This document shows, one piece after another, positions 1-64,000 of a stretch of DNA of 64,000 nucleotides; within the stretch, counting starts at the first letter, position 1, and each line of letters starts with the position of its first letter. The notes under the pieces are model-generated. The model did not search any database and had not been told where the DNA came from. It saw only the letters and a program-made list of their open reading frames with translations. The DNA is taken from positions 88,412,001 to 88,476,000 of the forward strand of contig CM060731.1 of NCBI GenBank assembly GCA_030704615.1, given 5' to 3'. This DNA is from Takakia lepidozioides. Lineage: Eukaryota > Plantae > Bryophyta. Made by a program: the position numbers and the translations under genes.

Positions 1-3000
1 CCCAGCCGCCACCAGCAGAAATGTCTCCGGAGGAATTCCAAAGTGCAGCGGATACAATGTTGGAGGAGACACATAGTAGCATTGGCAGAGTTCTGGGCAG
101 CAGGGTATTCCAGCGGACTCTTCGAATCCCACTCTGTCGCATGGTCTCCCTTCCCACCGTCAGGCAGGCACTTCCCGGAGATGTGGATAAGCTCAAGTTT
201 GCATTTCGAGAAGGGTACCGTCTAGGTTCGCCAGCCTTCTACGTTTCCCTTGAGAATGAGGACGGCGAATCTCGTGGACCCACTGCGGAGGAATTGTCAA
301 CATGGGATACCCACTGGCACACTCGCAACGACGAATTCGAGGCAACCCTGAAGGGTGATCACGACTTCGGCCATATGTCGGGTAAAATGTTCTTTGTGTG
401 GGACGGGAATCACCGACTTCTCGCCTGGTGGGAGTACATCAAGCAGAACCATGCCAAGCACATTGGCTGGCATTACATGGTGGAGTGTGTCATCCTCAAG
501 GTGAAGGCGACAGACTCCTTCTTGCTCAAGAATGCCATGGCGGACCTCAACTCGTAAGATACTCATACCCTCCCAAGCACGTTCGAAATGCGGTGCCGCA
601 TTTCGGTTTCGAATCTGTTTTGTTTCCGTGCTTCCGTGGACTGAACTGGAGAGTGTGCCTTGTAGGGTCACTTAAAATGCATACGTGCATACCCACATGG
701 CACATATGCTGTACAGGGTGAGGAAAACTGGTCTCACTGATCCGCACATGTTCGCGGAAATGCTGGAGCCCGAGCTCATTCAGAAAGCCGTGGCAAAAAC
801 TGACCGGACATGGTATCGTCTCACTATGGATGGAATGGTGGAGGTGATATACGAAGTAAGTCGTCCTCCCATTTCCCTCTGCTCATCCTTCCCCAATTTC
901 CGGTAATCTTTCCACATGAATCGAATGTAACGCTTCTGCATGTTTTTGTTGGCAGTCAAACATCAAGCTGGATTTGGCCCATGCCAAACGCTTCTTCATG
1001 GAAAGTGAGGGGTAGGTCAAAACGTTGCAGTCATTGACTGAGCACTTGAAGGAAGCCGGGGTCAAGTCCAGAACGAAATACAAGTCAAAGCTTGTGAAGC
1101 TGGTGGCCATTGCAGATCCGGCACTTGGAAAGGACTTCATCCCCGAGATTGCAAAACACTATTCTCGGGCCATGCAGCCGACTGTTTCAATTCACTGAAG
1201 TTCCTTCCTAGTAATAGCCACTCTTCTTCCTGCTCCTGACATTGGATCGGAAATGGCAGACACGGTGGCTGTCAATCTGGAATGCATCGGAGAGTATAAG
1301 GACTCTGCGAGTACGTTGGTCTCAACTTTTGCTCACGCATGCTGACTGCCCTGCAGGTATATGAAATACGTGCTTCTTCAGACAGGAACAGCAGAAACAG
1401 ATAGTGCAAGTAGAGGGTGAGGAAGAGGACTCCGATGGAGACTTTGCAACCAGCCCACCCCCCGAGACGCAGCCAAAATCCCCTGTGCCCACCATTGTCA
1501 CGAGAGGGACGAGAACAGGCTTAGTCAAGAAGGCACTCTTCAACCCCCCGGGGGGGCACCCTTTTGAGCCGGTGGAAATGAAGAGGCCGAAAGTGGATCC
1601 CGATACAGTAGTCCAGTGTGTGAATGAGAGTTTCATGGCGGCTCTGGACGGACGGGCAGCCAAGTTGGCATACATCAAGACCATGGAGGGTCTGAAGGGC
1701 AGAGCACTGAAGAAGGCGGCTGAAGCAGAGCCTTCCGACACCCCTTGGTTTCTGAAGATGGTCTCGTTCTTCGAGAAGGTGTGTGCAGGGAAGGATTGTA
1801 GGAGGGGAGGAAAAGCCATAGAGTGGTCTTGCGATATGATCATCTTGGATATTCCGGACGGAGAGCCTGTGGAAGGACTGCAAGCTTTGCCATCTTGGAA
1901 CAGGTACTCCGAGGACTTTTGGAAGAAAGGATTCGGGCTCGCCCGCATGGTGTTGGACGACAGAGGCTGTGTGGTTGTCCTGGCAAGCAGAGGCAAAAAC
2001 ACAGAGACAGGAATTGCGAAGTGGACCCGCAAGAGCGTCATCCCAATTCTGAAGAAGAAGTGGACGTGCATCAACACATTGGGCCTTCGGTCGGAAGGGG
2101 AGAAGGTAATTAGGACATTAGCAATCTTCCTTTCATTTTGTAACCTGTTTTGAAATGCGGTGCCGCATTCGATTTCTAATCGTTCCCCACTGTGTATGCA
2201 GACGAAGCAGTTCGATGCATACTGCTTTGTGAAGGAGAACTCAACCTTTGCTTTCCGGAAGGAGGGATTGTTGGTTGACCCGAACTGCGACCCCATTGAT
2301 TACGACGTCCTGTTCAACAACGTTCCCATGGAACTTCTCCCTCATAGCCTCACTTCAACTGAACCCCTGCGGTATTCATGCACTCAAAGCCCTGCCGTCA
2401 TTCAGACAATTATGGAGACATGCACTGACGTGGAGGGCACAGTGCTCGACCTCATCTGTGGGACAGGTATGCAGAATCTTGTTGTATGCTTTTCTGCAAA
2501 CTCTCGTTATGCTTTCATTCGCAACATCTGAAGGGCCATGTCATAATGTGTGGATGGCATTGTAACAGGTGCCTCAATGTGGGCTGGGCGGTTTTCCGAC
2601 CGGCACTCTTTGCCTACGAGGAGGACACAGGCGTCTGGGGATCCCATCTGGAAGGGCTGCAACGGAATGTGAAGGCTCCCATCGAAGTCAAAGACTCCTC
2701 GGATTTGTCGGAGTCGGAGGAAGAGACAGTGGACATTGATGCCGAGGAGAACCCGGAATACGAGTGAGTGCAAACATTGTAAGTTTGCAAAGCCTTCTGT
2801 GTGATTTTTTGTCAAATGCATATCCGGACTGTGGTTCTCATTGGTCTCGTTGGTGATTGTAATGTGCAGGATTGGAGGATCCGGGTCGAAACATGTAGGG
2901 CCTACACTTCCTGCCAGGAAGAATGTCCCGTTCTTTGCGAGGGCCGACTTCATGACGAGCCCGGTGAAGGACTACTCCCTTCCTAGTTATGCAGCTAAAC

Positions 3001-3340
3001 TCGCAAATACACCGATTAGACGATGTGAGAAAATCCCAGTTAAGTAGAGCAGATTTTGGAGAGGGCTAGGGAGGACAGAAGGATAAGGAAAGAGTTGGCA
3101 ACAGCTGAGGCAGGTAGACGGGTGCGAAAGTTCATATGTGATTCAGCGGATGAGAGCGATGCAGAAAGGGAGGACGACGAGCCAACGGAGGTGAGATGGT
3201 CGGTTCTGCAAGGTGAAGATGGGATTTTTGAAAGCCTGGCCAACGACCAGTCCGCTGAAGATGAGAAAAGCAATGACGGGGTGGAGGCGGAGCAGAACAG
3301 TCAAGGACAGGACGACAGTAGTGATGATTTTCAAGATTAA
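1..3340 (+). pseudogene. Intron-containing ParB/Srx-like + beta-class N4C/N6A DNA methyltransferase-like fusion gene, decayed; frame is open off the 5' edge of the window
   Basis: Approximate exons <1-553, 666-855, 956-1310, ~1383-2105, 2202-2467, 2569-2763 and 2870-3340, mostly joined by phase-compatible GT-AG introns (the 1310/1383 junction is unresolved). ParB-type motif FVWDGNHRLLAW is in exon 1. MTase motifs occur in beta order: CDMIILDIPDG (motif IV position), ARMVLDDRGCVVV, then SPAVIQTIMETCTDVEGTVLDLICGTG|ASMWAGRFSDRH..FAYEED (motifs X/I/II). In-frame stops at 673, ~1013 and ~1196; frameshifts near 2605 and 3045; acidic C-terminus. Confidence 0.72.
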
Positions 3341-3476
3341 TACAATTTTGATGAACTCTCTGTACATTTAAATTCAATTCCAGAGTATATAAAGGCAATT
3401 CTCCCCGTCCTTCATGTCCCCTCTCCCATGTGCTTCTAAACGACAACATCGTCCAAACCTGGTCCCTCCCAAAATC

Positions 3477-4517
3477 TGAAATGCGGCACCGCATTTCAAT
3501 GTCTGAACGGAAATGTGGGAACTGCAAAAACCTCGTTTGGAAATGCGGCACCGCATTTCCAAAACCGGAGCAAGAACAAATTTCCGTTTCATGGTTTGGA
3601 CATCAGAAACTGTTCGGACAAACGGAAATGCGGTGCCGCATTTCCGTTTCCGACACGACAGTTTTGCCGATTGCCAGCTCCTTCCATGGATGTAAATCGA
3701 AATGCGGAGGTCGAACATGGAAATGCAGTGCCGCATTTACCTTTTGGAGATGGACATTTTTCCAACTGCAGACCCATCGACGTTCTTGGGCTCCCAATTC
3801 CATGATGCTAGACGGGAATGCGGCACCGCATTCCATTGAATAAGAAATTTCGATGACGTACATGGAAATGCGGCGCCGCATTTCCAAAAGGGACATCGTT
3901 GTTTGCCCAATTCCACACCCTTTGATGGAAATGCGGCACCGCATTCCATCATCCTATAAAAACTTACATTGTCCTATAAAAACTTTCAATTGCCCAACAT
4001 GGGAAATGCGGCGCCGCATTTCCAAAACAGACATCGTTGTTTGTCCAATTCCAGACCCGTGTGGGCATTCCGTCTTGATGGACGGAAATGCGGCACCGCA
4101 TTCCATTGTCCGATTCGATATTTTGATGACAGACATGGAAATGCGGTGCCGCATTTCCAGAACTTCCATCGTTGTTTGTCCAATTCCAGACCCTTCGACG
4201 GAAATGCGGCACCGCATTCCATTGTGCTCTCCGGAAATGGTGTGCCGCATTTCATTGTCCGGTACAAAATTTCGATGACGGACATGGAAATGCGGTGCCG
4301 CATTTCAAGTATGGACATGGACAAGCATTAGCGACTGGACATGCTTGGATGGTTCAAGTCGAATATGGAAATGCGGCGCCGCATTTCAAATTCGAAGTAT
4401 GGTAATGCATGTCAGGAAATGAAATGTTGTACAGCATTTCCGTCACGACGACAACGGAGGAAAGGGAGCTGCCAGAAATCGCTTCATAGAGAAAATGGAA
4501 TGCGGTGCCGAATTTCC
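3477..4517. repeat. Array 1 of a 22-bp palindrome GGAAATGCGG-(CA/TG/CG)-CCGCATTTCC (16 copies plus half-sites)
   Basis: Copies start at 3477, 3539, 3624, 3719, 3814, 3864, 3927, 4002, 4084, 4137, 4200, 4233, 4286, 4367, 4420 and 4496. Single copies also occur at 584 and 2151 (inside introns of the upstream gene) and at 5654. Confidence 0.95.
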
Positions 4518-4793
4518 GAGCTTCGGCGTATACATGTTTCCTACAACTCATACATGGATTTTCTTCACCTCAGGACTGTGATATCGCTGACTCTGGTATA
4601 TTCATATGGACAGACACATTGTAGAAATGAGTCCTCAAATTGTAAATAGTGGGCCAATTACGGCAGTTCTTGAACACGATGAAACACAAGCACACAGAAG
4701 TGAGGTACGATGGGTTGTTTTATTGATCGAACACGGTGTCTCACATTTAGCAACTCCAGACAAATCTAAGCCCTTCCTCCTTCTACATGGGTG

Positions 4794-5372
4794 TCACCAA
4801 GTCGACGGAACTTCGATAGCCCTCAAAACAAGCTCATTACTGATGCGGCATCTCGAGGTAAACTGCAATGCGGTCGATCTGGTGCCTTTGGTGGAGCTGA
4901 CGACAATGTCATGCCCATCAATCATACCACCATCATACATTGACAAGGTCATTGTGGGCCTCCTATGCCCGTGCGATTCGTCTTCGCAACTCAGCCGAAT
5001 GTCTCCATACACTGGAAAAGCGGAGTGAACTCCACGAATATAGTTTTCCCCGGTGCCGTCCTCCCTGGTCCACTGGCAGCAGTTCCAGCGCCAAAGTGAG
5101 GCCGTGCGTGATCTGTCCGGCATCCCATTCCACCTTGGTATATCGAGGTCAACAATTTTCAGGACCCATGGACCGCATTGACCCTCGCCCTCACCTCGCT
5201 CAAAGCGGTAATAGCCCTCCAGATACTCCATTGCGCGCAAAGACTCCCGCTTGATTCCAGATGCGTCTGTGAAAACTGAAAGCCAGACAATGATCTCTCC
5301 TGATTCTGGTTTGAACATAGCATAATCGTGGCCATGATAAGGGCAATCAGCAGGATTTTGGCGGCACGGCAT
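4794..5372 (-). CDS. Unknown ~192-aa protein (paralog A); frame open upstream to 5495
   Basis: Uninterrupted ORF MPCRQNPADCPYHGHDYAMF...ELVLRAIEVPSTW. It aligns along its full length at protein level with the ORF at 5930-6492, which supports coding status. Confidence 0.6.
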   Translation of the reverse strand: MPCRQNPADCPYHGHDYAMFKPESGEIIVWLSVFTDASGIKRESLRAMEYLEGYYRFERGEGEGQCGPWVLKIVDLDIPRWNGMPDRSRTASLWRWNCCQWTREDGTGENYIRGVHSAFPVYGDIRLSCEDESHGHRRPTMTLSMYDGGMIDGHDIVVSSTKGTRSTALQFTSRCRISNELVLRAIEVPSTW

Positions 5373-5631
5373 CCCTGAAAAAGAGTAGCGCAGTACGCTC
5401 AATGACAGCAGCTCCCCGGATGGAGGAGGTAGCAGCGCGGTGGCTAGAAGAAATTCAAGCAAACGCTGCAATTCCTCACAAACACTCCAGGGCAAATTTA
5501 AATTTCCCCCCGACAGGAACGTGCACGGATGAAGATTGGCTCATCCATGAATGTAGCCGTTTCAGTTTCCTTCCCTGCCATGCAAACTATGGGCAGTAAG
5601 TGCCAGGTGGGCCTATAGCCACTCGAGACGA

Positions 5632-5694
5632 CGAAGTCCATCCCCCCTTTGATGTAAATGCGGCGCCGAATTTCCATCCGGGGGATGGACTTCG
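5632..5694. promoter_or_regulatory. 63-bp hairpin/inverted repeat between the divergent paralogs, with one palindrome copy at its centre
   Basis: Perfect 15-bp arms CGAAGTCCATCCCCC (5632-5646) and GGGGGATGGACTTCG (5680-5694) enclose GATGTAAATGCGGCGCCGAATTTCCATC. The structure is seen directly; a regulatory role is inference. Confidence 0.6.
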
Positions 5695-5929
5695 GTGGCA
5701 GATTTCAAACTATACCCCGTGGATGAGAAAGAGGTATCGGTTCATCCACCGCTGGCGTGTTGAACACGTTACACGATGATTGGTGGGTACTTGTGACCCA
5801 GATGGTCCATTATTGGAGCCCGCACTGCTCTTCCGCTTCTCATCATTTCGAAAATCTAAGGGCTTCGTTGCTGTCCGCAAGGTCATTGTCATCGGCATCA
5901 AAGACGTCCTCAGGTCCTCCTTTGCAAGG

Positions 5930-6492
5930 ATGTCGTGCTTCCGGAACCGGGACGACTGCCCTTATGGAGGCATCGATTATGCAATGTATTCGGCCACATC
6001 GGGAGACATCGTTCTCTGGTACACAGATTACACAGAAGATACTGGTTCGAATGTGGAAACATTGTCCGCTTTTGAGTATCTCCCAGGCCAGTACGCCTTC
6101 GAGCAGGGTGACGATCTTGGTCTGAGGAGTCCGTGGCTCCTGCGCATCTTGATTCCGATTTTCCCAGCTACGACGGGCACCCATGCAGAAGAATGCGCAC
6201 TGCTATGCTGTTGCGGTGGAACTGCTGCCAGTGGACGTGGGTGGACTCCATCGGAGAGACTTATACTCCTGAAGGAGTGCGCTCATCTTCTCCATTGTAT
6301 GGGGACATTCACATTGGTGTGGACGGCGAAAACGTGAAGCTTTCCATATTCGATGGTGGTATGATTGAAGGGCAGGACATTGTGGTGAACATCAACAGGG
6401 GCGGTACAACGGCTGCAATCCAGTTTACCTGGAGGAGCCCGAAGACTCATGAGCTAGTTCTCAGAGCAGTCGAAGTCCCATTGACAACGTGA
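5930..6492 (+). pseudogene. Unknown ~187-aa protein (paralog B) with one frameshift near 6147
   Basis: MSCFRNRDDCPYGGIDYAMY...PWLLRI[fs]LDSDFPSY...LRWNCCQWT...YGDI...SIFDGGMIEGQDIVV...ELVLRAVEVPLTT; colinear with paralog A. Confidence 0.6.
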
Positions 6493-6946
6493 CTTGTATT
6501 CAGAAGGCACAGGGCTAAAGATTTGTTTGCACAATCAGCACAGTAGACGTGCTTCAAATGCAATTCATGTGGATCAATAAAAACCCAATTGTGCCCTCTT
6601 TTTGTTCTATTCTGTATCCATCGTTCCCAAAATACGTCATTCCTCATTTCGTTTGGGATTGGGAGTGTGGGTGGATTTTGCAAGTGGCTGGTAGGCTGAA
6701 ATGGGCCCCCATTGTACAGATCAGTACCACCCTACCATTCGCGAAACATTGCCTTTCAATATGTAATTCTAAAAAACATTGCCGAACCTCCTTCATCGGG
6801 AGGTCCTTCTCCCCCTATGACCGTGACACCCTAAACCCTATTCTCGCGGACACTTGTTTCCGGAAAATAGTCCTGCTCATGTTTTTTTCGACACTTACGA
6901 CTCTGCTCATGGCTCATGGCTCATGGCTCATGAAATAGCAGCCCCC

Positions 6947-7863
6947 GGACAGAAGGATAAGGAAAGAGTTGGCAGCAGCTCAGACAGGTAGACGGGTGCG
7001 AAAGTTTATATGTGATTCAACGGATGAGAGCGATGCAGACAGGGAGGACGACGACCCAATGGAGGTGAGATGGTCGGTTCCACAAGGGGAAGATGGGATT
7101 TTTGAAAGTCTGGCCAACGAGCAGTTCGCTGGACATGAGAAAGGCAATGACGGGGTGGAGGCGGAGCAGGACAGTCAAGGACAAGACGACGATAGTGATG
7201 ATTTTCAAGATTAGTAGAATTTTAATGAACTCTCTGTACATTTAAATTCTCTTCCAGAGTATATAAAGGAAATTCTCCCCATCCTTCATGTCCCCTCTCC
7301 CATGTGCTTCTAAACGACACCATCGTCCAAACCACGTCCCTCCCAAAATCGGAAATGCGGCACCGCATTTCCATGTCGGAACGGAAATGTGGGAACTGCA
7401 AAAACCTCGTTTGGAAATGCGGCACCGCATTTCCAAAACCGGGGCAAGAACAATTTTCCGTTTCATGGTTTGAACATCAGAAACTGTTCGGCCGAACGGA
7501 AATGCGGTGCAGCATTTCCATTTCCGACACGGCAGTTTTGCCGATTGCCAGCTCCTTCCATGGAGGTAAATGGAAATGCCACCCCGCATGCGGAGGTCGA
7601 ACACGTTATTTAAATGGCGGACATGGAAATGCGGTGCCGCATTTTCATTTTGGAGATGGACGTTTTTCCAACTCCAGACCCATCGACGGAACTGCGGCTC
7701 CGCATTCCATTGTCCAATAAGAAATTTTGATGACGTACATGGAAATGCGGCGCCGCATTTCCAGAACGGACATCGTTGTTTGTCCAATTCCAGACCCTTG
7801 GACGGAAATGCAGCACCGCATTCCATTGTCCAATGAGAACTTTTGATTGCCAAACATGGAAAT
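6947..7863 (+). repeat. Direct duplicate of 3073-4007: 3' end of the ParB-MTase gene plus palindrome array 2
   Basis: Starts GGACAGAAGGATAAGGAAAGAGTTGGCA as at 3073 and encodes the same acidic C-terminus (...DDFQD*). Palindromes at 7351, 7413, 7498, 7572, 7625, 7688, 7741 and 7804, with a cut half-site at 7858. Confidence 0.93.
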
Positions 7864-7865
7864 AA

Positions 7866-8473
7866 CACTCAAGGAGGCGGAGGCGCTCACTAGGTGGAGC
7901 CCCGCACACCGGGTTGCGGTGGGGGTGGCTCCACAAGGGGTGGTGGTAGCTTAGCGGGACTTAGTGGGGGTGGCATAGGACTCACCATGGGGTGGAGACC
8001 TCGAGGTGGGAGTCGTGGGGAGTCTTGGGACTCATCACGGTCCATTGGGGCCGCGGTGAGTGGGCCAAGACTCACCGCGACTCACCACCGGGAATCGAGG
8101 GTCTTCGTGGTGGTTCGCCATAAAATGGCATGGCTGGTTGTGAAACCCCCGCGGACAGCTACAGAAGTATATATAGGGAGTAGTAACCCCGAGAACGGTG
8201 CAAGCCCGTTGGTGACCAAAAACTAGTGAGTAAGCGAGCGAGCCGGAAAGCGACCAAAGAGTGGGGAGCTGTTCCGGACTGCCAACTACAAAAGGAATTC
8301 CCGCTGGTTCCAAAGCGGTGGAGGGTTCTTTGGGAGAACAAAGGGGGACCGTTATGCCCGGTGAGCAGCCGAAGCTCCAAGTTGGCCCGGCGGCCAGGTT
8401 AGGAGTCAGGCGCGCGCATCAAAGCGAGTAACTATGACTTGAGGGGGAGCTTACCGAAGGGAGGTGCGCGACA
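7866..8473 (+). repeat. 5' LTR (only the 3' ~610 bp remain)
   Basis: Matches 14108-14717 with a few differences; ends ...GCGCGACA just before the PBS. Confidence 0.92.
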
Positions 8474-8475
8474 CT

Positions 8476-8487
8476 TGGTATCAGAGC
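8476..8487 (+). promoter_or_regulatory. Primer-binding site complementary to initiator tRNA-Met
   Basis: TGGTATCAGAGC, 2 nt after the LTR end. Confidence 0.92.
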
Positions 8488-8528
8488 TTAGAGTTCAGTA
8501 CGCGATCGTCCTTGGGATTGGCCTCATC

Positions 8529-11500
8529 ATGGGGTCGGGCAAGCCAAAGCGAAAGCGGAACGGCCCAAAAGATGATGATCCTGGTGAGCCCGATGGGGGC
8601 GACGTGTCACCGAGGCGGTCGTTTGAGGAAGCGATGAATGTTTCCAAAAACGAGGCCGCTCAAGAGCGGGAGGAATCCGAGGAGTCGGAGCCCGAGGAAT
8701 CCTTGAGAGCTCCGAAACCAAGAGATGCCTCCCATGCCGGCAGCCTTTTGGGAAGGGTTGTTGGCGCAGTTTGGCGGGACGTTGAAAGACGTGTTGAAGG
8801 CGGCTAATGCCACTTCCACTAAGGCAAAGTTTAAGGTGAAGCCTAAGGAACCCGCACCTTCGAGGGCGTTCGAAATCGGAAGGCACTCAACACCTGGCTC
8901 CTGGAGCTAGAGCAGTACTTCCGGGCGGCCAAGTTGAGTGACGAGGATCGGGTGGAAGTGGCTCCCACCTATTTGAGGGGCTATGCTCAACAATGGTGGC
9001 AGAAACGCCTTCACGACCGAGGCCCAAGCCCGGAAACCTTGAACTGGAGTGGGTTCAAGGAATTGATGAAGAGACAGTTTGTGCCCCTCAACGCGTCCTG
9101 GCTTGCCCGGGACAAGATGAGGAATTTGAAGCAAACAGATGACATTCGGGGTATGTCCAGGCTTTCAATGTGCTGTTGCTCGAAGTCGCGGACATGGCAG
9201 AACCAGAAATGGTCTTCAACTTTGTGGCGGGACTGGCCCCATGGGCCAGGCGGAAGTTGGAGGAGAAGCCACCCAAGACTTTGAACGAGGCAATTGAGAG
9301 GGCTGAATGTTTCTCGGATGTCCCTAGGGGTGAGAGACAAGGCCGTACGGAGCTGAACCACAAGAAGACCCGGCGGGAAGGTGACTCCTTCCGACCGGAA
9401 AAGAAGTGGGATAGGCCACGCGGCGACAATGGCACGTGGAAATCGAAGGGAGGGCCTTCACACGTCAAGGCGGCACCCGGTGCTTCGAAAGGAAAAGCGG
9501 GTGGAGCGGCTTATGGCGGACAGAAGGCGACCTTTGATGGAGTGTGTTTCAATTGCGGGGAGCCCGGGCACATGGCCAAGAAGTGCACAAACCCTCGACA
9601 ATTGAACATGACTCGGGCAACCACGGAGCTGTCGGAAGATACCATCAGTCGCTTGGTGGAAGCGGTGGTCGCCAGGACTTGCAAGGTAGGCAACTATTCT
9701 TGTGAGTTGTATCAGGAAACTGGCGCCCTGCGTAAAGGGAGTCAGTTATTGTTCGTGGATGGGATAATATCCGGAACTAACGTGTCGTTGTTGGTGGACA
9801 CAGGAGCGTCGCACTCCTTCATGACGCCGGCGGCGGCGCGAAAGTTGGGACTCCCGACAAGTGACGTGGGGGCCTCTATTGAGGTGCGCTCTGCCAAAGG
9901 AGAACCTCAGTTGGCGACAAGGTTGGCGTTTGATGTTCCTCTTCAACTGGGGAGTTGGGGGGGACGTGAGAACTTCACCATCTGCGAGATCGATGGAGTG
10001 GATCTCATTTTGGGGATGACCTTTTTGAGCAAATCCGGAGCGGTCATAGATGGCCGCAAGAGAGTAGTCACGCTGCCATGTGGGAATGGTGGCGAGGTTT
10101 TACGAGTGTCGGAAACGCCCAAATCCGTGGGAGGGCGAATAAACCTTCTGTCAGCAAAGGAGTGGGCCGTGGAGGAGGCACACGAGTCCCATTTTTGCTT
10201 TACATTAGAGAAGTGAAAGGAGAAGGCGATGGGGAGCCGAGCCCAGATTGGATCAAGGGGATTTTGGAGAAATACCAGGATGTGATGCCGGAGGATTTAC
10301 CAAGCGGCTTGCCACCGCGAAGAGGAGTTGACCACAAGATTGAGGTGATACCGGGATCGGAACCGCCTGCCAAGGCGCCCTACCGGTTGAGCCACAGAGA
10401 GTTGGTCGAGCTGAAGACTCAGCTCAAGGATCTAATGTCAAAGGGGTACATCCGGCCGAGTAAGTCACCTTACGGAGCCCCGGTGCTATTCGCAGACAAG
10501 AAGGATGGGACGCTGCGGATGTGTGTCGATTACAGGGCTTTGAATAAGGTGACTATTAAAAACCGGTACCCTTTGCCAAGGATCGACGACCTTTTCGATC
10601 GGTTGGCAGGAGCGAAGTATTTCAGCCGGATCGACTTGCGCTCCGGCTATCATCAAATTCGGGTGGCGGAAGGAGATGAGGAGAAGACCGCGTGCAGGAC
10701 AAGGTATGGTTCATATGAGTTCTTGGTGATGCCTTTTGGGCTCACAATGCACCGGCGACCTTTAGCACGCTGATGAACAGCCTTTTCAGGAGTGGTTGGA
10801 TGACTTTGTGATCGTGTACATCGACGACATCTTGGTGTACTCGAAAACAAAGGAGGAGCACCTGGAGCACCTCAAAAGGGTGTTCCAAAAGTTGCGGGAA
10901 GGGAAGCTGTATGCCAAAGCTTCAAAATGCGAATTCGGGGTCACGAAAGTGGAGTTCTTGGGGCATGTGATTACACAGGATGGGATCAAAATGGATGACA
11001 GAAAGGTGAGGGCGATCTTGGACTGGGAGCCTCCGACTTCGGTCCCGGGAGTGCGATCCTTCCTAGGACTCGCCTCCTATTACCGGAAGTATGTGAGAAA
11101 TTTCGCCAAGATCGCGGGGCCGCTGTCAGACCTTCTGTGTAAATCCAAAGTCTGGGTATGGAACACATTTTGTGGCCAAGCTTTTGCTGAATTGAAGCAG
11201 CGGATGGCGGAAGCTCCAGTCTTGAAAATCCCGGAGTTCGATCGTCCATTTGAGATTCATACAGATGCGTCGGACTTCGCGATTGGGGGTGTACTTATGC
11301 AAGATGAACGTCCAGTGGCTTACGAAAGTAAGAAACTGAATGAAGTGGAGCGACGGTGGCCGACGCACGAAAAAGAGATGAAGGCGGTGGTGCACTGTCT
11401 TGAGCTTTGGCGCCACTATGTTGGTTCCAACCCAGTGAAGGTGTTCACGGACAATGTCACGGTGAAGTATTTTGCCACGCAGCCCAAGTTGTCCCCAAAA

Positions 11501-13083
11501 CAACTTAGGTGGCAAGATACTTTGGCGGTGTTTGACGTGGATATCCAGTACAAACCGGGACGAGACAACGTGGTGGCCGATGCTTTAAGTAGAAAGCAGC
11601 AGCTCTTGTTGGTGTACAAGGGCGAGACGGCGCTCCAAAGGAAGATCCGGAAGGCTTGCCGGAAGGATGAGCTGGCGAAGTCCGTGATGCAGGACTTGAG
11701 GATGGGGGTTAAATCGCAGTTCCACTTGCAAAATGGACTGCTCCGGTATAAGCAAAAACGTCTCTACGTGCCAAAGGGAGGGATCAGAGATAGCCTCTTG
11801 AGAGAATGCCATGATAGCCCGCTTGCGGGCCACGGCGGAGCCAAGCGCACTGCGGCACTCTTGAAGAAAGAGTATTTCTGGCCCAAACTGAGGGAGGAGG
11901 CAGAGGAGTATGTCAAGACATGCACCACATGCCAACAAAACCGGAGCGAGTACAAAAAGCAAGCGGGGCTGTTACAACCCTTGCCGATTCCAGAGGGGAC
12001 TTGGGAAAGCGTCTCGATGGATTTCATGACTGCTATGCCGCTGTCAAAAGGATTCGATGCAATCATGGTGGTGGTGGATAGGTTCAGTAAAATGGGCCAT
12101 TTCATCCCCACCAAGGAGACGGCAACGGCGCAGGAGACATGGCGACTTTACTTCGCCCACGTCTTAAAGCATCATGGAGTCCCGAAGGATATTGTCTCGG
12201 ATCGCGATCCAAAGTTTACGAGTAAATTTTGGAGGACACTTTGGAAGAAGATGGGGACGAGGCTGAAGATGAGCACCGCCTTCCGACCTACGACGGACGG
12301 CCAAACGGAAAGAGTGAATTCCGTAGTGAAGCAATTCTTGCGGAATTACGTGTCGGCAGACCAATCAGACTGGATGGAACACTTAGATGCGGCAGAGTTC
12401 TGTTATAATAACACAGAACACTCCGCAACGGGAGTTTCCCCTTTCGTATTGGTCTATGGAAAAGCACCTCTGGTGCCGACAAGTTGGGCCGCCCAGGACG
12501 TTGAGGAACCGGCAGTAGCGGCGGTACTGGAAGAACGCGAGCGTTTGTTGAAGCTCGCAAAGTACAACATTGCCAAAGCTAGGAAACGGTATGAAAGGCA
12601 GGCGAATCGGAAGCGGAGGGAAGTGAAGTTTGAGGCAGGCACAGAGGTCTGGTTGAACACAAGAATTTCCGACTACCTCCGGAAGTGAGTCCGAAGTTCG
12701 TACCTCCGTATGCGGGACCCTTTCGCATTCGGAAGGTTATGAATGAGGATGTGTATGAATTGGAGCTGCCGGCAAACAGCAAGGTGCACCCAGTATTCCA
12801 TGTCTCTCTTTTGAAGCCTTACTTCAAAGATGAAGCGCGTCCGAATCGACATCAAGTGTTGCGTCCGCCACCTATGCTGTTGGATCATGAAAATGAACCT
12901 GAGTACGAGGTGGAGGCAATACTTAAGTCGAGGAGGTTCAAGAACCAAGAAACGGAGTATCTCGTCAAATGGAAGGGCTATCATCATGTGGAGGCATCTT
13001 GGGTGCGTGCCTCAGAAATGGGAAACGCATCCGAGGCGGTTGCAGCTTTCGAAGGGCGACCTCAAAAGCGGAAGAAACGTTGA
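8529..13083 (+). pseudogene. gag-pol polyprotein of the chromovirus, broken by about 6 frameshifts
   Basis: Zinc knuckle CFNCGEPGHMAKKC; protease LVDTGASH; RT VYIDDILVY; RNase H TDASD; integrase HHCC plus SMDF/SDRD/GQTER; chromodomain EYEVEAIL...EYLVKWKGY...SW. Confidence 0.93.
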
Positions 13084-13117
13084 TGGGGACATCAACCTTG
13101 GAGCGTGGGGGAGGAAA

Positions 13118-14717
13118 TGCATGCCTAGCCCGGCTTAGCTAGCTTAGGAATCCGATTACAAAAACTTGTATTGTACAAAAATTTGTTATAAAGGAAATGG
13201 GTTCCAAATGTTGTGCGTCCTATTTTGTTTGGAATGGTGATGCATGGTATGGTTGGCTAGTGTGTAGAATGCATGCTAGCTTATAAAAGTGGGAGAGGTA
13301 AATTGGGTTAATCGTGTGTTTGCGTAGTGCCGAAATCGGGTGACCCCCATCCAAGGGGCAAGGAAACTTGCGACTTCTTTGGGAGTTCACGTGCTAGTGC
13401 GCACCTGGCGCGTGCGCATACTATAACTGCGCTACCGAGGGGGTTGCCTTGTAGTGCGGGCTAACGCGGAAGCTACGTGCTTCCGTTCACGTACTATAAT
13501 TATGTAGCCTCGGGACGAAGTCGTAGTGCGGCTTCGGCGTGTTCCCGTACCTCAGGCCAGCATTCCAAGGCGGACCCAATTGTAGTGATTGGGGCGCACG
13601 GTTGGTTCAAGGTTATCTTCCTAGTCAAAGAGGGTTCCAGGTGAACCCTTGCTCAAGGTGATGCCAAAAAGCGGCATCATGAGCGGTCGCAAGCAATGTT
13701 GTTGCAATAAGGCGATTCGATCCTCAAGGAGGATCGTTCCTTGGCCTTGAAGTAGGCCAAGAAGAGTGCACTGGGAGGAGCTTGAGAGGCTCCACCCTTG
13801 GCCGGGACTTGGAGGAAGTCGGCCGAACTAGCTAGTGGAGAGTAGAGTCAAGTGTGGGGTTTGGTTCTTTGCCATGGGACGCCATGGTACGGAAACAAAC
13901 TCCTTGATGTGGGACGCCACAACTTGGATGTTCGTTTCTACAAAATGGACAAGTCGATGAGGACATCGACTCCCTGTTGGTAGGGGTGTGTGTCGCGGCC
14001 CTTTGCCTTGACGGCAGAGGGGGTCGGGACACAAGAGGGGCTGCCCCTGTGGTGGGGGCAGTAGCAGCGATAGGTACGGGGGCTGAAGCACCCTTGAGTG
14101 CCCAAGGCACTCAAGGAGGCGGAGGCGCTCACTAGGTGGAGCCCCGCACACCGGGTTGCGGTGGGGGTGGCTCCACAAGGGGTGGTGGTAGCTTAGCGGG
14201 ACTTAGTGGGGGTGGCATAGGACTCACCATGGGGTGGAGACCTCGAGGTGGGAGTCGTGGGGAGTCTTGGGACTCATCACGGTCCATTGGGGCCGCGGTG
14301 AGTGGGCCAAGACTCACCGCGACTCACCACCGGGAATCGAGGGTCTTCGTGGTGGTTCGCCATAAAATGGCATGGCTGGTTGTGAAACCCCCGCGGACAG
14401 CTACAGAAGTATATATAGGGAGTAGTAACCCCGAGAACGGTGCAAGCCCGTTGGTGACCAAAAACTAGTGAGTAAGCGAGCGAGCCGGAAAGCGACCAAA
14501 GAGTGGGGAGCTGTTCCGGACTGCCAACTACAAAAGGGAATTCCCGCTGGTTCCAAAGCGGTGGAGGGTTCTTTGGGAGATAAAAGGGGGACCGTTATGC
14601 CCCGGTGAGCAGCCGAAGCTCCAAGTTGGCCCGGCGGCCAGGTTGGGAGTCAGGCGCGCGCATCAAAGCGAGTAACTATGACTTGAGGGGGAGCTTACCG
14701 AAGGGAGGTGCGCGACA
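13118..14717 (+). repeat. Full-length 3' LTR (~1.6 kb)
   Basis: Begins TG right after the purine tract and ends ...GCGCGACA; its 3' part matches the 5' LTR remnant. The start is inferred from the PPT position. Confidence 0.8.
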
Positions 14718-15870
14718 AGCATTGTGTGAGCGTACGCTCACAACGCTCACACCATTGCATCGTTGGTGGGTCACATAGCGAATGTCAAGATGAAGACAAG
14801 AGGCTACACGTACGTGGTAGACTTCTAAATCATAGACTTCCCCATCGATGAGTATTCACATACGCTCCTATTAGGGAGGCCATGGTTGATCCAGTCCAGA
14901 GCACGAACGGACTGGGGGGGAGGCACCATTACTTATGGGGTAAGACCTTACACTACTACCGTTGCATTTCTTTCTGGAGCACCTCATGAGGAGACAGATG
15001 AGGATGAGCTCAGCATGATTGGTTCCGAGGAGGAATCCGCAGACTTGAGTGAGGAAGATTTGTGGTCAGAAGGGGAGACCCTCCTCACACCGCACGCCCA
15101 TCGAGTTTTGGCAACATCTATTGCACCTCATAGGGAGGTTAAGCGAAGGAAGGTAGGAGTAGAGGACGCGGCCAAGTCTCTAGGTCCGGGATTGTATGAA
15201 TGCAAGTCTGATGCAGACTGCATCGCCTGGTTGTTCGGAGAAAACCAAGGCAGGGAAGTGATGGTATACTCGGTATTGACCGAGGCACTTCCAGAGTTTG
15301 AGTTGTTGACCAAACTTTTTTCCATATCCGCCGATAGGTTGGTCTGCAGGAAAAGGGGATTCATCAGGAGGAAAGCGGCGAGATCATGGACATGAGAATT
15401 GTAGAGGGGGCCGACCTGGAAGGGGATGTCATGAAACATAGCACCCCCTACATTCTCTATTTGCAGGAGGGATAAAGCGGATCTCGGTTTGAACCGGGAT
15501 CGACTTTCACGTCAGAACCAACAACGCAGTTGGTTGACATGGCAGTTGGAGGAGAATCACCAAAGATGGTGAAGGTGGGAGCCCACTTGTCATCCGAGTA
15601 GGCTTTGGAGTACCAAGCGTTGTTCAAGGAATTTCGGGACATCTTTGCATGGTCCTACACCAAATTGAAAGGAGTACCTCTATATGTAGCGATGCATTCC
15701 ATTCCCCTGATTCCAGGAGCTACCCCACGATGACAACAAGAGAAGAGGGTGAATCCCAATCTCGCACTGCTCATCAAAGCAAAAATTGAAAAGCTACTGG
15801 CTGCAGAGTTCATTTTTCCGGTGGAAACCTCGGCCTGGGTACCCCCAATGGTGATTGTTCGAAAGACAAG
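14718..15870 (+). mobile_element. Decayed non-chromoviral Gypsy pol fragment (protease end to RT start)
   Basis: LLLGRPWLIQSRARTDW (protease C-terminus), then IFAWSYTKLKGVP...KIEKLLAAEFIFPVETSAWVPPMVIV (RT N-terminus) with stops; similar in type to the pol at 58155. Confidence 0.8.
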
Positions 15871-16580
15871 CAGCCCAAAAACTGTAATGATGGAGCTTAT
15901 GGGATGACAAGGGACTGCGGAAAAGTGAAAGGAAATAAACTAGACAGCCCCCTCCACAACCATGTGACAGAACCATAGAAAGATAGCCCCCTCCACAAGC
16001 AACCCACAAAACCATTATGCCAGTGGAAACAAGGAAACAAACCAATGGCGGAAGGCCCTACACTTAGGCCCTTCTCCTATACTTTCATGACCAGATTCCT
16101 AGCATGCATAGCGTAGAGGTCTTGGAGTTCTGGGGGGCAACAGTTCTGCTTCAAAAAAAGGCTAGCTGAACAAAGTGATATGAACTTACCTTGACATAAT
16201 CAATTAGTTCGGGCTTTCCAGATTTCATCTAGAAAGCCCTTTGCACAAACATCAATATGTTGTGTGATCAGCTGCCCAGCAAGTAGACCCCAACAGTGCC
16301 AGGGCTTTAGCCTCAGCCTCGAGGGTTTGAAGTTGGTGAACATATCAGGTGTTGGGCCCCCTCCACAAGCAGCCCAAAAACAGCCTTAGCAGCCCAAAAA
16401 CAATAATGATGGAGCTTATGGGATGACAAGCTGGGACTACTAAAAACATGAAAGGAAACAAACCAGACAGCCCCCTCCACAAGCAGCCCACAAAACCACT
16501 ATGCCAGTGGAAACAAGGGAACAAACCAACGGCGGAAGGCCCTACACTTAGGCCCTTCTCCTATCCTTTCATGACCCATG
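15869..16580. repeat. Local ~200-bp direct duplication enclosing a minus-strand LINE 3' fragment (~16170-16345)
   Basis: GCAGCCCAAAAA..TAATGATGGAGCTTATGGGATGACAAG...CCCTACACTTAGGCCCTTCTCCTAT occurs at ~15870-16080 and ~16389-16564. The middle reads on minus as EAEAKALALLGS...HIDVCAKGFLDEIWKAR, like the LINE at 35378. Confidence 0.6.
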
Positions 16581-16929
16581 TGCTCCAGACTACACACATC
16601 AGCACGTACACTTGCCATCAAGGTTTACACTCTGAAAATCAACAAGAAGCAAATGAGGGCTCGTCCCAATCTAGCCAGTGAGAAGGTGGGGCGCTTACCT
16701 TTTCATATGTTTGTTTCGGTGCTTGTCCAAACATGAGACTTTACATATTTTGTTCCCGGTAGGAGGGCTGAGGCGAGGATACTTGGGCGTACGGGCTCTC
16801 TTCACCTGTGTACAAACCATGAATACATCCTCAGCCTTGCTGCTAGCAGCTGACACTGACGGCGTGAAGTTCTTCCAGCAAACACCCCAACCCTACCTAC
16901 AGTAACATGTCAAAATCACTACAAAACCA

Positions 16930-18333
16930 CCATAGATCCACCAACGAGCTTCTCCTCATCTATGTTATCTGTTTTTGGATACTTTCCTGCTGCCACATCA
17001 GCTGTAACTTGTCAAAGTCACTCCTAACCACCACAGATTCACCCAACGAGCTAACTTACAGAATTAAATATGCATCTCAGGCCGGCCGAGTCTGATGAGA
17101 AGGTAAAACAGGCAGAAATAGGTTGAAGAAGAAGGTGCCCTCACCACATTGTCGTTGACCCTGTGTCATGACCCATAGAGGATTTGACCGAACATCAACC
17201 CAAAAGGACCCCTTGTGTGTGCAGCTTGTGTGTGCAACATTCAGAATGACATCCGGTAATCTGACAGGCATTCATTTTTTTGCCTCGGTTGTCCCACCAT
17301 TGGCTGGGGTCAGAAAAGTATTCATCCCACAACTTCTCCTCATCTCTGTTACCTATTTTCGGATACTTTCCTGTTGTCACATTGGCAGTATCATGTCAAA
17401 GTCACTCCAAACTACCAAAGATTCACTCAACTGCTGCCACATCAACAGTAACTTGTCAAAGTCACTCCTAACCACCACCGATCCACCCAACGAGCTAACT
17501 TATAGAGTTCAATATGCATCTTAGGGACGAGTCTGATGAGAGGGTAAAACAAACAGAAATAGGTTGAAGAAGAAGGGGCCCTCACCACATTGTCCTTGAC
17601 CTTGTGTCATGGCCCATGGAGGATTTGACCGAACATCAACCCTAAAGGACCTCTTGTGTGTGCAGCTTGTGTTTGTAGCCTTCAGAATGACATCTGGTAA
17701 TCTGCAGGCATTCACCTTTTTGCCTCGTTTGTCCCACCATTGGCTGGGGTCAGAAAAGTATTCATCCCACAACTTCTCCTCATCTCTGTTCACCTATTTT
17801 TGGATACTTTCCTGTGTCACATTGGCAGTACCATGTCAAAGTCACTTCAAACTACCAAAGGTTCACTCAATCAGCTAACTTGCAGAATTCAACATGGAAA
17901 TGTAGGGCCAATTCTGATAAGAGGGGAAAACAGGGTGAAATGTGTTGAAGAAGATGCTTCTCCTACCCTATGTTATCTGTTTTTGGATACTTTCCTGCTG
18001 CTATATCGGCAGCTTGTCAAAGTCACTCCTAACCACCACCGATCCACCCAATGAGCTAAAGTACAAAATTCAATATGCATCTCAGGGCCGAGTATGATGA
18101 GAGGGCAAAACAGGCTGAAATAGGTGAAAGAAGAAGCTGCCCTCACCACATTGTCCTCGACCTTGAGTCATGATCCATGGAGGATTTGATCGACCATCAA
18201 TCCAAAAGGACCTCTTGTGTGTGCTGCTTGTGTCCGTAGTCAGGTACTGTCGGATCGCTCTGTGAGAACCACCACGCTTCCACCACGGTGCAGCTGAGCA
18301 GACGCCGATTGACACACGGCCTGCTAAGACCAA
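16930..18333 (-). pseudogene. About 3 decayed tandem copies (~430-560 bp units) of an OSB-type 'PDF' ssDNA-binding motif
   Basis: EEKLWDEYFSDPSQWWDNRGKKVN...PD...KHKLHTQEVLWVDVRSNPPWV can be read across frameshifts. It matches the W..FF..P.EWWDNR..K.NP..PDFKHK.T.E.LW pattern of plant organellar ssDNA-binding (OSB) proteins. Confidence 0.7.
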
Positions 18334-18600
18334 CCTACTCTCCCAAGAAAGAAGCGCACAACAAAGTAGGCAGCAAAGTGGGCATAAGGCTTAGTGAGGC
18401 CGAAAAAAGAAACGACCCATAAAAATGACGCTTGAAAAATGTTTGAACACGCGATGTCGCAGCACGTAGATAGAGACCTTACCAATACACTATATACACA
18501 CATATGAAACTTTTCCCCAAAATATATATATATATAAGGAATTTTTCAGACCCTTTCTATATACATAGTCTGTATGTGGGGGTATTTAATTAACCTCTGT

Positions 18601-21600
18601 TCACGCACGTGGTAGGTACATTAACCCTTGGTGCACCCCCCAGGGTTCTCCACTGGTGTCACTGTCACAAAATTTCTCAAACCTTTGGAACTTCATACAC
18701 CCACAAGAGGTAGATTGCAAGATATCAATCTGGAAATTGAAATCACGAAATACAAAAGAGGGTTGATAGAAATCAGACCCACAATGCTTGTGGTATGTCC
18801 AACCAAAAACCAGTTCATCAACCAAAGGGCATAGACCAGCCTGATCAAAGGTCATAAAGGCATCTTTGATCAAACTTCGTGTATTTACCCAATCCATACC
18901 TCTATTAGGATATAGCATATGTATGAATCCTCTAGGGGCTGCCCTCTTTGACTGTGTAAGACAACTGCGACCATGAGATTGAACCTCAATCTCTCTTGCA
19001 AGTAGTACTTCTTCATAGGAATCATAAGAAAGATCTGCAAGTATACAGCCAGGTATTAATCGTAGCCAGAAAAATTTCTTTTGGCAATAGGTGAAGAATC
19101 ATTGAAGCCTGGGCGAGATCTGTTTGAGCCAGTCCTTGCTGAAGCACTAGTATTAGAATTTCCAGAATGGGACTTAGAGTATCCTTGCCCGGAAGAATTA
19201 GCAGAGACGGCCACTCCTTGCCCTTCTTCCTTGATAATAACCCTGGCTGTGGCCCCGACTGTACAAGCCAAGCTACCACGATGTAGTCCACCTCTTCCTC
19301 TGCCATTGGTAGGTCTTGATGGATGTGGTGGAGTGTCAAGATCCAACTGCTGCCTCTTGAAGGGAGGAGTATGTTTGGGCAGGCTGTCAGTGATCAACCC
19401 CCCAGGTTTGATGAGTTTCTCAATGTACCTGGCACCACCAGCCTCACCAAGGCTGCTTAAGCCTGCGGGTTCTTGATGTACTCCTCTGCAGCTTCAAGCA
19501 TGTACTCTCTTGAAATCTGAAAAGTAACTTGGGCAATGATTGCTAGCCTAGCAGTCTTCACAAGCCAGACCATAAAGCTATGGAATTTTGCTGTGAATAG
19601 AAAGATGAGAGGAGCTAGGAAAGAACACTTTCATATTGTTAAACATGTACCACACAATGTGGTGAAACCATGCCACACTCCTTGAACATCCTTCAGTAGC
19701 CCTTGGGTTGCAATTACACCTCAAATAGGGTTGATGCCAATTGAACAACTAGCTCTTGTGATTCTTTGATTGAACAAGGCCAGTGGGAAGGTCATTCTTA
19801 GTCCAAACAATGATATTATCACTTTTGTCGCATAGCTTGTAGTGGAAAGTTTTCAAGGGCCATGCAATAGCAAGAGGTTCCTTCTTCACTTTCTAAACAC
19901 CATCAGTAGCATCTCGCTCACACTTCTTCAATTCAGAAGGTGTTAAGTTACCCCACTTCACCCACATGGGATGGAAATAGGGGTAAGAAGATTGATGTTG
20001 GATGATGGGTGCCACATCATGTGGTCTTTGTTTGCCACATCCAACTCCACAACTCTAGAAGGAACCCAAGGTACAAAATTCAAATTACCTGGAGTTGCAC
20101 TAGTAGTGCGATCTTGTTCAGCTTGAGTGTTCTCAACATGAGCCCAATACTCCAAAACAACAGCCTTCTCAGCTTCTGGAATGTCCATATGTTCCAGAAA
20201 TGGATGGCGATCAATTGAGGGAACAAAGTCCTCCACTGTTGTAACACTTGAGGAATTCTGAATAAAACCATGAACCTCATCCTCTGGATAAGCTTCACGC
20301 AAGGCATATTCAATCTCCCGGGACACCTTCTCACCAAAAAGTGTGTCCTCAGCGTCTTGTTCCAGCAATGCTTGCAAACCCTTATGACGCTCTTGAAGTC
20401 CCTCAAGATATTTCCCACTCTTATACGCTGCCAACGCGAGTTTCATCCAATCTTCAAGAGCCAAAGTCTCCAAAAGTAGAGTAGGCTCACCATTGTCCAA
20501 AGCGCTTTCATTGAGACTGAATACAGAGGTGATTGGGGTGGGAGGAGGGATTTTCTCAACTTACCTCCATCCTTCCTTCATTGCTCAAAATCATACCTTC
20601 TTTCTTCCAAAGTATCCTTTCAGTATAGCTTGGAGGTTTAAGTGTTTAGATAAAGACCATAAACCACTTAGCTATCCTTTCTTGGTTGACATGTAGTCAT
20701 CTAGAGAAAGTAAAACATAGTATCATAGCTATGTCAAACTGTTTAGTCTACCCAAGCAAAAGTTATATCAAAGGAGTAGGGATAGAGCACATCACTAACA
20801 TTCCTTTGTGCAAATATCACTGCTGTGATTTCAAATTCTAGCAAAGCTGGAGGAAAGACTCCCTCTATTTATCTGTAAAACCCAGTCACTTATGAGCTCA
20901 TAGAAGAAGAGATGCCCTCACCTGCACCCGTCCCAAAAAACACCACAAGCATATGATGTGGGTTAGTGAGGATGTGCGAGGTGAATGGCATGCACTCTTG
21001 CATGCTATAGTTGTCCAAAATGAAATAATAAGTAGGGTTCCAGAAAAGGAAAAACAATCAATTGAGCACGAAGGTTGCAAACAATTGACAAGGGAGAGTG
21101 TGTGTACCACCAATCATCACCTGAATGGTCTGAGGAAGAGGAGCAGGTTGTGACATGTTCAGCAAATACCAGCTCACAAAAGTCTCCAAAGAGCAGCTCA
21201 CAAGATCACAGACTTCTTTCCCTTCTCCAAGTGTGAGGGAAGTGTTAGTCATAAGTAACTCATTGAGAAAGAGCAAAGTGCTCATCTCATCCTAAGAAAC
21301 TGGCAGAAATCTGTAATGGTAGTACAATACTTCTCATGTCGCGAGGCAAATATCTGCCAGCAAGAAGGAAAACACTCCCTTGGAAAATTAACTGGCAGTT
21401 ATTTTTCCCTTCTTTCTAGGTTTGTTCTTCATTTCATTCCATTTCTTTCTTAGGTCCTTATTGGCAGAGGGAGGAGCTGATTACCAATCTTCTTGTGGCA
21501 TATGTCTAGCTCCGTCAAGCATCACTAACTTCATAGATTCCGGATTACTCTTCACAAAGTTTTCAGCTTCTGACTTCAGAAGATGTTTGTCCGCCTCCCC

Positions 21601-21790
21601 CCATGCAACAATCGCCGGTACTTTCCAACTGCATGAGCTTATACACGACTTGTCCGACCTTTCTCATGGAAGCAAATGACAACAAACCTCAAACACGTTT
21701 GAAACAAGCACTGCAACACAGAAGCATGAAGGGCTCCACTCTGGAAAATCTTGGCCTCTACATAATCCCACGACAAATGGCTTAACCAAT
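18601..21790 (-). other. Degenerate minus-strand coding relic of unknown, probably TE, origin
   Basis: Several same-strand protein-like ORF pieces (18601-18918, 19056-19397, 19958-20500) with stops and frameshifts; no motif I can assign firmly. Confidence 0.3.
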
Positions 21791-21969
21791 CCAGATCCCA
21801 CAACAAAGGCAAACAAAAGATCCTTCACTAGAAACACCACCCACTGATGGACAGCGGGTGATCGTGGCACTGAACAAGGGAGGGGGGGCGGGGGGTGGGG
21901 TGGGGGCATTGTGAATAGAAAAACACAACCTCACTACGACAGACATAACACCCAGTGTGTCTGTTAGAT

Positions 21970-22463
21970 TGTGATGGCTCATGTTCTCCTAGCCTGACTT
22001 TCAGCCTATTCATTACTGTCTGACAAGTTCATCCATGCCATTAGTATTTACGGCGGGAGACCGTTATACATAGCCTGACCTATACTTGTTTGAGGTTATC
22101 CTAGAGCTTTGTGGCTGCATCTGGCCCCTTCATTGGTCTACGGGCCAGATCTGTTTGTAATCTAGGCACCCCGTGGCATGCTGCCACGTGGGGGTATTGC
22201 CTCACCCTAGGTTTTGGGTATAAACTTGTTCTTGACCTTGAGTCAGGGCCCTTCTTATCGTATGTACAACCTGGTGTACGGGCTTCTGGACGTGCTCTGT
22301 GAGCTTTGGATGTGTGTGTGTTAGCTCTGCATATGCTGTACGTGGGATCCTCTATAAGTTCATCTCCCTTCTCATGCTGTAAAGCCCGCTCCTTCCGAGC
22401 TCTTACACCCCTAGTTTAACGTGCACTTGTGAGGATGGGAGAATGTCATTCAAGCACAAAATA
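21970..22463 (+). repeat. 5' LTR
   Basis: TGTGATGGCTCATG...CAAGCACAAAATA, highly similar to 29373-29865. Confidence 0.92.
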
Positions 22464-22471
22464 TGGTGGAG
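22464..22471 (+). promoter_or_regulatory. Probable PBS (tRNA-Ala-like, TGGTGGAG)
   Basis: Directly abuts the repeat end; complementary to a ...CTCCACCA tRNA 3' end. Confidence 0.55.
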
Positions 22472-22648
22472 TCTTGTGGGTAGTGGCGGCTCCGCACGTA
22501 CAGTGATTTTGCGCGGTTACCTCAGGTTGAATCTGGTTTTTGAAGCAAAGTTTTTGGGCTCAAGAAGAGGTTGCGATGGCGGCGGCAGCCTCACTCTTCG
22601 CGTTGTGCAATTTCATTTCCTTGCCTTGCTTGTTTTTCCTGTGTTACA

Positions 22649-23869
22649 ATGACATATGCAGTTCTATGTAGTTTGTCGAGCGAGAGAGAGGACAGTGGTT
22701 CTATTTTAGTTAAGATTGAACTGAGAGTGGAGGTTGCAGGTTCTGATGTGGTTGGTTCCAGCCAGTTAGTTTTGGGTGTTCCTATGTTTGCTTCCAGTTT
22801 ACAGGTAGTGGAGGGTCATCCCGTCTCGGAAGTGCCTGCAGCTCTTGTCGCGCGTGTTCCATTGTTGATTCCAGGGGTTCCTGTTCCTGACATTGAAAGA
22901 CCTACCTCCTTAGGCTCTAACTACTCAGCGTATGCAAGGGCCGAAGCGGCCTTTGAAGAAAGAACCTTGTATTCGGCTCGTGGCTCACTGAGTTCGGGCT
23001 CTTTGCCAAGCGGTGACCCTTGCAGAGCTGATTACGGTTTGGGCTACGTTGAGCCTGCTTACGATCTTGAGGGGCTGCCTGATGTTAACTCGCAAATCCA
23101 GGACTCTCTTGTGTTTGACAGTGAGCAGCTCGAGTTGAGCAGTGACGACTTGGTGTGGATCGATAAATTTGAATCTCGATTTTTTGTGGACGTCTCGCGT
23201 TTCTCAGCTACTGAACGGGAGAGAGTCTCTGCCTGGATCAGCGATCCTGCTTTACTGGTGAGAGAAGTTCATAGTGTGATTGACAAAGAGCTAGCTTTGA
23301 GGAGACAGTTCAAGGTGCCTATCCCCGAACTCAAAAGTCGATTTTTGTCTTACGGTGCCTTGGAATTTAGGCAGTTTGGGCTTTGTGAACAAATCTCCGT
23401 GCAATCCCTTGACGTTCCGCTGGTGTCCTGCGATTTTGTGGATCCTTGGCATTTGGCTTTGTTCACCAGTGGCATTGGTGCGATTTTGTTACGATTGTTA
23501 AGATTTGGGAGTCTTGCACCTACTACCCGTGACCTTGTTGATTCTCTCACCGGTCATAGTGAGAAGGCTCTTCAAGGAGATCTTGTTATTCTTCCTCACG
23601 AGCTATTCGCTCTCCGCTCAATTCGCAAACTGAACATTTTTCACTCCATCGGGCATTGGCCGCCGAGCACTGTCTTGTCTCGAACTTGGAGAAGTGACCG
23701 TTACTGGGGGTCGGACTACACCTTGTATGTGGGTTTTTGGTTCAAGAATTCCCGCGGGTGGAATTTGTTGGTTCTTGCTGAGCACGATCAAGAGACACAC
23801 AAGCTTTTGGTGATTGTGACTCCACAAGCTTGGCAGTGTACCAGTGTGGTGGAAGTTGAAGATGTCTAA
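22649..23869 (+). CDS. Extra ORF upstream of gag (~406 aa from first ATG), unknown function
   Basis: Long uninterrupted frame (22571-23869) between the PBS and gag; no recognisable motif. Confidence 0.6.
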   Translation: MTYAVLCSLSSEREDSGSILVKIELRVEVAGSDVVGSSQLVLGVPMFASSLQVVEGHPVSEVPAALVARVPLLIPGVPVPDIERPTSLGSNYSAYARAEAAFEERTLYSARGSLSSGSLPSGDPCRADYGLGYVEPAYDLEGLPDVNSQIQDSLVFDSEQLELSSDDLVWIDKFESRFFVDVSRFSATERERVSAWISDPALLVREVHSVIDKELALRRQFKVPIPELKSRFLSYGALEFRQFGLCEQISVQSLDVPLVSCDFVDPWHLALFTSGIGAILLRLLRFGSLAPTTRDLVDSLTGHSEKALQGDLVILPHELFALRSIRKLNIFHSIGHWPPSTVLSRTWRSDRYWGSDYTLYVGFWFKNSRGWNLLVLAEHDQETHKLLVIVTPQAWQCTSVVEVEDV

Positions 23870-23888
23870 AGGTGGTAATTCCTAACTA

Positions 23889-25537
23889 ATGTCCAACTCG
23901 CCCAATAGCCGTTGGTTGCGTTCAGGTAGAAATAGAATATCTGCTGCTCTTGTGTTATCTCCAATCACTGAGCCTCGACATAGGACTTTTGTAGAGTCAG
24001 ATTTGGTATCAATGGAAGAAGGATTTAGTGGGGTTGATGGTAGAAATCAAGCCAGGGCTTCCAATGGTCTTGGACCTGCGGTAGCCACTAGCACCAGGCC
24101 TGGCTTGGGTGGTAGAATTCGGGAAAACTTGGATGTTGCACATGATACGAGGGCCAACATGTATGCCATGGATTTCCATGCACGACGGATGGACGGCGTG
24201 GATCACGTAGGGGAGTCACCTGCAGGTCAACCTAGCATCTCAGTTTTGAGTTCTGCTCTACCGGCAGAATTGAGGCCTATTTCCTTGCATGACAATCCTC
24301 AATTTCAAGGTATGCCTGTCACCTCCTCTCGTGCATCTCATCCTTGTACGTGGCTAGTGAGTCCGCTTGGTCTGGCCCTGTGCGAAGCCAAGTGCTTGTA
24401 CAAAGTCAACCAGCTCTTCAGTCATGGTCCAGTGCCCCACCTACTGTATTACCTCTCTCCCGGGCTATGGGAGGGATGGCAGTTCATGAGGATGGAGGTG
24501 CAAGGTCAGGTTACAATAATTTGGGAATTCAGCCAGTAGCTTTTCAGGGACATGGGCATGCTGGTCATGTATACCATGTAGCACCGGTGACTACTTATGC
24601 CTATCCTGAGTATAACATGGGAAAGAAGATAGAGAATTTTTTGGAATTGTTTGAAGTCAGTGCTCAAATGAACAAAGCTACGGAAGAGGTCATGATAGGT
24701 ACATTCCGTATGAGCATGCAAGGAGAAGCCAGTGATTTGTTGCATGTTGCTTTGAGTGGTGAAGAAAACCTGACTTGGGCCAAGGTTAAAAGAAGAGCCC
24801 TCATGATCTTTAAACCTGCGGAGAGGCCTTTGGATAGCCTTGACAAACTTTGTGGCCGGCCATACAAGGAGGGTGAGTCTCTTTGGCAATACTTTTTAGA
24901 ATTAAGGGCTGCTGCTGTTGAACAAGTGCCCGAAGATGTTGTTATTAGGGAGAGATTGCTAAGACAACACTTCTTGAGAGGCATGCCAGCGGAAGTTAAA
25001 GCTTTGGGACAACGTCGTACTTTCAGGGATAGTGATGAGATATTGCATGAGGTTAGTCTTAAGCTTAGGGACCTGGCTGAAGCAAAGCAAAGGCGACACC
25101 ATGTGAAATTTCAGATCCCTTATATGGATCATGAAGACACCGCCACATTTGATGAGAGAGAGACCTCACTTGTTGGGTCTGAGTCTAGTGACTCTGCTTT
25201 GCAAGAACTGGCTTACACTGTGGGTGAGTTGGGAAAAAACATAGCTACTCAATTTGCAGCCTTGAAGGCTGATCAGCAGAGTACTAAGTGGAGACCCAGA
25301 GACCAGCAAAGAGCTGAATACAAGCCCAGAGATGAGCAGAGAGGTAGAGGTGGAGGGTTCAGAGGTAAGACCCAAACAGGGGCCACTTATGAGAGGAAGT
25401 TTGCTCCCTGTTATATTTGTGGCAGTGATGAGCATTATACCAAGGTATGTCCTGACCGTGAGGGCTATGCTGATTATGTCAAAGAGAAGAAGAAGGCATG
25501 GTCTTCCAATCAGGGTGCTCACACACATTTAAACTAA
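23889..25537 (+). pseudogene. gag (one frameshift near 24340)
   Basis: N-terminal RWLRSGR, capsid-like helical region (IENFLELFE...ESLWQYFLEL) and zinc knuckle CYICGSDEHYTKVC. Confidence 0.8.
25528..25534 (+). promoter_or_regulatory. -1 ribosomal frameshift slippery heptamer T TTA AAC
   Basis: Lies immediately before the gag stop, in the correct X XXY YYZ register; the pol ORF (25498-) is in the -1 frame. Confidence 0.75.
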
Positions 25538-28500
25538 AAAAATCTCTTGGGCAGGGGACAAGAGGTCATGGGAAGCAGCACCCTGTTGATGCAAGTAAGA
25601 AGAGCCTGGTCATGTTGTCAACTAACTTCAAGGCTTTGCATTGTGAACTAGCCAAGAAATGTCAAGTGCCTGACATAAGTCCCTTGATCACACAATGTCA
25701 TGTGCATCATTTGAGCTTTCCATGTGTTGTAGATACTGGATGTACCATGTCTGCCATCCCCTTGCAGGTAGTGAGAGTCTTGGGCCTCAAGTTGACCCCT
25801 GCACAAGGCATGGAGGTCATCATTGCAGATGGGTCAAGGTATGAGCCCTTGGGGTTGGTCACTGTCCCTATTAGAATTCACAAGAAAGAGGTCTTGATTA
25901 CTTGCATAGTTACAGTAGGAGACCAGTTCTAGTTGGGATTGGATTGGATGACAGGGGCTCAAGCTACCATCAACCTTGGTGACAACTCCCTAAGATTTCC
26001 CAATGGAGAAGGACATGAAGTTGTAGTGCCTCTCAAGATTGTCAAGATGCATGCAGGCACTGCTACTGCCAACCTTTCCGAAAGTTCAAGCCATGGTAAG
26101 GGAGGTAAGACAAAAGACCCACCACAACATTTCTTGGTTGGATTTTTACAAATACAAAGCCAGATCTTGCCTTGATGTATGAGTGGCATGTACCTAGCTC
26201 TGATCAAAAGTCTGGTGCTCCCATTGTGGTGCAAAAGAACAGTACTTTGATTAGAGCTCCCTATGATGTCACTATTCCATCTATGTGTCAGAGTGTGGTC
26301 AAGACCCAATTGGCCTATCTTTGTCCCAAGGGACACTACCTTGAGGTTGATGGGTGGAGGAGGCTTACTGCCTTGTTGCTACTGGGGTTCTTGATAGAGG
26401 TTACAAAGAGGAAGTCAAGCTTCTTATAGCCAATCCTGAAAGGTTTCTTGTGACCATCAAGAAGGGGCAAGTGCTTGCTAGAATTTCTGCCCGTCTCTTA
26501 GAGGAGATTGGTGAAGTCCAGCCTGCTTTTGGTTTTGAAGCCTTAGGCATTGTCCATGATCAATCAGATCTGGTCACTGCTTTTTCCAGCCACTTTTCTC
26601 CTGCCATGAGCTTCAAGAATAAACTCAATGCTCAAGAAAGAGAAGCCCTTACCAAAGTCCTTGGTGAGATCAAACTCAATCCCTTGCTTGAGGAAGCCCA
26701 AAAGAAACAAGTTGAGACCTTGATAGCTCACAACCTGGATGTGTTCAACCTTGGAGCTTCTGACCTTGGGAAGACCAATATCCTGCAGCATGACATTGAG
26801 ACTAAGGGACCTCCTGTCAAACAATTTGCCTATAGGGAGAGTGTGAAGGAGAGAGCTATTGTGCAAGAGGAAATAAAAAAGATGCTTGATGCTGGTGTGA
26901 TTAAGCCTTCCATCTCTCCTTGGGCTAGTCCCATAGTCCTTGTAGGAAAGAAGGATGGAAGTACTCACTTCTGTGTAGACTTCAGGCGTCTCAATGCAGT
27001 TACTAAGAAAGATGCATATCCCCTGTCCAGGATCAATGAGACCCTTGACATGTTACATGTAGCCACTGTGTTTTCTTCCTTAGACTTGGCCTCTGGATTT
27101 TGGCAAGTGCCTCTGACTGAGGAAGCAAAAGAGAAAACCTCATTTGTCTGTAGGATGGGCAAGTACCAGTATGAGACCATGCCTTTTGGTTTGTGCAATG
27201 CAACTTCTACCTTCCAGTGCCTAATGGATATTGTCCTTGGAAATTTGAGGTGGGAGTGTGCTTTGATATACATTGATGACATCAATGTATATTCAGCCAC
27301 CTTTGAAGCCCATCTTCTTGACTTGCAACATGTCTTCAGCAGACTTAGAGCTGCAGGGTTAAAGGTTAAGCCTAAGAAATGTGAATTGTGCATGCCTGAG
27401 CTTCACTTCTTGGGTCATGTCCTATCAAAAGAAGGTCTTAAGCCTGATCCCGAGAAGCTTCGCTCTGTCTGGGAGTTTCCCATTCCCAAGGACAAACACT
27501 GTGTTAAATCCTTCCTTGGTTTGGCTTCTTACTACCGGAGGTTCATCAAACATTTTGCCATGATTGCTTTTGCTTTGACCAAGCTTCTGGCTAAGGATGT
27601 TCGCTTTGAATGGGGCACTTTCCAACAAGTTGCCTTTGACAAAGTGAAGGTTGCCCTCACCACTGCTCCAGTCCTTATGTTTCCTAAATTTCACCTGCCT
27701 TTCTGGCTATCCCACAAGAGGCCAGGTCCACCATCCCGGAAAGCATGAGATCCTGGAAAGCTGAGCAGTGTAGGCATGCAAACAAATGCTTCTGATGTTG
27801 CCATCTCTGCTATTTTGTGTCAAGTAGTTGATGGGAAGGAGCACGTCATTGCTTATGCCTCTAGGAAGCTTGACAAGCATGAAAAGAACTATTCTATCAC
27901 TGACAAGGAAGGGCTAGCTTTGATCTTTGGTGTTAAACACTACAGGCAGATGGAAGCAAGTTTGTGGTTGAGACTGATCATCTTCCCCTTAAGGCATTGC
28001 TTCGGCCTCGTAAGTTGTATGGTAGACTGACATGATGGGCAATGTTCCTACATGAGTTTGACCTTGACATTGTCTACAAGAAAGGGAAGGAGAATTCCAA
28101 TGCAGATGCTATTACACGGGTTGAGCATCATGTAAGCAAGCCTATGGTGACTTTGGAGGACTTGGCTGCTCTTGATATATCCTTTCCTAAGGGGGCATGC
28201 TTTGTTCTTAACGCTCTCACGTTAAAGGGTCATAGCTATCTTTGGGTAGCTACAGATTACTTGACTAAGTGGGTAGAAGTCTGTCCTATGGTTACCAAGG
28301 ATTCTGACTCGGTAGCACAACTCTTCTTTGAGGAGATTGTGATGAGGCATGGTTGTCCTCTTGAGGTCCTTACTGATAATGGCCGGGAGTTTTGCAATGA
28401 CCTCTTGAATATCACATGCTTTAACTTTGGAATCAAGCATGTGACTACAGCCCCCTACCATCCTCAAACCAATTGTTTGACGGAGCGTTTCAATCAGACT

Positions 28501-29028
28501 TTCTACCGAATGTTGGAGAAGAATGGCGAGCTTGCAAGGGAGTGGGACATCTTCATTCCTCCTCTGGTCTTTGCTTATCGCACTGCTGTTCATGCTAGCA
28601 CGAGGAAAACTCCTTTTGAGTTGCTTTATGGTAGACGTTGTGTCTCTCCTTTGCATCCCACTCCACTGATTTCTACTATTTCTGAGCCTGCTGACTTGAC
28701 TGATTTTGTAGAGATGGTGCATGCTAGGCACATGGTCTCGGTTAATGAGACTAAGGCTAACATTGTTCTTGCTCAAGCAGTACAGACTAGGAATTTTAAC
28801 AAGCGGGTTAAGTACTCAGATCACTTCCATGAGGGACAGACTGTGTGCCTACGTCTTCAGCATGGGCAGCATGCATGTAAATCTAAGCGGAAGATCGATG
28901 GTCCTAATTTGTTGTACAAGTTGCTTCGTGGGAGACGTGCTTTGATTTTACCGCAGGGACACAATACGAAAGCACATGAGGAACCAGTGACACTTGCAGA
29001 TTTGATTCGGAGCTGGTTTTTGACTTGA
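25528..29028 (+). pseudogene. pol: protease, dUTPase-like, RT, RNase H, integrase (decayed)
   Basis: VVDTGCTMS; GVLDRGYKEEVKLLIAN...IKKGQVLARI; SLDLASGFWQ, MPFGL, IYIDDINVY; QTNASD...YASRKL; ATDYLTKWVE, LTDNGREF, LTERFNQT. Contains stops, frameshifts, a ~70-bp insertion at ~27704-27772 and loss of the HHCC region. Confidence 0.9.
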
Positions 29029-29372
29029 CATGCATCAATGTTGAGGGGCGATCGGTGGTGCTCACTCCTCGTGGTGTAGGTGCTATGGAGGCTTTGGTTT
29101 TATAGGAGACCTCTCTTGTACTTAGACATCTTTTCATTTCAGATTGTACCCAATATGCTTCCATAGTTGTTTTATAGCCTAGTTTTAGACTTAGCATGAA
29201 ATTCCAATTTGTCCACACGCGTAAGGTTTTCCTTTGCATGGGTTTTGTCCCCCAGGGTTTTCCCATGAAAGATTTTTCACCCTGCGATGTTGGGGAACTT
29301 CATGGTGGGGTAACATCCTTATATTTTACCTCGTGGAGCTCAGATTTTTAAGGGGGGGGAAGCCTTCACATA

Positions 29373-29865
29373 TGTGATGGCTCATGTTCTCCTAGCCTGA
29401 CTTTTAGCCTATTCATTACTGTCTGACAGGTTCATCCCATGCCATTAGTATTTACGGCGGGAGACCGTTATATACAGCCTGACCTATACTTGTTTGAGGT
29501 TATCCTAGAGCTTTGTGGCTGCATCTAGCCCCTTCATTGGTCTACGGGCCAGATCTGTTTGTAATCTAGGCACCCCGTGGCATGCTGCCACGTGGGGGTA
29601 TTGCCTCACCCTAGGTTTTGGGTATAAGCTTGTTCCTGACCTTGAGTCAGGGCCCTTCTTATCGTATGTATAACTTGGTGTACGGGCTTCTGGACGTGCT
29701 CTGTGAGCTTTGGATGTGTTTGTGTTAGCTCTGCATATGCTGTACGTGGGATCCTCTACATGTTCATCTCTTCTCGTGCTGTAAAGCCCGCTCCTTCCGA
29801 GCTCTTACACCCCTATTTTAACGTGCACTTGTGAGGATGGGAGAATCTCATTCAAGCACAAAATA
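29373..29865 (+). repeat. 3' LTR
   Basis: Direct repeat of 21970-22463. Confidence 0.92.
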
Positions 29866-32554
29866 AGCCTTCATAAGATGGATTTAGAGGGACAGAAACA
29901 AGAGATTCTTGGGGCCCTAACTGATAATTCCATTGCATTCAATCAAGAAGTACAGAATCCAGGACAAGCAATGCAAAACCTTTCTATGGGGCCTCTGGCA
30001 CAACTGAAAATTTTAGGACTTGTTACTCGGGCAAAGCACTAGTCCCATTCCACTATAAGAGCTCAAATGAAGGGCCAATTTTTAATTTACCCATTCGAAG
30101 AGAGTCTCTGAATTGTTGGGTCTATGATGCCAGAATAGCCTTGCCTCTAGGCTGATTGCATATGTAACTTGACACAAAACATTTCTTTCAAAGTAGAGTC
30201 CCCTGCAGAACCACAACAGTTAATTTGTACCTGTTGAAGGAGAATCCATTTCGAGATGTCAAATTCTTGATTGGCACTTTCCTTGTGGCTGCCAATAGTG
30301 CTGGGTCACACCCTTTCAACCATCAGTTATCCAAGTAAGTTACCATGAAAACAAGCCTCAAATGGCAATTGGCTCTCTTGCTTTGCTTTGGCACAACATA
30401 AGAGGAAGGTAAGACTAGGGAGCATGACTCAGCACAACACACCAATCACCTTGACACGTGTAAGGTACTTTGACCACATTTTCTCCATTGACTTGCATGT
30501 ATCCGCAAAGTCTCTCTCTACAAGAGAGCCAATAAATAGGAGGGTATAAAAGTATTAGAAGTGCAACAAGTGTATTATTGGCGATCACCCACATGCCATA
30601 GCCATGCGGTCAGAGACCCCAAGGTGACCATCTCAGAAGGGAACGTCAGACCTCGATGGACCTTTACTTGAGCACCCTGTGACACGGGTATTCGTGCATT
30701 CTGGGTGTACAAAAGTGTACAATAAATCCTGGAGCTTTGTACCTGTCTGCCAGGAAAAAATGAGAAAGATATCTGTGTGAAGTTGTGAACATGCCACTGA
30801 CTCGAAAACTGCCCACTGGAAACAGTCCACAGCATGCCCGCAAGCAAGTGGTAGGTATTTGATTTCACTTTCCAGCAAGCGACAAGAACTAACCTAGTTG
30901 TACAAGACCTCGGTGTACGTATTCTGTGTTCCTTGTGAGGGCGCTGGTCGATACTCGACAATTTTCGCTACACATGGTAGGCTACTGTGAATAAAACTGG
31001 ATGGGGTAAAACTATGACTGTTGTGGAAGAGGGATCTATGTACGGGTAGGAGTGAATAATAATTATTTTTTCAATTCTGTTGTCTGGCTTTTCAGATAGT
31101 ACTGAATTTGATATTAGTTATGGTTTGGGACAGGTGTTACTTTAATTACTTGTCTAGCAGCAACAGCTACCCTTGTTTTGTTTCAATGAGGGAATAATAA
31201 CACCGTCCGGACGTCGGAGCCCACGGATTTTCTGTCAGACCACCCGAACCTTCCACGTGGCACTCAAACTTGTGCAGAGTATCAAAGTTTGTAAAGTCTG
31301 CAGCTCTGTCAAGTCCGCGCGGCACTTCCTGAACCCTCCGATATAAGGTTAAAGATCAGAGATCTGAGAGGTAGATCTGTGATGCAGGGAACGGTAAGAT
31401 GGAAGCATGAGCAATAAAAGTGCAGCGAGGAGAGGGTGACCGGCAGAGGTGGTCGCCGGAGGGTCCGCACTGTCCTGGGCCGACAGAGTTCCAACCCATC
31501 TGCCCCTCATTAGCTCGCTGCCCGCTGAAACCATTATCAAAATGCAGAGCGGACAGGTTCACACCGTATTCAATGCTGCATAATCGGACACCACGATCCA
31601 TGGTCAACGTGATTAACGAACGCTATCGTAAACGTTGCTTGAATAAAATCCTTTGTATTTTCGGTTGGCTTATACCTACCTGTGAACCCTAACGCCCTGG
31701 GGAGCAGTTGAATTGTGCGATGGAACGCAACCAACCGAAATTTGCGGAGTGGCGTTCCATCCAGTAAGGTCACTCCTGCCACCATTTCCCCATTTTTGCT
31801 TCTTTCCAGCATCTTTCCGAGATTAGACGAACCAAAGGAGCGGGAAGCAAAGAAGATGTCGTAGCAGCCTAAAAGAAATCTGGGTGCCTAAAAGAAGCGA
31901 CACGTGGTGATATTTTTTTCAAGGAACGTTTACGCAAAGAGCATCTCCACCGGGGTACACTAAACACCACTGCACGGTAACCTCCCGCTGCCTGGAACCT
32001 CCCCCAGCTGCAACTCCATCAAACTACCCTGCACATGTAATTTTTAACGACTTGCCTTGCCGCGGAAGGGACCACCTGGCAGACACCGCCTTACCATCAC
32101 GCCATAACTGCATGCCGGCGTGCTTTTTAGTCGCTCCAGCAGGTACCGGCCGGGCTGATGAGGGCCCCTATCCTGCACCAAAGTGCGGCCCCGGGGTGCG
32201 GATACGAGGGCCGGGGGCTCAAATACCGTTGCCTTGGCATTTAGGGACACCGGTGGGGACGCTCTAAGGCCGCACGGGTCGTCACACGTTTGCACCGTTG
32301 GTCACTGGGGCTCCGCCCTTAAAACGTGTGACAGCCCTTACCCTACACGTAATTGGACATGGGGTAGTATTATAGCTTCCACCCAACGTTTCACAGGGTT
32401 TGGCCCTTCACTTGTCAAGGGAGTTTGCCACATTACACCACGTGGCAAGTTTTCTTTTGGCTATTGTAGCTGTGATAGCGACATCTGGGGTTTGTGGCCC
32501 CAGTAACACTCCCCCATTCCAATTACGTTCAATAATGGCCACCCGTTGACCCTG

Positions 32555-32601
32555 GTCGTGGCCCCGCCGCTCGCCGGGTCCGCCCGGTGGCCATTATCTA
32601 G
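32555..32601 (+). mobile_element. Possible Helitron 3' end
   Basis: GC-rich hairpin GCCGGG-TCCG-CCCGGT about 9 nt before CTAG followed by T; no 5' end identified. Confidence 0.3.
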
Positions 32602-33536
32602 TACATAAGGGTTCCCAGAGTTATCCAAAAGTGTGAAACTAGAATGGATGAGTTACCTACAGTTTAGCAGCTTCGTACTATGGAATGGGCAAGCTGCCGC
32701 CGAAACCGCCATAATGGCATGTTGCGGCCCATTCCATAACGTAAAGGATTGCGTCTGCCGCCCTCTCATTGGCCTGCAAGTCCTAATCAAACACGTTATG
32801 TTTCATAATGTGCTGGAAATGGCATAATGTGCTAGTGGCATTAGGCGTAGAATTTTGCTTTTTAATCCTCCTCCAAATACGCCATACTTAGGCAGGCAGA
32901 ATACAAAAGATTCGACACTGGAACTGATGCGGTGGCACGGGGAATCTTACAATGTGGCAGACAGCAAGTCTGGATGAATGAAAGAAGTCGGAGCGCTGCA
33001 TAACAGTGTTATCGTCGACACAATTCCATCCAACCAGGAACCGTAAAAAATGGGGTAGTGTCCAAAAAGGTGTGCAAGAAGAGAGCAGTAGGTGAGCAGT
33101 AGGGCTGCTGTCACCGTCCGTCCCAACAGTCCTGCCTCGCGCATGCATACACATGGGGGCATCATATATACATGGACCCACAGGGAAGAATGGAGCACCG
33201 GAAAACAGCCAGGCGGGTTTGGCGGCGAGGAGAAGGAGAGGCACCATGCACCGGCGATGCGTGTCGGGAAAGCGGGTAGTTTATTAACGTCCACGGGAGG
33301 CCCCGGCACCGGGCCGGGATTTCAAATATTCCCTCTCTCCCCCCCCTCCCCTCTTCCCTTCCTCTCTGTCTCGTCTCCGAGCTTTTGCTGCTTTTTCTTT
33401 CCGTGAGGCGGACGATTGTCTAAAACGCAGAGTTGCCATCCTGAAGGTGCACGTTTGGCGTACTTTGTGGCTACTTCCGTGACTGGAAGTTCTTCCTGGA
33501 AGCGGGGGTCTGTGCTCAGATTGAACCCCTGCGGTG

Positions 33537-34224
33537 GTAAGTAGGCGCGTGTGTTCGTCGGATGTCTTTGCCGCCATTCTGTAGAGTACAGTTTCTGCAG
33601 AAGCCTGTACCTCGAAGGAAATGTGCGCATGGTGCCAGCATTCTTCCGGTTTTCCTCGGTGAAATTCTGATTCCTCTAGCCTTTGAAATTGAATCCCCGA
33701 AGCCTGCAAGTTCCGTGTACATAAAACAGTTGATCATTGCGGTCCAATCGGATTATGGCTTTGGAAAAGACATCTACGAACTTATGCTACTATCTCTTGG
33801 TTCGTTGAGCATTGTTCGACCTAGGGATTCGGTTGTTGGTTTCCAAGTATCTTTGTTGTTTGAGCAGGAGGGCCGTCTGTATTGCCACTCAGACACTTTG
33901 CTCAAATTTGCTACATTGGTTCGTCATTTCTCTGCATTGTCCGGGCACTTGCGACCAGCCGTAGGAGGTGTTTAACCTAGATCTTGGCTGGTTCGGACTA
34001 CATTCGGTCACTAACTGCTTGCAGTTCCTCTGCTTTCTCTCCAATCTGTGGTGCCCCCAGCCTGTCAGGGTTTGCGGACAGGCTGAGGCTTCCCTCGCCA
34101 ACATCAGACATGGATACAGATCTTGTGGTTCCTGGCCCCATCTACTGTGCACATCTTAGTTTATGCAGCGCTGCAGTCAGTTTATCTCCCAGGCCCGAAG
34201 CTTCCCATTTTGACTCTTTTGTAG
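33537..34224 (+). other. Probable 5' UTR intron of KCBP
   Basis: GTAAGT donor at 33537 after a pyrimidine-rich leader (~33330-33400); TTTTGTAG acceptor at 34224. Confidence 0.5.
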
Positions 34225-34421
34225 GAGAGTGCAACTGAGGGATACAGGGATTCGGCTAGTCAGCAATTTGGACCAAGGTAGGAAGGAGGCATTCATGTGG
34301 AGTAGCTGTTAGGACAAGTGAGCCCAGTTTTCAAATGGGACGGTGAAGGGAAGACTGTTTAGGAGGCGATTGCTGTGGTGCGGTCAAATAGAACTCGAGG
34401 AGGTTCTTGCAGAGGCCAAGA

Positions 34422-37400
34422 ATGGCAGCAGATGGCGGGGATATGAATGTGCAATACGTAAGAAGCAAACGAAATTCTCTGAGCTCCAACGATGGCGTAC
34501 CCTTCAACCCCAAAGCGCCAGCAAATGGTGAAGACTACGACAGCGATGGCGATTTCGGCTCGTATGTATCTCATTTCCACCTAATAGCAACAACCTACCT
34601 TTCCATAGCATACAGGGAGGGAGGGAGAGAGAGAGAGAGAGATGATTTGTGGCATGCAGCACAATGATTGGGGAAGGAGACACATCGTAGGACTGAGAGG
34701 AGCACATGTGGGAATTAGCTTATTTATGTGACAATTGAACGGCAAATGAGAATATGGCCCACTTTTTCTTGCTGAAACAGATACTCAATTGTTGGTTGAC
34801 AGTAGCAGGGCAAGAAGTCGGGTAAACTCCTTTAATGGAGAGAACTATCAGCCCAGTCTAGAACAGACAGAAGGTGCTAAAGATGCTGCTGCTGGTGTTC
34901 CCAATGGGGAGCCTCGGTAGATCTCTGCGCTCTGTTCCTCCTGTTCATTTCTAGTAGCATGCTCACTACATTAAAACTCTTTGTGCTGACTTTGCATTTT
35001 GGCTGGTTCTGACGTCTTGTAGAGTTACACTTGAGATGTTTTTGCCTACACACTATTTGCACTTCAAGTAGTGGATTCGCTTATTTGAATTAAGTAGAAT
35101 GCAGAGTTTGCATGGTTTGACTGCAATGCACCAGTTGAGTGACTACTTACTTTGAAGGGGTTACGTGGCTTGTACCAGATCTGGTGCCATATCAACCACC
35201 TTGGCACCTGAGCTGGCCGGTGCGGCACAAGTCTTGGAAAAGTTTCAGGTATTCTGAGCTTGATTGTTGTGTGTCTCTCTCTCTTCCCACCTTTTGTTCC
35301 CGCTCAAACTGGGCGCGGGGTCAATAGCCACAAGGCTATGGCAAACAACGTCTTATGAGTACAATCTCTTCCCACCTGAAAAGAGAGGAAAGGGGGATTG
35401 TAAGTGCCCGTTGTGTGGGCAACCTGAAGACAATATTCACTTCCTCCTGATTCATTGTCCTGGGTACTCTCACCAACAGGACACCCTCTTCCATTCCATC
35501 AAGGAAATTTTGCCTGTACCTCCGTTTAACAACTTTGAAAATCTTGAGGCTGAGCCAAAAGCCCAGGCCCTTTTGGGGTCTAGCTATTGGGCAAATCACA
35601 CATATCAGATTGATGCTTGTGTGAAGGGATTTCTGGAGGATATCTGGAAATCTCGGATCAACTGTTTATTCCAAGGTAAATCATACTACCGGCGTCAGCC
35701 CCTGACAAAGGTAGTTTCTGTCCCTTTATGTTCCGTTCAAACTGGGCGTGGGGTCAATGGCCACAAGGCTACGGCAAACAATGTCTTGTGAGTACAATCT
35801 CTTCCCACCTGTTCCTTGGAGACTCCCCCACCCTTTCCTTTGGGTTCACATCTTTCCAACTAACAATTCTTGGAGACTTGAATCCCCTCTTTGTGACTCA
35901 CTAGGTCTTGTCTGATTCCACCTTGTCCTTTCCCTCCCTGTTTTGGTGAAGTTTTTTCCTGTGCTAAAAGTATATGCCAGTCTACTTCAGGTCAAAGGCA
36001 GATGAAGGTTCAAGTAATGTTGAAGATTAATGAAATCACAGGATACAAGGAACACTTTCTGCAAAACCAGATAGTGGCTGCACTTAGACATCGGATGTGA
36101 CCACGTTTTTTGAATTCAGTGCTCTGTTTACACGGGTTGTTTTTCCCCATAACAGGATTTTCTTGGAGTTGCCAGCAAATTTAGGGTTGGAATGTCTTGC
36201 CAGGGCTTTGGGATCCTATTAGGGTTCTTCCAATGTTAGAATTTCTCAAGTTTCATTCGCATTTCCCAATGATGAGCAGCATGACATTCAAAACCAAGGA
36301 AAGTTGCTGCATTTTTTGGGCTATACTTGAGACTCAGCCACACGGAGGTCTAATCCACTAGACCTTATGCCCTGCATTGACGTATCTGTCAATGGACTGC
36401 ACTCCCCAAGCAGCATAAAAATTTGTTTTTCACCCTCTGCACTAAAGGACGCATGTCCATTGAGTTGGTCAAGATGGCTGTCCTGATTTTCAAATGCAGC
36501 ATGATGTATTTCTTTTCTAAACCAACTGCATGATTTGGGTAACTACATACTTTACACAATGCTTTGCATAATGCAGTCAGCACAAGTTCAGTTGGAATTT
36601 CTTAAGTAGAATTTCTCTGTCCACAGTGGTGGACATCTACGGAGGACTGCTCTTTGAGTGGTGTAAGATGTATTTGCATGATCATTTGATAGTAGAAGAA
36701 ATGCTCTGTGTACTTATGTCTGCACAACTTTTTGGGTAATTAACATTGGTGATGTAGCCAGAATTTTCAATCTCAGTTTGTGGATTGTCAACTAGGTGGA
36801 AGCATTTCTAAGAGCCATGCAGAAGCAACTGCAAACTGGGGGAAAGCGGTCATTCTTTGGGAAAAGGTCGGTGGCACCTCAAGGTCGCGACAAGTTCAAT
36901 ATAGAGGAAATGCTTTGTTTCCAGCGAGTATGCTATCTTCCCCATCCCCTACTTCTGTGGCCTCTCCATCTCATTCACGGTGCAAGACATGCTCTTCAGA
37001 AACTTCCTTTCCCTGCCTCTGCCCTAGTTTTTCCCAACCATGCTCCACTCTTAATGTTTGACGTTTGTGGCAGGAGCCCATACCAACCTCGTTGCTGCGT
37101 ATGAACAGTGATTTGATGGGTCGGGCCGTCAAACTCTTCCAGGTACGCTGCTGGGTTGTCCATCATTAATCAATTAATAGTTCACTCCCTTCCCTCCAAC
37201 GAATCCAAGGCTCTCAGGATGTGTGCTTCCGGGAGACGGTCACAAAAGATATTGAAGTGATTTGAAAACTTTTGTAGCCTATTGTTTCTGGAGGGATGGA
37301 GCTGAACTGACAGTAGATGGGAAACTGGGAGAGTCTGGGTGATCTGGAGATCTAAGCTCACCTTGACTCAGACTCTCTTCAAACCTTCCCAACCAATTTT

Positions 37401-40400
37401 TAAAATGTACACATGGTCTGGTTCTTGGATCTTTCCTTTTGCTATTGAGAGACACACTTCCTTTGAAAGGGGTCAGATGTCAGAATAAATGCAAATCCCT
37501 AGTTGGCTTGCCTAAGTCTGACACAGGGTTTGTTAAGAGATCTTCCCTGAAGGCAGCTCGGTACCATGCTGAATTCTGGTGACAAACGCACAGACCTGTA
37601 TGTGAATTGATGCACTTGGGTGTCTCCTGCCTGGGTGGTCCCTTAGTTTACAAGATACACAATGGTACTTTGAGTGTGCGGCATCGTGTGTGATGTGCCT
37701 GTTGTTAGCAGGTTGTTCTTAAGTACACAGGGGCAGATCTGGCGGTTGGCGCAAGTCCCCCAAGTGCCCAAGAGCAGATCGACTTGTTGCTGAAGTTGTA
37801 CAAACATACATTGAAACGGGCAGAGCTACGTGATGAACTATTTGCGCAGGTCTCCAAGCAAACTCGCAATAATCCAGACAGGTAGGGGCCCACCCTTAGT
37901 TGTGTATATATGGCACAAAATGTCTTGGAGAAGAGCATGTCAGTTATTAAACTCCTGTGCCCTAGAGCAGGGTTGGTATACATCAGTTTCAGGTAGAAAA
38001 TGAGAAATGGCTGCTGAAACTTTGGAGTCCCATCCTAATGGAATACCGCAGGTTTTTAAGTCATTGGGTACTGAAGATGAGCTGGGGAAACACGTGGAAG
38101 ATGTTACCAACCCTTCTCTACAGATGGAGGTTTACTTGGTTTGCCCTATGGAGTATATCAACATGAAAGGGAGAAGAGGTGGATCTGTAAGACATTAGAC
38201 TTCAGTCAATGTGTGGCTAGGGTGCTTCTTCCTAAGCTTGAACTTTCCCCAAATTTCTGAGTTGTGACTTTATGCATTCAAAATAAAGATTTTGGGTCAG
38301 CCCTAACTCTGAAGTGTCATCATGCCAAGCGAGCCCTGAAATGTCACCATTTGGGTCCTTTGGAGATTGTTTGGAAAATTTTGCCACAAAGCTGATCTGG
38401 TCCATTTTTGTGCATGTTACCAGGCCGAGCTTGCTGAAGGCATGGGAGCTGATGTACATTTGTGCATCTGCAATGCCTCCGGGAAAAGAATTCAGTGCAT
38501 ACTTGTCAGAGTATGTGCATGAGGTGGCCAATGCCCCTGGTGGTGACCCTGCAATTCAGATGATTGCTCTAAACACTTGGAATGCACTGAAGAGGTCAGT
38601 GAAAGGAGGCCCACGCCGTGTGATTCCAGCTCAGGAGGAGATAGAGGCCCTCTTGGGTGGCCAGAAACTGACCACCATAGCCTTCTTCCTGGATGAGACA
38701 TTTGAAGAAGTTACATACGATATGACTACAACTGTGGCTGATGCTGTGGAGGTAAGTCTAGTTTTTCATGTCTCACACTCATCTCTAGAGTTGTACACGA
38801 ACCCAGTGGGTGTCAATACAGAATGTAAGCATGCCTCAAATTTCTGACAAAAGATAGCTTTACTCATCATCAACCCTCCTTGAGCTACTTGTGTTGCTTT
38901 TGTTCCAGGGGGGTGGAAATTGCCTAGCCTTTGCAGACAGCTCTTGATGTCCTGTGGGATATTTTATTTTCTGCTGATGTGGACAGTTCACCAACACAAA
39001 ACACTATGGAATCAATGTAGATACTGCCCACAGCCAGGTGTTGATGACAGAGAAGGAGAATTTGTGGCCCCTGAACTTGTAACGCCACGTATTTGCAGGA
39101 GCTGGCAAGTATCATAAAATTGTCATCTTACAACACATTCAGTCTTTTTGAATGTCGTAAGGCTGTGACTGGCTCCAAAGCAATTGATTCAGGAAATGGT
39201 ATGTCTTGTTCTCCTATTGATTGCCAGTTGGCATGGGTTTCATTAGTTCTTCCAGCACTGTCCTGTGCACTGCTACTTCTGGAACTCAGAGAGAGAGGTG
39301 GAGTTCAAGAAAGTAAATGTGAAGCATGGATTGAAAGATTGTATCTCATGTGAGAGTAGAGAAACAGATGTACAGGACGACATAATGTAGAGACATTGAA
39401 TCTCCAGGTCCTGTGTCTGGGCTGTGAAGAGCTTATGGGAGAGATAGAACAAGGGCACTGAAATGCAGCAGATAGGAACATGACAAATGAATGGGGGTAG
39501 AGACAAACCATGGAGACTGCAATGGCAAAGAAAGGCAGTTGCAGCTTCAAGGGGTTGGCGAAGAGCCTATATTGTTGTGGTAGGCTGTAGTGTGTGTTGC
39601 ATGCACTTATTAGTTGACAGTCCCATGGGGGAAGACTTGCAATCTTAATGATGGAGTAAGAATACTTTGTTACTGTGCTCTAAACTTGGGCGAAATCCGT
39701 GGGTTGCAGAGGAACACATAGGACTGGATGATAACAAGTACATAGGTGACATTGTGGCGGAATTTAAAGTCAACAAAGAGCGCAACAAGGGGGAAGTAAT
39801 TCAATGCAAGTTGCTGTTCAAGAAACGTCTCTTCAGGGAAGCCGATGAAGCTATCACAGAGCCCATGTTTGTGCAACTGTCGTATGTCCAGGTACAGCAT
39901 AATTTTTTCTATTTCATGTCTTTATCTCACTACTCAGTCATGTAAGTCGGTAGATTTATGACAAGTTGTAGCAGCTGGCATTCAGTGTGTGTTTGCTTGG
40001 ACCATATTGTCAGAAGTTGTGCAGGGAGATCCTTTCCAACAGAAATCTATTTTGATTCTAATTACATATTATCTTCCGCCGCCTGGTTTGCGCCTTGGGG
40101 CCCCTCTATGGTGTGCATATTTAGGCTATTGCTATCCTCTGATCCCAACATATTGATTGCACTAGGGACTAGTGTGTGCAAGCAGAATGTTGGTGGAGTG
40201 CTTCTTTAAAAGCAGTCTTTTGTGAATGCAGTCACAACATGATTACATGCTAGGGAACTACCCAGTTGGAAGGGATGATGCGGCACAGCTTGCAGCACTG
40301 CAAATTCTTGCGGAGATAGGCTCGGTCTCCGATCCTGAAACCAGCACGTAAGTTTGGAGCGACATCACCTTCAGGAATGCTTTATTAGGTTCTTGAGTTT

Positions 40401-43400
40401 ATGGCAGCTTTCAGACAGCTGAGTTTTGAGTTTGCTTTTACCTTTAAAAGATTGTCCCGAGTTATTGTCTCTACAGATTTGACTATAGGGGAACTGAACT
40501 ATCTCAAGTGTATCACAGATGAAGCATCTTTACATTTTGTGTCACAGTGTGGTGATATTTCCACAGTTTCCACATGGATCATGCCTGTGTGATTGCAAGG
40601 TTTGGAAGCTTCACTTCTCAGCCAGTTGATGTGTGAAGTTTTCTCATTGATAAGCACCCTACATTCATTTCATCGCAGGGATTGGGCGGCACTGTTAGAC
40701 CGGTGCTTGCCAAAGCAGGTGGCAGTCACCCGAGCCAAGCGGGACTGGGAGCCCGACATCCTTAATCGTTACCATGCCATGGTACATTTCTGAACTTCAC
40801 TTTTTTAAACCAGGAGGTTTTTCTACCAAGATACAAAAGAAACTTTACAAAAGAAAGAGAGGGGCCCTCCACAAGCAGCCCAAAAGCACCTATTGCTCAA
40901 GGGATTGTCTAGGAGTCAATGCCTCGTGCAGGTAAGCTGCTTACCATTTCTGATACATGTTGTGAGGGCCCAGGCTGTCTGCCCTTGGGGTGGAAGGGGT
41001 GGTAACCTTGTAAGAAAGATTGTAAGCCAGAAAATGGCCTTGGTTTTGAAGCGGTACGCATGCAAAGAATGAACGTAAGAAAGAACGAAACTTGATAACA
41101 TCCACCAGAAGCTCAAATAGCTGATAGAAGAATGAATGTACTCATAAGACGTTGTTTGCCATAGCCTTGTAGCCATTGACCCCGCGCCCAGTTTGAGCGG
41201 AACATAAAGGGACAGAACCTACATTTGTCAGGGGCTGACGCCGGTAGTAAGACTTACCTTGGAATAAACAATTGATCTGGGTTTTCCAGATATCCTCTAG
41301 AAATCCCTTTACACAAGCGTCAACCTGCTGTGTGTGGTTTGCCTAATAACTAGGGCCTGGGCTCTTGGCTCAGCCTCAAGACTTTCAAAATTGGTAAACA
41401 GAGGTACAGGCACAATTCCCTTGATAGATTTGAAGAGAGCGTCTCTCTGGTGAGAGAACACCGGACAATGAATCAGAAAATGAATATTGTCTTCAGGTTG
41501 CCCGCACAACGGGCAATTGCACTCTCCCTTTCCTCTCTGCTTCTGTTTGCTGTTCAAAGGTAGGCTTCCCGCCCTGAGTTTTCAGTCTAGTGCCAAGAGT
41601 GGGTAGACCCTTGAGGTCATCCATGATGGCCTCCCCCATCACAGACTGGAAACAAGTTCAGGGAAGTTTCTGCCTAACTTCATTTTCATCAGACAATTTC
41701 CTGGCAACAGACATGGCTTTGGACACTACAGCCTCTAAGTCAGATTTATCTAGCAGGGTCAAGACTTGTGGGCTAAGATTCAGATCCCTGAGAGTCTCTT
41801 CTACTCTCTTCTGCCAGGACTTAGCCTGTTGGATATATGTTGCAGCTGACCCCACCATCTGACCTTAAATTCATCTCGTCGGGAGCTTAAGGAAGGGATG
41901 CCAAACTCACCCCGAACAGCCACATAGAAGAAAAGAAAAGAAAACCAAGAGAAAGAAAAAACTTTATAATGTCTGAAATACCCAGTGGACCCATGGGATA
42001 AAGTAAAGGGAGAGAGTAAGCAGACTAGTTATCCAAATAAAGTATCCTACAGTATCAAAGTGGGGATAAAGATAGAGGAGGTTGGAGTGGGTGAATCCAA
42101 TCTACTGTGTGGTGTATCTTATTTGGATTTGGCTTTTATGGATCAGGCACACTTGTCAAAGGATGATGCAAGGCAACAGCTCCTCCGCATTCTGCGGTCA
42201 CTACCCTATGGCAACTCTGTGTTTTTCAGTGTGCGCAAAATTGAAGACCCTATTGGATTGCTGCCAGGGCGAATTATTCTCGGTATCAACAAGCGCGGGG
42301 TATGCTATGGACTTTTGAATGGAGCCAGTTTTGTCTAGTCCCTTGAGGGCATCATGCAACTTGTGTCTTGTTTAGATTCTCCAGATTGTTAAATCTGGAT
42401 GGGTGTAGTTTCCTGGAGTAGGGGGCTCCTGCTAGGATGCATTTCTGTCCAAGAAACCAAAATCAATGTGAATGTAGCACTCAGCAAGTGTTGAATCCCA
42501 TATGTTGGAACCCAAGAGCTGTTAAGAAGGAAACACGGAAGCGTGAATTGAAAGACAACATGTAGTCCCTTCCCTGTAGACGTGATAGTTGATAGGAGGG
42601 GGTTCCCTATGAATTGTCCATTTGATCAACAGTCACCTCAGACCACATCATCAGAATGCAATGTCGTGAAGATGTTAGGCACATTCATCCATGGTTCTAG
42701 GGATGTATCACTGACAGGTGTTGTGGATCTGTAGGTGCACTTTTTCCGCCCAGTGCCAAAGGAATATTTACACTCAGCTGAGTTACGCGACATAATGCAG
42801 TTTGGCAGTAGCAATACTGCTGTATTCTTCAAAATGCGAGTTGCTGGTGTGCTACACATCTTCCAGTTTGAGACGAAGCAGGTTTGACTGCAGCAGTTTT
42901 GTTAGATTTCGATTGTGGTCTTGTACTAGTCTGTTTCTCAACCATCTACTTCTACAAACAGAAGCTATAATATTAACTTCTTTCACTGAACTTGAAATTG
43001 TAATTAATGTGGCTCTGCACAATGTGGCATATGATTCCAAGAGGGTTTTGACAGAACGTAAAATTTGATGATTGGGTGGAGGAGAGGAAAATTTTATTCC
43101 ATCTACATGGCCAAATGGGTGTATGGGACCAAAAGAAAGCTCAAGAATGGTTAGCGCATGAAAATAAGATATAAGAATCTGTGGTGGCTCACGACAGAGA
43201 TCAACCCATTAGATTTTGGTTTCTAGCCTTGTAGCCATATACACTGCACTCGATTTTGGACAGGGGTCTCTGCCCATTCCAGATTTCCTTGCCATACCAA
43301 GGTTCATGGTGGGTAACCGTAATTGAACAGCCGAAGTGAGATTTGTCAAGTTGCCTGTGAGCAGGGGGAGGACATATGTGTTGCGCTGCAGACGCACATT

Positions 43401-46400
43401 AATGATGTTATGTTGCGTCGGTACTCGAGAACACGTAATGTACCCAATGGGCAGTTGTCAAATGGTGGCGACGCAGGGGCAGCACCAAGTTCAAAGCCCG
43501 CAGGCATTGAAGTGTATGAGAAGCATGTTCAGGAGATGTCAAAACTCCTCCAAGTATCCCAGAAAAAAATAGATCAGGTAAGTCTTGTGTACCTGTGAAG
43601 GTTGATTCCTCTCCTCTTTTGGTGGGAGAGCTTGACTGTTTTTCTGATATGGTGTGTTGTCCGCACTTATGTGGATGTATGGTGTCTTGCTCCTTTCAAT
43701 TTAAACGAAGGAAGAAAGTGAAATTCATTCTTCTCCATGGTAGGCCAAGACAATATGAGAAAACCCAGAGTTTGTAGCAAAAAATTCATATGTTGTGCAG
43801 AGACAGAGAGTGCCTGACTTAGGTAAGCTAATAAGCACTGAATATATCTGCGAGTATCAATACCCTCTAAAAAAACTCCAGTATCCTTCCCTCATGGAGA
43901 GAGAGTACAGATCTGAGAAGTACATGAGATTTATTAGGTCCATGGGAGCCCAAGGAGGGAGAGAAGAAGAGGGAGAAAATTGAAAACACTAGGGCCTCAA
44001 GGGAGGGAGGAGAGAGCACTGTCCTTGCAGGCTTGGGGGGTCTTGGTGGCTTGCCTGCTCCAATTACAATCCATTATAAAATTCTTGCTTGTCCTCCCTA
44101 TCATGCCATTTTTCCAAGCTGGCATAAGGTGGCAGCCAACTCTGAAGTTTGAACTTTAACCTAGTTGCCATTGTGGGGTGGACCAGTTGTTCATCAAAGA
44201 CTCAAGAAGCTTTTAGTGGGTCCATGAGAGCTACTTTGGAGGAACATTTTCCCTGGCCTCCATCTTGTCTATCTTTAAGAAGAGAGACAGAGAAAAGAAA
44301 GAGGAGAGCGAGTTTGCATATAGTATTTGGAGTCCTGAAGCTCTTCTTGATGGCAGCTTTCGGAAGAGATAAGAGGCAAAGAGAAAAGGGAGACACAAGT
44401 AATGGAGGAGCTGGCAGGGCTCCGGGACTCACTCCGTGCCGAGGAACAGACTCGCTCTGAGGTGTCCGAAGAGCGAGAGCGCCTGTCCAAGCAGCTGGGG
44501 GACATGGATGCCGCTTTACAGGTACATGCTCTTGATCTTTCAAATTTATTTGGTTCTAGCAAGTCCAAGAATATGACGTCGACCTGTCAGTTTGTTTGGT
44601 GAAGTGGTAATTGTATTTTTACCTTGTCTTGCTCATTTTGGACATGCCCAGGATTTCCATACTAATTAAAGGTCTTCAATTTCTTTAATCGACTCCTGGC
44701 ACAGTGTAAAGGATGAATGTTTGTACCTCTCCCTTGAAACAGCTAATCACAACCTGACCTGTTTGGATATGCAAAACAGGCAGTGCTGGCTGAGAAAGCA
44801 GTCTTGTCTGCATCAGTCTCAGGCAGCCAGGCTGCTGACGATGGTACATCTGATCTGGCCACGGATGTGGAGAGTACTCCCTCAAAAAGGTCCACAACCC
44901 CTCGAGGCCAGCGGAGGGAACGAGATTTGCCACCTGCAGGTCTGAAAGACAAGACGGGTGAACAAGTTCGTAATCTGGAGAATCAGGTCTGTAACATGGC
45001 ACTTAACTCTTCTGTTGGGCTTGTCCACCTCCATATCTTATGGTTCGACATAAAGTGTAGGAGTGAAGACCATTGGTTCTCTAATTTTTCTAGCATGTGT
45101 GCCCTTCTTTCCTTTTCCACCCCATCCCGGCCCATTCCTTCCCTCTTTGCTCCCAGCTTGCACGCAATCCTTGATATTGTCGATTCACCATGTTATTCTG
45201 TTAGTTTCCTCCTACTCCGTTTGCCAGCATTTTTCTTTTCATGCACCAATGGGTCAGCGGTTATACTAAGCCGTGAGAAGTATCTTTTAGAAATGATTCT
45301 GTGCATTGACAGACTACTGAATTCCTGGATGTTTCTGTTGATGAGAGGGAGTGGGGTGCACTGTGTTTCTGTGTAAAGCTGAAGGATCTGCGGAATGAAT
45401 TGCGGGTAAAGACAGAGGAGTTGCGGAATAAGGAGGAAAGGGCTAAGAATTTGGCTAAAGAGAAGCAGCTGCTTGAGCAGAAGATGACCCGTCTTGAGAA
45501 AAACAAAACAGAGGAGGTATGGGTGCATGTACATCTTTAGAATGAACTGCTTTCAAGGTCAACCATGTCTCTTTTCCATTCCCATGGTCATCACGCTTCA
45601 CCATGCTTGTCGATCAGGTTGATTCTTCTAAAAAAATTGGTTCTTGATGTCACCCCATTGGATATTTTGCACATGTTACAGGATTGATGCACTGATAAAA
45701 CTGAGGTCCTTGTGCATGAACTAGATTGTACACTTGAGCATCACATGAGCAACTGTTAAAGTTCGATTTACAGTTGTGGCTTTAATGCATTAACTTTAAC
45801 AGACACATTTGTCGAACCAGAGGTGAACTCTTTGCAAGGAAGCATGAGCAGGAAGTTTGTCCTTAGTTTTGTGCAGATGACTCAGGCAACCTAACCCTTG
45901 TTGCATTCTTTGCCAGTATGTAGGACTACTGTCAACATTTTGAACATTTCGATATGTTTCATGTTGTTATCTACAGACAAGAATGCTGGAGCAGAAGTTC
46001 GAACATGAGAGAGCTGAATTGAGGGGCAGAGTGGCAGATTGTGAGAAGAAGCTGGCGGAGCGCACCCAGGAGCTGAGTCGGGCAGAGTTGACTCTAGCTA
46101 CTCGCAGCAGTGAGTTCGAGACACTACAGGCCAACCTCAAGGAGCTCGAGGAGCTTCGCGAGATGAAGGAGGTGCGAAGAGACATGCAAGAGACAGACAC
46201 ACATAGGCCTAGGTCCTTATATGTTAGTGGTGACTGGATAAGCTGCTAACAAGCTACACAGGGAGACATCTGGATCCTTTTGAGAGTCCTTATAGTAAGG
46301 GACCCAGCAACCAATAACAAGAATATAAACGTTGGGTGGTGGCTTAGAAACATAGATGTGTTTACGGTTGTCAACGGTTGGCAGCAGATTGTCAGCTGAG

Positions 46401-49400
46401 GGGACTCCCACAACATTTGTGTGGCCTGGCTATGGATTGGAATGTGCAGGACATAGATAGGAAGAATGAGCAAACGGCAGCTATTTTGAAGCGACAGGCA
46501 GGCCAAATTATTGAGCTAGAGAACTTGTATAAGGAGGAACAAATTCTGAGGAAACGTTATTTCAACATGATCCAAGGCATGCATCTCTCCCTTTCCAGTT
46601 GTGAATTCCTCAGACAAGAAAAGGTCATTGACTGATTAGCACAGTCAGTACACTCTCACTCTGTTGAGGTCTTGGTGGCTTTTGTCGTGCCTTTCTACTT
46701 TTTCCCTTGGGCCCTTGATGTCCCTTGTGAACCTTACAAGTTTCGCTCTCGTTACAAGGACCCAAAGTGTTCCATACCTTTCTGGCATGAAGCGCTTCCC
46801 CATGATGGTTGCAGTCCGATTTCTTGTTTGGTATGTGTTGTTCTACTGTTGCTTGGGTCCTCTGGCAGCTTCCTCTTCCTCTTCTGCATTAGGCACTGTG
46901 TCTTGGGACACCTTTTGGTGCTTTCTGAATCAGTTTCTTGGTGTTCTAGTTTGTTCTGAGCCCCCACATGAGTGATGTAAAGTTTCTTTGTGTCTTCCTT
47001 CTCATGCCTTGCTGAATAGATCCAGGGCAGATACAGTCGTCTGTTTAGAGATTTCCTGGTAGAAGCCGCTACTTTGAGAACCCGGCTTCGCAGCCTGCAT
47101 GAGGCACTACATCTTTGTGCAACATTTGGACTTTTCGTGGGTCACTTGGTTTCTGGACTTGGCTCTTTTTCCCCCACTGAAGCTGATGAGGGAGTGAGGA
47201 GGATGTGGGAGTCTGCAGATATGAAAGGCAAGATAAGGGTCTATGTTCGATGGAGACCATTGAGTGAGAAAGAGGAAAAAGAGAACCAACGAAGTGTGCT
47301 GATAGCCCCTGACGAGTTCACCATTGAGCACCCATGGAAAGATGACAAGCTTAAACAACATCAGTTTGACCATGTCTTTGATCAGTATGGTACACAGGAG
47401 CAAATCTTTGAGGATACAAAGGTACTTGCTCCTTGCACTCCTTTCAATCTGTCTGTCCTTGCCTCCCCTTCTTTGTTTTGGAGCAGCAGCCATTGCTCAC
47501 CCATCAGATCCCAGTTTGTCAAAGAGACCTCGCCCTAGACATTATGATGTGGTTGTACCTGCTCCCATAGTTGTTTTTTCAACCTGGAACTGAAACAAGG
47601 ATGGTTGGTGCAGTATCTTGTCCAATCTGCGGTCGATGGGTACAATGTTTGCATATTTGCATATGGACAGACAGGGTCAGGGAAAACCTTCACTATTTAT
47701 GGGACAGAAAGTAATCCAGGACTCACACCACGAGCCACTCGGGAGCTATTCAACATCTTGAAGCGAGACGCCAACAAATTTTCCTTTTCTTTGAAGGTGA
47801 TGCCATGTTGTTAGTAGAGAACAATCTTAGAGTTCAGGGAGTCTTAGGGAGCAATTTTTGTTGGAGTCTTCTTGCTTTGCTTAACTTAACTAGACTCACT
47901 TTTGTACTTAAGCTCTCTGTAGTAGCTCTTGCTTTCTGTATGCATGTGCTGTAGACGATGGCATGTTACGTTTTGTGTATTGTTGACGCTTTATCTGATT
48001 GTATCCATGGGAGAAAGAGGGCGCGAGAGTGCAAAGTACTGCAGAGGGAGATCTAACCATCAGAAATTGCACAAGGGATATTATCGGCCCATACGTATGC
48101 ACCGATGGTTTGAGGGACAGTAGTTGATGGGGGAAGGAGCGAAAACAAGAAGTAAAGGGTGGGGGTGAGAGAAGTCTGTCAGTTCTTGTACGACACCGTG
48201 GAAGTGACGTACTGTCTCCTTTGGTTTGATCCAGGTCTATATGTTGGAAATCTATCAGGACACTCTGATCGATTTGCTTCTGCAGAAGAATGGTGGGAAA
48301 CCACGTAAACTTGATATCAAGAAAGACTCCAAGGTATTGGCTCTTCTCTGGCAGTTATGGGTAGTCAAATTCTTAGGATCGTCAGGCTGCTCCTTCATAA
48401 GAACAGAGGTGTTGTGCTCTTTATCTGATGGACACTTTAATAGTCTTATAGCCTTCTGTGATTTAGCACACAGAGGAGGCTAGTGCCCCAAATGACTATG
48501 GTGAGTTCAAATCCTGTTAGTCACTTGATTGTTTAGGGAACCTGCTGGCCTGCTTAAGCAAGCGGGCACAGAGCTGTAATTGTAAGATCCGTCAAAGGCC
48601 CATGAGTCTTTTGCATGGCATCAAAATTCTGATTGCATATGCAGGTTCATTCAAGCCTTTTGATGAGTCTACTCTGAATGGTGCGAGGAACATACTGATT
48701 GAATAATTGGAGAGATTGTGTGGTTGTGACTTTCCATTTCTATAGATTTTTGAGAGAAAGAAAGAGACCTATTAACCTGCACAAAAAGCGAGAGATCTCG
48801 GGTGTTCCCCTTTTGTTGCTCAGAAAGAAAAAATTAAAAGATCCAAAAGGAGTTGCGGATATAGATCGGTTGAGTCTGGATATCTGTTTGTTAACTCTGT
48901 TATGATCTTGACTGGCAGGGCATGGTGGTTGTAGAGAATGCCACGCTCTTGCCAATATCATCACGTGAAGAGCTGGAAACTATTGTGGCCAAAGGGCTCG
49001 AGAAGAGGCACACATCGGGCACTCAAATGAATGCAGAGAGTTCACGTTCACACCTCATTTTGTCAATCATCATTGAAAGCACCAACCTGCAGAGTCAAGT
49101 CCTTGTTAAGGGCAAAGTATGTATCCAAATATATGTGGTCCTTTTGTCACTAGTTAAGGATGTATGTGGGTGTGAAGAGCCTCTTAAAAGTAAGGGGTGA
49201 CATTGAAGAGTGGATACTGAGATGTTGCGATCTTGAAACTGGCACGTGATATTTTTTGAGAAGGGATCGGTGCTCTGGTCTTTGGCCATCATCAAGGATG
49301 CTGACAAGTTGTTGTAGGCGGGTCCACCTCAAGATCTGACTTCCCATGTTTATATGCAGTGTCATCCGTACATAACCTGGATGAAGTTCCAGTTACTCGA

Positions 49401-50346
49401 GGCAACTGACAAGCTGTAGAGAATGCACAGCCACTATGCTCTCCTCGAACTTAAGTATCTTCGGTGTGGTTTTTATCACTTGGCAAAGTCCGTGGGGATC
49501 CTTTGTTGATACTGAGGAAATGATTGTGGTGTTCCCATGCAGTTGAGCTTCGTTGACCTGGCAGGCTCCGAGAGGGTGAAGAAGTCAGGATCAAGTGGGG
49601 AGCAGTTGAAGGAGGCCCAAAGCATAAACAAATCGTTGTCAGCACTGGGGGATGTCATCAGTGCTCTGGCGACAGAGGAACAGCACATTCCCTACCGGAA
49701 CCACAAGCTGACCATGCTTATGAGTGACTCTCTTGGTGGCAATGCCAAGACCCTCATGTTTGTCAACATCTCCCCAGCAGACTCAAACCTTGATGAGACC
49801 CATAACTCCCTCTGGTTTGCCTCCGCCACTTTCCTCCAGCCAACACTCCCTTAGGTGTATATAGAGACCCTAGGAAGCAGCCGTAGACCTGTCTCCGCAT
49901 GACATGAACCATCAGACACCCACTTGCTTACTTGTTGGATGATATCTAGTGTCATAACTCTTTGGAGGTGGTGTGTTTTTGCATCTATTAGAGGAAAACA
50001 TTTTGGACTCTTGACTGCTGTTCTTTGTTCAGTGCCTTTCTAGGGAGCTTAAGAGTCTTCCTTTATTTGTACATTTGGATGCTCATTTGTGTAGATGTCT
50101 GATTAATGAGAGACATTATGATATGCAAAGAGAAGGGAGGATTATATAATGTTGCTTGTGTGGAGTTGCAGCTATGCAACACGGGTAAGATCAATTATCA
50201 ATGAGGCTAGCAAGAACATGTCAACAAAAGAGATTGTGCGGCTAAAGAAGCTGATAACTTTCTGGAAGGAACAAGCTGGTAAATCTGGAGGGACAGAAGA
50301 CCTTGAAGAGGTGACCGAGGAACGTGCTGCAAAATTCACAGACTAA
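34422..50346 (+). CDS. KCBP: Kinesin-like calmodulin-binding protein (kinesin-14; MyTH4-FERM-coiled coil-motor-CaM-binding helix)
   Basis: 25 phase-compatible coding exons: 34422-34561, 34803-34873, 35991-36013, 36796-36927, 37074-37142, 37712-37881, 38424-38751, 39099-39198, 39710-39891, 40232-40347, 40679-40781, 42147-42299, 42735-42881, 43365-43577, 44357-44521, 44780-44986, 45379-45516, 45977-46171, 46450-46576, 47219-47421, 47614-47796, 48235-48333, 48919-49116, 49543-49814, 50172-50346. Motifs: [18 protein letters not shown] (MyTH4), LPYGNSVFF (FERM), [48 protein letters not shown]. Exons 2-3 are less certain. Confidence 0.96.
35293..35797 (+). mobile_element. Two tandem 5'-truncated LINE copies (35293-35364 and 35378-35797) in KCBP intron 2
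   Basis: C-terminal zinc finger [19 protein letters not shown]; both copies end ...GAGTACAA; TCTCTTCCCACCT occurs at 35280, 35365 and 35798. Confidence 0.8.
41133..41923 (-). mobile_element. 5'-truncated LINE of the same family in KCBP intron 11
   Basis: Minus strand reads [19 protein letters not shown]...[18 protein letters not shown]...; same 3' end as the 35.3-kb copies; 9-bp TSD ATAGAAGAA at 41124-41132 and 41924-41932. Confidence 0.8.
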
Positions 50347-50799
50347 TGATACTGGTGCACTGATTTAACCTTGCGTTGAATGCATGTGTAGAGACATAAG
50401 GCTTGGAATGGGGCATCGAGGTGAAGTTGAGGGGGTGTGAATACTGCCCAATGCCCATGGATTTTTCCTTATGTCAGGGTAGCTAGCTGGCTAGCTAATT
50501 GATAGCAAGAGTATAGGGTGAGAAATTAATTCCTTATTAAAGGTTGGCTCTCCTCTCCAATTTTAAGGAGAGCAGTCTGAAACTAGAGTACGCCGTATCA
50601 AAGGTTTGAGCGCAATTCCCATCTTCGTCTGTCGGTTCACTGGTCCCTATCTCCTGGAGATTTTCCCTCTTTCTCCTTTCCTCCAGTGCTTGTATTATCC
50701 TTAGCATGTGGTAACAGCATCTGCATCTTATGTAGTAATATCGTTGATACATTTATGACCCAACAGCTCTCTTTGCAGGGGTTACAGTCCCAATGTTGT

Positions 50800-52773
50800 G
50801 CAGACGCAATTTTATATTAGCATTGTTAGGAGGGTGTCTTATGAAATTGAATATTACATTGATTTATCTTTCCAAAACAAGAAAAAGAGCACCTTAACAT
50901 GAGCCTCCTTATGGTGAGATTGATTTGGTACTGTTGTCCCCTTTCATCCACAAGGATGAACCGTTGAAACTCATCCCTACCTAGTAGATGCACAGGCACC
51001 CCAAATCTTGGTAGAGTCCACCCTTCCATGTTCCATTTGGGATATTATAACAAAATAAAGTGGTCCATTTTGCAGAAAATGGACCTCAATTTCAAGTTTG
51101 TCCAAGCCATAGGCCAATGCCACAAAATGAATGCCCTCCATATTCCGTTGCAAAGTATCATCTCGTAGTCTCTGTCCATATTTTAGGTCAAACCTCCAAG
51201 AATTGGTTGCTTTGTATGCGAATGGGGAGGGGCTAAGAATTGATAATTTGAAAAACAGATGGTAGAGGTCCCAAGGTGACTTCAAATTTTGGGCCACATT
51301 GAACATGCAACGGTCAGTGTATGCATTGCCAACATTCAAAGTACACTGCCCAAAAACTACACAAACTGGAGCAAAATTGCATGTAGGATAGAGGTTTCCA
51401 TGATTTTCCCCAGCCAACTCCAAGTCAGGCAAATGCTTGCCGCAGCATGTAGAGGACTTTGCAGGCTACATCTTTCATTCAGACAACGCCTTCATCCAAC
51501 TTCATCCGACGAAGCAACATCTGGATGAAAAAACGAGGCGACGCCTAGTCGTTTAGGGGTTAAGACCAAATGTCTAGAGAAGATATCGGGCGCACCTGCA
51601 CTTGGTCATCCCATTTGTCAGATCCACCATGATTCTGAGTCAATGCACAATGTTTCCATAATGGTCAGGTCTGTAGGCAATCTACTGATGCTGATATCTA
51701 ACAGGTCACTCTCTCTTACCCACATCTTGAGCAGACCTACGCTTTGATCCAACGTTGAACAATGCGATGGTCTATTTTGTTCTAGAAACTCCTGATTGAG
51801 TGTCACCTCTTGGGAAGACTAAAATTATAATCAATGCGGATGGGTCAGAAAAACAACAGTCAGACCCAGCCCCTGACTACTCCATACAGATTTTCCATTT
51901 CTTTCAAGGATTGCATCATCGCGTTCTGTTGTCTGCGCAAAACAGCCCAGTGTTGGCCATCTTCACAGATTCTACCTCGCTCCTCTACTGCGAGATACTT
52001 TGTAAATGATGCCCTTCTGTCCAACCTACTGCTCATATTTCTCTGTGTCACACTCAAGCTCTCCGTGTATCTAATTGAATCCCACTTCCGTGCTATGTTG
52101 ATGTCGAGGAGAGGCCACCATGCTTGAGGCAGCGAGTTGTAGTATTGTCTTTAGAGTCGTCTCTTGGTGAGATCCTCCAGCAATATTGGCATATTTTCCT
52201 GCATTTGTTGATCAAAAAAGACATCGATCCTGAATCATCCTTGGCGCTGAAGACTATTCGTTGATTTCTAGATCATACCTCCATACCATGTAGCCTCTAG
52301 AGCGCTGTCCACAAACCAAAAGTTGCGTTCCTGTAACTCTTGGAACATGTCGTTGTAGCAACTCCCCAACGTCTTATTGAAGAATTAGCCGTCATCCCGT
52401 CTAGCTTGCTTGATAGCTATTCCGGCTCCAGAATTCCCTTTTCTTTATGATCTTTACTATGATTTAGTATTGCACCCAGTAAAATATATACTAATGTACA
52501 GAAAATACGTTATTTTGAATTATGATCCGAAAAATTGATCGACACTCTTCCTCTCTCACATAAGTGTGAAGAATGAAACAAGGAGAATTCCCTCCTTGCG
52601 TGATGAGACCTCTTTGCAACTTGGCAGATCAAAGGCAATCAGGCAATGAATCTTGGTGTGTGCCCAAGAACACTATGTTTTTTTCACGCAATTCCATGGA
52701 GAATCTAAAAAGTTATTCAAAAAATTTCTAAACCCAAAGCCCAAAACGGGCGTGGTGGGCGTTTAAGGGTTAA
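50800..52773 (-). mobile_element. Possible decayed piggyBac-like transposon
   Basis: Minus-strand TTAA-CCC(T/C)TAAACG end motifs at ~52773 and ~51564. Fragments SPWDLYHLFF...AYKATNS...LAYGL...WTLPRFG...GRDEFQ resemble the N-terminal half of piggyBac transposases. No matching opposite TIR found. Confidence 0.4.
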
Positions 52774-55035
52774 AAAACAATTCAATGCCCACCAAAGCTG
52801 CCCAAAATCAGCAAGTGGATACATCCTACGTTATTTAAAACCACTTCTTTTTTGACATAACCAAAAGCCAGGGCATTACCTGGTATAGCTATACCATTGT
52901 CCCTCTGGCATTTATGAGTATGAAGAGTTCCAAACCTAGATGAGGTACCTACCAGGCTGGCATAACGGATTAGTACCCAAGTTATTACTAGGTTAAGAAC
53001 TTGGCTATACTATGTTGGTAACTGTTGATTTTGCCTAGGTATTGAGATTTTGACCCATTGTATTTAGGACCCAGTGGTATCAACAGATTTTTTTCTCTGA
53101 GATAATTATAACCTACTGGTTTCGAAAATATAGATACTTGCCGCCAATTCTAGCCATCAGCAGGTATACATTTAAGCTTCCTACAAACCAAATTAAATTT
53201 TCCTCGCTTTATCTCTTAATATGAATTAAAGGGCCTTCCTCCCATTTTTATTTATAAATAAATTTTTAAAAAAATGAATAAACACTATGAACATATCATC
53301 CTGAAGAATGCAATTTGACCATATAAATATTGCTTGAATGTCTGAAGCTTTTCAATGACCTCAAAATTATCGTTGAGATAACAAATCTGTAATTGCATCT
53401 TCAGAGGTAAGAAGTAAATAGACATGAAGTACAAATCAACTAGCTTCACAAGATGCCATTCTGCACACCAATAGTCACTTTGTTCAGCTAAAGTCAATGC
53501 ACCTATCATAGTGAGAGATTCAACGATGCTAGACTGTTGCTTGTACGTCTCACCAATTGGCAACTGCCCAACTTCTATTTTGCCTCCTGGCTATCTGGTG
53601 GCCAAAGCAGCATACCACCATACATTGATAAAGCCCCTTGTGACATGATATTTTCAAATAATTTTGTATATTTATAAATATTTTATAAAGTTTTTATTCC
53701 CTTCCCTTCCCTCTCCACCTTTTGTCTGTTCCAATCATTTTATGATGTATATTTCGGAAACTTTTGCTATATTCTTTCTTCAATAATAAAAACTTGGTGA
53801 ATTTTTTTCCCTCGCCCCTTCTAATAGCAATTTTATCAGTTCTGATATACGCTATGTTAAAATCATAAATCGTATAACTCTTCTATTCTATCTCTCTCCT
53901 CCATTCAGCACTCAGTCACCATTTGTCACTGGTTGTGCAGAGCATCGCGAAGCCCTAGTTTATTAGGCAAAGCGGGGATCACCAAGAGAGAGAGAATTTT
54001 TTGTGAATCAATGGATTTACAAGTTTGAGACAACCGGCGCATCTTCTATATTCATTCGATCAAAAAAGCTTGCACATGGTACATTAGAGAGTGAGAATGT
54101 TACATATTCTAGTTTCAAATTAGGGGTTGCTTTACTAATGACTAGAACTAGAAATATGGTGAATAGAAAAGTTGCTTTAAAAGACTCCTCAAAAAATGAA
54201 CCATGGTGGTACACATCAGGTGATGAGGATGATGAATATGACTTCTGATTATACTTGATTTACTTTAAAGTATTTCATACAAATGACAAACTATCTATAT
54301 GAATGAAGACATCATTCTTATGGATGAATTACATTTGAGTATTATTTTGAATGGTTAGTGCATAAGCAATGGTTTTAACTTTATAAACAAATAACCTATA
54401 TCATGTTATTTTATTGATTTAAAAAATATATATATCCAAAAAGACAGCTAATAGTTTTGGACGGTCAATCTTTTGGGCATATTACCTGTTAGTTCAAGTT
54501 CATGCCTAGTATGTGAGATGTAGCCAGACTACTCCTTTGATAGGCCCCTGGCTATACCTGATATTTGAGGTATAGCCGGGCTGTCATGGCAGCGCCGTAG
54601 TAGGCTGGGGTAGTGATTGGTGACTAGCGAGTGGTGAAGGCCCCAGCCGCACCAGCCTGCTATCGCCTGCTACGCGGGGCCTAACTACTGCTACATGAAA
54701 AATCACGGCCGCACTGACCTGTTTGAAATATTTTAGCGATAACTATTGTTATCTATCCTAAAACTTTCCTTCCTAGTTTAGAGGGAATTTAGCACTACCC
54801 CCCCCCCCCCCCCCCCAGTGCTAAATCTAAACAGCGCGTCGTTTTTGGGCAGCTGCCCGTACCATTCTTCGCCATTCGCCATTCACATTCGCCATTTGCT
54901 TATCCTTCGTTCTCCCTTCTCTTCGCGTTCCTCTTGCTCAGGTTCCTCGCAGACATAGAAACAGCCCACGCTTATCAACTCTGTCGATTCTGCTGTTTCT
55001 TGCTGTGCTGTTGCTTGCTCTAATTCCTCTTCGCG

Positions 55036-55570
55036 TTCCTCTCCTGCATTGCATCATGTCCACCACCACGACGACATCGGATAGGTCGGAGAGTGCAGCT
55101 GATGCGGTGGATTCGCATGGGGAAGTACCTGCGACGCAGACTCATGTTGGGAGGCGACCTGGAAAGAGACCACTACAGACTAATTGGTCTGAAAGGGAAA
55201 TGCACTGGCTTGCAGTTGCGAAGAAAGAGGAATGGGAAACATGGAAGGAATCTACTGCTCGGGGAATATGGTCGTGGACAGGGTGAAGTGGGAAAAGGTG
55301 GTTTGGTTCATGGAGAGCCACGGGGTGAGGGACCGTGATGTGGTCAGCTGCACCAACAAATGGAATATGCTAGCAAAATTGTACAGAGATATCTGAGGAC
55401 ATCAGCTCCACGCGACAGGCAATCAGGATTACTGGGGCATGGATGGCAAGGAGCGAGTAGCTCTAGGCCTTCCAAAGGCATTCAGCAAGGACCTTTACAA
55501 CGACATGGACTTTTTGGCGGAGCGAGCATGCAATGCTCCGCGAGCCACTTCGAGCAGCATGCACATGCAT
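55036..55570 (+). pseudogene. Myb/SANT (trihelix-like) DNA-binding ORF, probably the Harbinger accessory gene
   Basis: NWSEREMHWLAVAK...[fs]KWEKVVWFMESHGVRDRDVVSCTNKWNMLAKLYRDI*...DYWGMDGKERVALGLPKAFSKDLYNDM; convergent with a Harbinger transposase relic. Confidence 0.72.
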
Positions 55571-57396
55571 GTAAGCTTTTGCAGATAATCCTCTTTTATA
55601 TGGTTACACTCATGCTAAACAGTCAGGAATTTTGAAGTATGCAAACCCCGGTTGCTTGCAATGAGGTAGAATTTTGAGTTGGTTCTTAGTTTGCAAGTTG
55701 AGGTCAAAATTTGTCTGAACTACAACCAAGCAGAGTACCAGTTCCTCGGACAAAAGGAAACAATGATTTGGTGTCGTCAAGGTGAGGTCTCTAGGGCACA
55801 AGATGGCCCAGCAAAGGTTCTGGACACTTGGAACAACAATAGCTTGCAGAATTTCCAGCAAGGGCCAAGACCAAAGGGGTGGGGCGCGGCCATTACAATT
55901 AGTCAAACCTTCTGAAAGTAAGGGACTTGCCCCACTAAAGAACATAGTGCTGCTCAGTACCGAGCTTCGTGTTCCTATACCAATCTACCAAACTCCAGGA
56001 AGACATGGTGAGAACTGTGTTATATATGAACAGCTTGCAGTTCCACAAAGAGAATAACATGGATGTACCTACCTCCACACAAAGAGGTGGACATTGGAGT
56101 ACGGGACAAAGCTGATGCCAGCTACATTTGCCTGACATTAAATTTGTACAAGCCCCAAGTTCTTTCAATCAAAAAAAAAGTTTGGGCAAATTAAAGCTAT
56201 CCACTGAGCAGGTACTGAGTGAAGACATTGACCAACATATGGATTTTCCTGGTGCACCCGATGGCCCTACAACATAGTACAAATCAATCAAGTCCATAAC
56301 ATACTAACAAAGGTCCACAATGGTAAGTCTTCCCCAAAAGCTTCCCTCTACACCATGTCACAATGGAGACCACATTGCTGTTGCAATCGGACAAATAAAA
56401 TCTCAATAGAGATCACTCAAAATTCAGCAATTAAGTGAGGCCTGCAAGTCAACAAACAACATGCATTGATTACAAGGTACCAATGCTAGGATATACAATG
56501 GAAGAAAAGGCAGAGCAAAGGTACTTACAAGTAGACGGATACCCATTTCCTGATCCATACTGATACCCCTCTCTTCTAGACTGATATGTATATCTTCGAG
56601 ACCCCTCCTTTCCAAACTGAAACCCATCTCTTCCAGACCCCTCCCTTCTAGTCTTTAATTCCATATCTCTCAATTAGACATTGTCAATCTAAACCTAAAC
56701 CCTAAAAGCTGTGTCACTCTCCTTCTCTGCTTGTCTAATTTCACTAAAGGTCTATGGTAAAGGCTACAGCAAACACAATTATTCGGTGATGAGAGCGCCC
56801 AACCACTGGTTTACCTGCTAATGATTCTCTTTTTTACATATTACAAGGCACATTGCAAAGGTAAAAATGAGCAACATCTGGCGAGTCTCGATTTACAAGC
56901 AAGACCAAAGGATGTCTGCCAGAAGATTGATAGTGACTTACTGAATATGTGTGACCTTCTGTTGAGAGGGAGAAGAGCAAGGAAGCACCGTGCCCAGGTC
57001 CTTTCCATTGACTGGATACAAATGGATTGTAAGACAGACCTTAGAAAAGCCAAGATCTTACAACCAGAATCTCTTGTTACTATTCGGATTGTTGTTTCAC
57101 CCAAATGCGAAGTATCCAAGGACTGCAAATGCCAGGTACAAGAGCAGGATACAAGTCATGTAGCCCCCAAGACAATCCCAAACTTTGGATCTATTCCCCA
57201 TGCATGATTCAAGAGGAAGAACAAGACTGATGCCTTCAAACGCATAGATGGACACTCCAATTGCAAATGGCAGGGTCTTTAGCCCTATGAAAGAAAAAGT
57301 ACAGAAGTAGTGAATTCTGCTTCACTTGCTATAAGAAACAATGTCAACAAGACCTGATGGAATGAAGATAGTTTAGCAGCTTAACATTGACCTCAC

Positions 57397-57997
57397 TATA
57401 CGTGCAAAATATGGCTACATAAAATATCCCGTGGCTCAGCACCCACATTTTGGACCCGATCGGTAGCTGGTTCTCGATCTTGGGCCAAATGATCCCGTTC
57501 CCTAACTGCTCCAAGTGCATCCATCTCGTTGAACACATCGTCAAAGTCCACTTCTTTGAAGTCCACCAGAATGTTGTAAAGAATACAACATGCATGAACA
57601 GCCTGTGGCAGGAACTCAATATGAAGGCCACTTCTCTAGCCCACTTCATTGAAAGTACATTTGAGCCGCCCAAATGCAATTTCACTATAAATCCTCGCCT
57701 TTGACAACTGATGGTTGAACACAGTTTTGGCTCTAGAGAGAGCCGGAGCATTAGCAGCTCTTTTGTAGATTAGCCAAGGAAGGCAAGGATATACAACATC
57801 ACCAAGAAGAATAAGAGGGATCGTATGCCCATTGTCCAAAATGACGCTTTCTCCCGCAATATCCTCCCCTGAGATGCTTGATAGAAGAGGGGGGAATTGC
57901 GCAACACTCTAGAGTCATTCATACTTCTTGGCTCCCCAACGTAGATATCTATGAATTTAGCATCTGGATCTACAACCCCTTGCAACACCATAGAATA
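57397..57997 (-). pseudogene. PIF/Harbinger DDE transposase, C-terminal half
   Basis: YSMVLQGVVDPDAKFIDIYVGEPRSMNDSRVLRNSPL...LLGDVVYP...FNHQLSKARIYSEIAFGRLK...ACCILYN, with a frameshift and a stop. Confidence 0.88.
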
Positions 57998-58154
57998 GAT
58001 ACACGAGATACAAATTACCACAAAGAAATCTAGTAGATCACCTGCTACAAGAAGACCTCGAGGAGTCAGAGAGTATGACTGGAAAGGAGGACTGGATGAG
58101 GAGCAGGAAGCTACCCTATTTGCTGCACACCCAGAGTGGGAGCAGGTTGCAGAG

Positions 58155-61100
58155 ATGCGGCTGGAAAGCCTAAGTTGTTTGAGAGGTATCTGCTGTGGTG
58201 TAGTGACAGCAACACCAACTGAAGAGGAAACCAACATTTACCCATCACATTTCTATGAAGAAAGAGAAGGAGAAATAGAAATCCTAGAAGAACCAGCCAC
58301 TGTGAGCTTACAGGATGAAGTGGTGACTGGTTGGACAATCACAGCTGATGAGCAGGTGAGGGAAGTAAATGTGGGAACTAAAGAGGAACCGAGGATGGTG
58401 AAAGTAGGAGCTGATTTGGAGCCGGAATTCTTTGAAGAAGCTAAAAGCTTGTTCATCAAATACAGAGATGTATTTGCTTGGAGCTATGAGGATCTAAAAG
58501 GGATACCACCTGAAGTCTGTCAGCATAAGATTGAACTGGAACCAGGGTCAGTACCAATCAAGCAGGCGAGGTATAGAATGAATCCCAACTACGCACAGAA
58601 GGTTGGAGAAGAGATAAAGAAGTTGGCTGAGGCTAAGTTTATATACCCAATAGAGTATACAACTTGGTTGTCACCCATTGTTATAGTTCCCAAGAAGAAT
58701 GGCAAACTAAGAGTATGTGTGAACTATAAGAAGCTGAATGCTTGTACGAAGAAAGATCCTTTCCCTTTGCCATTCACAGAAGCAGTATTAGACACTGTGG
58801 CAGGCCATGAGATGTACTCATTCATGGATGGCTTCAGTGGTTATAATCAAGTGCAAGTGGCAGAAGAAGACCAAGGGAAAACAGCTTTCATCACAGACTG
58901 GGGGGCTTATGCATACAAAGTCATGCCCTTTGGACTTTGTAATGCACCAGCGACCTTTCAGAGAGTGATAAGTGAATCTTTTCATGAGTATCTGGATGAT
59001 TTCATGCAGGTATTCTTGGATGATTTCAGTGTGTACAGCTCTAAGAGTGAGCACTTGCATAAATTGGAGTTATGTTTGGCCAAATGCAGGATGAGAGGTC
59101 TGGGCCTGAATCCAGAGAAGTGTACTTTCTGTGTGAACTCAGGGGTGCTGCTGGGACACATTGTGTGTAAGAAGGGACTCCTTGTGGATCCCAGAAAGAC
59201 AGAGTCCATTAAAGCCTCTCCACCACCGGTGAATGTTAAAAGTCTACGGAGATTCCTTGGGCAAACCAGTTATTACAGGAGATTTGTCAAAAGGTATGCA
59301 CAAACAGCAGCACCATTGAGCAAACTACTGAAGAAAGATGCAGTGTTTGTCTGGACAGCTGAATGTCAACAGGCATTTGAGGAACTTACACTGTCAGTAA
59401 CAACTACACATGTGCTGATTAACCCTCACTGGCATGTAGTATTCCATGTTCACTGCGATGCATCAGGAGAAGCGTTGGGAGCGGTGTTAGCCCATAATGT
59501 TACAGGGAATATAGATTCACCTGTGTACTATGCTAGCCGGTTGATGAACAGTGCTGAGAGGAACTATAGCACAACGGAAAGAGAAGCATTGGCAATGATC
59601 TATGCAGTGAAGAAATTCAGGCATTACCTGTTGGGCAAGAAGTTTATGTTCTATGTGGATCACCAGGTTCTGATATATCTGGTAAACAAACCTCTGATAA
59701 GCGGAAGAATAGCAAGATGGTTGATAATCTTGCACGAGTTTGAGTTCGAGGTTGTTTACAAGCCTGGGAGACTGCATCTTGTGGCGGATCATTTGTCACG
59801 ATTGTCAACAGGAGAACTAGCCACAGGAATAGATGATCAATTACCAGATGCGAGTCTCTTTGCAGTGGAGGTGCAGGGAAGTGCAGATGACTGGTTAGAT
59901 TGGCAGTGGCCAATCAGATACTACCTTGCCCATGGTCAGTGCCCACCTAGTTATGGTAAGGAGCAGAGGAAGAGAATCGCTATCAAAGCTTTACCTTATA
60001 CTATGGTAGGAAGCAGAATGTATAAGTTAGGACCTGATGGAGTACTAAAACGATGCTTGTACCACCATGAAGTAAATAAAGTTTTGGCAGAAGTTCATAA
60101 AGGAGTGGCTGGAGGTCATTTTGGAGAAGAGACTACCAGTAGAAAGATACTACTCGCAGGATACTGGTGGCCTACTTTGTTCAAAGATGTACACGAGTAT
60201 TATCAGAAGTGTGATGAATGTCAGAGGCTAGGACCTTTGCAGAGATCTGGAAGGATGGCCTTGCATCCTACAATGCCTACGGAACCATTTCAGAAATGGG
60301 GACTAGACTTTGTTGGACCAATTAACCCACCATCCAAGAATACACGAAACAGGTACATAATTACAGCCACTGATTATACTACAAAGTGGGTGGAAGCTAA
60401 AGCTTTGAGGGACAACACAGCCAAGTCCACAGCAAGGTTCCTGTACGAGAACATACTTACACGATTTGGCTGTCCCTTAGAATTTATCAGTGATCAAGGA
60501 AGTCACTTCATGAATGAGACCATTGAGTTGTTGACTAAAGAGTTTATGATTGTGCATAGAAAGAGTACAACATATTACCCACAGGGTAATGGGCAGGCAG
60601 AGGCTACCAACAAAATACTATGTACTATCTTGGCTAAGATAGTCAATGCAAACAGAACGGATTGGGATACAAAGCTGCTGACAGCTTTGTGGTCATACAG
60701 GACTTCATATAAAGTCACCACTAAGTATACACCATTCCAATTAGTTTATGGTATGGAAGCCTTACTTCCAGTGGAATTCCTGTTACCTACCATGAGAACG
60801 GACTGGGGAAAAAGAATGGAATTGCAAGACTCCATCAAGGTCAGGAAACATGAATTATACCATGTGGAAGAAGTACATGCTGATGCAGCTGATAATATGA
60901 CCAGAATTCAGATGAAGCGAAAGGAACAGTTTGATGAAGACAAGTTAAAGACTTTTAAGACGGGGGATTTGGTTCTATGGTTGCAGAAGAAAGGAAAGAT
61001 TCAAGCTTCTAAGCTTAAATCACCATGGAAAGGACCGATGTATGATAACAACACCGCCATGTTACAAACCATTAACAAAGAAATGCTGGGAAGAGTCAAT

Positions 61101-61517
61101 GCAAATAAGTTGAAGGGGTACAGTGGTATCCATGACAAACCCTTGCAGCATGATTTGCATGTTGAACCGCAAGAGCAGTCACGGGCTGCACCAATGTTAC
61201 GAACGGAGTATGGAGCACTTGTCGCTAGGCCGAGCATATATGACCAGGGAGGGCAAAACAAACGTGACACAGCCTATCACAGCCCAACAAGGCAAAACAC
61301 AGCCTATCACAGCCCAACAAGGCAAAGCACAGCCTATCACAGCCCATCAAGGCAAAGCACAGCCTATCACAGCCCATCAAGGCAAAGCACAGCCTATCAC
61401 AACGTGACACAGCCTATCACAGCCCATCACGGCGCAACACAGCCTATCACAACCTACCACGGCGTGTCACAGCCTATCACAGCTTACCACAGTGCATCAC
61501 AGCCTATCACAGCGTAA
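58155..61517 (+). CDS. Non-chromoviral Gypsy pol (RT-RNase H-integrase); no gag, protease or LTR present 5' of it
   Basis: 1120-aa frame: FMDGFSGYNQ, MPFGLCNAPATFQR, VFLDDFSV, HCDASG, HHCC, WGLDFVGP, SDQGSHF, NGQAEATNK. Confidence 0.93.
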   Translation: MRLESLSCLRGICCGVVTATPTEEETNIYPSHFYEEREGEIEILEEPATVSLQDEVVTGWTITADEQVREVNVGTKEEPRMVKVGADLEPEFFEEAKSLFIKYRDVFAWSYEDLKGIPPEVCQHKIELEPGSVPIKQARYRMNPNYAQKVGEEIKKLAEAKFIYPIEYTTWLSPIVIVPKKNGKLRVCVNYKKLNACTKKDPFPLPFTEAVLDTVAGHEMYSFMDGFSGYNQVQVAEEDQGKTAFITDWGAYAYKVMPFGLCNAPATFQRVISESFHEYLDDFMQVFLDDFSVYSSKSEHLHKLELCLAKCRMRGLGLNPEKCTFCVNSGVLLGHIVCKKGLLVDPRKTESIKASPPPVNVKSLRRFLGQTSYYRRFVKRYAQTAAPLSKLLKKDAVFVWTAECQQAFEELTLSVTTTHVLINPHWHVVFHVHCDASGEALGAVLAHNVTGNIDSPVYYASRLMNSAERNYSTTEREALAMIYAVKKFRHYLLGKKFMFYVDHQVLIYLVNKPLISGRIARWLIILHEFEFEVVYKPGRLHLVADHLSRLSTGELATGIDDQLPDASLFAVEVQGSADDWLDWQWPIRYYLAHGQCPPSYGKEQRKRIAIKALPYTMVGSRMYKLGPDGVLKRCLYHHEVNKVLAEVHKGVAGGHFGEETTSRKILLAGYWWPTLFKDVHEYYQKCDECQRLGPLQRSGRMALHPTMPTEPFQKWGLDFVGPINPPSKNTRNRYIITATDYTTKWVEAKALRDNTAKSTARFLYENILTRFGCPLEFISDQGSHFMNETIELLTKEFMIVHRKSTTYYPQGNGQAEATNKILCTILAKIVNANRTDWDTKLLTALWSYRTSYKVTTKYTPFQLVYGMEALLPVEFLLPTMRTDWGKRMELQDSIKVRKHELYHVEEVHADAADNMTRIQMKRKEQFDEDKLKTFKTGDLVLWLQKKGKIQASKLKSPWKGPMYDNNTAMLQTINKEMLGRVNANKLKGYSGIHDKPLQHDLHVEPQEQSRAAPMLRTEYGALVARPSIYDQGGQNKRDTAYHSPTRQNTAYHSPTRQSTAYHSPSRQSTAYHSPSRQSTAYHNVTQPITAHHGATQPITTYHGVSQPITAYHSASQPITA

Positions 61518-61555
61518 CACAGTATGACACAGCCTGTCACAGCTCAACACAGCCT
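61266..61555 (+). repeat. 30-bp minisatellite (core ACAGCCTATCAC) at the end of pol
   Basis: About 10 units, e.g. CACAGCCTATCACAGCCCAACAAGGCAAAA. Confidence 0.9.
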
Positions 61556-61582
61556 ACTAAAGTTACACGATCCATAGAATCA

Positions 61583-64000
61583 GTGACAAGTGGACGCATA
61601 ATAACTTCAGGAAAATGGCTGACGGAAGAGAAAACGGAAATTACTTTAAAAATAGACACGTGGAGGTCAGGGCGCGACACACAGCCGAGAAGGAAGTGCA
61701 AGAGCAGGTGTCAAAAAGGAAGAGGACAAGAACGGCCGTCAAAAGGGATGAAAGGCGGGCCCATTAATGAATACGGAAAAAGGGAAACGGAACGAACGGC
61801 AAGTACAGAAAAGCGGAATTCTTGTCACATGTGTGATCCTAGTGGACTATCCAACAGGGAAAGTCCACTAAAGAAAATAAAATCTAAAATCCAGTCACAG
61901 CGGATACAGCCAATAGAAAACCAGAGAAAGGATCAAGAAAATGGAGGGAAATTGAGCGCAAGAGGCGGCGTCGTTCTGAGTAACGGGCGTCTCGACGGGA
62001 CAGACCATCAATGCTATAGCTTGGAAAATATGGAGGAACTAACAGACTATACGCTCGCAATATTACTTACGCAGTGGCATAGACGCGAAAGGACAGAGAG
62101 GAGCTTTTCTCTTGAGCGATGCTTGCAAGCCCCGCAGGCTTACAAGAAATTACCCATAGCTTTCTGCGGCAACCATACGTTTATGCTTTGTGCACTACAG
62201 GCATTCCTGCAGTTGTTACAGCCAAAACAGTTCTGTGAGTCTAAAATGAAGAGAGTGAGAGGAATGGAGGAAATCAGGGTGAAGAGCACCACAATTCTGC
62301 AGAAACAAACGATTGCTACCCCACAGGCGATACAGATACTGGAGGAGCTGAGATTGCAAGGATTGCAAAGCCTAGATTGGACACTACACCATAGACAGTA
62401 CATGTTACAATTTTTGCAGAACTTTGAGCCAAGGACAGGAACAACAACGGTGAAGGGAGTTGAATTAATGATTACTCCCCTATACCTCCAGCAATTGTTT
62501 CGATTGCCAGCAGGTCAGGTGCATGTGGAGGAACACAGGGCAAGACTGCAAATAGGGGACTTATTCCAAGAAGGGAGTTTCTTAAAAACTCAGGGTTATG
62601 CTTGTACCAAGGCTGTGTACCCAGGGCTAAAAGAGGTAGGCCAGGTATTGAACGTTCTGATTGCCATGAAACAGAACCAACAGTATTTGAGCAGATCCTT
62701 CACGGAGGAAATACTCAAAGGCCTGAAGGGACAAGAGGTACAATGGGCGGACATTATGTACAACACACTGGTAGAGGAGATGAAAAGATTACAAGGTACT
62801 ACCGCAAAGTCTCCTATCATAGTGTCTGGCCCAATCATTGCTCAAATAATCCTTGATTCTGGCATACTTGATGCGCAAGAAAGAAAGGAAATGGGAGTGT
62901 TTGAGCCAGAAACAACTGCAATGGAAGAGCAAGGCTCTTCACACAGTGAGGGTGGACTAGCAGGGCAACCCGAGACTAAGAGGCAGAGACGGGGAAAGAC
63001 TGTAGTGGCGGATCCACTGGCTTCACGGACTCCGCATGATAATGTTTCCCAAGCTCATGGTCAGGAAGGGGCACAGCAGCATAGAGAAATGCTATTACTG
63101 GAAGCAGGACCTTCAGAGAGGGAGGAGAAAGTTACTTCTGTATCACAACCACCACAGCCAACTGATCGACTTGTCACAAGGTCACAAGTTATCCATGCAG
63201 CTCAACCAGAAATAATTGATTTGGAAAGAGAAGGGTTAGATATTCCAACTACAGAACAGATAGTGGCAGAAATGGAGAAGGGGGACCTTCTCTATGAATA
63301 TTCTGGTCTGGTCAGAGACAGAGATCCCAGAGGTGCAACAGTTGCCCAAGGGAAATCCTGAGGTGCATATAATACACACACCTGTGTTGGAGGTACCACA
63401 GGCGGAAGGTCATGACACTGTAGCACCGGTGATAGATGAAGTAGTTCAGGAAGAAAATCCGGTGGGACAATGGCCTGAATGGTTTGTGAGACATCACACT
63501 GTTGAAGATCAGGAGGAAGAGCAGCAACCTCACCATGATGACCCTCAACAGGCAATGCTGATGAGTTCCATAGGCAGGACACTTAATTTGTTGGGGACTT
63601 ATGTCAAATCCCATGTTCCAATTACCCAATTGACAGCCTTGAGAGAGGAACTCAGGAAGGAGTTTGAGGCTCGACTAGCCACTGAGTGTGCAAACAAGGT
63701 CGATGAAGAGGTCACTCTCAAGATGAAGCAGGACTTGGGAAATACAGAAATGGCTTTGCAATTGGCCAAGGAACAATTGATTGAGGCAGGCCTCGCGCAA
63801 GACCAGTTGCACGAAGCACATAAGCAACAGCTATACCAAATGCAGGTGCAGCATGAAAGCAAGTTGCAAGAAGTGAATGCACTACATACGGAGTTGCAGA
63901 CAGTGCATGACAGGATGGCGATACAATGTGCTACATTTACAACTATGCTTGACCAATCTACAAAAGAAATAAACAGTCAAGCGGAAAAATGTACGAAGGC
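61583..64000 (+). pseudogene. Extra 3' ORF of the Gypsy element (Athila/Tat-type accessory ORF); a frameshifted coiled-coil tail runs off the window
   Basis: 592-aa frame with QFLQNFEP...TVKGVELMITPLYLQQLFRLP, similar to accessory ORFs of plant non-chromoviral Gypsy elements; Glu/Gln/Leu-rich heptads from ~63630. Confidence 0.55.

Follow-up and report, generated by a model that had tools for sequence, protein, structure and literature searches.

ParB–methyltransferase accessory genes of transposons have already been published for algae. In Ectocarpus, the element Sola1-1_Ec32 is described as carrying an accessory gene for a 1104-aa protein with a ParB-like domain and an N4/N6 DNA methyltransferase (MTase), and this protein was suggested to act on the element that encodes it, by binding and modifying it (PMC12477816). 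Plavaka elements (EnSpm/CACTA) of Bostrychia encode PAG2, an N6-MTase with a SET domain, and PAG3, which joins ParB to a 2OG oxygenase, according to a preprint (bioRxiv 2025.02.11.637652). Bacterial-type beta-class MTases are also found in eukaryotes as Marchantia DN4MT1a/b and bdelloid N4CMT; these are presented as active SPPY enzymes kept as host genes, and the motif of Marchantia DN4MT1 is given as TSPPY (bioRxiv 2021.02.12.428880). Iyer et al. described ParB-HTH-fused chlorophyte Dams and inactive MTases of DIRS1, and land plants with few N6A-MTases (PMC4738411).

The window, the whole 64,000-nucleotide stretch of the Takakia lepidozioides genome analyzed here, carries a gene that is best read, by analogy, as a land-plant variant of the algal accessory genes. 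Like that of Sola1-1_Ec32, it would be repeat-borne, with the same domain order and a similar size (fern gene models, 729-1008 aa). The Ectocarpus gene differs in belonging to a brown alga and a Sola host (PMC12477816); its likeness to the plant family is one of domain order, size and context. A ParB-like gene beside tandem inverted repeats is the feature shared with Bostrychia Plavaka, a giant element of the CACTA superfamily. As described there, however, ParB and MTase lie in separate genes and PAG2 was found by PF01555, whereas in the plant family the MTase domain is fused to the ParB-like one and was missed by Pfam (bioRxiv 2025.02.11.637652). The Marchantia and rotifer enzymes had been put forward in an earlier note on this DNA; such N4-methylcytosine (4mC) MTases do exist, but the algal genes are a closer fit. 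The same two-domain order is found in phage ParB_N + N6_N4_Mtase fusions (Wolbachia WO, Javan159). Such fusions could plausibly be a distant source of the plant family, but they are about 410 aa long, keep DPPY intact, and have a ParB profile that failed to match the plant family. The MTase domains of DIRS1 and METTL14, as inactive transposon-borne or partner folds with altered catalytic residues, offer another parallel; they belong to other MTase clades, however, and DIRS1, a retroelement, carries a PCIF1-like domain (PMC4738411). VANDAL/VANC anti-silencing is a functional analogy, in that an accessory protein acts on its own element, but the passages on it in that preprint describe no MTase or ParB-like domain (bioRxiv 2025.02.11.637652). 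Our literature search found no account of the land-plant family, its tyrosine loss or its CGG-NN-CCG core; supplementary material of the Ectocarpus and Bostrychia studies and of Iyer et al. 2016 may list plant members.

With a probability of roughly 0.5, intact copies of this gene would encode a DNA-transposon accessory protein that combines a ParB-like and a beta-class MTase domain, is predicted to bind palindromes, and has weak or no catalytic activity.

Gene layout and methyltransferase class

The MTase domain makes up only the C-terminal end of the gene, which also has N-terminal exons A to C farther upstream (Table 1). Both ends were found within one gene in the fern models and in a related metagenome locus, L001. 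Reading the frames of the window located the motif IV peptide CDMIILDIPDG at 1830-1862 on the + strand, ARMVLDDRG at 1941-1967, VLDLICGTG at 2442-2468 and ASMWAGRFSDRH at 2571-2606, all in a common + frame, and FAYEED at 2609-2626 in a different one. Motif IV thus comes 5' of motif I, and the motif positions and beta permutation claimed in the earlier note were borne out. So was the claim of an intron-split domain: GT-AG introns at 2106-2201 and 2467-2568 interrupt it, and L001 has introns at matching places. The reading of motif I continuing across an intron to FAYEED was right about the intron, but FAYEED is out of frame because of a one-base frameshift near 2605. When the spliced MTase part of the window gene was aligned with that of L001, the alignment ran from motif IV past motif I up to and including FAYEED, with 24% identity in 217 columns (pairwise E 5e-13).

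Table 1. Features of the gene and its surroundings in the window
Feature	Position	Strand	Basis
Exon A, truncated by the window start; ParB/Srx-like N-terminal domain (PLCR..VR..GY..FFVWDGNHR)	3..553	+	39% identity to fern P0030
Palindrome GAAATG-CGGYRCCG-CATTTC, in intron 1	585..604		Pattern search
Exon B, premature TAA at 673-675	666..855	+	GT-AG borders
Exon C, premature TAG at 1013-1015; 3' border uncertain	956..1182	+	Comparison with other copies
Acidic linker and first MTase half: motif IV DIPD (1848-1859), PSWN, LDDRG	1404..2105	+	Frames, homolog search, profile
Palindrome GAAATG-CGGYRCCG-CATTTC, in first MTase intron	2152..2171		Pattern search
Exon with motif X equivalent and SAM-binding motif I (LDLICGTG)	2202..2466	+	Aligns to HPTQKP and VIDPxAGSG of phage MTases
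Exon with post-motif-I helix and motif II (FAYEED); one-base frameshift near 2605	2569..2764	+	Aligns to L001 AAFEED
Probable last exon(s) and acidic tail, broken	2869..3340	+	Frames; inferred
Array of 15 palindromes, 3' of the gene, mostly 50-95 nt apart	3478..4516		Pattern search
Divergent ORF-X pair (45-49% amino-acid identity) around the palindrome at 5655	4757..6529		Self-comparison
Second copy of gene tail and palindrome array, 86% identity	6947..7842	+	Self-comparison

The window copy is a pseudogene of a high-copy repeat. Its lesions are the TAA at 673, the TAG at 1013, missing sequence near 1183 and at 1386-1412, and the frameshift near 2605. The TAA site corresponds to a Gln in L001, and exon B was matched in L002, L015 and L017 among the matches listed. 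About 63 nt of the other copies are missing at 1183, so the 3' border of exon C is uncertain; loose contig ends at 1386-1412 suggest that upstream coding sequence was lost from this copy. In sequencing runs that contain this part of the window, 9,165 contigs of run X1 aligned over 3,450 bases, and 3,004 contigs of run X3, which comes from the same sample, also aligned there. The summed contig depth, which is not a copy number, was about 1-6 x 10^5, compared with 38-156 for the single pieces listed. These many divergent contigs indicate a repeat family. A sense codon at 1013, where a C is read, was found in nearly all of the contig depth (among the 40 of 244 substitution rows listed), and an extra base near 2605 was present in 58%, 76% and 100% of the depth in runs X1, X3 and X5, respectively. 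A non-standard genetic code was considered and rejected, since other copies carry the sense codon at 1013. Because the window copy is dead, any function belongs to the family and not to this copy. The gene tail at 2869..3340 is partly duplicated at 6947-7842, and that second copy is truncated by a Ty3 retrotransposon at 7866. The rest of the window has green-plant content, with exons of a MyTH4-kinesin gene at 38-50 kb, which we take to be KCBP-like, and several LTR retrotransposons.

The window exons gave no useful match to Pfam; the PF01555 cut-off of 26.7 bits was reached neither by the window, which had no hit, nor by its best-scoring relative, P0029 (24.5 bits). Word-seeded homolog searches with single exons, which are of low sensitivity, found no matches. 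HMMER, with the domain read through its introns as the query, later returned 29 matches among 1.84 billion representatives, 28 of them family members; P0006, a VCBS repeat protein, was dropped as spurious. A profile of 31 family sequences matched M1.HpyAVI (E 2e-6), CcrM (E 6e-4) and M.RsrI (E 6e-3), and its alignment to M1.HpyAVI and CcrM placed the family D-l-P on DPPY. An AlphaFold model of the fern homolog P0018 (mean pLDDT 71) had beta-class DNA amino-MTases as its top Foldseek matches (best E 8e-10), comprising M1.HpyAVI, CcrM, M.BceJIV, M.MboIIA, M.RsrI, M.PvuII and the rotifer N4CMT (E 2e-5). The structural evidence thus comes from this homolog rather than from the spliced protein of the window. 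Profile and model agree on a Rossmann MTase fold, as the earlier claim of a bacterial-type beta-class domain had implied, and the family almost certainly has the beta-class amino-MTase fold. The window keeps DLICGTG (motif I, DxxxGTG) and YEED (acidic motif II), and the ferns share both DxxxGTG and the acidic residue of motif II. Another residue stands in place of the first Gly of the motif I GxG in 5 of the 13 family sequences inspected by eye. M1.HpyAVI, CcrM, M.RsrI, M.MboIIA, M.PvuII and the phage DIPY MTases (e.g., QBX21808.1, ABY84344.1) share with the family the fold, the IV-before-I order, D-I-P, an HPTQKP-like segment, DxxxGxG and an acidic motif II. Unlike them, the plant proteins have the Tyr replaced and the His of HPTQK changed to Arg, and they are spliced and fused to a long helical region and the ParB-like domain.

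The N-terminal domain, the palindromes and the host element

Exon A had 114 relatives in metagenome contigs, 80 of which were kept, representing 55 non-redundant loci. Its motifs VR-P/x and GNHR recall ParB, GNHR being like the G-x-x-R box. Look-alikes of the N-terminal domain in the ESM Atlas were fungal DUF3723 clusters (0.93-0.95; 173 shared features at 0.95), a cluster with ParB_N on 11% of its members (0.91-0.92), and DUF6551; DUF3723 is described as a conserved cargo gene of Starships (bioRxiv 2021.12.13.472469). HMM tests for a ParB identity of this domain were all negative, and profile-profile comparison with nine phage ParB domains, with and without the insert, gave no match, the score being no higher than those of column shuffles (36 of 100 shuffles scored as high). 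A full-length fern model had a pLDDT of 36 and no Foldseek match at E 0.001. We therefore use the "ParB-like" label as a lead, suggested by motifs and by the language model.

The palindrome GAAATG-CGGYRCCG-CATTTC was found at 24 sites in the window, all within 585-7824, and at none in 100 shuffles. The ORF-X pair that flanks one of these sites matched nothing in Pfam, PHROGs, PDB or 80 related loci. Across the 55 loci, a strict rule (CGG-NN-CCG plus at least 4 of 6 arm pairs) gave 36 sites in 11 loci against a shuffle mean of 0.26 (maximum 2; 50 shuffles). A rule tolerating CpG decay gave 18 sites, also in 11 loci, against a mean of 0.43 (30 shuffles), and 13 of these lay less than 2.5 kb upstream of the gene. 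By either rule the core was present at 19 loci; the other 36, many of them under 2 kb, had no palindrome. CGG was the top three-base core under the same arm rule. These counts come from related rather than independent loci, and the window and four loci had already been viewed when the motif was defined. The arms vary by family around the constant core (for example, CCCTCT, AGGTCT, AGGCCT, AGCATT and TACTTT types), and the palindromes are often spaced at about 75 nt. This constancy of the core amid drifting arms is the pattern expected of a site read by an element-encoded dimer, and such binding seems a reasonable, somewhat favored prediction from this pattern.

In all likelihood the gene belongs to a mobile element. 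At L057 (duplicated as L053), the gene is preceded, at a distance of about 4 kb and on its own strand, by a decayed CACTA Tnp2 transposase with all three CACTA Tnp2 domains: Transposase_21 (E 2.5e-31), DUF4218 and Transpos_assoc. The other 13 of the 14 long loci had no transposase of any family in screens of 150 of 161 stop-free segments of at least 110 aa and 91 filtered segments of 72-109 aa, which miss shorter or more decayed remnants. No transposase was found beside the gene in the window, where the gene is cut by the window start. Terminal repeats, CACTA termini and target duplications, including those of 3 bp typical of CACTA, were not found; both ends of the window element have been deleted or fall beyond the window, and the element is interrupted at 7866 by a Ty3 insertion whose 5' LTR is truncated. 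A CACTA host specifically is therefore a tentative assignment, a little short of even odds. Under our preferred reading, that of an accessory protein which binds palindromes, dimers of the intact protein would load onto the palindrome arrays in the way that ParB loads onto parS, with the MTase fold serving to hold or cover the CpG-rich core. As a result, the element might be kept transcribed or shielded from host 5-methylcytosine (5mC) silencing, or assembly of the transposition complex might be helped.

Alternatively, the gene could be cargo of another giant element (KDZ/Zisupton, Mutator, Sola, Helitron, Starship-like or virus-derived) or could move between element types, with the CACTA transposase of L057 a case of chance nesting. 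Such a host accords with a CACTA transposase at just 1 of the 14 long loci, with the resemblance of the N-terminal domain to the fungal Starship cargo DUF3723 (bioRxiv 2021.12.13.472469), and with red-algal accessory genes being reported to move among Plavaka, Mutator, Zisupton and Fanzor elements (bioRxiv 2025.02.11.637652). However, the L057 transposase lies on the strand of the gene and has the complete Tnp2 domain set, no other transposase family appeared at any locus screened, and no family relative was present among viral contigs; a tblastn search of the L001 domains against phages also found none. We consider a non-CACTA origin unlikely, though a serious competitor.

Motif IV and the active site

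The fourth residue of motif IV was tallied in 25 of the 29 HMMER matches, namely, those that cover the motif (P0007, P0008 and P0024 do not), excluding the ParB-region matches P0045-P0048 and P0050. It was T in 11, F in 4, D, E and S in 3 each, and N in 1. Tyr was thus found in 0 of 25 and a non-aromatic residue in 21, a count with a small bias because the HMMER query itself had Asp at this position. The motif IV Asp was kept in 25 of 25 homologs and the Pro in 24 of 25; the Trp after motif IV was also kept in 24 of 25, and it aligns with a Trp already present in CcrM. Four phage MTases found with P0029 have DIPY, DVPY and DIPY (three, checked by script) and DIPY (the fourth, in the alignment). 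Therefore, Ile at position 2 is ordinary and only the fourth position is altered, so that the earlier description of DIPD as an altered catalytic motif holds for its missing Tyr but not for its Ile. At the family level, the Tyr has very probably been lost.

A tree of 126 columns and 35 rows, which is short and was built without the algal, Marchantia and rotifer proteins, split the plant rows from six phage rows (92/92, midpoint root). The four Phe sequences formed one clade (99/97) nested among Thr/Ser sequences. This suggests an early loss of the Tyr followed by a single regain of an aromatic residue.

What this loss does to catalysis depends on how the residue works in related enzymes. In CcrM, the Tyr side chain is described as stacking against the flipped adenine, while the Asp side chain and main-chain atoms contact the amine (PMC6787082), and N4CMT was modelled with the same stacking and contacts (PMC10406627). 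RlmJ is reported to be active even though its motif IV Tyr points away, a Trp being positioned for stacking instead (PMC3814359). For the family MTase domain, we lean slightly toward weak or no catalysis: the freely varying fourth position, the loss of the motif I Gly in 5 of 13 sequences, and the presence of the Trp already in CcrM count against activity. Conversely, the kept Asp and Pro, together with motifs I and II that look usable in the window, fit an enzyme under selection. Because the catalytic Asp is kept and RlmJ is active without Tyr stacking, a pseudo-enzyme, one of the options in the earlier note, and an active enzyme are both plausible.

Intact copies could instead be active amino-MTases with a rebuilt active site that methylate their own palindromes. 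The product would most plausibly be 4mC, since the conserved palindrome core holds only C and G, and it would block or replace 5mC silencing. Besides the conserved Asp and Pro, the kept DxxxGTG and acidic motif II residue in the window and ferns, and the RlmJ precedent, this would agree with amine contacts of the CcrM type, which are still possible with the altered motif, and with the Trp after motif IV. However, residues as different as T, E, D, S, N and F are unlike a substitute catalytic residue, a Trp shared with CcrM is no new replacement, and the GxG has decayed in several sequences. The CpG observed/expected ratio is 1.2 in the palindrome array, compared with 0.2-0.37 in older repeats and the kinesin locus; the adjoining young Ty3 is also CpG-high (0.86), so youth may explain the level, and CpG content cannot tell protection from youth. 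On balance, an active enzyme of this kind is improbable, though not by a wide stretch. A more specific scheme, in which the MTase of a land-plant DNA transposon is brought to the CGG-NN-CCG arrays by the ParB-like module and writes 4mC there with a tyrosine-free active site, so that the element avoids 5mC silencing, appears less probable still. If true, it would be a transposon-encoded 4mC system in plants, separate from Marchantia DN4MT1; its active site would be unusual, and its target site could be recognized directly in genome sequence.

The odd motifs, DIPD included, could also simply have decayed in dead repeats that descend from an active, DIPY-bearing ancestor. The window copy is indeed dead, most homolog matches are unannotated fragments of uncertain intactness, the phage relatives carry DIPY, and the query carried the Asp. 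However, no variant of at least 1% was found at 1848-1862 in four runs (206, 151, 3 and 1 contigs, from three samples), with the caveat that contigs drop rare variants; over 1806-1935, just two substitutions reached 1% across the four runs, both outside the motif. In addition, none of the 25 homologs had Tyr at the fourth position, the spliced MTase exons of L001 are free of stops and read DIPE at motif IV, and clades hold their own fourth residue, e.g., Thr in the fern models. The conservation of DIP(D/Y) among relatives had been raised as the way to tell decay from a real change; canonical DPPY proved to be absent, the decay reading is largely refuted, and we regard it as very unlikely. That the gene was domesticated by its host, like Marchantia DN4MT1, or stems from contaminating bacteria is already contradicted at this locus and least likely of all, for although domesticated 4mC enzymes exist in Marchantia and rotifers, the window gene has many divergent copies, a broken frame, palindrome arrays, nested retrotransposons, conserved spliceosomal introns and DIPD rather than the TSPPY of DN4MT1.

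The window copy itself is only a relic. The family it represents suggests that an architecture related to that of the algal accessory genes occurs in green plants (the window genome, Adiantum ferns and plant-like metagenome contigs), where it had been missed by Pfam, and it adds two testable features, a family-wide loss of the stacking Tyr and palindromes whose arms diverge around a constant core. It thereby offers a candidate protein and a candidate binding site for how plant transposons escape silencing, and it bears on whether 4mC or 6mA in seed-free plants may have a mobile-element source.

Sequence features flanking the family copy

The mobile elements, repeats and host gene found in the window are listed in the table. 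The chromodomain-bearing Ty3 element is young; its LTRs are 99% identical over the part that they share, the 5' LTR is truncated, and frameshifts are present in pol. In the second LTR retrotransposon, an additional ORF of 441 aa precedes the gag-like ORF. A search of Pfam gave no match either for this ORF or for the 697-aa ORF that is one of the two long ORFs near the window's end. The intron-rich host gene is KCBP-like.

Features of the window (window positions)
Feature	Positions	Strand	Remarks
ORF-X copy 1	4757-5385	-	divergent to copy 2
Hairpin and palindrome	5632-5694		
ORF-X copy 2	5917-6529	+	divergent to copy 1
Ty3 retrotransposon	7866-14717		chromodomain
Tandem array	16948-18239		unit length up to about 440 nt; identity 75-92%
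LTR retrotransposon	21970-29865		repeats 96% identical
441-aa ORF	22544-23869		
Host gene	38287-49854		MyTH4 and kinesin motor
DDE_Tnp_4 remnant	57773-58237	-	weak
LTR-type pol ORF with downstream repeat and ORFs	57999-63998		in this order: pol ORF (1172 aa), repeat with a 20-nt period, two long ORFs

ORF-X and palindrome arrays

The two ORF-X copies, located downstream of the methyltransferase gene, are separated by the hairpin and palindrome. They share 45-49% amino-acid identity and have a WNCCQWT motif; no match to ORF-X was found in Pfam, PHROG, PDB or the 80 related metagenome-contig loci. At four of these loci (L002, L025, L016 and L004), palindromes form regular arrays both within the gene and upstream of it, with spacings near 74, 127 and 213 nt.

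Phage relatives and candidate intact or active members

The four phage methyltransferases L081-L084 form a beta-class group with DIPY or DVPY at motif IV and a DPxAGSG motif without the usual Phe.

Within the family, locus L001 (26-3756) is a candidate intact member, as judged from its N-terminal and methyltransferase exons, which contain no stops and encode DIPE at motif IV. Four protein homologs (P0019, P0020, P0022 and P0025) form one subclade, and all carry DLPF; of all family members, those of this subclade are the likeliest to be active.
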